Assembly: GCA_024704765.1 (NCBI GenBank) | Contig: JAKMXF010000323.1 | Location: 186,001 to 250,000, forward strand | Source: Oopsacas minuta | Taxonomy: Eukaryota; Animalia; Porifera | DNA: 64,000 bases | Reading direction: 5' to 3' | Shown: positions 1 to 64,000 of the stretch, in pieces | How positions within the stretch are numbered: the first letter of the stretch is position 1 | Layout: every line of letters begins with the position of its first letter | Program-made: the position numbers and the translations under genes | Notes under the pieces: model-generated | The model's database searches: none | What the model was told of the DNA's origin: nothing | What the model saw: the letters and a program-made list of their open reading frames with translations, nothing else

Positions 1-117
1 CTCGATTCCTAATATCTTCTCATCGAATGTGCTTTCTATATTCCACTATAAATAACAGCTTAATGTTCTTGATTGTATTATAAAAGGATTTCTATGTTGT
101 TATTATGTGATTATACA

Positions 118-3100
118 TTAACTAATTGATAAGGTAATTTTTTTGGCGTTGATATAGGTAATTTCTCTAGAAATGGCTCTGTTAAGTATGTATCTATATC
201 TATGTTGTTCTAGATGACCACCTCGCTTTATGGATGCTTCAGTAACCTCTTTGACCCATCTTTCTACATTCTTGGAATGACAAGGATAGGATGGAATTAC
301 CAATGGTTCATCAATGGCTGATTGCAGCTCCACATCTGTGAAATTAACCGTTAATGATGGTTCTGTAATTGATAATCCATCTAATTCTATACGATTTGAA
401 TAAGTTGAAGCTCAAAATTCTTTTTGGAACTTTAGTTTCCTCGGCTCAGTTGGAAGGTTCAAATTCCGTGAATTCACAACTTGCGGACACTTCAGGATAG
501 TTTCTACGGCTCTCTTTCTTAGATCTGGGAAATTCTCTGAAAGCATAAATATAAGGCTATTTTCTTGATGACTCCAATACCCATTTGATTGAAGTAATCT
601 CTGGTAACAATTCTGTCAGGCTCTGATAATTCCTTAGATGTTTGAACAAGATTGAAGAAGTTTTTGTACCATCACTTAGAGTCCAAACTCTTTGAAGCGA
701 AACTATCCTGGAACATATGGATTAAGAATAAAACTTACGATATGCATTAGTTCAGAAGTTGGAGTTAATTTGGAAATATATAACCTAAGGATTCTGTTTG
801 CAAATGTATTCCATCTTGACCTATTAAGAATACCGGGTTCCTTGGTTAGTAAGTTCCCTGTGCAATGATGTGGGCCATTTTGAACAGCAAGTACCATCTC
901 CTATAAATACTACTGATCTGTACTAAGTTTTTTTACCAGCTCAAATGGTATATACCAGGTTGTCCAAAAAGTTCGCGGAATTGCAATTATATTTTATTTA
1001 TCAATGATCATACTCAACTAATTATTGTACATAGTTTTCAATAAATTCACCCTTAACGGCGATACATTTCTTCCATTTTGATAGGAGTTTATTTATTCCT
1101 GTGGTGAAGAATTTTTCAGTGGTACCTTGAATCCATGAATTTACAGCGGACCTAAGGTGCTCAAATCGCTGAAACGTTTACCTCTAAGTGGTCTTTTCAT
1201 TTCTGAAAAAAGCCAGTAGTCGCTGGGCGCTAGATCTGGGCTGTATGGGGGATGTGGGAGTAATTCGAACCCTAAATGTTGAATTTCATCCAAAGTTCTC
1301 CTGCTGGTATGGGCTGGAGCATTATCATGCTGAAGCAAAACATGAGAACTCAACTTGCCACGTCTCTGAGACTTGATAGCTTCGCGCAATTTCTTCAGAA
1401 CTTGAACATAGTATTCAGTATTTATTGTTACTTTGTTAGGTAACCAATCAATCATGATTATTCCCTTTGTGTCCCAAAAAACTGTTGCCATCCGTTTACT
1501 TGCTGATACGACGGCTCTGGGTCTAATAGGAGTTGCTTCATGCCTACGCTTCCATTGACTCGTCTGTAAACTTGTCTTAGGCTCATAAAAATGTAACCAA
1601 GTCTCGTCCCCTGTGACTAAACGATCAAAGAACCTTGGCTCCTTCTTAGAAATCCGTAAGAGCTGGCGACAAACACGAACCCTTTCAATCCTTTGAGATT
1701 CAGATAACAATTTGGGAACCCAAAGAGAAAGAACTCTCGACATTCCCAATTGTTCAGTTAGAATCATATCAAGTATTTATTTTGACATGCCCAATTCTTC
1801 CTCTAACTGCCGCAGAGTCACACGTCTATCTTTATCAAGAATGTTTGATATAATTTTGATATTATATAGGTTGGAACATGTTTTCGGACGACCAGGTCTT
1901 GGGTTATCATCAACAGTTGAATGCCCATCATTAAATCTGTCAATCCATTTGTAAACCATCTATTTACCAGGGCATTTACTACCATAAACATCTTCATCTC
2001 GTAGAGAATCTCGCTTTCACTTTTATTTTGTTTCCAGAGAAACCAAATGATATATCGTTTCCCATCTTCTGAGTTTTCCATTTTAGAAACAATACAACTA
2101 TCGTAAATGATGCTAAAATAATACCTAAACCAAACTTTTGGATTACAAAAGTTAGGATAATTGAGATAAGGGAAATTAGACTTAATCAAAAAAATAGGCT
2201 AATTGATAGAGTGTATATAACACAAACTAGAGATAAAATTCGCGAACTTTTTGCACAACCTAGTATTTTATTTTTCTGGAAACTAGCTCAAAATGAACAA
2301 GAGGAAATTTTGTAAGATCTTTTATGATTTCCTTACTAATAGGCCCAGTCTATGAATTTGGTCCAACAGTTACTCCATCAATTTCTTTAAATGTGTGACT
2401 TAGTGGCAACTCATTTGTATGAAGGCCACATATAGCTTGTTGACATGGTTTCCCCAACTTAATCTCAACGAATCCATCGATACCTCCATGAGGTCTAGTA
2501 TTTACTGGAGTTCCATCGCACCCTAGTACGATTAAATTGGCACTAGATTCTAGATCACATCAAATATATCACTGCCTGTATCTGTTGCTTTTCCTGATTT
2601 TGGTGATACATTATCAATATAACGGCTTACTCGTTCTACCACAATTACTTCATGGCTTTCCATTTTAGTGATGTACTTAAACTTGCATTTCATTCAACTT
2701 CTGTTTGGGCTTTATCTCCTTTGCCATTATAATAAAGTGCCATAATAAGTTAATTGTATTCTTGAGATATTATCCTTCTCTGCCGCTTTTCCCCATGCAG
2801 GAGCCTCCATTTGCAATGGAGGCTCCTGCACGTTCGCTTATGCCATATCTATCGCACATTCGAGAGAGGTTTGGGAGTATACGACGATTTTGATCAGAGA
2901 GAGACTGTGAGATGCTTTTTGATTCGTGTGTTTCATGACTTTGATCAGATTGGTTAGGACCGTCTTCTACAATCTCTAGGAAGCTTTCGAGGTCTAGATA
3001 AAGCGAACTGTTATCTCCAGTGTCGTTGTACAGTACAGCTTGAATTTCAATTTCTTCTTTCCTTTTATCCTCATTTTATAGATATCTGATTCCTTTTGGT

Positions 3101-3663
3101 TAATTTCGGAAATAAACATATTTCTGATTATTCTCTGATCATCAATAAACTCAATTTTAAGGTCTGAGATTCGATTCTCTATGGGGCAGCTACTACAAGG
3201 TTTGTTATCAAGAAGCTCATAGTTAAAACATAAAATATCGAAAAAGGCATTGAAAATTTGCTTTCATATTGTCATACTTTTCACAATTATAGTTTTTCTT
3301 TTCTCTTCTTGCCATTTGAGAAGTTCAAGACTTCTCAAATGGCAGTTATCCGCATTTCACTTATGACATTCGACCTTTCTAGAACCTATTGGCCTTCTTC
3401 ATCCAGGATAAATTTTCTGTTATGATCTAACTTCTTTTACCATTTGACTAAACTAGATCTATCCCAACATGAAGGATACCCTTTAGTACTACTTTGAGTA
3501 TTCCTCGAGTCTTAGGGTTTGATTCACCATCCGAAATAAGATTATGCCTTTCAAGTGAAAAATAATTGCAAACATCAGTACACCATGGAAGCATACACTG
3601 ATATAATTTAGCCGGTTGACCAAATGAAGGGTGTACAGATTGACTGCGTAGATAAACTGTCAT
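118..3663 (-). pseudogene. Degraded DDE-like transposase of an unclassified invertebrate family (cc8K15.2-like), split by a mariner insertion
   Basis: Minus-strand fragments read ...VLGCDGTPVNT...LGKPCQQAICGLHTNELPL (about 2400-2560), ...SRWNTFANRILRLYIS (703-897) and ...PCHSKNVERWVKEVTEAS (118-333), the motif order I recall for this family. There are many stops and frameshifts, and the coding frame resumes on both sides of the 955-2263 insertion. Confidence 0.7.
955..2263 (-). mobile_element. Mariner (DD34D-type) DNA transposon, 1309 bp, frameshifted transposase at about 1017-2081
   Basis: TIRs CCAGGTTGTCCAAAAAGTTCGCG and CGCGAACTTTTTGCACAACCTAG, with TA on both sides. Motifs TGDETWLHFY, QHDNAPAH and HPPYSPDLAPSDY. 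Confidence 0.95.
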
Positions 3664-4049
3664 ATAAGTAAAAAATCTAAGAATTATGCGAAAGAATAAT
3701 GTAAGAGAATTTAAATGGCAATTAGTAGCAGATAAAATAATGCATATTCAATGGAAATTTATTAGGAATCGAGGATAAAGTAAAAGTATGTCATGAATCG
3801 GACAAATAAGGACCTTTTCCATTGTACCAACCTAAATGATTTTGTTGCATGGTGTAAATGATCAAAATGTTAGGTTGTTTATATATATTTGGGTAAATGA
3901 CATCCAGCCACACCACAAATTAACCGGCCGAAAGAGATTGAGCGAAATAGTATTTTTCACAACACCCTAATGTACACGTGGTAAAATTAATCCCCTACAG
4001 TATCCACGATCCGATTATGAATATATATTGAAGTAAGGGATCTTCTCAC

Positions 4050-4980
4050 TAGGGTGCAGTCTTAGACAAAACAGCTATATTTACATCCAAAATGGGTTCA
4101 TAATGGACGCCATTATGATAGAAGATATTGAGCCTTCAGGAATTGCTCGAGGCGACTCTAGGACATCAATCACTTTAGCGACTAGACTCGAAAAGACCAT
4201 TCATTTGTTTCTCATAGTTGTAGGAAAATCCAATCAAATATTTGCAATAGCAAAGCCACCTCGAATAATTCCACATCATTTCCACAAGTTGTGTTCTTAC
4301 GAATATTCGTTTTAATAAGATAGTCAGCAACTTTTCTGTAATTATTTACTGATCGTGTAAATATATTTCGACAAATTTATTACAGGGTTCTTTCAACTTT
4401 CCAACCATATTATCAGTAATTAGTGATCGAATTTGCTGGACATCATCGCTATTTCCGGCCATCCAAAATGCTAGTGAAGAAAATAAACAATTTAGAAGGA
4501 TAGTATTCGGGTAAATTTGAATTTTGTGGTATTTCATTTCTGGAAGAAACTAGTGAATTATATAATTTTAAGTTTAAATTTTCACATTTAACTTTTCTTC
4601 CCTTATAAGTAGTGGGTTGGAATCTAGGAAATGAATAATCTAGTTCACCCAAGGTCTAAATCGGTGAATATTTCAACTTCCTTACCAGCTAAACTAATAT
4701 TTTGAACTCCCTCTGGGTATTTAACATGTTCGCACACAAACTTAACTGGTACTTGTATTTCTGTATTCACTAACGGATTTTGTCGACTATCTAATTACTT
4801 ATTATTCGGTTTAATACTTTCAAATGCGTTTGAAATATTTATATCTGCTATGTTTAGTCTTTTTCCTTTATGACCATTTCTCTTTATAATTTTCTTCATT
4901 ACTTACTTGCATTTTTCTTTTCTTTTGAAATGCTGTTTTGTTTGCAAATGGCCTAAAACAAATTTAAATGCAGCAATCTT
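4050..4980 (-). pseudogene. Degraded OTU-like cysteine protease ORF, probably TE-derived
   Basis: Minus-strand fragments NCLFSSLAFWMAGNSDDVQQIRSLI, CGNDVELFEVALLLQI and YHNGVHYEPILDV match the OTU Cys loop, variable loop and His loop. The GDG preceding the Cys is missing, and there are frameshifts and stops. Confidence 0.65.
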
Positions 4981-5329
4981 ATCCTCAATAATTATATAAA
5001 TTGACATAATGAAATGAGCCAGCTCACTCATCTCTTTTCAGGAGTATAAATGCTGTGTTTAACTATCCTATACCAATTTTCAACACTAGATTTGCTATCT
5101 GTCAAAACATTATCTGGTGTATGATTAGCGGACATTTCTTGAAGGAAGATTCCTCCTTTTGAAATTGTAGGGTTGATTTCAAAACATTGGAATTAGATTT
5201 CAATAAACAGTTATTACTATTACGCTGAGCCTATTGTTGGCAGGTTATTGTGCTTTTCGGAACAAAGTAATTTTGTTCTAAGGTATCAAATTGCGTAAAT
5301 TGATTACATTGTATAAATAGAACGTGGGA

Positions 5330-6994
5330 CATGGAATTTTATATGCACTACAATTTCCATGGCCACTGCAAATGTTGTGATTGAAATTCTGAAATCAAGT
5401 AGAGGCAAAGAAAAGGCTTACATAGATGGTTTTTGTATACTCTAACTCAATCTTGTTATCCGTACTCACATTGGCTCTGTGAAAAACGTGCAACCTGTAA
5501 AGCCTGTGTTTCTACCAAAGAGGTAGTTGTGATAAAACCTGAGAGCAGATCTGACATCTACTCATCTCACACCCATGGACCAAATCCTGTGCGAGGATGA
5601 TTAAAGGTACCAGTCAAATGAAAGAGCGCGCATTGAATTCTGAAACCAGCACCAGGTCCATACTTGCTAGTGGATTAGGATCAATGAATGAGTCAACTAT
5701 AGCAGCACTACCAAAATTTGATACAATAAAACGGACAATCCGTCGCACCAGATCCAGTGGTCAGAATTTTGATAACTCTGCTACGGCTACAGAAATTATA
5801 ATCTCTGAAAAATATAAATTAACCTCAAAAGGACAGCAGTTCTTACTATATGATTCAGGCATACATGAGACCAACAGACTGCTAGTATTTGGAACTCATC
5901 AATGCTCAACCTTTTACGGGACACAAGTAATTGGTATGCAGATGGTACATTCAAAATTGTTCCCATTCAGTTTTTCCAGTTATACACAATACATTGCGAG
6001 AAAGATGGATACATCATTCCATGCATATATGCACTGATGTTAAACAAGCTTCAATCTACATACGATGAACTACTCAAAAAATTAATAGAGATCGAACCTG
6101 AATTAGATCCGTCATCCATTATGGTAGATTCCGAAAAAGCTTCAATCAATGCTCTAGAAGAAAATTTCTTAGCAGTTATATCTACTTGTTTTTTTTCATC
6201 TGTCGCAGGGCATTTATCGTCAAATACAGTCGATAGGGTTGGCTACACTATATCTCAAAGATGAGGAATTTGCAATAAAAATGAAGATGTTAATAAGTCT
6301 AGCTTATGTGCCGGAATTTGAAGTCATTGATTGCTTCACATTATTGATGGGTAATTTCCGGAATCAGGTAAAGAGGTAGCTGAATATTTTGAAGTTAATC
6401 ACATAGGGGAAGAGACGTGAAGATCAAAGTAGATGAATACCACGCTTTCCAATTCAAATTTGGGATATGTTTACACGAGTAAGATCCAGATTACTCAGAA
6501 CAAACAATTCAGTCGAAGGATGGCATAATGACTTTAAATCAGGTATCACTTGTTCACACACAAGTTTTGTAAAGCTCTTAATGCACCTGCAACGTGAGCA
6601 ATCTCTACAGGAGGCAACTCTAGCCAGATGGGAGACTGGTGAAGTGCCAAGAACTTCAAAGCACAGTGAATCTAGAAATTTCAGAATCCTGAGACTAGTT
6701 GAAGACTACGAGAATAGAGAGAATCTAACATATCTAAGAGGAATGGCACATAACTTTGATTTCTATTATGAACATTACACTTATTTTATATCAACACTTC
6801 ACGCCTTGTATTAAATTACAAATTATAATATCATTAAATTAGCATATTCTCTCATTACTTGTATTAAAATACTTGAGTATTAGACACGTAATTGACAACG
6901 TAATATCTAGGCAACGAAATTTCCAGGGAACCAAATGTCCGGGAACCAAAAGTCCAGGGAAGCAAATGTCCAAGGAACCAAATGTCCGTTTCCC
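5330..6994 (+). mobile_element. Mutator/MULE transposon remnant: frameshifted FLYWCH-like + MULE transposase (about 5359-6772) with a right TIR built of short tandem repeats
   Basis: Motifs WYADGTFKIVP, FFQLYTIH, IPCIYALM, SIMVDSEKA and RTNNSVEGWHN. Region 6920-6994 has four copies of a GG(A/G)ACCAAA(T/A)GTCC-like unit. The left TIR was not found. Confidence 0.88.
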
Positions 6995-7110
6995 CTGGTG
7001 TATTGGTTGTGCAAAAAATTATTCCACTCCACAATGGTAACAATGGAATATAATATGTCAATAGAAAATCAACTATCCTGGATATGAACATACATTATTT
7101 TATATTGCTT

Positions 7111-7173
7111 GAGAAGCACTAACTCCAATATCAAGGTTGTTCTCAATAACCTTGATATTGGAGTTAGTACTCT
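7111..7173. repeat. Short near-perfect hairpin (21-bp perfect stem, short loop)
   Basis: ACTAACTCCAATATCAAGGTT (7118-7138) is the exact reverse complement of AACCTTGATATTGGAGTTAGT (7148-7168). Confidence 0.9.
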
Positions 7174-8045
7174 GATAAATCTTCTCGAAATGCCTACCAA
7201 AGGGAGACTTTTACCTGTGAGTTACAGCATTGAAATTTACAGTTGCTTCATCCTTACATTCACAGGTGTATATATATTAAGTATTATACCTAATGCTGAC
7301 GGGGCACTCTAAATTATATCATACCTCTCTGATTATATCTATATTCATAGTAGTAAGCATTGAATGCGGAAAGTATAGTTATTCTTGATTGAAATAGTCA
7401 TGATTTCATACTTTGTACATATAGATTTCCCGGAATCTTTAACACAAGCTGATGGGGAGAAGAGGCGTTGCCCCAGTGATATAATTTTTTATCAAAACAG
7501 TTACTGCAATCGTCCTCCAAATTGTTATACAAGGTTAAATCAGAGGCAGATGATGCCCACCCAACAAGGAACATATCGTCTCAGAACTAGTATTCAATTG
7601 CAAAGATATCTAGATTACCAAATGATGAAACTGATATTGAACTCTCAGCTACTACACTCTCACTTACATTAACAATACTAGAAGTTATTAGGATGCAGAT
7701 AAAGAAGCGTAGAGGCTAAAACTCACTTGTAACTGTTGATCTGAATCAAGGGGGCTTGCTGTACATTCCAAAGAGGAATTTCTAGCTAAAGCACCTTTGA
7801 CAATTGACTGTATGGTACAGGAGCTGTTGCTACACTTGAAATACAGTTTGCGCCTCTTGTTGGGGTTATCCAAGAATATACATTTTTGCGAATGGATCTC
7901 CAAATAGATGTATAAATTTTAGCAATAACAAACATCTTGTGAAACAAAGCCCCGAAAGAACGAAACGTTGAGACCATGAAGCGAACCATTATCATCACAT
8001 CCCTTGGCAATTCATAAAATAAATAATTTAACCAACGATAGAAAA

Positions 8046-8312
8046 TTACGGAATGAATAACTTTAGGTAATAAATTAAATAATTACCATGTTCGTGAGGA
8101 GTATCTTGATTTAATGTGAAGGGTCCTGGATTGATCTCAATGTCACCAAAGTTGAGAAGAACAGATATGAAGCAGGCACAAAGAGCAGACAGTAGGAGAG
8201 ATGAAGTCGCAATACATAGAGTCAGAGAATCAAAAGATAATCCTGCGAAGTTTGAGCATGCCTTAACAGAGTGCAAGCAAATACGAGCATGCAACAATTC
8301 GAGAGAGATCAT
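8046..8312 (-). CDS. Short ORF or first exon with a hydrophobic leader ending in a 2A/StopGo-like motif (LLNFGDIEINPG|P); downstream portion appears decayed
   Basis: DIEINPGP at 8144-8121 fits the D(V/I)ExNPGP consensus and follows a hydrophobic stretch. A possible donor CATG|GTAATT lies a few codons later. Downstream minus-strand frames (about 8000-7350) contain stops. Confidence 0.5.
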   Translation of the reverse strand: MISLELLHARICLHSVKACSNFAGLSFDSLTLCIATSSLLLSALCACFISVLLNFGDIEINPGPFTLNQDTPHEHGNYLIYYLKLFIP

Positions 8313-11007
8313 GTTACAGAAGTGTCGAATATGAAACGAAATCAGAAAAGAACAATGATATCAGAAAAGATCGAACAATAATAATAAAGGGAAGAATATG
8401 AAATAGCAAAGAAAGCAGCAAAAGCGAAAATGAGAAAAGAGTAAATCAAAAACACGAAGATTGTTCTATCGGTTTAAGTGAAAATTTTTATCACCATACG
8501 ACAATAAGCATATCAGTTGTTAAGGGAAAATTAGATATGTTATTGCGGAGAAAATTACCATAAGATTGAAACAAATGTTACTCAAGTTAAGTATTACTTG
8601 TAAGCACAAGAATGAAGCTTAACAGTGCCATAAAATGTCAATGAACCATTCAAAATATATTAGCACCACATATTAATAAAATACAAGCACCGCAAGGTTG
8701 TTAAGGAAATTGAATTATAAGATAAGAAAGAAAGTATCTATAAATTTTGAAGGGGTTCTGAAGAGACATAACTTCAAGAATTGATCTCAAAGTTAGAATT
8801 CGAAATACACAAAAACCGGAGAAATCGTCGATTTTTGTAGGCCGTTGCTGCTGATAATTTTTAGTGTTTCACGAAAATATCGATATTGTCATAAACATCT
8901 CTATCTCAACTAACGATTGCACAAAAATAATTGAAATTGAGTTGGATTTAGGGCAATAAACATGAGTTTGAACTGACCCTATTTTGTGTAGAGCATAATT
9001 TATTCCCTACCACTCTCACTCCCGAATGAAAATTCGAATTTCTCTAGCCACAGAGTTGTTAATATTTTTAATGAAATTTAGTTTTATATACGTCCATACC
9101 ACCAAAGTATGCATAGAGAATTTCAGAATTGAATTCTGAATTTTACATGTGTAAATTCTAAGAAGTCGTGACACTTAAAATTCCACCCAAAAATGTAACT
9201 AAAAGTATAAATTTAATATCGAAGTATATTGTGTAAAGAGTACAACTCTCCCCTTTCCAATGATACTAATTTCGTATAAATCTGATGAGTATAAGTGAGT
9301 CAAATTAATGACTGAAGTGACCCTAGTCGAATAGTCTGCTAACTTCACACTCCTTATGTACTAACTCATTCGTCAATATATTTATGATACATTCAGAATT
9401 TCAGTGATTATTGAATGCATTTGGATACTCAAGTAGGTTTGTTTACAGGTTCAAGAATACATGGATCCGGCTGGATCCTGAGCACATCTACATTATATAT
9501 AAGGAGTATCCTAGGAAAAGATGATTCTGATATACTCATTTATAATATACGGCAGTTATAATAACATATTTTGCAACAACGAAGGTGTTTCCAAAAGCGA
9601 AAAGCACTAGTATACTAAGAAATAAATATAAAAGTTGGCAGTAAATGTAGCATGAAGAATATCAGTAAAAAATAGATTTAGAATAATCCAATACATAGTT
9701 AAAATAGAAGAATAAATTTTTGAAAGAAAATTCCAAGTTAAAAGAACATAGTAAGTACAATGTTGAAATACTCGAATTATACGATTAAAATTTCCATACG
9801 ATAAATTTAGGTAATTTGAAATGCGTTAGCGAAGCACTACTCATTCTTCACATTACATGGGGTATATTATATATTTCGTTGATAAATGATTACCATGTGG
9901 TTAAAATTATATACAGTCAAACTTGTCTACAATGGCCACCAAAGTGACATGAATAATATGTAATAAAGATATTCAAATCAAATGAGGAATATGAGTAAAT
10001 AGCTAGTGACTGCGATGGAGGAATCATTGCGATTAATTAATTAGTATAAATGAATAGATGATAGGTATTGAGCCACCTGCTGGCCAATATCCGTACTGAA
10101 CAAACTGGTTGACTATTTAGTCGACAGTAAACAAGAACAAAGCACCCCATTTCAGTACTGACTCATGCTACTATACCAGGGCTATATAGAGGAATTTCTG
10201 GGCCGGCTCCTTTCTGGCAATGGCTTTCTATGGATGGCACTTTTATGGGCGGCAACATATTGATCGTGTACTAATTTGATTCTGATGTTCGGCACTTTGA
10301 TTCCTTTATGGGTGCTAAAATGACACTTTTAGGTGCCCGCCAAGCACCTAGATAAACCCCTGTACTATACCATACTCAAATAGGCACAGTGAAATCAATC
10401 CCTATATCGCTCTACGCGAATTGACCAGAAGGGTTAGTCAATACGAACACTGACTGATTTCGGGTATTGACCGTAACATCTAGACTATTAAGCGCAATTA
10501 ATCTGTATGTATATATGTATATACGTACAAATAAATAGTTCATATGTCCAGAATTGAATTTCCAGGAAAAATACCCTCTAGGTACGTGGCGACCCAAACC
10601 ATCAAAAAACTTAGCTGTTTAATACTTAAGCTAACTTGAGGTACAAAGCTGTCGCGCAGCGACCTAGCAACCCAGGCGCGCTAGCATATATTGAATGCGC
10701 AAACTGTTGATATCGCCGCTACCCAAAGTTTAACCCAAAATAACGGTAGAACACTCCCTTGGGCGTAGTTAGCATTGATGTAGAGGAGGCAATTGGCCCC
10801 CCTCGTTTCGCGCCTCCCATTTGTTTTCTATGATAGCAAATATTCATCTCTGCCTACCCTCTCTAGGATTTCTAACTACACCCAAGACATCGAGGCATCG
10901 GAGTTATGATTTAACATATTATTAGCTGAATATTCTATATGCCGATCAATTCAAGGTCATAGTATGGCTTACAATAATACAATATAGAAGTTCACCTAAT
11001 TAGTGTA

Positions 11008-12343
11008 CTACGGGCGTTCAATAAGTAGTCGTTATCACATTGTAATTCTAAAATTTTCCAGCATAATTGTGTTTTCAGTGATGAAGTTTCTCAAAGTATT
11101 CCCCTTCGTGCTGTAAAACCAATTTCAGCCTTTTTATCCAATCGAAAAAATACTTTTTTGTAGTCTTCGGCTGGTATACCTTTCATATACTGGAAAATCG
11201 TCGATCCTATCTGAGCTTGACTCTCATATTTCCTGCTTGATAGATGTTTCTTTAGCTTTGGAAACAACCAAAAGTCACAGGGAGCTAGATTTGGCTAGTA
11301 GGGAGGGTGATCTAATTCCACAATCTTCATAGCTTCCAACTTTTCTCTAACCAGCTTTGTCTTGTGCGGTCGGGCGTTATCATGCAATATTCGCAATCCA
11401 CGAGTTCCAGTCCTTGGCCGTCGATTTTGGTACAATTTTTCAACCTCTGTTAGACACTCATTGGTATTGAAGGAGCCTGCTATTGTTTGGTATTTGGGGA
11501 TACAAATCTGGCACATTGGATCATTAGAATAAAAAATATACAGTACATAACCTTCGGGTCCCGAAAGTCATGTCGAGGGATCATTGGGGGGTCCTGTCCT
11601 TTTACCACCCATACTTTGTTTGCTTCTTTTGATAAAGGCTCAGAATAACGTACCCAAGTTTCGTCACCTGTTACTATCTCAAATAACCTTCTGGAGTCAG
11701 CTCGATCAAACTCAGAGAGCAATTTAGTAGCGCATTGGATCCTCTTTGCCTTCTGGACCTGAGTTGGTAAATGCGGCACCCATCGAGCACATATCTTTCG
11801 GAATTTCATATTATCATGTACAATGGCTTGAGCAGTTCCCGTTGAGATCCCAACCGCATCAGCTATCTCCACAAGCGTGATATGATGGTCTTCTTCAAGT
11901 AACGCGGATACCTCAAGAATATTTTTGTCACTGGCGCTGGAAACTGGTCCTATTCTTGCCCCATCTCCAATGGACACTCTACCTTCACGAAAGCGTCTAG
12001 TCCAATCAACAACAGTGGAATATGGAAGTGCTATATCCTTATAAACTTCCTCTAAATCTTTGTGGACATCTGTTGGTGAAACTTTGAGCAGTGTTCTGAT
12101 CTACACATATGCTCTCGGCTCAATTTTGAAATCTGTCCTTTTTCAAGCCATTAAAATGTTACTATAATAAACTGTCAAAATGTAAATAGGTACAATATTA
12201 GAACGAGACATCAGAATCAAAAACGCTTTGCATTATTGAATTCACAATGGATGGATTGTTATTTCTAAAATTCAGTTTGATCTGGGTCGAAATATCCAGA
12301 CTTACAAAATTTGGAATAACGACTACTTATTAAACGCTCGTAG
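11008..12343 (-). mobile_element. Mariner DNA transposon, 1336 bp, pseudogenised transposase
   Basis: TIRs CTACGGGCGTTCAATAAGTAGTCGTTAT and ATAACGACTACTTATTAAACGCTCGTAG, with TA on both sides. Motifs WVPHLP, TGDETWV, LHDNARPH and HPPY. Confidence 0.95.
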
Positions 12344-12421
12344 TACTTTTGTCAGATAAATTGTTGTACATTGAACTCTCAGTTGTGCAGCAAATGATTA
12401 GTCTCAGTTTGTAATATATTA

Positions 12422-14549
12422 CAGTGGAAGCCGCTTAATCGGGACACCTCGGGAGTCAATGTTTTGTTCCGATTAACCGATTGTCCACATTAACCAATTA
12501 CGATTATTTAAGTATTCAAAACTAGTATTACATGGTTACATGACCAGATATATCATATTTCTATACTACCAATCCTGATTAATCTAGGTCTGGTAGAGAT
12601 TTGGTTGTAGTATGGGTATAGTTTCGCATCAAGAGGTCATAGAATACGTTACGATATATACTTAGAAAGTAAGAAAGTATAGTTTAAATAATTATGCATG
12701 TGCTTATTACTGCAACCCATGCCAAACGTTTGGATATCCAACAGTGAGGTCATAATTGAGGGAATTATACACGGTGGAATAGCCAATGGAACCTGAGGCG
12801 AAAGAGCAATGTTAATAATCTTAGTTTAGTAAATGGTAGTCGCATCGATGTTGCATTGTTATACCGGGTGGGCCAAAAAAACAGAACCCGTACTAAATTT
12901 GTTATTTCTCTACTTTCTTCAAGGGTAGAGAATTAAAACTTAAATATTATCTAATTCCAAGTATTTAAATCAAAAATGCAAGTTTATACTATCCTAGCTC
13001 AAGTTGTTCTTGATCTATAGAACATGGACGAGATGGCATCCATTTAGATTTGCGCATTTTTCCAGTCGTAAAACAAAGTTCTGCATCACTGATTTGCAAC
13101 TTGTACTTGAGATACTTCTCATCTTGTCTTGGATCTTTTTCTTGAGTTCTCCGAGTGCCCTTGGCTTTATAGCATATACCCTGTCCTTCAGGAACCCCCA
13201 GAGGTAATAGTCTGGGGGACTGAGTTCCGGAGAGTAGGGTGCCCACTCATGGTCACACCTGCGACTGATCACTCGGCTTCCGAAGTGGTTCTTGATCCAA
13301 TCTAGGCTTATGTTGGAGGTATGGGGTGTTGCTCCATCCTGTTGGAACCAGAATTTAGGCAAGGTATCCTCTATAGTTCTCTCCAAGCTCCTTCCAGAAG
13401 ACTTCCAGGATCTTAAGGTAACGGTCAGTGTTAATCGTCACAGTCTTTTCTTGCTCCTCGAAGAACTGCGGACCAACTACCCCTTTGATTGAGAATGCAG
13501 CCCAAACTGTGACCTTCTGAGAATGTAGAGGTTTTTCTGTCACTTCTGCCGATCGTTCTGAACCCCAGTAGACGTTGTTTCTAGAATTCACCTGCCCATC
13601 AAGATGAAAATGAGTTTCGTCCGTTGTTCAGAGATGGTCCAAGAAGGTCTTTGATGTCTCAATCTTAGCAAGTTACCACTTAGCCATCTCAAATCTCTTC
13701 ACCTTGTCGGCATTTGCGAGTTTCTGGTGTATCTGTATACGGTATGCATATAGTCTTAAGTCATCAAGAAGAACCCTGCGAAGTGTAGTGCGTGATAAGC
13801 CAACCAATTGACACCTCTTTCTTGTCGACCTCTTTGGGAGGGAAGAACCGACTGACGAACGGCTTCGAAAACTTCATCCGTACGGATCTTCTTCCTCCCT
13901 GAGTGGCTCAGACGACTATCTAATTTAGAGTTGAGGTTCTTAACAGTGCCCGCCTGTTCAAATTTCTTGATCCATCCAAAGATAATGGATTTGCTGGGTG
14001 CTTTTGGCTGCTAAAAATCTTGCGAAAATTTGGTCTGTACAGCATTGTAAGAATGTAACTTGTAGTAGAGCTTGACACAATATATCCGCTTCTCTGTGCT
14101 CCACTGCTTGCCATTACAGCTCCTAAGAGAGGTATATACCATATCCTAATATATTATTTGATTTGTACAAAAGGCATAAGTAGAGTGACCCAAATCACTT
14201 AGGGTTCTGTTTTTTTTTGGCCCACCCGGTAGTTGTAGGGAATATTCAAATTCCTTGTATTCAAACAAACTATTTTACAATGATTCTGAATAAATATACA
14301 ATCGTTAAATTGGAATAGAAATCCAAATTAAGCGAATATAAATCATATCCGGTTAATCGGGATAAGAAATCCTGAATAACCGATTATGAACTTACAAATA
14401 TTCGGATAATCGGGATAAAAAATCCCGATTAACCGATTCGATATCACAATTATCCGACGATTTTCTATGTAAAAAATCTGTTCCCAAACCATTGTCCCGT
14501 TTAAGTGGATATCCCGATTATCAGAGTTCCGATTAAGCGGCTTCCACTG
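12422..14549. mobile_element. Non-autonomous pogo/Tigger-type element (about 760 bp without its nested insert); same family as 60905-61597 in opposite orientation
   Basis: TIRs CAGTGGAAGCCGCTTAATCGG and CCGATTAAGCGGCTTCCACTG, TA at the left end. The first ~60 bp match the reverse complement of about 61530-61597. Confidence 0.8.
12864..14229 (-). mobile_element. Tc1/mariner-superfamily DD41D (rosa/Visitor-like) element, 1366 bp, nested in the previous element
   Basis: TIRs CCGGGTGGGCCAAAAAAACAGAACCC and GGGTTCTGTTTTTTTTTGGCCCACCCGG with TA TSD. Motifs TDETHFHL, QQDGATPH and WAPYSPELSPPD. I count 41 residues between the second and third acidic residues. Confidence 0.9.
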
Positions 14550-14588
14550 TCTTATGATTTATTTTTTTAGAATGCCGTTCCCAATGTA

Positions 14589-16026
14589 CAGGGTGTCCCA
14601 TAATTATTGTCGTATCCTTCATCTTATGTTATTATTGCCATTAATTGAGAAAAGAAGATAATTATTTTCCAGTATATCCTCCTTTCAATTGTATACATTT
14701 ATCAATACGTGCTGGCATTCCAGCAACTAAATTTTCCAAGATCAATGGATTAATGCCCCTCCAGCCACTTTTGAGATTTTCTGCTAACTGATTGAGGTCG
14801 GTTGAGGGTTTCATCTCATTCAACTTCTCCTGCAAAATACTCCATAGATTTCTATCGGATTTAAATCCGGTGAATTGCCAGGCCTTCCCCTTTGGCCCAG
14901 AAAGCGGGCATGTTGTTTTTGCACCATTCCTGTGTGCGACTGGCAGTATGTGCTGGTGCCCCGTCTTGCATAAATATGGCCCGAGACATGTTAGGTAGTA
15001 ATTTCCTGGTCAGAATGCTGCCTGCCGTTTTTGAATGACCCACCCCAAGTCGATAAGATTTCTCCAATATCTCTTCTACATAATATTGAGAGTTTACAGT
15101 CTGTTTAGGAGGAACGAAATGTAATTCTGAGAGGCCACGATAGCTCATAATGGCCCAGACCATCACTTTTGGGGTGTTTTTGATAACTTCACGAGGTGGT
15201 ACTTTGGAGTTGTCAGTGGACCAAACCCTATCAATTTGGGCGGAACTGGGATGAAAAAGTTCAAATGGTGATTCATCACTCTATAGGACTCGTTTCCACT
15301 CATCCAAATTCCAATTTTCCCTTTCAATACAAAAATTTAGCCGATTTTCCCTCTGTTTTTCAGTCAATTTGGGAATTTGGGTCTTTTATAGGCAGTTGCT
15401 CCAATCGTTTCCTTCAAATAGCGGTGAAGAGTCGATTTAGAGATACCATAAACCTTTCGCTTGAGTTTTATCGCGATCTTTATAGTGGATTGACGAATTT
15501 TGCCAAGAGATTTGGATATAACTATCTTCGCCTCCCTTGTGATCGTTTTTGGACGCCCAGCACCGACCTTATGTCCTAGATCTTGACCTCGTCTATATCG
15601 TGCCCACCAATGCTGTATCGTTCTGAGTGGTTTGTCTAAGGTCTTAGCAACATCTTTCTGCACCATCCCACCAATAATCATTCCGACTGCCCAGATACGA
15701 AGAGTTTCGGAGGAATTTTTGACATTCATGATTAAATAATTAAACAAGTTGACAGGGTTGTTTGATTTAAATCATGATTTAAATCAAAAAAATCGGATTT
15801 TTTTTGATTTTCTTTAAAAAATCATGATTTTTATCAACCCTGCAAGTTGATGAAATACTCGATTGTGATAAATTCACTGGAGAAAATATAAGATTCCATA
15901 TAAATTCTAATGACAATTCACACTAGTACTTGTATATGAAAAACTATACAAATTGAAAGCAAACTGGAAATACGGTAAACGAATATCTACAAATATCGGA
16001 TACGACAATAATTATGGGACACCCTG
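14589..16026 (-). mobile_element. Tc1-like DD37E element, frameshifted transposase at about 14665-15729
   Basis: TIRs CAGGGTGTCCCATAATTATTGTCGTATC and its reverse complement, with TA TSD. Motifs SDESPFEL, FMQDGAPAH and (W)PGNSPDLNPIE. Spacing is D-37-E after correcting a 1-nt deletion. Confidence 0.88.
15753..15842. mobile_element. 90-bp hAT-type MITE nested in the 5' region of the DD37E element
   Basis: Termini CAGGGTTG...CAACCCTG and a perfect 8-bp TSD CAAGTTGA (15745-15752 and 15843-15850). Confidence 0.92.
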
Positions 16027-17164
16027 TATATATATACTTTCTCGGTCGGAGATTTGCACCTCGAGTATGAAAATTTTGAATTTTCGCACTTTTTGGTTAT
16101 TGATCATATTTCACACCTTTCTATGTAAGATTCAAAATCATGCTAAAGATTATGTTTCAACATGTTGTGAGGAGTAATTGGGTGTGTATAGTCTCATTTT
16201 GATATTTTCAGTTTCTGAAAGTAACAAATTCACAAATTATCATATGATTAATTATATTTTCACACCTTCGCAAACAATTATTTCAAAATGGAGCTAGAAC
16301 TTTCGTTTCAACTGGAGTTAGAGGTAATCGAGTATGTAGTTCCCAATTATGACATTTACAGACTATACCTACGTGATTAGTCATATGATTGATAATATTT
16401 GACATCTTTTAGCAATTACTCAAAGTATATGCAAGAAATTTCGTTTGAACAGCTAGTTTGGGATAATTTATATCTACAAGATTGGTATTATCATATGATG
16501 ATCATATTTTTACACCTTCGCCATGTATTTTAATCCAATGTTAGAAATTTTACTAATCTAGTTAGACATTAAAAATGTCAAAATCTAATTCTACGTCCCT
16601 GTTACCCCTATTTAAAAGGAGGAGCTACTCTCTAGGATAATGTTCACCAAAAGGTGTGAAAATATGATTAATCATGTGATGAATCAGTATGTATGTATAT
16701 ATATTTGATAGAATATATTGACCAATAGAATTGCAGTCTACATCAATACAAATACATTACAGTGCTAATTATATTACAAAAACTCTACCAGAACTAATTT
16801 TATTCATTTGTGCCCAATTGTAAAACTCTACAACCTGATTAAGCTAAAATACAGAAGTGTTGAAAGATGTGAAAATATACACATAGAGGACAACTAGAGG
16901 TCACTACGAGTACACATGCCAAATTTGGTGTATTTATCTCTAAAGGTGTGAACAGCAGAGCGAAAACTAAATTTCGGAGTGTAAGGATCAAAATGTTAGT
17001 AAGCAAAAGATTGCGATATCCAAGCGATCATAATGGCCTAATCTATGATACTATATATTTGGATTCAACTGCACCTTAAGTTATATTTAATTATTTATAG
17101 TATGTATATGCCGACAAGAGAAGTATTTGATCGTAAGTATGGTTTGTGTGTGTACATGTATTAC

Positions 17165-17432
17165 CTGGAGATGACTGATCCACACTATTACAAAGGTCAG
17201 AATCAATACCTATATACATCAGAATTCCAGGATCAATAGAACATAATTTGGCCACTTCAACTGGGAGAGAAGGCATATCTTGGTTAGTTGCAGTGCTAAT
17301 GTATTGCAGCCAGGAGGGTAGCGAGGATTGTGATATGAGAGAAGGATGAGAATTTAAGTAAATAAGACTAGATATTACTTGTAAAGAAGATTTTAATGTT
17401 TCATCACTTTCCTTTTCTGAAATGGAGTTGAT
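17165..17432 (-). CDS. Putative second coding exon of the ABCA-family gene
   Basis: Acceptor TTCTACAG|ATC in phase 0 matches the phase-0 donor at 19229. The 268-nt frame is open (INSISEKESDETLK...VDQSSP) and ends at CCAG|GTAATA. There is no recognisable homology in the peptide itself. Confidence 0.5.
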
Positions 17433-17609
17433 CTGTAGAATTATTTTGATTTATATTATAGCAATCTATACACTAAGGGCATGTTGCTGATTGATGGATT
17501 TGGACCAGGATATATCAAGTCAGTACAAGAGAATTCTATTTGCAGTGATAAAATTTAAACAGTACATTTTGGCGTGAATAAACGTATTATTGATGATTGA
17601 CATCACTCA

Positions 17610-18535
17610 CAGTCTACATCTACAAACTATTTTCAGACCAAAATGACGTAATCTGATTGCTTACTTAGCAAATATGTCAGAAAATCTGTAAAGAGGAAAT
17701 TAATGCTTACAGTTTCCAAACTGGTATCCAAAACATTTTGTTATACAAAATATAAAAAATTATTATTATTAAGTTCTCGTGTTCAAGAGTTATAGTAGTG
17801 ACCATGGATGGCGTATTTTTACCAATATTCACCCATAACTAGACCCCTATATGCAATGACCAAATCATCTTACAGACATATAGTATATCCCCGACTTCCC
17901 ATACCCTGATAATACATTTTGATATGATATCTCTGATGACAATCTTAAAAATAACCATGCTATTATTAATGACTGCGCAATATTCTTTGGAGATCAAAAT
18001 GCATTATCAGGGTATGGGAAGTCTGGTATATACTATATGTCTGTAAGATGATTTGGCCATAACATGTGAAGTTGTCAAGTTATGAGTAAATATCAGTCAA
18101 ACATGCCATCCATGGTAACTACAATAACCCTGTAACGCGAGAACTTAATACAGTTGATGTCGGTTATAAGATACGGTTCTCATATATACTGTCTTATTTG
18201 TCCGATTCTACAAAAACAGTAATAAGAACAAATTTTACTACTATTCTAAGAGTGTTCTTATAACTGGCATAAATTATACCGGAGTATATGGCAATCATTT
18301 GACTAGTATAATGCTCTTATAACCGGTAATCTTATATCTGGCATCTACTGTAATGACAAATTTTTGAGATTTTGTACAGCAACATCCTTCGTTTCCATTT
18401 TATATACTTGGAAACTGTAGATGTATTAATTTAATCTTTACAACATTTCAAAAATTGGAGCATTTTTCTGACATATTTGTTAAGTAAGCAATCAGTTGAT
18501 GTTATTTTGGCCTGAAAACAGTTTATAGATGTAGT
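17610..18535. repeat. Foldback element with long diverged inverted arms; same family as 33611-34674, with a partial copy at about 25840-26045
   Basis: About 17610-17930 is the imperfect reverse complement of about 17995-18535 once the 18151-18350 MITE is removed. It shares the core CCCGACTTCCCATACCCT...ACATTTTGATATGA with the other copies. Confidence 0.75.
18151..18350. mobile_element. 200-bp TA-targeting MITE nested in the foldback arm
   Basis: Termini CAGTTGATGTC... and ...GGCATCTACTG, flanked by TA. Confidence 0.75.
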
Positions 18536-19229
18536 ATGGCTGCCATATATCGATAACACATTTATTCGGGTCAAAATATACAGTGTAAAAGTTTATCACA
18601 ACTAAGAGAATTTCTTTGAACGTACCCTTGCCGGATCCCTGATTCAAACCCATTAGTCAGCACCATTGCCTTAGTAGATAGAATGCTATGTTAACACACA
18701 AGATAATCCCCATCCACAAATCATTTTATCCATTTACACTGTTCTCTCAACCATTCTATAAATGCCGCATACTCATTTCATATATATTAAATTTCAGTGC
18801 ACACTAGTCGTTCAAGTTTAGATTAGCAACGGGTCCAAATTTCCCAGAATTATATATATATATATATATTGTGTTAATTTGTAGTTTTTCTTAGTTTTTA
18901 CTAGTTTCTTTTCGAGGGGAACATGAGCATAGCCCTGAAATAATGTAAAGTCTATATAAACTTTAATAAAACAGTTTGCTATAATATAATAGGTTAAAAT
19001 TAGTGCACAATATTCTTAGGCACACACGTTTAGAAACTCTAAAGTAGATCTCTAGTATCATCTAAACAAAGCTGGGTAGCATTAATTGAAAACCAACGAG
19101 CCACAGCGCTCGTAGATACGTAAATAATTCGCCATCTTGATTATTACACTTCTAAGTCCAAACGATTATATAAAATACAACGCATCGAATGAGATTATTA
19201 CCTACTAGAGGGAATATGCCTAACCTTAC

Positions 19230-19560
19230 CTTAGTAAAAGCAGTGAATAGCTCGTCAACTCTAGCTCCTTCAAACAACGGAGCACCATCAGGTCCATTTA
19301 TCGAATTATCAGTCAGATCGCAATAGAACGTCTGTAGGAATGGAATTAATCCTGCACTAGGCAATGCCTTAGCTCCAGATTGCGTGTTTTGATGGTGAAA
19401 AACTGGAACTATAACCCTCAGTAAACTCAACAAAATGATTAGAATCAGTGGAAATACTATCTCGAGTAAAGTTATCTGCCAATTCCTAAGTTTGTATAGC
19501 GAGTTCTTTAGAAGGAGAATAAAAAATCTCCTCAAAATACCTGGATTAGCCAGTATTCTC
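19230..19560 (-). CDS. ABC transporter subfamily A (ABCA1/4/7-like), N-terminal coding exon (TM1 and start of extracellular domain 1)
   Basis: ILLLKNSLYKLRNWQITLLEIVFPLILIILL...KALPSAGLIPFLQTFYCD aligns with the ABCA1-type LLLWKN...LLEVAWPL...KAMPSAGTLPWVQGIIC. Acceptor TTTTTAG| at 19561 and donor AAG|GTAAGG at 19229. No in-frame ATG in this exon. Confidence 0.85.
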
Positions 19561-20801
19561 CTAAAAATTAAAATTCAAAGTGGTTTTGTGTTTACCTAAT
19601 CGAGTATTAAGCTCAATTATATATCATTAAATCCATTATAATGAAATATATTCTACAATATCAGTTCTAGCAAAACGGTTTATCAATTCTTATAGTAAAT
19701 TGTATTGGAATAATATCGTAAAAATCGAAATCGCATAATATCGGATTCTATACGATATACTGGAAATTTACGGGATACGAAAAATATCTGTTCAATATTT
19801 TGATAATTTCACAATATTCTCGATATTTTGTTCTTCAATGTTAATTCGATATTTTTGGAAAACCCGATATCAATAGTTGGATTAAATATCGAATCTATAT
19901 TTTGATAATTTTCATATCAGATAAATCGTTACCAAATCTTGGATGTTACATAATTAGCTTGTAACGGGGATTGACCTGACTTCCAACCGGTTAACAGGAG
20001 CAAAAAACTGAGACCAAAATACCCGACGGCAACTATAATAATTCGATTGTATTCATTATTGCGTTAATTAGGAGAGTAAATATAATTCGATGACTTCACG
20101 AAATCAATTTATATTTTAATTTAAGTATTTATATTTATAAAATATATAAAATAATTAAAAGTAAATAACAACAAAATGACACTCATACAGGGTCATTTGA
20201 GTTAGTAAAATCAATTCATTTCTTTTATACAACTCATTCAAATTTCATTTAACTTTACATCATTCAACTCATTTTAAGAAATGAGTTGGTTGTATGTGGA
20301 TACAGCCCTGGGAGGCAGATACTAATCCTAACGAATATGCTGAATCAGATTGTCACACTTTTGAATAATTTACTCTCTTTGTTTTATAAATATACGTGAT
20401 ACGAAAATCGAATTCAAAATAGCATACCATAATTAATTTCCTAACGAACAACCGCCAAATTACAAGCATACAAATATAAACAGATAACAATTGAGATACT
20501 ATAATATTTTCTATGAACCTTATGTATTATTATAATATATATATATTCAATGTCAAGATATAATTGGTAACCGATATACAAGAATTGGCCTATTATTCTC
20601 CGGCTAACCATTTGCATATCATATTCCAATGTGATTCATGCAAATTATTTTCTATTATATTATTGATAAATCATTAAATTGAACATTCAGAACCTCTCAC
20701 CAAAGCACCAACAAAACTTATCCTGAGTTCATATGAATACCAATTTATCTTAATGTAATGAGAAGATGAAATATTGTTCCGGTCCCGGACTTACTCCTTA
20801 C

Positions 20802-21165
20802 CTAAGTTGACTAATTCATGAATAATGAATAATTCATTATTCACTAGGTTAAAAATGAATAATTCTTTTGTGAATAATTCATTTTTGAATAATACATTTT
20901 GAATTAATAACCTTCTGGCCCCCAATTTTAATGCATAAATAGGATTTGTATTAAGTCGAGTTGATAAATATGAATTCTCTATATTACGAACAGTTTCTTT
21001 AATCCCCTAGTGGTTCAGAATTCGCGACACTGACATATATTATTCAATATCATTATGAATTGTATAAACCCATTAATTAATCAACTCTTCAAAATGAATA
21101 ATGTATAAATTGAGAAAGAATTATTCATTATTCTTAACGATTTTTCAATGAATTAGTCAGCTTAG
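20802..21165. mobile_element. 364-bp MITE with 8-bp TSD
   Basis: TIRs CTAAGTTGACTAATTCA and TGAATTAGTCAGCTTAG, with a perfect CTCCTTAC on both sides (20794-20801 and 21166-21173). Confidence 0.85.
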
Positions 21166-21269
21166 CTCCTTACCCTTGTGGGCTATTGCCAATCAAAAGG
21201 GGCGCCACTGTGCCAGCTGAAACTGAAGGATATATTGTAAATTTGTAATACAGCGAATTAATGAATTAA

Positions 21270-22775
21270 TATTTCAACAATTTTTTTACTTTATATTCAG
21301 AAAAACAAAAAATAATTACATAAGAGAAACTTGAATATGCGAAATTCGGATCAGCATCCTTTGATACCCATCTATAGCCGTTAAGAGCAAGTCTCTACGT
21401 GATTTTAAGATTTCAAATATTGGTTTACTTTATATTCATAAAAACAACAAATAAATTTACATATGAGAAACTTTCAAATGCGAAATTCAGAATCAGCGTA
21501 CTTGACTACCCTTATATGTCTGTTGAAAGCAAGTCTCTAACTATATTTGAGATTTTTATTTGTTTACTTTATATTCACAAAAACAACAAATAACTTTCGC
21601 TGTTTAATACTTAAGCTAACCTGAAGCATTGAGCTGTCCGCAGTATCGAGTTAAAGATAATTTTAAATGGAATAATTGTTTTCTAGATTAGATAGATGTA
21701 TTTTACTAATCTTTGATTAATATAAGTTAATGTTAACATTAATTCCGAAACAAAGACATTCATTAGTTTATCTAAACCCTGGAGGAATGACTGTTTTGTT
21801 TGGGTATAAATCACGGGCTCCTGTTCACTCTTTAGCTGGCTAAAACCGAGCCACGATATGCACATACATATTAATATGTCTATAGAAATCTATACACATG
21901 ATCAGAGTTAATTTAAAATTATAATCATTAATTTGTGTAATATCAATACAGATAGATTTTATACAATATTGTGAATATTTTTAAATAATCTATTTGAAGA
22001 CTTAATACAATTTGAATAATTTCTTAACTTTTAAGTGTGTTTTTCATTAATATTCGTAAATTAATCTCCAAAATGGTTACAATACGTTAAATTATAGATT
22101 TTTTCTTAACGAGCCTTTGGCTCGTCGCATTGGCCCCCGAGATATTCAACGGACAAACAACAATTGAGATTTAAGAATATTGTACAGACTCAGCATATTC
22201 GATTACCCCAGTATAATCGTTGAAAGCATGATTCTACCTGAATTTTGAAATTTGTATACTTTATGTACCTAAAAGTAAACAAATACTCACAGTATGTTGT
22301 TTACAATACCATATTCCTACTCAGCATACTCGAATGCCCCAGGATAGTCGTTGGAAGTATGATTCTACTACAATTTTGAAATTTGTTTACTTGATATTCA
22401 TAAAAACAACAATAAATTTATATAAGAAACTTGGAAATGCGAAATTCGGATTCAGCGTACTTAGTTACCCCTAAGCAACCGTTTAGAGCAAGGCTGTACT
22501 TGTATTTTGAGATTGGATAATTTGTTTACTCCATATTCATGAAAACAACAATAAATTTACATATGATTAATCCAAAAGTGTGAAAATCGGATTCAGCATG
22601 TTCGATCTATTTGGTGAAGTTATATTAAATTCTATTCACTTCCTTGATAAACACGATAAATACATAGTTATGCGACAATTTCAAAATTGCATTCCGTAAA
22701 TCCTATCCTTGACAACGGACAAACAAACAAACAAACAAACAAACAGACAACAATTGGGATTTAATTATATAGATT
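21270..22775. repeat. Cluster of a dispersed repeat family with ~120-140 bp degenerate units and (AAAC)n tails, possibly non-autonomous Helitron-like; related copies at about 29420-29640, 30290-31200 and 46200-46300
   Basis: A recurrent unit AATTTGTTTACTT.ATATTCATAAAAACAACA.ATAAATTTACATA...AAATGCGAAATTCGGATTCAGC, ending in CAAACAAACAGACAACAATTGGGATTTAATTATATAGAT. The class assignment is inference. Confidence 0.55.
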
Positions 22776-25306
22776 ATGCAGAGGTTTTCTGCTATGTTTT
22801 TCCAAAGAAATTTATAATTTAATTGGTCCCCTACCCAATTTTTACCTAAGAACCCGCTAATTGAGATCTTTTCTTAAATTTCCGTAGAAATTTGCCCCAA
22901 TTTATTTTCCTTGTTTTAGAATTTTATTAGAAATATATTGTTGATATTTGCCACTGAAACTGGGAACTGAGTGCTTCATGACAGCAATATTCAAAATTAC
23001 ACTACTATAACTATAATTCTAATCAATATTCATATAGATCTTCTTAAAATTTCTATTCGTTTAGGTGTACACTTGAAAATATTAGTCATTGTTTTCCATA
23101 ACAACGCTCAGGAATTTGGTTTCATTCCTTTCTCCAAATGTTTCCTAACCACATTAAGTGATCCTTCGACTCCACTTGGCCTTAAGAGTAATAGGAAGTG
23201 CTTAACCTTACTCAATATTGTCATGTATTTGGTCAAATGGGTATATTCCGAGCTACAGTGGAAACTTCATATTAGCAAATCGTATTTTGCAAGTATTTTC
23301 CTTGCTATTACGCAAATTTTGCTATTATTAGCGCGCTTCACCTGCCAGGTTTGATGCGTCAGATTTAGATTAAGTTTTAAACAGATATATTTCTTAGTGC
23401 TTATTGTCGCTACGCGACGAAATATACTCGGCACTATGTGCCTCGGCTATAGAACAGAGGGAATTTAAATTTTTTTAATCCATCGCCCATCCAAAATACA
23501 TTTAGTGGGCTTAGTTGGTAATGCTGGAGCTCTTACGTGGCTATTGATTAGTAATCTGGGCACTTCGTACCTCGTGTATTAAGGATTCTAAAATTTCAAT
23601 TTTATAATTTCGTCATAGGTATTAATTTTCGTTCATGACTCGTATGCCAAAAATCAGCCTTTGAGGTCTGTACAACAAATATTTCACTGCTGGATAGACC
23701 GATTATAGAGTGAATTCGTGTCAAGGGCATACTTGTCAACTGTTCCGCTTTCTTGGACATATATTGACGGCCAATGAGGCAAATGTCCCGTCAAAACATC
23801 CCCAAAACCTTAATTGTCCCGCAATTTTGTAGCCCAGCCTAATACAAATATGCTAGGTCCCGCCATGTCCCACTAAATTAGTGTTTTCCGTCCCTCTTTT
23901 TTTTCACTCAAGTTGGCAAGTATGCAAGGGGGACTATTTCGGAAATATATAGTGAATTAACCTGTCGGTCATTCTATCTAATCATATTGGTGTGGGGTGA
24001 TCAGTACTTATGAAATGACCTAAATATTACTAGATTACACATGTTGGCAGCCTTTTCATCGTTTGTACAACTTTCGAAAAATGTCCCACTAGATCTTATA
24101 GTATTTTTCTATGGATTTCGCGAATAGGACAAATTATTTTGCAATAGGAACAGTGCTGTTTGGAATACGAGAATGTACTTTATTTCCACTTTCCGAAATC
24201 CACCATTGTTTTTGTTCATCAATTATCTTATTATTTGTATTTGATTTCACATAATCCGCCATTATTTTATTTGAATACTATTGATAGTATTAGAAAATTT
24301 AAAATACCTAATTTATGTTAGCAATAGAGAGGAAATTTTCTATAAATTACGATAATTTTGGAAAGCCCACTCAAGAGTAGATTGCTGTACTTTTTGGCCG
24401 AAATGGAGTACATGGATTCCAGAAGGAATATACGTATGCATATATACAAGTAATTCAGATAATCCGTCCAATTGGATAACCCGCCACAGATATTGCTACA
24501 CCAATTAAAGCGAGTTATCTGGGGGTCACTGTATATATCCCATGTGATAAACATGTAGTTTGCTGCATAATTACGATCGTCATCAATAATTACATAATGA
24601 CGTCAAAGTATATGACACAACAATTCAGTAAACTAATTATCTTTCAATTACCCTCAGACAAGCTGAGGATCTGTACTACCTGCCAACAGTCCAGGATATT
24701 CACTTATAGCAAGACATTTGTGTTTCAAAATCAAAAAACAAAAATTAATCATTATTGAATCAGTTCTAGAGTTCTGGTTCGTAATTTCTTATAATGTTTG
24801 CATCCATGGAATCTTTGAACAAGTAATTTCTAGTATTATATTTTACCCAAAGCGTGGGGAAGTTTGGGCTCTGTCCAGAGATTGATGTGACAAATATTGG
24901 AAGGTATGCGGAAGTAGCGCGGGTAAAATTGTTTTACCAGGACATGGACTCTCGTTATGGTGCCTCATTATGCTCGCTAGTCGCTAAGACTCAACGGTCC
25001 TCTAGAATATTTCTAGTACGACGCATACTGTAAGTACATAAGTCTAACTAATGATCCAAAAAGGAATGCAATTGCGACCCCGAGGTTGGGAACCACTGGT
25101 ATACATGGACATTAATTACTATACAAAACTGGGCTTAATTTTCAAGAAAAAAGTTGCTAATAGGCGGATTTTGCTATTAGACGAATTGCTAATAGGATGT
25201 TTCTTTTGTATTATAAATTTTCCCTGTACATAGGAATTTGTTTTTCCATTAGATTGGGCTCCTTCAAGGAAAAAGGAAGTCAACTATGCCGTTTCGAATA
25301 GCACTA

Positions 25307-25565
25307 CACTCCCTGGCCAAAAGTACTTGAACGCTTTTGAGCCACTTGTGGTACAAGAGGCACATAGTAAAATGCTTGGGCCACTTCCCATGGTTCTTGA
25401 ATTATAGAGAATATATTGTTAGAACTACTATTGGATCATTTAAAGTTACAAATATATTTTTTTAAGTTATTTCAATGTGTGTACGTAAAGTTGCAAATTA
25501 GTTTAAGCAATGTGCCACTTGTACCCCATGGCGTGATAAGTTCAAGTACTTTTGGCAAGGGAGTG
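25307..25565. mobile_element. 259-bp Tc1-type MITE
   Basis: TIRs CACTCCCTGGCCAAAAGTACTTGAAC and GTTCAAGTACTTTTGGCAAGGGAGTG with TA TSD. Confidence 0.88.
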
Positions 25566-26824
25566 TAGTTTCTGAAATAGTCTAAAACGAAATTTATAAG
25601 CAAAAGTCCACAAAATATGGCCGACATTCCCTAAAGTTTATGTGCATAAAAAATTGTTAAAGGTTCCCAACGTGGAACCCCTTGGATTCTTGCTCAGAAC
25701 ATGCTATAAATCAAGAAACCATCATAAAAACTTCCTTCTACGACAACTCAATTTTTACTCTCTGGCGATTGGACCAATACCCTTTACGCTTGTAATACAT
25801 TTTGACATCATATCTCTAAATATTTTTGCATAATGTTTAAAATGACCATATAAGGGCATATTCAAGATACGTCACTTGGTCAGTGATCTCATATCAAAAT
25901 GTATTACAAAGGTATGGGAAGTCTGGTATGTACTATATGTGTCAGAGGATTAGGACATAGGATTGAACGTTTTCAAGTTATGAGTGAATATTGGCAAATA
26001 TGCAATCCATGGTCACTACCATAACTCTTAAACGCGTAAACTTTATCATATCCCACGATCAAATTTCGTCATAAAATATGCAATAATAGACTGTTTATAG
26101 TGCTTCCAAATGAGGTATTTTTGGTAACATAATTCCGGATGTTGAAGTAGTAGCGTAGTCTCACCCTGGCACACACGGGAGTATGCCCTAGTGACTTCTT
26201 CTGTCGTCCTAGTACACATAATTGGTAGACCTTGTAAATTTAATTTTAAATAATTTAAGTTGATTTAGGATTTTAAATTAACCATTCATAGTACATAAAG
26301 CATTACATTTGTTACTATTTGATTGATGACGCGGATTACCCGTGGCCTAGTTATTTTACCAGTCTAGCTACGCCACTCGTTGAAAGTATATTGGTTGATG
26401 ATTTGTAGTTCTACATATCTGCAATACACATTAGTATGTTATGGTTTACTATATTCATTAATATAGCATATACATCTATATAAGGATCAATTCAAAAGTT
26501 TGAACTTCTGATTGACTGATTCAGCAACGATATATTTAGTCAAGTAGTTTATTGAAATCTTTACTTTCTAAATCAAGACAATAAACAGATGTTTCCCAAT
26601 TTTCGCTTAATTTATTTAGGGCATATCCGATAAATACATACTTATTCAACATCCGGAATTGCGAAATTCAATTTCAAAATAGCATACCATAAATCAATCC
26701 CTTGACAGAGACAAACCGACAGACACAGACAACGATTTAGTATTATAGAATATGCGAAATATACAAAAGTACATGTTGGAGTGGCAGTAGACTGATAGAT
26801 CTTGTATTATGCGCTTGTTTTAGC

Positions 26825-28363
26825 TTATTCAGCTAATCTGAATCGAATATTCAAATCTTCTTCCGGTTTCAAAATTATCACTGATACTCTTTTTGGTTCT
26901 TTGGATAATGATTCAATATCAAATTTATTGATTATCCTACCAATGCTAACAAGAAGCTCATTAAATGCAAATTTCTGTCCGATGCAGTTTCTATGCCCAG
27001 CTGAAAATGTTAGAAATGAGAATGGATGTCCACCTGGTAATTCACAATCAAAACGCATTGGGTTATATTCTAATGGGTTTTCCCATATATGAGGATTTGT
27101 ATGAAGGTTTCCAATTGAAATGACTAAGCTTGTACCTTTTGGTATAAAATACCTTTCCAAATGTATATCATCATTTGCCTTCCTGTAGATAGCGTAAACA
27201 GGCGGGTATAGTCTCATTGATTCTTTGATACACATTGTTAAAAAGGTTAGCTTAGGCAAATCCTCACATAAAAGTTGTTCAGATTTTCGATCTTTGAGAA
27301 CTTCCCTTACTTCTTCCCTGCACATTATTTGATATTTTTGGTGTAAACCCAATAAATGAAGAGTCCAGGATATCGCAGAGGCTGTAGTATCATGGCCTGC
27401 AAAAAGAAAAGTTGTCATTTCTTCTACAATTCCCTCATCTGTCAGTGCCTTTCCCGTTTTATCTTTCGAGGTTAGAATAATGTCTATGAAGTCTTTGCTA
27501 CGTCTAGTCTCAAATAGTTTCGGATTTTCAAGGACAAATTTCCTTCTAGATTGTACTACTTTCATACTTTGTTCTTTCACGATCCTGTTGTTCTTTCTCC
27601 ATGCAAAACCATGTGGAGAAAGGTAGAAAATTGGTCTGCAATGATACAGTAGTGTTGTGATTTGTTTATTAGTAAGCTCTGCATTAGCCTTTATAGCATT
27701 TACATATTTATCTTCCTCATTTCCGATTTGACAATCACTTTTGTAAGAACATACACATTGTAGCATTACATCCAGTGTCAATAAAGTTATACTTTCGAAT
27801 ATAGGTATAATGACTGCACCATTTTCCATCTTTTCCTCACACTTGCGTATAAATACTTCAACTATTTCGTTGTATAGTAGTACATATGGATTGAGAATCT
27901 CATAATGGAAGCCTGGAGTTAGCATCTTCCTTCTAGTTTGCCATTTATAAAAATTGGAAATGAGCAATCCATCTCCAAGATAAGGCCTTAAAGTACCGTA
28001 GATATAGTCATCCTTTGGTAGTAATGTCGATTTCATGCATAACAGATTACTTATCTCTTCTGGAAACGAAAAAATGATAAAGTACTTGAAAGGACCTAGT
28101 CGGGTGAGAATAAGTTTACTATCTGGATCGTGTAATATATAATTATAGGCATTTTGTAGTCCTTTTTCATTTGGTGGATATCTGTCTAAAGAACCCCAGA
28201 GTGGGTGGAGATAGGGCCCTGGTATCTTGTGAATTTCATTGAGGAACTTCCAATACAAATATACAGGACGAATACACGCAATGCATAAAGCACATAGCAA
28301 TAGTACAATAACAGTAATGACGTTGTTTATGTTTAGTGCTTCACTTATAAATTCATACTCCAT
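26825..28363 (-). CDS. Cytochrome P450, CYP4 clan (CYP4F-like), intronless, 512 aa from the first ATG
   Basis: N-terminal TM anchor and PGP hinge, WxxxR (KWQTRRKMLTPGFH), I-helix EEMTTFLFAGHDTT, KESMR (ExxR), YNPMRF, heme motif FSAGHRNCIG. The ORF is uninterrupted. The ORF-track start at 28372 is GTG; the first ATG is at 28363. Confidence 0.96.
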   Translation of the reverse strand: MEYEFISEALNINNVITVIVLLLCALCIACIRPVYLYWKFLNEIHKIPGPYLHPLWGSLDRYPPNEKGLQNAYNYILHDPDSKLILTRLGPFKYFIIFSFPEEISNLLCMKSTLLPKDDYIYGTLRPYLGDGLLISNFYKWQTRRKMLTPGFHYEILNPYVLLYNEIVEVFIRKCEEKMENGAVIIPIFESITLLTLDVMLQCVCSYKSDCQIGNEEDKYVNAIKANAELTNKQITTLLYHCRPIFYLSPHGFAWRKNNRIVKEQSMKVVQSRRKFVLENPKLFETRRSKDFIDIILTSKDKTGKALTDEGIVEEMTTFLFAGHDTTASAISWTLHLLGLHQKYQIMCREEVREVLKDRKSEQLLCEDLPKLTFLTMCIKESMRLYPPVYAIYRKANDDIHLERYFIPKGTSLVISIGNLHTNPHIWENPLEYNPMRFDCELPGGHPFSFLTFSAGHRNCIGQKFAFNELLVSIGRIINKFDIESLSKEPKRVSVIILKPEEDLNIRFRLAE

Positions 28364-28648
28364 CCGAAACACTTACTCTGATTACTCTATCTGCTCCTAG
28401 TTTTAAGGCTGTATTCATTAATTGTTATGAATTATATGGAGTATATCATTCTGATTCTTAGGCATATTAATGTATACTTTTTGTCAAAAGAGCTGTTCAC
28501 AAAGGCAAAACTTTTATTAGCTGAAATATGATATTTCAATTGCATCATGCGTATACTTGTGTATGTAATCCAAATTCACCAATAATATATCTATACTGTG
28601 CCAACTCTACTACTAGAGCATAATAGCATAGTATTGATAAGTTTCTTC

Positions 28649-28760
28649 ATATGAGGCAGTGGAATTTGAGCTTCTTTATATGAGGCAGTGGAATTTGTGT
28701 TTCATTAAATGAGGCACTTGAATTTGACAAAAACTGAGGTAGGGAATTGACCCAATCAAA
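28649..28760. repeat. Degenerate tandem repeat (~29-bp unit, about 4 copies) ~290 bp upstream of the CYP gene
   Basis: ATATGAGGCAGTGGAATTTG occurs twice, followed by AAATGAGGCACTTGAATTTG and TGAGGTAGGGAATTGA. Confidence 0.7.
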
Positions 28761-31340
28761 TTGGGATTACTCATTGGCAACTTTTTCATGCAGTTGAACC
28801 CGAAACTCTAATTAAAACAAAGAAACTCCCAATCTAACAACTCAAAAATGCGTAAAATAACTGGGCAACGCGAAGGAGCAAGCCTGACACTAATCCAAAC
28901 AGAATTACTGACTGTGGTAAGAAGAGTGAACTAAATTCAAAAATACAACAATTAGAAGCTTTAGAATTCACTAATTAATGATACTATTATGTGTTCTTTT
29001 GAATGGAAACCTAAGTTGTATAATACGCGTATAACGCATAATACGTTATACGTGATCTATTTGAAAGTATTATACGTCTAGGTTAATAACGAAATATTAG
29101 ATTTTGATATTGTTTGACTTGTATAAGTCACTTTACTATCAGGTATTACATAATTTGGTCAACTATGCTGAGATTACTCATTAACAATCCGAGAACTACT
29201 GTTTTGATGTTAATTATTCATCTCAGAAATCAGCCTAATAGAAGTTACGTCACCAAAAATTGTAGATTTAACGTATAATACGTCTTCATTGAAAGGCGTA
29301 TTAAACAACATAGATTTAAATTGTTTACAAATAAATCATTTGAAAGAAATTATGTGTAGGAATTGTACTCAAAAATACTACAATATTGTATCTATTAATT
29401 CTGTATTTATATATACGATCCTTTGACTCGTCGCTTCGCGATGAACTCGGTGCATTGCGCCTCGAGCTATTCAACAGACAAATAACAATTGAGATTTTAT
29501 AATATTAATGTTGTTTACAATATTCAGACTAAGCATACTCGAGTATACCAGTATAGTCGTTGAAAGTATGATTCTACCTCCATTTTGAAATTTGTTTACT
29601 TTATGTACCTTAAAGTAAGCAAATATTCACAATATGTTGTTTACATATTGACATCAGAACTAGTATCCTTTTATGAAACGTGACTCGCGAATTCTTCAGT
29701 AATATCAAGATTCGCATTGATTTATCATACAAACACAGCAACTTGTTTCGTATCATGGTAGTCGGTGCCTCTCATCTACTGCTATGGCCAAAACTCTAAT
29801 TGCTGCCACATTTTTTATCCAGTTCGAGTAGAAAGACTGATGTTAGCCAAAATATCCCTTTCCCGGACATACAATATACTGCTAGATACAATCCTTCACA
29901 AATTCATCATCTAGGCCGCAATGAACGGCTTCATTGATTCCTTTTACTAACAGCGAAGCTAACGCGTGTATTATTTTCAGCCTCTGTTCTATCTCTTGCG
30001 AAAGCCTTGTTGGTTAGTCAAGACCTTTGCAGAAATTCAATCTTATTCATAGTCCAGTAAGAGAAATTGCAAATCACAGAATGGCTCGTCAGATAGTGTC
30101 GTTATATGTTGCACTCGTGACCACAGCAACACACATTGATAATAAAAGGTATATTGGCTTTTCCATGCATGAAAAATGTATATGAGCCGCTTCGCTTGCT
30201 CGCTCTGCGCGGATTGCGAACGCTCAGTGTTCGCACGTAACTCGGCACTTTGTGCCTCAAATTTTGAAAAGAAAAACTCTATTATGTACAAATAAGTACT
30301 TTAAAAGTGCGAAACTCGGATTCAGTTTACTCTATCACTCGGCTAAAACAGTTGAAACCAAGTTTCTAAGGCAATTTATAATTGTGTACTTTATAAACCT
30401 AAAACACATCAAATTTTGACAATAAGTTGTTGGACGATATCATATGTACTGCACTACCTTAGTGTCACTGTATATGTAAGTTTGTTTATTTTAGAATCAT
30501 AAAGCAACCATAAATTTACACATGAGATCTCAAAGTGCGAAATTTCAAACCAATCGAAGATGGTTGGTGAACTCATTGGATGGTTAAACAAATGTTACAC
30601 GGATGCCATTGTTTACCCGAGAGTCCCAAACTTGTTTCTAAACACACTAGCCCCCCGTTTAGAACTCCTGGGCTATAAATCAGATATAATACAATTACGA
30701 ATATCATGGGTACTATCTTGCTATCACCAGCAGTCCTATTGGTTATAACTTACGAACCCCTTCGTTTGCTCGTGCTGTGGGTTGGATCTCCCATAGACTT
30801 TATGTTATTTCTGAGATCCGGGCAAATTCTAACTTCTGGGTACCCTCCGATCCAGCGCTGCCCTGATAAGAGAGGTTCGAGTGTATTACTATATTACACA
30901 TGTATAGGCGGTAGGACCTATTTTCTTAGAATATTTCAAGATTTCGTTTAATTGTTTACTCTATATTAATAAAAACAACAAATTAATATACATATGATTA
31001 ATTTCAAAAGTGTGAAAATCGTATTAACATATTCGATATGTTTAATCAAAAGTTTTATTGCATTACGTTTACTTTCTTGGTCAACACGATAAATGCCTGG
31101 TTATGCGATATCTCAGAATTAAGAAATTCCATAAATCCTTTGCTTGAAAACAAACAAACAAACACACAACTATTGCAATTTAATAATATAGATTATACCC
31201 GGTTGCTCGTAATACCGAGTAACTTCTACAGTAACTGGACAAATTTCTATAATCCAAGGTCTAAAGTTAAATATAGAGAAATGTAATTAACAAATTTAAC
31301 TATTTAGGTACACATAAAAGTACAAAACATTCACAGGATA

Positions 31341-32706
31341 ATGGAAGAAATATTTTTCTTATCAAATTCTATAGAGTGGTTTACACAAGGATTACAGATG
31401 AAACTGAGTAATATATTTATTGGATGGACATCAGGTGATTTTCTCGCGTTAATTTTAAGTGCGCTGTTTATCTGTCAAACTAACTACGAATTTTAGCTTA
31501 CCCTCTAAGGTTTCGGCATCTATGTAAACATACTATGCTGTCAGGCGTATGGAGCAAAACAATACAAACAAATAGGACTCTATTTCTACAGAGCTCTATT
31601 TATGTCAGCACTCACCTGTAAACCAGTATTCACAATCTTAATCAGCGTCCGTCCCATCGTCTACATGTTATTCCAGGATTCGGAGTTAGCTGAGTATAGT
31701 GGTAGCTACCAGATATTCTATCTTTCGGTTATCCTGCGTATTTGTACTATAAAATTAGAATTCGTTTCCTCAAGCATTGAACATAGTTCGGGGTCCTGCA
31801 ATATATCTTCTCATAGGAATAACTCTGAATGAAAACACAGTATATTCTCATCTTTCAGTACAACACGAGTACAAGGTGCAGCAGCTGGTTACGTCATAAG
31901 TAATTACTGAATTGCACTGTTAGTATTCTCACACAAACAAGTCTCTCATGGACACAATAAAATTTCACATGAATGGAGGATTAAATACATTTCTAACTGG
32001 TATCATACTGGTAAATAAGTTATTGTTACATTATTTCAAACTGTGCTAGGGACTGGATTAGCTACACTTGGGATAAAATGCATAGGGGTGATAGTAGACA
32101 ATAAAAGACAGCTGGCTATGAATCGGCTGATTCTGTCCTACGATTATTCCGAGTTCGGACACAAAAAAACCAAAAACCACAAAAAACAAACAAAAACAAA
32201 CAAAACATATACCATAAGCTGACACACACAAATCCCTGAATACGCAATAACGTAAAAAACAAACCCTCAGACAAAATACGACGATGGATAATACGAATAC
32301 AAACTCCCTGACCCATAATGTAGCGAACTATAATACCTAATCCCTCCCAATGGTCTTGGAGGGACTGATATTGGTAATAATGAAGAACTCACAATATAGA
32401 CAGTTTCAATGGAATCTAATTTACTTTAGGAAAGATTCCGAACTCAGAATACTCGTAAGACAGATTCCGAACTCAGAATACTCGTAGGACAGATTCAGCT
32501 TTCCCCTGGCTATATACAAAATTATGTGCTCGATTTGGTGGATCATCTCGACGTGTACGGCAGGTTTTTTCGGAACTATAACAGTTCGCGTAGGTCACTT
32601 GTTAGGTACTGGTCAACCAAAGAGAGCTAGAAAAGCATCAATATTGGGCTTGATCGTCGCACAGTTAACTGTATTATGTCCGCAAATACAACCGCCATTT
32701 GTATAA
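31341..32706 (+). pseudogene. MATE/SLC47-family transporter pseudogene, apparently intronless, with frameshifts, stops and an insertion at about 32110-32490
   Basis: Fragments ILCCQAYGAKQYKQIGLYFYRAL, GAAAGYVISNY and TITVRVGHLLGTGQPKRARKAS occur in MATE order. Confidence 0.85.
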
Positions 32707-33610
32707 ATAGTTTATTTTACTCTCCGTTTGTGAATTGAACTTTTTACGGTAAAAAATGTAAAGAATCAGTTAAGACTACCTAAAAATTTCAAACTGCCAT
32801 CCTCGTCCTCGTTTAGGCACTTCAACTCATAACATCAAAATTCACGTTAAAGATGGATTTATCTTGAGTGTGAAATACATGAATGAATTCAAATAATTTC
32901 AACATAAATTTAAATTAAATGCATTTTTTACAAAAATATGCAAAATAGTAAACTAATATAAATGCTATCATCATTGCATAAGGCTTTTCAACTTTTTAGG
33001 TAGTCTTAACTGATCCTTACATCTTTTGCCCTAAACAGTTCAATTCACAAACTTTGAAGGGTTAATTTAACTTTTATTAGATTATGAGCCTCTCTTATTT
33101 ATTCGTTGCTCGGCTACTTTCCTATCTGTATGAAATAGTAGCCTATGGGTGAGTATGCGGAATTTTCACTATTTCTAAGGTTAAAATAGGGTTTCGTTCT
33201 AAAAGAATGTCCAGAATTCAGAATAATGGGGTGGTCGGAATTCTGAAATAGATTATTGTTAATGTAAATAGTAAATCGAACGGGACTTTGAAAAGTGGCC
33301 GCTATCCAAAAGTGGCAATTAAGCGGGGTAAACGTATTTTGATTCAGTTTCTGAATGGCATACGCTTTCCAAAAAGGTATGACACTCCATTCTTCTAAGG
33401 AAATCGCGCGGAGACAACTTTTGCGACAATTCAGCCTGCACACTAAACCCAAACATATTTAACGAATATAATAACATTTTCATCTATAGTAGTGTATCTA
33501 TTTACTATTAATTTTATAATATAATTTTCCATCGATAATATTTATCAAGTATTGTTAAGCGTTTGACTTTTAGATTGGGATCTATAAGTCAATTACAAAT
33601 AACATTCTCC

Positions 33611-34674
33611 ATAGCCTACTAAATATAAGGCCTAACAGTAAAAGTACCAGGGACGAAGTATTAGCTGAAAGCATTTATCTACACGGTTTCTTTATTGTAG
33701 AAAAGGTGCATTTTTGCCTGAATAAATGTTTTGTAGATTTATAGGACATCAAATTTTACACAAATAAATGGTAAAAACTTTTAGGAATGTGTAAAAATAT
33801 GTCTCTAGTAAGCATTTATTTAGCAAAATATGTTATTCTTTGATGCCTTGTAGAACGTTAAATATTGCATTTATCAACTCAAAGTGAATAAATGAAATGA
33901 TCTATAGATCCTTTTATACAAAATGTCAAAAGTTTGTCATTCAAAAGTTGCCTCGTTGTTGAGTTAAGGTAGAGACCATGGATGACAAGTTTTTATGAAT
34001 ATTCAATTATAACTCGAGAATCATTAAAATTATCGTAAAATCAGGATAGGCAATTTATACTATTTACCCGACTTCCCATACCCTTACAATACATTTTGAT
34101 ATGATATCTCTCACCAATGTGACGATGCCCATATATGGTCATTTTCAATATTCTGCAATACTCTTCAATTATTTCATATCAAAATGTATTGCAAGGGTAT
34201 GGGAAGTCGGGTAAATAGTATAAATTGCCTATCCTGATTTTACGATAATTTTAATGATTCTCGAGTTATAATTGAATATTCATAAAAACTTGTCATCCAT
34301 GGTCTCTACCTTAACTCAACAACGAGGCAACTTTTGAATGACAAACTTTTGACATTTGTATAAAAGGATCTATAGATCATTTCATTTATTCACTTTGAGT
34401 TGATAAATGCAATATTTAACGTTCTACAAGGCATCAAAGAATAACATATTTTGCTAAATAAATGCTTACTAGAGACATATTTTTACACATTCCTAAAAGT
34501 TTTTACCATTTATTTGTGCAAAGTTTGATGTTCTACAAAATGTAATACATTTATTCAGCCAAAAATGCATTTTTCTGCAATAAAGAAACTATGTCTATAA
34601 ATGCTTTCAGCTAATACTGCATCCCTGGTGCCAAAAATTCGAGTTACTGTTAGGCCTTATGTTTAGTAGGCTAT
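33611..34674. mobile_element. Foldback (MULE-like) non-autonomous element with ~495-bp inverted arms and a ~69-bp spacer
   Basis: Termini ATAGCCTACTAAA and TTTAGTAGGCTAT, flanked by ACATTCTCC and GCATTCTCC (9-bp TSD with one mismatch). Inner arms 33759-34104 and 34174-34518 are near identical. Confidence 0.88.
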
Positions 34675-35464
34675 GCATTCTCCTATTGTCAGTAGTTGGG
34701 TAGGAAATAAGCTGCTAACAATATTCGCTAATATTGATAATTGCGGCAGAGTGGACTATAGGTTACTATTGGTGATCCATTAACCATCTGATAAACGCCC
34801 CTTTCAAACCATAGGCTCCTCATACGTGGGCCAGGGGCCCTTATAATCGAGGTTTCCTTGCAAACACGAGATTTTTGTAAGCATGGGTCCCCTTTTAAAC
34901 ACTGCACCCATTAAGAACTTCCCAATTAAATTGTATTCTTAGGGTTCTGTTGATCTGGCCGAATTAAATGAGATCCACTGTGCGACGATTAAGCCCCAGT
35001 TCCTACGGATTCTCATAATAGATAATAGTATGTCTATGACAATATACTAGTGATTTTTCAGGATTTCTCATAAGATTTCCACATCAAAATTTGTATATAA
35101 ATTCAAAAAATTAGTAATGCAAATGTGGTAATCCCATCAGAATTCCTCATGATGTGTCCTGAATTCTTTAGTGCATTCCCTTGGTTTTGTCCATTAACCA
35201 GATTACTATGAATTCTCCACAGCATATAGATTCATTTCAGTAAATTCACATGGTATTATACAGATACTGTAATAAGAAAACACCCGAGAAATGCATTTTA
35301 TGAACCCGCAGTGAATATCCTGATTTTATAAAAATACACCCTTTAATATAATAATTTGCATTTTGAACTTTTTGAGACCAATCAGCGTTACTTAAATGTC
35401 ACATGCTAGCCTTGGTATTTTGAAATTTAAAAAGTTTGATTTTTGTATTTATACTAAACACCGG

Positions 35465-38369
35465 TGTAACAGCCTAGATTAGCCTCCCCACCCAGTTTAA
35501 CCCCGGGTATAGTCTGGGCTAGCCTAGATTAACCCCCAGGTATAAACTGGGCTAGGCCAGATTAAGCCCCGGGGTTAATATAGGCTAGCCCAGAGTATAC
35601 CCTTTAGCCCAGATTAACCCCCAGAAGGGGGGTTAATCTGGGCTAGCCTAAATTAACCCCAGGTATAGTCTGGGCTAGCCCAGATTCTACCCCTGAGTTA
35701 ATAGTCAACAAATTATGATGTTATCTGCTTGTAGAATACAAGTGATGTGTGTGGCGGTGACACTTACAATGTCTATATTAGTGTTTCAACTATTATAAAT
35801 ATACTAGAAGAGCATATGTACTTATTTGATCTATCAATTATATTTACTGCATTGTTTTGATGGATGATCAACTCTACAATCAAATATTGCATTTTTTTAT
35901 ATCCAACGAAAACAAATATCCAGGAGAGATCTATAAACTTCCAGCTGAAAAACGAGTCAATGCGAAATCACAATTCAGACAAACTGTTAAGCCATATACT
36001 TTGAAGGATGGGGTTCTGATGCATGCTGAAAAGCAAGTGTTACGAAAAAGTGGAGTGGACGCAGTACTTAAAATGTGTCATGATAACCCTGTAACCGGTG
36101 GTCATTTTGGTCGTGACAAAACCTACCAAAAGATCGCATCAAGATTCTACTGGAAAGGTAAATATTTACTAATACTTAATTTAACATTCAATCCGGGAGC
36201 AAACTTTCGCACTCAATGGGTAACTCAATGCCACTGTTGGCATATTAAAGCTTAAGTAAATTCCTTAATTAGGCGATGAAACTTACCTACAATCAATTGT
36301 TAGACCGTTGTTAATACATTTGGGTTTATTTTTTCAATAGATGTTGTCAAATTCCCAAGATTTGGAATTGTAAACAAATTTCACAAAGTTTCATGATTCC
36401 CAAATGTATTCTTTAGGTATGAAGCAAGAAATTGAAATATATTGTAAACAATGCATCAAGTGTTTTGAAGTCAACCCAAAACTTAAGATGGACCGTCCTC
36501 CACTGTCTTCGATACGCGTACCATCTCAAGTATGGAGTCTTGTAGGAATTGATCTCATCGGGCCCTTACAGGAGTCTACAAGTGGCAACAAATATATTGT
36601 AGCTATTTCAGACCACTTTTCCAAGTGGTCAGAAGCTAGTGCCATTCCTGACAAAACTTCTAAATCTGTAGCTGATTTTCTATACCTAGTAGTTTGCAGA
36701 TTGGGATGTATGGACACACTTATAAGTGATCAGGGAAGAGAGTTTGTGAACGAAGTTATTGATTATCTCCTTGACATTCTGCAGACTGAGCATCGAATTT
36801 CTTCTGCTTATCATCCTGAAACAAATGGACAACGGGAGAGAGATAACCGTACCCTGAAATCTGCATTGGTGAAATTGGTAAATGAAAGAGGTGATGATTG
36901 GGATATGTATATCCCAGGAATACTATTTGCTTATCACACAAGCATTCATGCTTCTACGAAATGTACTCCATTTCAAGCGATGTATTGTCGTAGTGCGAAG
37001 CTACCAATTGATTTATCCATTAAACCTCCAAAATCAATTGAGCAGGCGAATCCAAAAGTTTTACAGGCGTTTGGCATGATGCGTGAAGCTATCAACGCCA
37101 AAATTGATCTTAATATCACAAACGCGCAGAAACACCAAAAACGCAACTTTGATAACCGTCATTCTAATAGTAAAGTGTTATCACCTGGCGCAACTGTGTA
37201 CATAAAAAACAGCAAGCAAATACATCGAATGGGATCGAAAATGGAACCACGCTGGATAGGTCCTTACAAAATCATTGAGTTGCTAGATAAAGGACGTGCA
37301 ATCCTAGAGAATATTAACACAGGTAAGAAACTAAAAAATATATATAATATTGCAAATTTTAAGGTTTATGATACAGATAACAAAGATGAAGATGCTAAAT
37401 CAATGAAAAAGAAAACAATTTCAATATCACATTCCAAGATTAAGAAACTAGAGTGTAAGGATGAGCTAGTTTTAACTGGAGTTAAACAAGGAGTCAAACA
37501 ATTCAACCCAAACAGACTGTTTTCTCCAATTTCCGCTGATTCTAGAAAAAATGTTGCCAAAGTTCTCAACTTGAACATATGCAAGACCCAATACTTTGGA
37601 AAACCTGGCTTCCTATCTAAACCCGCGCGGATATACAGAACTAAAGGTGATGGTAATTGCTATTTCCGATCAATAAGCTACATCCTAACAGGTTCAGAAG
37701 ATAGCCATATTATAATTCGTAATAAAGTCGTCCATCACATGTGTGGTAGTTTGAGTGAAACACTAAGAAAGTATCTTTCTCAAACGGTTGCCAATTATGT
37801 CAGCGAAAGTGCCATTGACTCCAGTGGTGTTTGGGCAACCGAGGCAGAAATACTGGCCACAGCTAATCTTATTCAACATGATATCGTTGTGTATGCAAAG
37901 AGTGGGGATTCAATGGAATGGCTTACATACCCTGCATCTTTTACATTGACAGAAACAACAGAAACTGCATTGTATCTGGAAAATTTAGCTGAACACTTCA
38001 ACATAGTCATTAATATACAATGATACTAGAAACATAGACAATATTTTCCTATCTGTTCATTAGTACCATAGATTCATTATTGTATTAGCAGATGATTTAA
38101 AAGAACTATTAATCACTATAATCTCATTGGAAATATTTACACAGGGTATAAACTAGGCTAGGCTAGTTTATACCCAGGGGGTTAATTTGGGCTAGGCTAG
38201 TTTATACCCAGGGGGTTAATCTAGGCTAGGCTAGTTTATACCCTGGGGGTTAATCTAGGCTCAGAAGGTATAATCTGGGCTAGCCCAGTTTAAACCCTGG
38301 GGTATAATCTAGGCTAGCCTAGTTTATACTCGGGTATATTCTGGCGGGAGGTTAATCTAGGCTGCTACA
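35465..38369 (+). mobile_element. Ginger1 DNA transposon (Gypsy-type integrase), 2905 bp, apparently intact
   Basis: Termini TGTAACAGCCTAGATT...AATCTAGGCTGCTACA, 4-bp TSD CCGG on both sides (35461-35464 and 38370-38373), TIRs with arrays of ~33-bp subrepeats, and a single integrase-OTU gene with no RT, RNase H or LTRs. Confidence 0.93.
35860..38023 (+). CDS. Ginger1 transposase, join(35860..36157,36417..38023), 634 aa: H2C2 zinc finger, D,D35E integrase core, GPY/F motif, C-terminal OTU protease
   Basis: A GT-AG intron at 36158-36416 (phase 1) joins ...CHDNPVTGGHFGRDKTYQKIASRFYWK-G-MKQEIEIYCKQCIKC, restoring the HHCC domain. Also VGIDLIGP, LISDQGREF, NGQRERDN, WIGPYKI, and OTU motifs KGDGNCYFRSIS, WATEAEI and EHFN. 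Confidence 0.92.
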
Positions 38370-38509
38370 CCGGATTAATTAATGCTACCAGGAAGACAAT
38401 GATTTCACTACTAATTACCAATAATTATCTGCTTTCTAAATGACTCCAATTTGTATTCAATCACAGTCTCTGACTGTACCAACTGGTTCATTCACACAGG
38501 ATTTGTACT

Positions 38510-38746
38510 CTATACGACACTTCTTCTCCAGGCATCCACGATAGCATCTATATATGTCAGTGTAATCGGCGCGGCATACTGCATATGAAAGTGAAGTACA
38601 GAGAGATAATTGAGTCGTTTTAGCTTCATAGTGCTTCTTATGTATGTTTTCAGCCTTCTAAGGGACGAAAGGCTCCTTTCATCAATGCAATTACCTGGGA
38701 TAAGTAATACTAATTGCATTACCAAACAAAGATGAGGCAACGACAT
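38510..38746 (-). pseudogene. hAT transposase C-terminal dimerisation-domain fragment
   Basis: ERSLSSLRRLKTYIRSTMKLKRLNYLSVLHFH is the typical hATC motif. Confidence 0.75.
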
Positions 38747-38769
38747 TTTGAGAGGTTCGTTCCCTGTCA

Positions 38770-39110
38770 GCGCATTTCCTATTTGGTCAGCGGTAACAGC
38801 AAAACCCTACCCATCGATTTTCTCTGTCCGCACAGATCACCTATATGTATTTTTAGTGGTGTAGTTTGGTTTCTATTGGGAACTGGGAAAATATTCGCAT
38901 CATAATTTAGAGGACTCATATGCGAAAGTCGAAAGGTGAGAGGATGTTGCCAGATTAATACCAAAGTTCTATGATTTGGATTTAACCATTTCTGAAAGAT
39001 GTGTAATTAATGTATAATAAGTAATAAATCAGCGGTTGCCCCACTTGGTGGCCCATGGACGAAGGCAGGGGATCCACAGTATCTCAAATCATAGCATTCT
39101 ATATACTAAG
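38770..39110. repeat. Dispersed repeat with an inverted copy at about 63640-63970
   Basis: CCTATTTGGTCAGCGGT.ACAGCAAAACCCTACCCATCGATTTT...AAAGGTGAGAGGATGTTGCCAGATTA and the adjacent CAGCGGTT.CC.AC junction are present in both places. Confidence 0.8.
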
Positions 39111-39294
39111 GCAATGGCACTGTATTGAATTATAGAAAGATATTACTGACACTTTACTCGATTGGACGACAGAGTCATATCCTCATTTTACACACACAAA
39201 GTAGTGTTCTTTCTAGTAAGTTGATCCAAATTAGCATTAGCATTGAGTATATACATCCATATTGTAATAGTTATAATGATAATCTGTTTAGGCA

Positions 39295-40365
39295 ATGGAG
39301 TACTTAAATTTGATGTTATGGCAAACATTCCCAGAAAACATCTCTACCTATATCCCTTTATCTGATTCAAGTCCAATCATATCTGTGGTCAATGAAGAAT
39401 GGCTTCGTGATAATTGCAAGTTTCTGGGACTGGTGTTTATATCCACCACCAAGCAACCACCAAACCTAGCCGGACTGTCACTCAGTAACAGTGGCGTAGC
39501 CAGCCCAACATGATTGCCCGGGCACTATATGAAGTCAGGCTCTTGTGCTTCCTGAGAATGAGAATGGTAAATATTATCATAAGTAATATCAATATCATCT
39601 TCAGAAGTTAGCTTTATTCTCTTGTAAGTGGCAAACAAAGATAGCTGCGAGCTGTTGGTAATGTTAAATTTTCGAGACATATATGCTAATTACTAAATAT
39701 AATAAATCGTAGAATAGTAAATTAGGTAAAAAAGTAAGAGGAATTGATATATGTAATATAACAATTAATAGGGATGAACTGATGTCAGTGTACAGACATA
39801 ATATTTATTGCCTGGGCACAGAGAGAAGTTGCCCGAGCACAGGCCCGGCAGGCCCGTGCTTAGCTACGCCACTGCTCAGTAAATATACACCATGGGAAAC
39901 TGAAAGAATAGTTGGTGATGGGGACTGTCTTTTCCGAAGTATTTCTAAAATATTAACTGGTGACCAGACAAGTCACTTAGAAATTCGCTCTACGATTGCA
40001 CACTTTATCGCCAGTGAGGGAGTAACCAGAATTGGTTGGTATTTAAACAGAAAGTAACTCATCCTTGTAAATACTTCATGAATGAACACCTTGTGTCTCA
40101 AAAAGGAACTTGGGTAGCGATGTGGAAATAATAGCATTGTCTAATATTCTTACGTCGATGTGTATGTTGCAACAACTGCTATGGAAATCAAGGCAACTTA
40201 ACTCGGGAAGTTTGCTGGAGCTTGCTCAGAGGCTCTAAGAAACCAACAACCGCACTTTGCGTTTGTAATTATTGTAATCATTATGAGCCAGTCACTTCTA
40301 TGATTGAGAGTTCCACACCTACTTATGGCGAAACTTCAGAAGAATCAACAAATATACAAGAATGA
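39295..40365 (+). pseudogene. OTU-like protease ORF remnant, interrupted by a hAT MITE and later stops and frameshifts
   Basis: Removing the MITE and one TSD gives the in-frame sequence ...VNEEWLRDNCKFLGL...LSLSKYTPWETERIVGDGDCLFRSISKILTG. Downstream frames carry a W.SDVEIIALS-like motif and CNHYEPV. Confidence 0.78.
39489..39874. mobile_element. 386-bp hAT-type MITE
   Basis: TIRs CAGTGGCGTAGC and GCTACGCCACTG, with a perfect 8-bp TSD CTCAGTAA (39481-39488 and 39875-39882). Confidence 0.93.
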
Positions 40366-40901
40366 AGAAAATATAATTAGTCATTATTTTGTGCTGGTAT
40401 CAGGTGTTTTTGTGTGCTAATTAGTAGAGTAATATCATAAATTACAAGATTGTATTCTAATCGTGTAATAACAAGTTAAATTTTGTTCATTACAGTATAA
40501 CCCTCACTAATGTAAACGTCAGAAACCATCAAAATTCCTTTATCTTATCCAAAGTTTGTATTAACCATTGTGAAATCAGTTGGAAAGTATTGAAAGACCA
40601 AATTTTGGAAAATTACTTGCTTGCTTAACCAGGAGATTCGTATTGACCGTGTTTGTAATAATAATTAATGAGGTTTCACTGTATGTGTTGTCAAAAACAA
40701 GTATATTTTCAAGTCATGATTGAAATACGTAAATACTATTAATAAAAGAAAACCGCATGATGATAACTACATATTCTGTATATAGTTTCTCCCTCTGTTA
40801 CCGTGCCTCAATATTCTACAGTAGATATTCATCCATGGTCTATGTATACAGTGCCTCAATATTCTACGTGCCTCACTACTCTATGCAACAGTACTATGGA
40901 A

Positions 40902-41592
40902 CAGAGATGGAACCGGTCGAAGATCTCGACGGCTGGTCATAATTTCTGAATATGGTAAATCTGAATTTGATACTGTAATCATATTTACCAAAATAAGCGA
41001 ACGCCATTTGAGTATTGGTGGTGCTACCCTGGACTCTAAGAGGAGTAATTTGGCCGGATCTACCGTTGAAAGTCTAGTTGTGCTAAAGGAGGCAGCGTTA
41101 AACGGACTCTAGCAGTAAAATTCCGTACATATTCTATATATTCAAAATTTCTTTATTTGTCTACATTTCAATATTTCTATCTTTTCTACATTTCTGTATT
41201 AAATAGGATTTATGTGTATAATCATCCATTATATACTGCCTGGCCAAAAGTATTCGAACGCCAGGGCCACAATTAGCACATGGCACCAATATAAATGCCA
41301 CATTAGTTATAGACAAATTATTGAAATTATTTCGTACATTTTTGAATAAATATTAATTCATCAACCTTGAGCAAAAGAGATTTTCTACTTTCTGCTATAT
41401 CCACAGAATATTCAACATATTCTCGCCTTGTGCCACTTGTGTCACAAGTGGCAGGGTGTTTCATAACTTTTGTCCAGGCAGTGTATAGTCAAAGTTACCA
41501 GTCGACCGGTCGACCGGCCGGTCGGGTCAGGTCGAGTTTTAAACCAGACCGGTCGGGTCGGGTCATGAAAAAGCTGACCGGTTCCATCTCTG
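40902..41592 (+). mobile_element. Internally deleted hAT element (691 bp) retaining the transposase C-terminus
   Basis: TIRs CAGAGATGGAACCGGTC and GACCGGTTCCATCTCTG, 8-bp TSD CTATGGAA, internal SERHLSIGGATLDSKRSNLAGSTVESLVVL, and GC-rich GGTCG subterminal repeats. Confidence 0.9.
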
Positions 41593-42714
41593 CTATGGAA
41601 CCCGCAACTTCTCATTCTCGTCCCCACAACTCTGGGACGTCCTCCCGAATAGTCTTAGATACGCTGAATCTATTGAGATTTTTAAAAGAATCCAAAAACT
41701 TATAACGAAATGCTCGGATAACTGGCTTCATTTCGCTGAAGATCAGTGTAATCAATAACTTTAATGCTATAAAGGAAAAGAACATTTCAATTTACAGTAT
41801 TTTGCTATATCATACTTGGTTATATGGAATATTGCTGTGGATATATACAGAAATATTCCGTATTACCAAGGTTGATGAGAATTATTGTGTACAGACAGAG
41901 CTGTTACACTCAGATTGATATACAGCGATGAATGTTAAACTAAATTTGATTCTTAGTTATATTTGTTCCCAATGACCGCCCACTACAGCCATGTATGTTC
42001 ATCCTTGTTATTTTTTGTCCTACCCTCTTGACATTACATAGATACCTTCAAAAACACTGATAGCAAAAAGGATAGTGCATAGCTGAATGCTCTTCTGCTT
42101 CAGAGGTAAATTTCCCTGGACAGTAGGGGCCATTATTATGTGACGACGAATATTTCTCCCCAATTGAATACTGTTAAGTAGCAAGTAGTAGTTAAAGATG
42201 GAATTTTGGTATGGAAAATCCCATAATCCACGAAGAGTGTCTCAATATTAACCATTTCCACCCATTGGGTGTCCAAATGGTATAATCGATAGATAGAAGC
42301 ATATTCTATACATATAGAATGATCTACCATTAAATCTATAAAATCTATAGACTGTATGGGAGATAGCAGATGAATATTCAGCCAATTCAAAATATAATAT
42401 AATATTTTTTGGTCGTTTGGATTTGGCTTGAATATTTAGCGATTATTACTTAACTGTTGATGAGTCTATTTGAGGGTCTTATTCAATTATAAATACGCGA
42501 TTTCTTAAATACTTTAGTCTTATGATATGTCTACTGTATTAATAATTTCGATATATCTGTGCTTGATATAGCGTGAGTTTACTATATTATTTTGAGTTTA
42601 TCCTTCACTAATTACCGTTAGGTCCATTTCTCTCTGATTTGTCTAGTTTGTATAATTTGATTCCTTGTATGATCTTATATATATTTGAATAATATGAATT
42701 GTATAGCAATAATA

Positions 42715-43932
42715 ATGGCTACAGCTAATCCTATATTACCACAACCTGGAGAAGATAACTACGAGTTAGAAGTAAATCGAGTGAGAAAGAAGATTAAACG
42801 TAAATTCTTCGAGTTAATCGACTGTCTAAAGGAAAGAGAGAGTAAATTATTGAGAGAGTTAGATACAATTATGGATTGTTATCGCTCTTATAAAAGTGAA
42901 TTGACAAAGCTGAATGGAAAGAAGATTGCTCTGGAAAAATCAAAAAGTTTCCATCAAAATGAGATACTCACTTCTCCTATAAAATGTGTTCATGAAGATT
43001 TGATTACTCGATTAGACACAGAACTTGAATCAATTGAGTTTCCAACACAACCTAGAATGGTTAGTTTCACTTGTGAAAACAACAAATTGATAAATGAAGT
43101 AAAGAAGTTGGGGAAGTTAGTAGGAAGTGGAAATAATTATCTAAACAAGAAACAACCTCTAGTGAGTGTTTGTGGCAGAGGAACCAGAAATGAACAACTT
43201 CACAATCCATGGGATGTTACTGTTGATAACAAAACAGGAAATATTTATATTGCAGATTATAGGAATAGCTGTATTAAAGTATTTAACAGTACTGCTATGT
43301 ATTTATTCAAATTCGGTGGAGGAGCAATTAAATACCCCAAATGTTTATCTATTTATGGAAATAGAGTTCTTATTTCTCAAGACCACTGTATCTTGAACTA
43401 TAAGCTTGATGGAAAGTTCACCTCTCAGGTTGGTAAACTGGGAAATGGAAAACTTGAATTTTTCTATCCTCAGGGTCTAGCAATTGATGATTCAAATGAA
43501 GATATTTATATCTGTGACGGTAATAACAATCGTGTACAAATACTTACCAAATACTTGTGTTACCAAACTAAATTCGGTATAAATACACTCAAAGGGCCTC
43601 AAGATGTAAAACTCTCTAAAGAATATATTTATGTGTTAGATACATCAAATCCTTGTATCCATCTCTTCAATCGTAACCTCATACTTCAGAAGAGTATAAT
43701 TTCTCGAGGAAAAGCGAATCAAGTCGTTAATCCATTGTCTTTCTTTAATGACAATTCTAACTTCATTCTGATTGCAGATCTTTCTTCTAACGCTATTTCA
43801 ATATTCAACCCTGAATACCAGTTAGTTCACAAGATTCCTGTATATCTCAATCCACAAGCAGTTACAGTAGACAATCAGAATAGAGTTATAGTAGTGTGTT
43901 ATAATCATTATGACTGTCTACAGATATTTTGA
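42715..43932 (+). CDS. Coiled-coil + NHL-repeat beta-propeller protein (TRIM-NHL-like but lacking RING and B-box), copy A, intact, 405 aa (alternative ATG at 42694)
   Basis: Uninterrupted single-exon ORF. The N-terminal ~135 aa are helical and charged, followed by NHL repeats (PWDVTVDNKTGNIYIADYRNSCIKVF; YPQGLAIDDSNEDIYICDGNNNRVQIL). Confidence 0.9.
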   Translation: MATANPILPQPGEDNYELEVNRVRKKIKRKFFELIDCLKERESKLLRELDTIMDCYRSYKSELTKLNGKKIALEKSKSFHQNEILTSPIKCVHEDLITRLDTELESIEFPTQPRMVSFTCENNKLINEVKKLGKLVGSGNNYLNKKQPLVSVCGRGTRNEQLHNPWDVTVDNKTGNIYIADYRNSCIKVFNSTAMYLFKFGGGAIKYPKCLSIYGNRVLISQDHCILNYKLDGKFTSQVGKLGNGKLEFFYPQGLAIDDSNEDIYICDGNNNRVQILTKYLCYQTKFGINTLKGPQDVKLSKEYIYVLDTSNPCIHLFNRNLILQKSIISRGKANQVVNPLSFFNDNSNFILIADLSSNAISIFNPEYQLVHKIPVYLNPQAVTVDNQNRVIVVCYNHYDCLQIF

Positions 43933-44423
43933 TATTTCATCTCTATCAATACAGGTGATAGTATCTTTGTGTGAATTTGTGTGTTTACTGATACTTTTCT
44001 TGACTTTCCCATTTATTCATTCTTGGTTTGTTATTCATGTATTTTGTGCTAATATTTGTATTATTCATTTGGTAATATTATTATTCATTTACTACTTTCA
44101 GGGTTACTTAGTTTTCAGGAATTAATTAATTATTCTATTGTGGCTATTATTATTTCTTTTATAACTAATTTACCAGTTCTGTCGTTTTTGTCTCAGAATA
44201 TGCCCTTATGTGATGTCATGAGAGATTTAGCAGAGTATGATATACATAAGAGCATTGTTTAGTTTGATTGATTACTTTTGAATTATTTGTTTTTGACTTG
44301 TATTTGGTTACTCATGTCTTATTAAATCTCTATTATTGACCTCAATTATTGTGGGTGGGTGTGTTTGTTTGTTTAACCACTTTGTATTATAATGATAGGG
44401 GAAGATGATCTCCGTATATAATA

Positions 44424-46143
44424 CAGTAGACCCTCGGAATCCGAATTGTGCCTAGAGCTTATACAATCTTTGGAAATTGTTTAAAATGTAATAACCTAGC
44501 CAATTAGCAGTGGTTCCCAACCTACGGCCCGCCTGCCTTTAATATGAACTGTTTCGAAATATTTGCATCTGTCGTATATCCTGACAAACATTCGATGGTA
44601 GAGAAAGTCAGCCTTTCATCTCAGACCGTTGCTAGAAAAGTGGACGACCTAGTAACCAATATTCAAAATACTTTGATCAAGAGACTCTGTGTCTGTCAAT
44701 TTTATAGTCTAGCCATCGATGAGTGCACAGATGTGTGTGATACAGCTCAACTCGCAATATTATCAGAGGAGCACCAAGGCCTTTGAAGTTGTTGAAGAAC
44801 TGCTCGACCCATGTCCGATGAAAGGCACAATAACAGGACAAGACATTTTGAACGAAGTAAAACATGTAATTATGAAATTCAATCTAAGTCTAGGCAAACA
44901 TTGTGGCATAAGAACTGATGGAACTCCTGTGATGATAGGAAAGCATAAAGAATTCACTAGTCTAATGCTTAAATATGTATCTCATGAAGTGATTACACAT
45001 CACTGCATCATTCGCCAACAACAATTGTGTGCAAAAACCCTGCAGATGAAACATGTGATGGAAAAAGTTGTTTCTACCTTCAATATCATTAGATCTAATG
45101 GACTCAATCCCAGAGAATTTCAGGCCTTTCTTACAGAAGAGGGATCTGACCACGATGATGTCATTTATTGTTTGCTGGCTCAGCAGAGCGGCCACTCTTG
45201 CCAGATTCGATTCCCTACTTGAAGAATTTCAATTCTTTATGAAGAGCAAAGAAAAGGATGTAAGCTTTGTGGAAGATGATCAATGGTTGAATGACTTTGC
45301 ATTCTAGTTGATATTACCAAGTATCTTGCGGAACTTAATGTGAAGCTACAAGGAAAGGAGCAACAAACTGTATGAACATGTACAAGCTATTGATTAACAA
45401 GAAAGTTGTACATTTCCAATTCTATCTACTAGGGATGGAACGATAGTGAAGTATGAAAGTATCCTGCTCTGATTGGAATTCTAAGAAATGAATCTGAATA
45501 AAAGTTAGCGGATTTCAGGGAATACTGTGATGAACTCAAACTGTTTTCAGATTCTTTTAGAATTGGCGTCAATGATGCTCATGCCATTTTCCAATTGGAA
45601 CTAATTGACATTCAAAGTGACAGTGATTTCAAGAGGGCTTTCGCTGAACATGATCTCCAAACATTTTATCGTAATATGTTACCTCAGCGTCCTACCCAAA
45701 TATCTCTCAATTTGTACTTCCTATCATTGCACTGTTAGGCAGTACATATTGCTGTGAACAGTTTTTTCAAGAATGAAAATGTTAAAACAAATAATAGATC
45801 TAAATTGACTGACGAACATCTTACCGGAATACTTCCTATCGCTACACCAACTGTACTGGCAGACAGTGATCACTTGAGCAAGCAAAAACAATGCCAAACA
45901 TCTCATTAAATTTCAAGACTAAAGTAATATATACTATAATTATACTTTTATTTAATTAATTGCTAAAAATATCAGTTTACATTTAGCCATCAGAACTTTT
46001 GGTGAATTATAGTTGGAATGTGGCCCCTTGTTCGAAAAGGTTGGAAATTCCTGTTCTATAGTATTGTTTCAATGCATTTCGTTAATCTGAACGTATTATT
46101 TTGCAATCGGAACAGTGGTGTTCGGATTAGCGAGGGTATACTG
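44424..46143. mobile_element. pogo/Tigger-type MITE (TIR family CAGT(A/G)GACCCTCG) hosting a nested hAT
   Basis: TA|CAGTAGACCCTCG...CGAGGGTATACTG|TA; the same TIR type as 52552-52889. Confidence 0.65.
44508..46053 (+). mobile_element. hAT (Buster/SPIN, GTF2IRD2-like) transposon, truncated and frameshifted
   Basis: Ends CAGTGGTTCCCAACC and GGTTGGAAATTCCTG. Transposase fragments SLAIDECTDVCDTAQLAI, RTDGTPVMIG, HHCIIRQQQLCAK and CWLSRA. Confidence 0.85.
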
Positions 46144-49100
46144 TATTGGGAATACATATCCTTCTGTTGACGATATAGGAAAGGAAACAATTACATTAAT
46201 GTAATAGAGTATGATGATTGCGATTTTCACACTTTCGGATTAATCATATGTAAAATTTTGTTGTTTTTATGAATATATAGTAAACAGTATTGATTTATTA
46301 TTCAATTTTGGAATTTACACCTTGCGAAATTCGAGGCATGAAGTAACGAGCCCGATGCAAACACAAAGTATTCGCAAGCCCCGCAGCGGGAACATACCAA
46401 ACGGTTCGTTATTGAATATGAGTGAACTTTTCTTTAATTACTTTATGGGTTTGAATATACTGGGGTCACGCTTATTAGTTTCTAGATATTCTTCTAATCC
46501 CATATAAGGAATTTCAAAAATTGATTTGAAATCTCAACTACACAATTTTATTGGTTGTTCCCATGAACTATCTGTATTCTATGTAATATACATACATATA
46601 ATTGGATAATGCTATCTTACTAAGTTCTGCAATTTCTAGATTCCAAACCCTTTCGTTTAGTTCTCAGATTCTTTCTACAGTCAAACCTGCTTAATGATCA
46701 TCTCATTTATATAACCAATACTTTTAGTATTTATCAGTCACTTTAAATAGAGTTCACCTATAGAACTCACATTTGACGAGTCCCTTGTGTGGCATCATTT
46801 TCCAATTCCACTGTATTATATATATATATCACTAGCCGCAACGCCGCCCCTGAGCGGTTTTTTCTGCTATTCCTGCGGAATGCTTTTTGGGCCTTCAGCC
46901 CTCATGATTGTCTCTGGAAGTTTGCGAACGCTACGCGTATTATGCGAAGAAGGATCTGATTGACCAACGTTGACCAATCAGATTCCTCCGAAAATGTATT
47001 GATTTATAATGGCGAGGTGTGAAAACTTCACATATCTTGTCAAAATAGTTCGATTCGAAAAATTAGTCATATTTGGAAAGGTTGAGTACTACTTAGTCAA
47101 CACACAAAAATTTCTAATCCCTGTTTATTCTGACCCATAGAATAGATTGATTAATACCTGGGTTGGCATTGAATGAATTTTTCCTGTTCCATACCCACAA
47201 GATCCCCATATGATTTCCAATAGGATTTCACACAGGATTTCTATTAGAAAACTACTATTCCTAGGACAATTGACAGTTTGATTTTGCAGCTTTTAAACCA
47301 AATTATTGTAGTTACAGCCTAATCCGAACCGCTAACAACCAAATAGAACTCTCAATTTAGGTAGTTAATATGGATACAAGCCTTAATAAGCAGTATACAA
47401 TTTGTAAAGTTATAGCACCCAAAATATATATATATCAGTCACCCAATGTTTGTCTGATTGACAAATATTATCTTTAATACAAGTACAATTGTTGGTCTGG
47501 TTGACTCGTGAGCTGCATATCTAAGAATGCTTGATTTAGCCCGGGACGATACAGCTTATCACTACCAGGCATGGGAATTGGAGGGACTGAATACCTGAAC
47601 AACAACCTGATCGTTTCGTCCTGCCAAGAGATAGACAAATAGAAATTATATTAGCGATAGCTGTTAACAGCTACAACTTACCATTGGCTGTTAACAGTTT
47701 AGCAATTTCCATCCCTGCAGTCATTTAGTTCAGGTTGAAACTGTTTTTATGTTGAAATACGTTAACAGTGAAAGACTCGAATATGTTTGGGAATATTTCC
47801 CTGCACAACGTAGGAGTCAGGAACGTGAAAACATTCCATTCGAAATTTTGTCCTAACCCACAAGTCTAGTGACCCTCGTTCGAACCCACAAGGCTAGCTG
47901 AGTCTAGTTTTACACTTATCGATCCTCCAAATGATATTGAAACACGGTTTACTTCATCATAATTTACCTGTTCTATAATGCTGGATTTATTATCAAACCA
48001 TTTCTATAGTCATAAATGGAAATTTAACAGATTCAATAATAGAAGGCGTTTGCACTATGATGTCAAAATTGTTAATGAATAGTCAATAATTATATCATTT
48101 GACAATTCAATGATCTATTAAAGTTTTCAAACTGAGTGCTTATGATTTACGAAAACTACATCAGTGTTTAACAACGTGTAAAGTTTTATCAGTATTTATA
48201 TATTAACATAATTTCGCAATACTAACTATCCACTAGAACTTCATGAAATAATGCTTAGCTATAAACTACGATATATTTGTTATATTAGAGGCGTAGGCAT
48301 TCGTTCAAAAGTTAGTTCCTCGTTAGCAATCAATACATTACAGTTATTCAACTTGACTTTATAGTTTCTGTTAAATACTTTTGATGTGTCCAAGCATCCT
48401 CATGAGTACTGTTTGTTATTGTACATTATACTTTGCACTAATTATTATTATTATTATTTGTTAGTTCGAATATACAGTAGACTGCTTAATAAGGTCACAC
48501 CGGAACCATTCTATTTTATTCCGATTAAGCTGAATAAAGGTGTTGGCCTGGTTAACTACAGTAAATTAACATTATTTGTATGGTTCTATTTCTGGCTCTT
48601 TGGCCCACTAAACCAATATTCTATTAAGCGGAGTCTACAGTTGTTTCAATTAATACTGAATACTAAGAGATGAATTATCTGTAAAGTGAAAATATAAAAT
48701 GTCCAGCCGATAGACTGGTAATGCAGCTCAGGGTTATTTGTTTTTGTTCTTTTCAGGGGGGGCCGTGTAGATACCGGAATGCAGCGGACCCCGACTGATT
48801 TTATCAAAATCGGATCTATACCCTATTACCCCTGCCAACATTTTGAAAACTAGTATCTTGCATGCTTTTGAATTTTAAATAGAAAGGTGTGAAAATATGA
48901 TTGATCACCGAAAAGGTGTGAAATATTACTTTAGATAGAATTCATACTTGAGGTGCAAAATCTCCGACCCGAAATGTGTATGTATATCAATTTTCATGTT
49001 AATCGGACAGCTAGATTCCGCACAGCCACGCGGACGGAGGTATGTATGTCGTACATCGTCCATGCCATTAGAGCACCTCCCTATAGGAGCTGCACTAAAA

Positions 49101-50694
49101 ATTATCGCACCACTACACAGATTGTTTTCACCCTATAAATACTTGTACATGCACTACTTAAAGGTCATATTTGACCCCAAATACTAGTACATATACTACA
49201 CAGGGTCATATTTAATTATTGCAGTGGCGGATCCAGGGGGATAGGGGGTATCCCCTCACCAGGATAAATGGATAATTTTATATGATATGGAATCCTAGTG
49301 GCTTTGGAAATTCATGTCAATACACATTGGCTCAAATTGTGTACAATAAATTTCTGCTCGCCTCATTCGCATCTAACCCTAAATATCATGTAATATTACC
49401 CTAATCTCAGGTATATACTATACACATTGGATTAATCTACAGAAGGAAGTTGCGTGAACTCTAACCGTGGGTCTGTACAAGTATTATGAACAAGACAACA
49501 CATTCTTTGCTTATTAAACTTTTGTCCAAGTTATGTATCTAATTCATTTGAATATTACCTTGTGCTAATGTATAAAACATATTCTTATACATAATGAATG
49601 CAACTGTAGAGTCAATCGAAATCTTTCCACCTAATGTGTATTACGTAGTTAAAAGAAATAATTTCGAGATTCGAAGTTACCTAACAGTAAAAGCCAACTA
49701 ATGTTGTGTAGAATAGGGCTTGTTGTCCAGGGGATTCGCTCCTAGACCCACTAGGGGGATTACAGCGTCCCCAGACCAACAGCTGGATTATTATCCAAAT
49801 CGGGCTTATACTATTATCAGCAATGGTGAGTTTTGTTATATCATTGAGGGTTTTCGACTGATAAATAGCATAGTTTTTGCTTTTTTTGTTGGAGACAGGA
49901 TGGTCTACATATCTGTAATACATTTACTTGGGAATAAAAGTCAATACTCGTGTCTTGAAAACCCCAAGAAATTCCAATTTGCAATTACGTAAGGAGAGGT
50001 TTAGTTTATTCAAATTTGATTCTAACCAGCACCTAGGTTGCCATTGCTACGATACAAATACCCAGCAATTGATTCACATGAATCACGTGATTAAATCGGT
50101 TGCTGTTTAGAAACCCCTCCTTACTGTGATTTGATTTAATCGAAATACGTAAAGTTCTTGAGGTTCATATAATTGAGTTCGTATTCTCTTATTCCTCTAT
50201 TCAGTTCCACAATATATTCCCATTAATTATATGGAATATTAGGAGTTAGCGCTAAAGTCCTCCTATTGTCTAAAAACACGACTCAAATCCTGCAGGTGTG
50301 CACTGATAACATCCATTTATCCTATTAACATCCTACTACATCTAATTAGAACCTAGCTTACACATATTATAAGTAGTAATTAAAATATTAATGTCGGCTA
50401 ATCTGATTCAGACATCCTCGTTCTATGCGATTGATTCCTTGAAGACACTGCAAAACAAAAACGCACAAATATAAAACAGTAATTCTCATAGAACATTAGA
50501 AACCCTGATTAGCTGAGCGTTCAGAATTATTCCGATCTAATAAGTATATATAAGTACTATGGAGAAATGTAGGAATAATAACTAAACTGTCCAAGTGTAC
50601 ATAGATTACTATTATTGTAAAAGATACTTATTTCGTAGTATTGTTGTATGACAGAACAATACCTTGTATTAGTATAACCATGGATATTTCTGCT

Positions 50695-50916
50695 ATGACA
50701 GAACAACTACCTATGACATTTCTACTACTTCCTTGATATGACTTGCCACTTTTTTAGTCACTATTACACGGTTACAAAGCAATTTATCTTGTAATTTATT
50801 GCTCATTTCCTTCTAAGTACCATCATGTTTTAGAAGTTTATTAGTTATTCATTAATAAACTTTAAAGTAATTACCAATATACACGAAACGAACTTGTAAC
50901 ATTGTATTACTATTAC

Positions 50917-50947
<31 letters not shown>

Positions 50948-51606
50948 GTTCTAATGATAACATTCGGTGATGTTTCATTTTATTGAATAATATGGGGCCT
51001 GCAATGGTTATATTTATGTTGCTTTAAGTTAATTTATCTTATTAGTTATTCATTTTGAGGCAGAATATTAGATCTCAAAATCTCAGGGGGGCCATGGTCC
51101 CCAACCCTCCCTTGTATCCTCCCCTGGTAGAATGTACAGGGTAGATTTTGAATCTCGTTAATTTGAAATTGTTTCGTACTTGATATAGTCTATACTACTG
51201 TGAAAAGGAATTGTATTTTATGTTTTACTGTGTTTCTCTAGCTACTGACAAAGCTTTTATGCTACTGAAACCACTACAGTATACTGACACACCGCTACAT
51301 AAAATATAACCATTGCAGGCCCTATATTATTCAATAAAATGAAATATCACCGATTGTTATCATTATTACAATAATAATAATAATAATAATACAATGTTAC
51401 AAGTTCGTTTCGTGTATACTGGTAATTACATTAAAGTTTATTAATGAATAACTAATAAACTTCTAAAACATGATGGGTACTTAGATTGGAAGGAAATGAG
51501 CAATAAATTACAAGATAAATTGCTTTGTAACCGTGTAATAGTGACTTAAAAGTGGCAAGTCATATCAAGGAAGTAGTAGAAATGTCATAGGTAGTTGTTC
51601 TGTCAT
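50695..51606. repeat. Inverted repeat with ~320-bp arms (50695-51022 and 51294-51606) and a ~270-bp spacer, containing (ATT)n
   Basis: The left arm ATGACAGAACAACTACC...GGTTATATTTATGTTGC matches the reverse complement of the right arm apart from scattered substitutions and microsatellite length. Confidence 0.88.
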
Positions 51607-52215
51607 ACAACAGTACTAAGTACTTATAATATTATTCTAAAAATACACATTATCACTTATAGTATTGTGTAATCTTTCTTCCATTACAGATATGTAGAGC
51701 ATCATATCTCCAAACCAAAATTTTTAAAAAAATATGCCACCCTACAATTCCTGGATCCGCCACTGATCTACTCTAATTAATTCTGTACTCTGATATACGT
51801 TTGAAGGAAATACGTATTCACTAATACAAATATTTTACACTCTGGATTTTACTGACGTTAGGAATATAATGCTCGATAGATGTGTAGGATATTAATTACA
51901 GTATAAATACATTATATGATAATTTATCAACGTGGAACATGCTTAATCATAGTTTCATAATAATACAATCTTCTTTGACAACTTGTAAATATTACAATTA
52001 TTTAACATCATTTCATAATTCAAATGAGTAACAACTTCCACTAGAATTTCATGAAATTATAATGCTGCCAGATTTAGGGGTTTTTTCCTTAATTCACGAA
52101 CCGAACAGGCATGTTTTCTTGAAGAAATTCTACTAAATACATTCAGAATAAATAGTAGACAATAGATATGAGTTGAATAACAAGGATGTTCCCTAATTGA
52201 GTCTAAAATCTAAGT

Positions 52216-54933
52216 CAGTGGTTCTCAACCTTTTCTGGCCTTCCCCCCCCCCCCACGAAGTTTAATCTCCCTTTTGGTCCGCCACCCTCTCCCCAAATAA
52301 TTTGAAATTAGTTTTTTTAATTCAAATTAACAGTAATTCATGCGAACCTTGTAATTGCTTATTAGATGCTAATATTTCAATACTTGGACTATAACTTGAT
52401 GCTGATATCCTTAAATCTTCTCTGAAGTCAAGTCGCCTGCGGTGTCTTGACCTAAGAAAATTTGCTGAAGAAAACGTTTTCTCACAAAAATTTGTTGTTG
52501 GAAATGGAAGCAAAAGCAATCTTTCAGCTGTTTTGAAAAGATTTGGTGCTACAGTGGACCCTCGCTAATCCGAACAGTAGAAAATAAAAAAATTTTGGTT
52601 TAAAAATAATAATTTTCAATCGGAATTTGAAATTTTAATATGTACATAGTACATAATAGTAGTAGTAGTAATGTTTCGTTCGGATTAGTGCGGTTTCTAT
52701 TATGTCTTACAGTACCATAATCTGATTTGTAATACATATTACTTATATTCATTCTTATAATTTTGAGTTGCATAATGTTTATAATTCCCCATATAAGTGT
52801 ATTACTTCACTAATCCGAACAAATTCGCTAATCGGAACAGATATTCCATTAATCGGAACACCTCTGTTCGGATTAGCGAGGGTCTACTGTACCACCTTCA
52901 CTAAAACCAGAATTTAGTTTTGTTAGCACAAGAATATTTAGCTTTTGCCTCCTCATTTGCCTGTAATATAACAACTCGTCTACTAGGATGTCGTCTAAGT
53001 CCATCATATCTTCCAGTGACATATCCATCCGGGTTAGCAGGTATTTAGGGATTGATGGAACGTCTGAAAAGTGATTGGAAAAATCAGTAACTAGATTCAT
53101 CAAATGTTCTTCGACAAGGGGAGTAAATTTAACTTCAAGATATGGTGAAAGAGAAAGAATTACTTCTACACGTGGAAACATGCTCCATTGGTTGCTCAGT
53201 ATACGTAAACGAAAGAATTTCAACTTATTTTGAAATGTAGTCACATTTTTTATAGCCGCTTGAAGAAAAATCCCATCTCCCTGCAACCTAAGATTACTCA
53301 GGTTATAGTAAGAGAGGATTTCAGTAAGATAAGCTAATTTCAGTTTGAAATAGATCGATGAAAGCTCTTCTGTCTTGAAGAAATGTTTCTGATCTAGAAA
53401 TTCACATAACTGATCATAAATAGAATATACTCGTTCAAAAGCTTTTCCTCTACTAACCCAGCGAACTTCTGTGTGGAATAGAAGGACGTCGTGTTCTGCT
53501 TCCGAATCTTCACATAGTTTTCTTAATATACGTTCGTTCAAAGGAGTTGATTTGACAAAGTTCACAACTTTGATGACAAGGTTAAGTGTTTCATGAAGTT
53601 CAGGCTGGAGATTTTTAGCAGCTAACGCCTGGTTATGAAGCATACAATGGATAAAACTGCACTGCGGTACTTCCCTTTCAAACATCCCCGAATCCATTAT
53701 CTCTACCCGTCATATTTCGAGCTCCATCTGTACTAACACTAACAACTTGGCTTAAACTAATCTGATGTGAGTCAAAATAGGATCTAACCATCTTGAAGAT
53801 ATCTTGTCCAGTGCAACGACATTCAAAATAATCAACGAAAAGCAATTCTTCCTTTATGCAATCGTTATCGATGAAACGCATACAGACAATAAGAGTAGAT
53901 TCTGCTCCAAATGTTGACTCATCTAATTGAATGCTGATAGGAGTGCCCTTTATAAGCCGAACCAATTTATCTTCTAAATTCTGTGAAATTTCATTAATCC
54001 TCCTTTTTACTGTATCATTAGATAACGGGATTTTGTCTAGTTTCTCAGCTGCCGCACTTCCCAGAACATGCTTGGCACAAGCCAACTGTGAAGGTTTGAT
54101 TAGAGTTTCTGCATCTGTGTGAGTTTTTTAAGCTTTGCGATTAGAAAAGATACTTCATAGGATGCCAAAGTACAACATTTCAAATCAGTAGACTGAGTGA
54201 AGAGAGAAAATTTCTTTTTCTGCGAAAAGGATTCTATTGGCTGCCCCACCTCTGTGGGATGTTTTGAAAATTGATGCGCTTTTAAATGATGAGGCCTCAT
54301 AGAATCATTCGCCAAGCATACATGGCAGGTCAAGCAATGAGGTTTTAATTCGTCTGGACTAGATATGAATCCAAACTGCAGATAAGAGGGATCATAATGT
54401 CTATTCTGCGTTTTGCATTTGGTTCGGATATAATCTTCTGATTGTATAATAAAGTCTTGCAATGATAGGATTGAAAATGAATTAATGTAGATACAGTTCT
54501 ATGTTATATTTATGTAGATTGTAAAATGAAAATTGTATCGATCAATAGGATGCCATATTATTCACATTATTGGAATCACACATCGATAAAGTATTCACAA
54601 TTGAATACATAGTATTTATTGTCATACAAAAGCAATTGATATTTGTCAGATGCATGCCATCTTCTCAAACCCTTACATTGTAAGGCTTATAAATTATTAA
54701 CAATAATTATATCTGAGTACTAACTTTATCGACGTATAATGCAAATGGGTTTTTAAAAGAGCGAGGAATTGAATACAAAGAGATAAAAAATGAGTATCGA
54801 TAGCGAGGAGCCTCCTCTGACTAGATTATTTACGCACACCCCAGGTATAGATTGTTCTCTCCGAATATGTATCCCCCTCTTCGGTATTGCCATCCCCCCA
54901 ATGGGGGAATATCCCCCTGGTTGAGAAGCACTG
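52216..54933 (-). mobile_element. hAT (Buster; ZBED5/SCAND3-like) transposon, frameshifted, with a nested MITE
   Basis: TIRs CAGTGGTTCTCAACC and GGTTGAGAAGCACTG. BED-like PHCLTCHVCLANDSMRPHHLKAH, SIQLDEST, STDGARNM, HCMLHNQALAAK, LLFHTEVRWVSRG and CEKTFS. Confidence 0.9.
52552..52889. mobile_element. 338-bp pogo/Tigger-type MITE inserted in the hAT transposase
   Basis: TA|CAGTGGACCCTCGCTAATCCGAAC...GTTCGGATTAGCGAGGGTCTACTG|TA. Confidence 0.9.
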
Positions 54934-55176
54934 ATCTTTATGAAGACCAACATTTCACAAAGTCTAGAATCGATTTGACAAACCTGCTTCATGGAAGATT
55001 TTGTTCGTTCTATTGTGTATGTATTTATCGGCTACATTGTCGGGATTTTTGAAAATTCACTGGATTTGCGTTAAAATTCCTGAGCAAACTCAGGCTATTA
55101 TTTGGGAAAAGGGCACAGAAATTTCTAGGATTTTAGATTTCAAATTATTCACTATATTTTTTAGAATCTCAGAATA

Positions 55177-56503
55177 CGAGAGTAGTCCAAAAAGTTTTTA
55201 GAATCTATATGAAAGAATAGTAGGAAATGGATTGTTTTTTATAGTTTCTCGAAGTATATACCAGATGACTGTATGCATAAATCCATCCTTCTAAACCAAC
55301 TTTCAAAACAATTTTCCCAGTCTTCTTTGGTTAGGTCTTGGAGGGCCTCATTATAAGCCAGTCTTGCCTCTTCTGCACTATTGAAATGAACCCCTTAGAT
55401 CTTCTTGTTTAGTTTAGGGAAAAGAAAGAAGTCGCATGGCGCCATATCTGGGGAATAGGCTGGATGGGGTATCAATTTTATACCATTTTCTGCAAAAAAT
55501 CCATTGTTAAAGCAGCCTCGTGTGCACTTGCATTGTCATGGTGCCATTGAAGTGAGGTGAGGTAGGCTTTAGGATGTAAAATGCTCCACTTTTCTATCAC
55601 CTGAGGCATGCAAATGTTGACATACCAACTCGCAGTTACAGTCTTTTGCTCTAGAAGGGGAATAGTAGCAACATGTCCCTTTTTAGAGATGAAACTGGCG
55701 ACCATTTGCTTGTTGCCACTTCGTGCACGTCTCAATTTTTGAGGGGGATTATCATCTGGAAAAAGCCAAACTGAGGATTGTTGCTTCGTCTCTGGGTCAT
55801 ATTGGTAAATCCAAGTCTCATCTCCCGTAATTAATGTCTTAAATAACTTTGAACGACCATGATCGAATTTTCTGATCATAAATTTGCACCAATCCATTCG
55901 AGTTGTCATTTGTTCTTCAGAAAGTTTATGTGGAATCCAACGTGCAGCCACTTTCCTCACCAAGAGATGTTCATGAAGTATGGCATGGAGGCTTCCTCTG
56001 CTGATGTCTAAATGACTAATTATTCGTCTATTATGATTCGACGCTCATTTTTGATTATTTTCTTAATTTTCTGGATATTTTCTGGGTTAACCGCATCTGC
56101 AGGACATCCTGATTGCATCTCATCACTTAGAGTCTTTCGTCCACGGTTAAATTCATCGTACCAGTTGTACACTGTAGCCAAAGATGGTGATTTTTCTCCA
56201 AATGTGTCCTGAAGTTGAATATGTGATTCTTTAGGACTGAGTTATCTCATAAAGTCATAAAAAATAATTGCGTGAAGGTGCCTCCTTTCCAAATGTAAAT
56301 CCATAAGAAATACTTATGGAAGAATTTAAAATTAGAGCCAAGTGCTGACTATATAAGTAGCTGTCAAAAAAGTAATAAAAGATAAAAAGCTTAGATATTT
56401 TACCTAGTGTAGTTATAAATAGTGTACTATAGATATAAGATGTATTGGTGTGCAAGAAATGAAGTTACACCATTCATTCTAAAAAATTTTTGGACGACCC
56501 TCG
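55177..56503 (-). mobile_element. Mariner DNA transposon, 1327 bp, pseudogenised transposase at about 55240-56304
   Basis: TIRs CGAGAGTAGTCCAAAAAGTTTTTAGAAT and ATTCTAAAAAATTTTTGGACGACCCTCG with TA TSD. Motifs WIPHKL, TGDETWI, HHDNASAH and HPAYSPDMAPCDF. Confidence 0.95.
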
Positions 56504-56650
56504 TAATCTATGTATCCTTGGCTACGTCTCTGAATGGGAGTTATTCGTTATCCCCATGGATATTATTGTTAATACGGAGTATATAAATCGACGCTGTCCT
56601 ATTAACGTTGCACTGTTTTTCATAAATTCATTGTCTCTATCGAATATCTA

Positions 56651-56821
56651 CAGTCAACTCCTGTTATATCAAACACTGATATATCCAAAATACCCGCTTA
56701 TATCAAAGTCTTAAATTGTATATAAATATGGTCTCAAAAGGTCAAAGCAATATATATTACATGATTTGTATCGCAGTATTTATCACGGCCCCTTGAGCTT
56801 CGATATACCAGGAGTTGACTG
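56651..56821. mobile_element. 171-bp TA-targeting MITE
   Basis: TA|CAGTCAACTCCTG...CAGGAGTTGACTG|TA. Confidence 0.85.
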
Positions 56822-56964
56822 TATTGAATAACTTGTATTACTTTAATATCCATAACAATCTATTTGTATTGGATATAATGCTATAGTATTATATTACATT
56901 GAAAGTATTCTTATTCTATTTATATCAATTTTAGTTTAATAAGCTTATAATTAAGATTTGTAGA

Positions 56965-57876
56965 ATGGCTACTGCTCATAGAGAAGATACAGATCATGGA
57001 GAAGATAACTTTATTCTAGAAATACATAGAATAAAGGAGAGAATTGAAATTAAAGCTGGAGTAATCGATTATACAAACAAGAAACAACCTCTAGTTAGTA
57101 TTTGTGAGAGAGGAAAAGGAAATGAAGAACTTAGCTATCCATGTGATGTTACTGTAGATAACCAAACAGGAAATATTTATATAACAGATACATGGAATAA
57201 CTGTATTAAAGTATTTGACAGTACTGCTAAATATTTATTCGAATTCGGAGACAGTAAAGGTGAAGGAGCAATGAAACACGCGATATGTTTATCTATTTAT
57301 GGAAATAGAGTTCTTATTTCTCAAGAACACTGTATCCTGAACTATATAGTAGATGGAAAGTTCATTTCCAAAGTTGGTAAATAGGGAAATGGAGAACTTG
57401 ATTTTGACTATCCTTCTGGTCTAACAATTGATGATTCAAATGAAGATATTTATATCTGTGACCGGTGTAACAATCGTGTACAAATACTTACCATAGACTT
57501 GTGTTACAAAACTAAATTCGGTATAAATACACTCAAAGAGCCTCAATATGTAAAACTATCTAAAGAATACATTTATGTGTTAGATACATCAAATCCTTGT
57601 ATCCATCTCTTCAATCGTAACCTCAAACTCCAGAAGAGTATTATTTCTCGAGGAAAAGGAAATCAAGTCATTGATCCAAGATCTTTCTTTATTGACAATT
57701 CTGACTTCATTCTTATTGCAGATAATTCTTCTGACGCTATTTCTATGTTCAACCCTGGATTCAAGTTCGTTCACAAGATTCCTGTGTTTAACAATCCATT
57801 ATCAGTTACAGTAGACAATCAGAATAGAGTTATAGTAGTGTGTTATAATAATAAGAACTGTCTACAGATATTTTGA
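56965..57876 (+). pseudogene. NHL-repeat gene copy B: most of the coiled coil is absent (in frame) and there is one premature TAG at 57382-57384
   Basis: The two track ORFs are in the same frame, separated by one TAG where copy C has CAG. A 31-aa N-terminus joins directly to IDYTNKKQP. The region downstream of the stop codon is shared with copy A. Confidence 0.88.
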
Positions 57877-59084
57877 TATCTAATCTCTATCAATACAAAT
57901 GATAGTATCTATTTGTTAATTTGTGTGTTTACTTATAATTTTATTGACTTTCCCATTTATTCATTCTTGATTTGTTATTCATGTATTTTGTGCTAATATT
58001 TGTATTATTCATTTGGTAATATTATTCTTAATTTACATATGTCAGGGTTTACTACTGTCTAGGATTGAAATCATTGTTCCATATCTGAAATTGTACAAAA
58101 TTCAATTGACTCTACAAATTTTGTCCCAAACTTTCAAAGTAACATAATTTCATTGGTTATATCGAAGTAATAATCGCGGTCATTTGGTCTTCGATATGCC
58201 CGGAGTTGACTTTACGTAACATTGTTTATGAGAGGAACTATTTTGACCGAATAATATTGTGAAAATATGAAAATCATAACGATATCCTTGTAAGCACAAG
58301 CATACAGCGTGGAGATTACATTTCTTAGTCAGTTTTACTTTCATAATTATTTTGATGTAAGTATTATTATACCACCCAAAGTGTAGTAGTTACAGCACAC
58401 CTTTAATAATCTGAACCTTTTGCCCTGTTCATGTACGGATTAGATTGAATCTAATGTATTTAAGTGTATATATTATCCTTGATAATGACGTGACCCCCTT
58501 TGTAGCCGTTTAGAGCAAGCCCAGGGGCGGATTAATGGCCTGTGAGGTCGGGCACCCAGTAGGATTGTGAGGCTGTTATTTTTAGCCTCTATTCATTCAA
58601 TAACAGTCATCATAATCAAATTTAATTCAGAAAACTTACCACTAATAAAGAATGCACAAACAATTTAATGACTACATGAATAACATAAACGGTTAAACCT
58701 TTGCTTTCTTGGATTTGCGATTACTAAACTCTTTAATAGTTTCTCTCGAATCAACTTTTCGTAGCAATTCGTGTTCTATTCGCATCAAAGATTGCATATT
58801 TCAGCACCTCTCAGACATAGTTGAGCGCAATTCGCTTTTTATCCGCTTAAGTTTGTAGAACTATCGCTCACGGGTACAATTGCTAACCATAAGGCATAAA
58901 TATATGCGCAGTGTTATGTTTAGGTTTGGGAATGCCTCGCAAAGACCATGCTGCTGGGATCAGAGCTGCAAATGGGTCACTGACCCATGGCTCAATGGGT
59001 CAGATGGATCACTTTTTTTAAGATGGGTCAGTGAGTCATGGGTCATGACCCATCAAAATTTTATTTTTATATATATAGAGCAAG

Positions 59085-59922
59085 AATGAGCAAATGACTG
59101 TCATCGTTAGATATGTTGATGAAAAAGCCAATATCTACGAGAGTTTCCTTACATTTGTGGAGGTAGCAAGTTTAAATGCTAAAAGTTTGACCACATACTT
59201 CATCTCAACACTAAATGAACACGGATTAGATCCTTCTCGTATTGTTTCTCAAGGATACGATGGAGCTGTTGTTAGGAGCGGATAATGCAACGGTGTGCAG
59301 CAGCGAATGCGACAATTATCTCCATATGCAATTTATATACATTGTTAAGCATACAAATTGAACTTAATCCTGGTTGATTGTGCAAAGAAGGTTCAATTTG
59401 CTCACGACTTTTTCATTTTACTTGAGGCAATCTATGCATTTATTTCTACCACCAAAGTACATACTATCTTTGTGAATTTGCAAAGGGAACTTCGCCCACT
59501 GAAGCGAGTACGTCAGCTACCAAGACTTTCGGATACAAGATGGACTTGCAGATATGACGCTGTTAATTCAATATGCTGCATCTACGATTCGTTGATTGCT
59601 ACCTTAGAAGAATTTGCTGATGAAGTAAATAGGAATAAAGCAGTTGAGGCAAAAAGGACTTCTACTTCAAATCAAAAGTTTTTAATATTTACTCCTACTC
59701 AGTATGTTTAATAGGATACTAACTTGCACTAAAAGTTTATCAGACCTTCTCCAACATTCCCAACTTAATTTGGCTAGTGCAGCTCATTTAGTGTCGTCAA
59801 CCATTTCAACTCATGAATATTTCGTACCGATGAAGAATGGGAAAATAATATTTACTTATGCTGAGAATGTGGCCAAATCCAATCATATCGATATTTCCGA
59901 TTTACATGCTCCCGGAAAATGA
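59085..59922 (+). pseudogene. hAT transposase fragment (ZMYM1/THAP12-like)
   Basis: EQMTVIVRYV, SQGYDGA, YIHC.AYKLNL and RLSDTRW, with stops and frameshifts. ATGGGTCA-type repeats lie at about 58972-59052. Confidence 0.85.
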
Positions 59923-59929
59923 GCTTCCA

Positions 59930-60881
59930 CAACACTTTAAAGATTATTACTCCTATAGGGACTAGAGGATATTTACCAACAAGTCTCCAATATACTCATA
60001 TATTTCCATGTACCACAACTCCACTAGGTAATGACAGTGCTGAAGAGATTCTTAGTGATTTAATACGAGAAAAGATCCAGAATTGCATCATACAAATGTT
60101 TCTAATTCTCTATTCTCGGACTTTAGAGGAAATGATAGCCATCCGGCAAAACGTGCACGAATAGAAGCTTGCAAGGGCATCCAAAAACAAGCCAAAAAAA
60201 TGATTGCACGCAATACTCGCACCCTGCGTCCTCTTCGTATCGGTGATAGCGTTGCTGTGCCTGTATCCCAGTTTGATCGAAGCAAAGGTGATCCATCAAA
60301 TATAATTGGAATTGTTTTGGAATTTGATCAGAGAGGTTATCAAATAGGAACTAGAACTGCAAAAATAAGAGGCCGACTTGCAAGAAATCAAGTTGAATTT
60401 ATCAAATTTACTGGACTGAATTCGGAACACATACCAGATGAAGAATTATCGATTCGCGAAATTGTTCGAGCATAGAGCATATGTGGTGGTCAGGGATTTC
60501 GCAGATGTCATTACAAGAGCAATTGTTTAACAAAACGTTGCTCTTGTTTAAAGGCAGTGCTAATATGCAACTGTGCTTGTCATGGGAAAGGATCATGTGA
60601 CAACATAGAGTTATTTCCTAAATATTTTCTCACTTCTCATTCATATAATTTGTTTTCTCATCATGTTTCCTCATAGAATTATAAGTACATATTCTCAAAA
60701 ATCTTTAGATAAACAGCATTGCACATTTCATGAAGTGTGCAATAATTTGAAAGACCATTACATGAAATGAGTAACCAAATATCTATTCAATGAAATGGAC
60801 AACACAATTGCCCATTTCACCCATTGAGCAATTTGTTTGCCCAATGCATGAAATGGGCAATTTCACGATTTGCGTGTAACA
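59930..60881 (+). mobile_element. 3' fragment of a Ginger2/Tdd-like element (KRBA2-like integrase C-terminus with Cys-rich tail)
   Basis: IGDSVAVPVSQFDRSKGDPSNIIGIVL...ARNQV...GGQGFRRC...CLTKRCSCLK...CNCACH...CDN, ending in ...TTGCGTGTAACA, a TGT/ACA Ginger-type terminus. The 5' part and catalytic core are absent. Confidence 0.72.
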
Positions 60882-60904
60882 TATATACGAATTAATTAAT
60901 AGTA

Positions 60905-61597
60905 CAGTTGAAGCCTCTTAATTGGAACTCGGATAATCGAGATATCCGCTTAACGGGACTATGGTTTGAGGACAGATTTTTACTTAGAAATATCGTCGGA
61001 TAATTGTGACATTGAATCGGTTAATCAGGATTTCTAATCCCAATTACCCGATAGTATATACATTCATAATCATTGTAATATGATTTGTTTTTAAAACTAT
61101 GAATTTTAATATTCTATTCTACAAACATAACAATACAACACCGATTCTATTATTATTTACAAAACTAAGATTATTCACTTTGCTCACTGACTCAGGTCCC
61201 ATTGCCTATTGCACCATGTACGGTATATATTACCTCAATAATACAGACTGTTGGTTATCCAAACGTTTTGCTTGATCCTATGTAGTACGGATAATTGAGG
61301 TTGAAGTAATAAGTACGTGCATTATTGTTTAAACATAAATTACTAACTTTCTACCTAAATTGTTATTCATGAGTAAACTATTTTTATTAACTCTTGAAGC
61401 AGGACTCTACCCTTACTACAACGAATTATCTCTGCTATATCTTATATAAATCAGGATTTAGTAGTAGCGTAATAAGATATTTCTGGTTAAGAACTGAGAA
61501 TATGAAAAACTAGTTTTTGAATCCTTAAATACAATACAATTGGTTAATCGGGACAATACATTGACTCCCGAGCTGTCCGATTAAGCGACTGCCACTG
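60905..61597. mobile_element. 693-bp non-autonomous pogo/Tigger-type element, same family as 12422-14549
   Basis: TA|CAGTTGAAGCCTCTTAATTGG...CGATTAAGCGACTGCCACTG|TA. Confidence 0.82.
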
Positions 61598-62217
61598 TAG
61601 TATAGAAGGAAAGATCAGTTCAATTTATGTATTTAATTATTGCGGTTCGTTAATGCTTCCATTAAACTGGTTTTGACTCTACCCAATATTGTTATAAGAC
61701 GAATTATATTAACTGAATGTTATTATGAATAATGTTGATATCATAATAATATCCTTTTAGTAAGCAAATCATGTAAGTAGTGAGTATGAAATTTCATAAT
61801 CAGTTTTACTTTTACTTCCATAATTATAGTATTTATAGCATAACCTCGCTATTCAGAACATTTTTGCCCCTATTCGAATTATCAAAGTTAGGATTAGTGA
61901 GTCTCTACTGTACTTGTATATGAATTTTCCTCACAAATACGTACATCAAATTTTACAATTCTTAACTGATTATGGTCGAACTGTTACGCTCGTAATGAAA
62001 AGGTATACTCAAATAATGTCACACATTATTAAGCAATTCTCACAAGAAAACGATATTTTAGCACCTTTTTCTGGCCTAAAATCACACATTTCCCGGTCGT
62101 ATTTGGTTAATATATTTTGGTTAGTTGCATTTCTCTCTGATTTGTCTAGTTTGTGTAATTTGATTCCTTGTATGATCTTATATATATTTGAATAATATGA
62201 ATTGTATAGCAATAATA

Positions 62218-63443
62218 ATGGCTACAGCTAATCCTATATTACCACAACCTGGAGAAGATAACTACGAGTTAGAAGTAAATCGAGTGAGAGAGAAGATTAA
62301 AAGTACATTCTTAGAGTTAATCGACTGTCTAAAGGAAAGAGAGAGTAAATTGTTGAGAGAGTTAGATACAATTATGGATTGTTATCGCTCTTATAAAAGT
62401 GAATTGACAAAGCTGAATGGAAAAAAGATTGCTCTAGAAAAATCCCAAAGTTTCCTACAACATGAGATACTCACTTCTCCTATAAAATGTGTTCATGAAG
62501 ATTTGATTACTCGATTAGACACAGAACATGAATCAATTGAGTTTCCTAAACAACCTAGAATGGTTAGTTTCACTTGTGAAAACAACAAATTGTTAGATGA
62601 AGTAAAGAAGTTGGGGAGGTTAGTGAGAAGCGGAATTGATTATACAAACAAGAAACAACCTCTAATGAGTGTTTGTGACAGAGGAACCGGAAATGAACAA
62701 CTTAGCTTCCCACGGGATGTTACTGTGGATAACGAAACAGGAAATATTTGTGTAGCAGATACATGGAATGACTGTATTAAAGTATTTGATAGTACCGCTA
62801 AGTATTTATTCAAATTCGGAGATCGTAGAGGTGAAGGAGTGATGAATTCTCCGAAATTTTTATCTATTTATGGAAATAGAGTTCTTATCTCTCAAGACCA
62901 CTGTATCCTGAAATATACACTGGATGGAAAGTTCATTTCCAAAGTTGGTAAACAGGGAAATGGAGAACTTGAATTTGGCTATCTTTATGGTCTAACAATT
63001 GATGATTCAAATGAAGATATTTATATCTGTGACTGTTATAACAATCGTGTACAAATACTTACCAAAGACTTGTGCTACAAAACTAAATTCGGTACAAATA
63101 CACTCAAACGTCCTCTAAATGTGAAACTCTCTAAAGAATATATTTATGTGTTAGATACATCAAATCCTTGTATCCATCTCTTCAATCGTAACTTCATACT
63201 CCAGAAGAGCATTATTTCTCGAGGAAAAAGAAGGCAAGTGATATCTCCCTTGTTTTCTTTCTAGACATCTCTGACAATATTCTAATCTCAGATTATGGTT
63301 CTAATTCTATTTCTATTTTCAATTCTAAATATGAATGTATCCACACAATCTCTATTCCTGAACCAACAGGAATTACAGTAGATGATAAAGATAGAATTCT
63401 TGTTATGAGTCAAGCTGATGAGAATTGTCTACAGATATTCTAA
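62218..63443 (+). CDS. Coiled-coil + NHL-repeat gene copy C, full length except for one 1-nt frameshift in a T run at about 63253-63256 (pseudogene or sequence error)
   Basis: Near-identical to copy A over the coiled coil. After the frameshift the alternative frame reads FFLDISDNILISDYGSNSISIFNSKYECIHTISIPEPTGITVDDKDRILVMSQADENCLQIF* to 63443. Confidence 0.85.
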
Positions 63444-64000
63444 TACTCTTAGATATTTACTACTTTATGTTACCCATTTTCTACATTTTATTTGTTTTTT
63501 CCACTAAATATTTTGTCGTGTTTCCAGTAATGAATCTTTTCCTTACTTTTACTATTCCTTTCGTCTCTAATCCATAATACTTTCCATCCCTTAATGCCAC
63601 GGTCTTAACCTCTACACTAATGAACTCCTTCATATAGACAGCAATACAATATTTGGAATACTGTGGATCCTGCTCTCGTCCGTGGACAACCAAGGTTGGG
63701 AACCGCTGACTTGTTACTTAGTATACTTTGATTACACATCTTTCAAAAATGGCAAATCCATCAATATACTTTGGTCATAATCTGGCAACATCCTCTCACC
63801 TTTTGACTCTCTCATTTAAGTTCTCTAGAATATGCTGCGAATATTTTCCAAGTTCCCAATAGAAATCATACTACAGCACTATAGAATACATATAGGTGAT
63901 CTATGCAGCCAAAATCGATGGGTAGGGTTTTGCTGTGACCGCTGACCAAATAGGAAGACCTCTAGCAGTGAACGGAACTCTCCGAATGTAGTTGCCTCAT

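Follow-up and report, generated by a model that had tools for sequence, protein, structure and literature searches.

Hypervariable genes for predicted NHL propellers in the glass sponge Oopsacas minuta

The glass sponge Oopsacas minuta carries hundreds of small, single-exon genes, each predicted to encode a helical stalk followed by a six-bladed NHL propeller, and about 30 residues assigned to one face of this propeller change roughly three times faster than silent sites. Such a pattern marks an inherited set of proteins for which a binding role is inferred. Three members of the family lie in the window analyzed here, a 64,000-nt stretch of contig JAKMXF010000323.1 (positions 186,001 to 250,000, forward strand; assembly GCA_024704765.1). 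Copy A is intact, whereas copies B and C are broken chimeras; their coordinates and those of the variable positions of copy A are given in the Table.

Table. Family members in the window and positions of the variable loops of copy A.
Coordinates	Strand	Feature	Residues of copy A	Observations
42715-43932	+	Copy A, intact single-exon gene, 405 aa	Helical stalk 16-106, linker, six-bladed NHL propeller 150-405	Open reading frame; Pfam NHL; AlphaFold model with pLDDT 85.7; Foldseek match to TRIM71, Thin and TRIM2 NHL domains
43162-43929	+	NHL propeller of copy A	150-405	N-terminal strand 150-153 closes blade 6 (DSSP strands of the model); phmmer to TRIM2 NHL, 2e-25
43201-43212	+	Blade 1 entry (HNPW)	163-166	Sites 164 and 166 individually above neutrality
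43258-43263	+	Blade 1 b-c loop	182-183	Both sites individually significant
43330-43341	+	Blade 2 entry (KYPK)	206-209	Site 207 significant
43381-43386	+	Blade 2 b-c loop	223-224	Register site, only moderately variable
43462-43473	+	Blade 3 entry (FYPQ)	250-253	Sites 250 and 253 significant
43519-43524	+	Blade 3 b-c loop	269-270	Site 270 significant
43591-43602	+	Blade 4 entry	293-296	
43642-43647	+	Blade 4 b-c loop	310-311	Site 310 significant; site 311 a conserved Ser
43726-43737	+	Blade 5 entry (VNPL)	338-341	Site 341 significant
43780-43785	+	Blade 5 b-c loop	356-357	Site 357 significant
43846-43857	+	Blade 6 entry	378-381	
43900-43911	+	Blade 6 b-c loop	396-399	Sites 396 and 399 significant
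56936-57876	+	Copy B, chimeric pseudogene		5' 117 nt (56936-57052) 99% identical to the start of L011, a gene of another subfamily; putative coiled coil deleted; NHL part from 57063 belongs to the A clade; in-frame TAG at 57382-57384; 94-99% identical to L009 on contig C309
62218-63443	+	Copy C, chimeric pseudogene		A-clade up to about 63230; 3' end from there L011-like (87-100% identical in 30-nt windows as far as the gene's end); downstream flank to 64000 still L011-homologous (78.9% over one blastn HSP spanning 62250-64000); frame lost near 63260, stop at 63262-63264

The initial annotation had described A, B and C as NHL paralogues with nearly identical scaffolds, in which whole codons are replaced at the same two positions of successive blades, and this observation is confirmed. 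Translation and alignment recovered all three copies (B here at 56965-57876), and every motif that it had listed was found at its position, including, in copy A, YRNS at 43258-43269, GN at 43519-43524 and GPQD at 43594-43605, together with the variants listed for B and C. A 48-mer said to be shared by the three copies occurs exactly three times, at 43630, 57574 and 63145. Among A, B and C, 18 of 23 comparable face codons differ in amino acid, against 17 of 88 strand codons, and half of the differing face codons have 2-3 bases changed, against 10 of 63 in strands; the claim of whole-codon replacement therefore holds. In contrast, the claim that scaffolds are nearly identical even at third codon positions is overstated, as scaffold pS is 0.20-0.21 among A, B and C and 0.12-0.15 among the intact genes of the clade. 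By a rough estimate rather than a computed test, a single identical 48-nt stretch is not remarkable at that divergence.

Copy A scores 79.1 bits against the Pfam NHL model PF01436 (cut-off 20, E=1.3e-22), and a Pfam search of A, B and C found only NHL and DUF5128, with no RING, B-box or NACHT domain. NCBI models of the paralogues and the ENA gene calls are 408-412 aa long with the same start. The AlphaFold model of copy A contains 24 strands in six four-stranded blades, with pLDDT of about 90-98 over most of the domain. The best matches among solved structures are the NHL domains of TRIM2, Thin, TRIM3, TRIM71 and Brat, and Foldseek superposes the model on solved NHL domains at TM 0.83-0.86 with an rmsd of 2.1 A. 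Long helices are predicted at aa 16-84 and 90-106, but neither Pfam nor a search of PDB chains gave a meaningful match for this stalk, including to any TRIM coiled coil. No signal peptide or hydrophobic segment was detected (maximum Kyte-Doolittle 19-residue mean 0.84). A search of the genome with protein A returned 912 first-look candidates, of which 103 were scored and matched at E<=0.001, and a search with the NHL repeat model returned 1549 candidate repeats.

To test whether variation is concentrated on one face, 30 sites (hereafter register sites) were defined from the AlphaFold model before variation was examined: the two residues before and the one after each blade-start Pro, and the two residues after each b strand. 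They fall in the d-to-a and b-to-c loops and at the first residue of strand a. By propeller strand topology and DSSP, rather than from atomic coordinates, all of them are assigned to one face; phmmer alignments to Brat and LIN-41 slip between repeats and gave no residue-level map onto RNA contacts, and the identification of this face with the ligand-binding face rests on published NHL structures. In the four fully intact genes of the window's own clade, omega was 1.42 over all top-face loops (2.62 for b-c loops alone), 0.45 for bottom loops and 0.31 for strands.

The analysis was extended to 33 disjoint pairs drawn from 71 stop-free NHL domains, a sample obtained from 46 short stretches that does not include all copies of the family. 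Omega at the register sites was 1.92 by the Nei-Gojobori method against their own dS (bootstrap CI 1.57-2.42) and 2.75 against domain-wide dS, whereas strands and bottom loops gave 0.44-0.48; pN at the register sites exceeded pS in 30 of 33 pairs. A maximum likelihood codon model gave omega of 3.03 at the register sites and 0.48 elsewhere (LRT 293.8), and with a free time scale for the register codons rho was 1.14 and omega 2.76 (LRT against omega=1 of 48.7, p=3e-12). Pairs of paralogues in a recombining family are not perfectly independent. Thirteen single codons were significant after Bonferroni correction, and all are on the top face, with none in the bottom loops or strand interiors. When the 30 sites were slid by 1 to 10 residues either way, omega was 0.41-1.25, and in 5000 random 30-site sets it never exceeded 1.34, compared with 2.75 at the true register. 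Two outcomes named in advance as contradicting diversification, namely scatter of the variable sites over the structure and dN/dS no greater than 1 once pseudogenes are excluded, were thus both examined, and neither occurred.

The same sites are the most variable in a separate expansion of at least 114 genes in the ENA assemblies ERZ25766962 and ERZ25072730. Mean entropy there is 2.14 at the 30 sites against 0.42 in strands, 22 of the 30 most variable sites coincide with them, and six DNA pairs gave omega of 1.70 at the register sites and 0.47 elsewhere. The variable sites are enriched in Trp (17.6x), Tyr (3.7x), His (2.5x), Arg (2.2x) and Ser (2.0x). Copies also recombine: the PHI test on third codon positions outside the register gave p=0.004, and B and C are chimeras. 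Within the clade of the window alone, with only 18 informative sites, the same test gave p=0.08.

Taken together, we interpret these genes as members of a very large, rapidly turning-over, germline-encoded family, a reading to which we assign a probability of roughly 0.78. In this view, new copies arise by local and dispersed duplication, exchange segments by non-allelic recombination and often decay, as two of the three copies in the window have done. The proteins are probably intracellular, and the stalk probably serves oligomerization. Positive diversifying selection acts on five residues per blade around the central channel, on the face that binds RNA in Brat and LIN-41 (PMC9070667, PMC5908797), while the rest of the propeller is under purifying selection, which would yield a repertoire with one scaffold and different binding surfaces. 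The analysis itself establishes the architecture, the location of the variable sites, omega above 1 at those sites, recombination, replication in a second expansion and the residue make-up; that the variable face binds diverse ligands (RNA or protein), that the genes are expressed, and that the selective agent is changing non-self or parasitic targets are inferences. The initial annotation's reading of this pattern as receptor-type diversification is supported as regards selection on one face, but its receptor or immune component has no direct evidence behind it.

Among alternatives, the one that survives best, although it appears unlikely, is that the family represents a diversified set of post-transcriptional regulators or adaptors, each tuned to a different RNA or protein of the sponge itself. 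The closest solved relatives are RNA-binding TRIM-NHL propellers, and the NHL surface has been described as evolutionarily plastic in RNA recognition (PMC5908797). Sustained omega near 3 in closely related recent duplicates, high pseudogene turnover and separate expansions in two assemblies fit changing targets better than fixed endogenous ones, although none of the present analyses separates the two ideas. Concerted evolution, in which gene conversion keeps the scaffold young while old loop cassettes are retained or shuffled so that omega above 1 is only apparent, is improbable. Recombination is real, pairs with similar dS differ widely in face divergence, and the ENA genes form a single clade; however, the synonymous rate at the face codons is only 1.14 times that of the rest, omega remains above 1 against the face codons' own synonymous changes, and scaffold dS of 0.05-0.33 is not near zero. 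Even if true, this scenario would require selection that keeps the face diverse.

Multiplication as cargo of a mobile element is very unlikely, judged from homology boundaries rather than from terminal repeats. The genes are single-exon and dispersed over many contigs, transposase fragments lie between the copies (most transposon-like ORFs there have no Pfam match), and MULE, THAP and hAT-type ORFs lie next to the ENA copies; yet homology between copies ends about 100 nt upstream and 100-170 nt downstream of the ORF, no transposase lies inside the shared unit, and mobility would not explain face-specific omega above 1. Relaxed constraint, for which speak the stops or frameshifts in five of the nine clade members and the high omega of the whole NHL domain (0.5-1.0), is rejected by omega of 2.8-3.0 at the face sites of stop-free domains, against 0.47 in the equally exposed bottom loops.

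Compared with TRIM-NHL proteins (TRIM2, TRIM3, TRIM32/Thin, TRIM71/LIN-41, Brat, Mei-P26), the family shares a homologous propeller preceded by a helical region, but it lacks RING, B-box and filamin domains, comprises hundreds of copies rather than a few conserved orthologues, and has a top face under positive selection rather than conserved. The fungal NWD/HNWD genes (het-d, het-e, het-r) of Podospora anserina, which encode NACHT-WD40 non-self recognition proteins, likewise carry beta-propellers in which a few positions per repeat on the interaction face are under positive diversifying selection; in both families the remainder is kept alike by exchange between family members and pseudogenes occur, and the fungal proteins act in the cytoplasm of a syncytial organism (PMC1805685, PMC2873952), as is presumed here. 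The fold family differs, however (WD40 rather than NHL), there is no NACHT or HET domain in the sponge proteins, and the fungal repeats are nearly identical within a gene, whereas Tandem Repeats Finder detected no blade-period DNA repeat in copy A; diversity here lies between many genes rather than within repeat arrays. TRIM5alpha and fish finTRIM B30.2/SPRY domains, and nematode and plant F-box and MATH-BTB adaptor expansions, are intracellular multigene families whose target-binding domains carry positively selected surface loops and are interpreted as recognizing viral or foreign proteins. Their binding domain is SPRY, FBA or MATH, and they carry an E3-ligase module or adaptor domain, while no effector domain is recognizable here. 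Lamprey VLR, snail FREP and sea-urchin 185/333 families also combine a constant scaffold with concentrated variability in many gene copies, but those proteins are secreted or membrane-bound and several diversify somatically, for which there is no evidence here.

Searches of the literature on NHL with sponge expansion, with diversifying selection and with hypervariable families found no description of such a system, the two glass-sponge genome papers do not mention NHL, and NCBI names for these proteins are inconsistent (PEP-CTERM, PKD, TRIM2 and TRIM71). Multigene families with a constant scaffold and a positively selected binding face are the usual genomic sign of recognition repertoires, as in MHC, TRIM5, plant and fungal NLRs, and VLRs, and none is known that uses the NHL propeller. 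Little is known about recognition or immunity in glass sponges, whose tissue is one large syncytium, and in a 61-Mb genome a family of several hundred such genes is a major investment. A bolder and only tentative hypothesis, which we consider less likely than not, is that glass sponges have an undescribed NHL-based variable recognition system, in which hundreds of these stalk-plus-propeller proteins act in the shared cytoplasm of the syncytial tissue as sensors of non-self, such as viruses, transposon or symbiont RNA or protein, or foreign cytoplasm after tissue fusion, which would make them an animal counterpart of the fungal het/NWD propeller receptors and of TRIM5-type restriction factors. 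If the targets are RNAs, the family would provide a natural library of NHL-RNA specificities; if they are non-self, it would add a new receptor scaffold to animal innate immunity or allorecognition, with a striking parallel to fungal heterokaryon incompatibility.

The family in this region comprises one intact gene and two broken copies, set among transposon-related and unrelated reading frames in a 61.5-Mb assembly of the glass sponge Oopsacas minuta; the coordinates are collected in the table below. Pfam detected only NHL repeats in the three copies (A: 1.3e-22) and the related DUF5128 propeller, with no RING and no B-box. AlphaFold modeling of copy A, built on 24 family members, gave a mean pLDDT of 85.7 and predicted long helices at residues 16-84 and 90-106, followed by a six-bladed propeller at residues 150-405 that is closed by strand 150-153. 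The predicted propeller is closest to those of TRIM2, TRIM3, Thin, TRIM71 and Brat (phmmer 2e-25; Foldseek TM 0.83-0.86 at rmsd 2.1 A), whereas a search with the N-terminal stalk returned no match among solved structures. There is no hydrophobic segment, and we infer from this that the protein is probably intracellular. Paralogues 80-82% identical carry NCBI names from O. minuta, and the NCBI names of family members are inconsistent and partly misleading, including PEP-CTERM domain protein, PKD domain-containing protein, TRIM2 and TRIM71.

Coordinates of the NHL copies and neighboring features (positions within the analyzed stretch unless a contig of the assembly, C323 or C339, is named; C323 is the contig that contains the stretch, at 186001-250000)
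Feature	Position	Strand	Observation
Copy A	42715-43932	+	Intact 405-aa ORF
Copy B	56965-57876		In-frame TAG at 57382-57384; lacks the first 130 or so residues
Copy C	62218-63443		Frame lost near 63260
Cytochrome P450 ORF	26825-28372	-	Uninterrupted, 515 aa; Pfam p450, 1.6e-83
Integrase-OTU ORF	36404-38023	+	539 aa; integrase core (rve, 2.3e-8) combined with an OTU cysteine-protease domain (9e-11)
Mariner-type transposase fragment	1141-1767	-	Transposase_1 with DDE_3 at 2.5e-20
Mariner-type transposase fragment	55478-55963	-	Weak, 1.4e-4, below the cut-off
Other ORFs between the NHL copies	44719-45222, 52873-54462, 59358-59711, 60083-60475		No Pfam match; transposon-derived in appearance by eye
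Inverted repeat pair	50694-51022 and 51294-51607		About 330 nt, 88.7% identical, about 270 nt apart; between copies A and B; origin unknown
L014, another family member	C323:274409-275647	+	Intact; 50% identical to A
Stalk-only fragments	C323:261356-261764	-	With L014, 11-25 kb downstream, so the cluster extends past the stretch
L053 and L054, two NHL domains	C339:184474-185277 and C339:208603-209406		Opposite strands, 24 kb apart; identical at every codon (dS=0); either a very recent inverted duplication or an assembly duplicate

The initial annotation described three NHL paralogues with nearly identical scaffolds, even at third codon positions, in which whole codons are replaced at periodic loop positions. 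This observation held, with every motif and coordinate correct and the 48-nt sequence reported as shared by all copies present exactly three times. Among A, B and C, 18 of 23 comparable face codons differ in amino acid, against 17 of 88 strand codons, and half of the differing face codons have two or three bases changed, against 10 of 63 in strands. The claim of near identity at third positions was, however, overstated, since scaffold pS is about 0.20 among A, B and C and 0.12-0.15 among the intact genes of the clade; the scaffold is therefore not silent-site identical.

To locate the variable sites, structural classes were fixed from the DSSP strands of the model before variation was examined. 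In a four-stranded antiparallel blade, the d-to-a and b-to-c loops lie on one face (top) and the a-to-b and c-to-d loops on the other (bottom), an assignment that follows from topology. A register of 30 sites was fixed in the same way, comprising the two residues before and one after each blade-start Pro (165, 208, 252, 295, 340, 380) and the two residues after each b strand. For the four intact genes of this clade (A, plus L002, L003 and L004 on contig C309 of the same genome), omega was 1.42 in the top loops (b-c loops 2.62; d-a loops 1.11), 0.45 in the bottom loops, 0.31 in the strands and 0.64 in the stalk, while whole-gene omega was 0.45-0.77.

Next, the analysis was extended across the family using only stop-free NHL domains. 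A genome search with protein A yielded 912 first-look candidates, of which 103 were scored and matched, and the NHL model yielded 1549 candidate repeats; we read this as several hundred genes, although these are rough counts in the manner of a lower bound. From 71 NHL domains without stops, 33 disjoint close pairs with dS 0.04-0.33 were formed. Nei-Gojobori sums at the register sites gave pN 0.309 and pS 0.181, that is, omega 1.92 (bootstrap CI 1.57-2.42), or 2.75 (CI 2.34-3.26) when the same sites were measured against domain-wide dS. Omega was about 0.9 at other top-loop sites, 0.47 in bottom loops and 0.44-0.47 in strands, and register pN exceeded domain pS in 30 of 33 pairs. The clade of copy A contributed two of these pairs, with face pN 0.42 at dS 0.11 for L002-L003 and face pN 0.43 at dS 0.22 for A-L004.

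A maximum-likelihood codon model with pair-specific times gave omega 3.03 at register sites and 0.48 elsewhere, with LRT 293.8 against omega=1. When the register codons were given their own time scale, that scale was only 1.14, omega was 2.76 and LRT was 48.7 (p=3e-12); the excess therefore does not come from older loops sitting on a homogenized scaffold. A per-codon Poisson test identified 13 codons above neutrality after Bonferroni correction (164, 166, 182, 183, 207, 250, 253, 270, 310, 341, 357, 396 and 399); twelve are in the register, the thirteenth is in the blade-6 b-c loop, and none is on the bottom face or inside a strand. As controls, sliding the register by 1 to 10 residues gave omega 0.41-1.25, and 5000 random 30-site sets reached at most 1.34.

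The pattern was replicated in a second expansion. A protein search returned at least 114 full-length proteins of about 409 aa that are 57-61% identical to A and form a single clade with support 0.999. The four whose source was looked up derive from one of two ENA assemblies, ERZ25766962 or ERZ25072730, where they stand in tandem arrays interspersed with MULE, THAP, hAT-type and endonuclease ORFs. In this set, mean entropy is 2.14 bits at the same 30 sites, against 0.42 in strands, and 22 of the 30 most variable sites coincide with the register. Six DNA pairs gave omega 1.70 at register sites and 0.47 elsewhere.

Register sites are enriched in Trp (17.6x), Tyr (3.7x), His (2.5x), Arg (2.2x) and Ser (2.0x) and depleted in Val, Ile and Pro, a composition typical of binding hot spots. 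Published work places RNA binding by Brat, LIN-41 and Mei-P26 on the top surface of the NHL domain and describes that surface as evolutionarily plastic (PMC9070667, PMC5908797).

Copies recombine. Copy C switches at about 63230 from A-clade sequence to sequence resembling L011, a gene of another subfamily; in 30-nt windows it is there 87-100% identical to L011, against 48-77% to its own clade, and its downstream flank remains L011-homologous (78.9% over the whole blastn HSP). Copy B carries 117 nt that are 99% identical to the 5' end of L011, joined to an A-clade propeller, and L009, a copy on contig C309, shares this structure at 94-99% identity. A further copy, L012, is 98-99% identical to L004 over about 400 nt. 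A PHI test on third codon positions outside the register gave p=0.004 for the family. Homology between copies ends about 100 nt upstream and 100-170 nt downstream of the ORF, and five of the nine clade members are broken. Unlike in the fungal WD40 receptors, the blades within one gene are not alike at the DNA level.

Relaxed constraint is rejected by these data. The best-supported reading is a birth-and-death family that exchanges segments by recombination, with diversifying selection on one propeller face, which makes it an inherited repertoire of binding surfaces. The diversifying-receptor interpretation of the initial annotation is thus supported as regards selection on one face. The selection signal at the register sites, its replication in the second expansion and the exchange of segments are shown by the analysis, whereas function, including ligand binding and any role in recognition, is inferred only. 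The two glass-sponge genome papers do not mention NHL, and targeted full-text searches found no description of such a family. The closest functional analogues are the Podospora NWD/HET WD40 propellers (PMC1805685). TRIM5-type restriction factors are a second close analogue, and both act in cytoplasm. The fungal system acts in a syncytium, which makes a non-self role in a syncytial sponge an attractive, though unproven, hypothesis.
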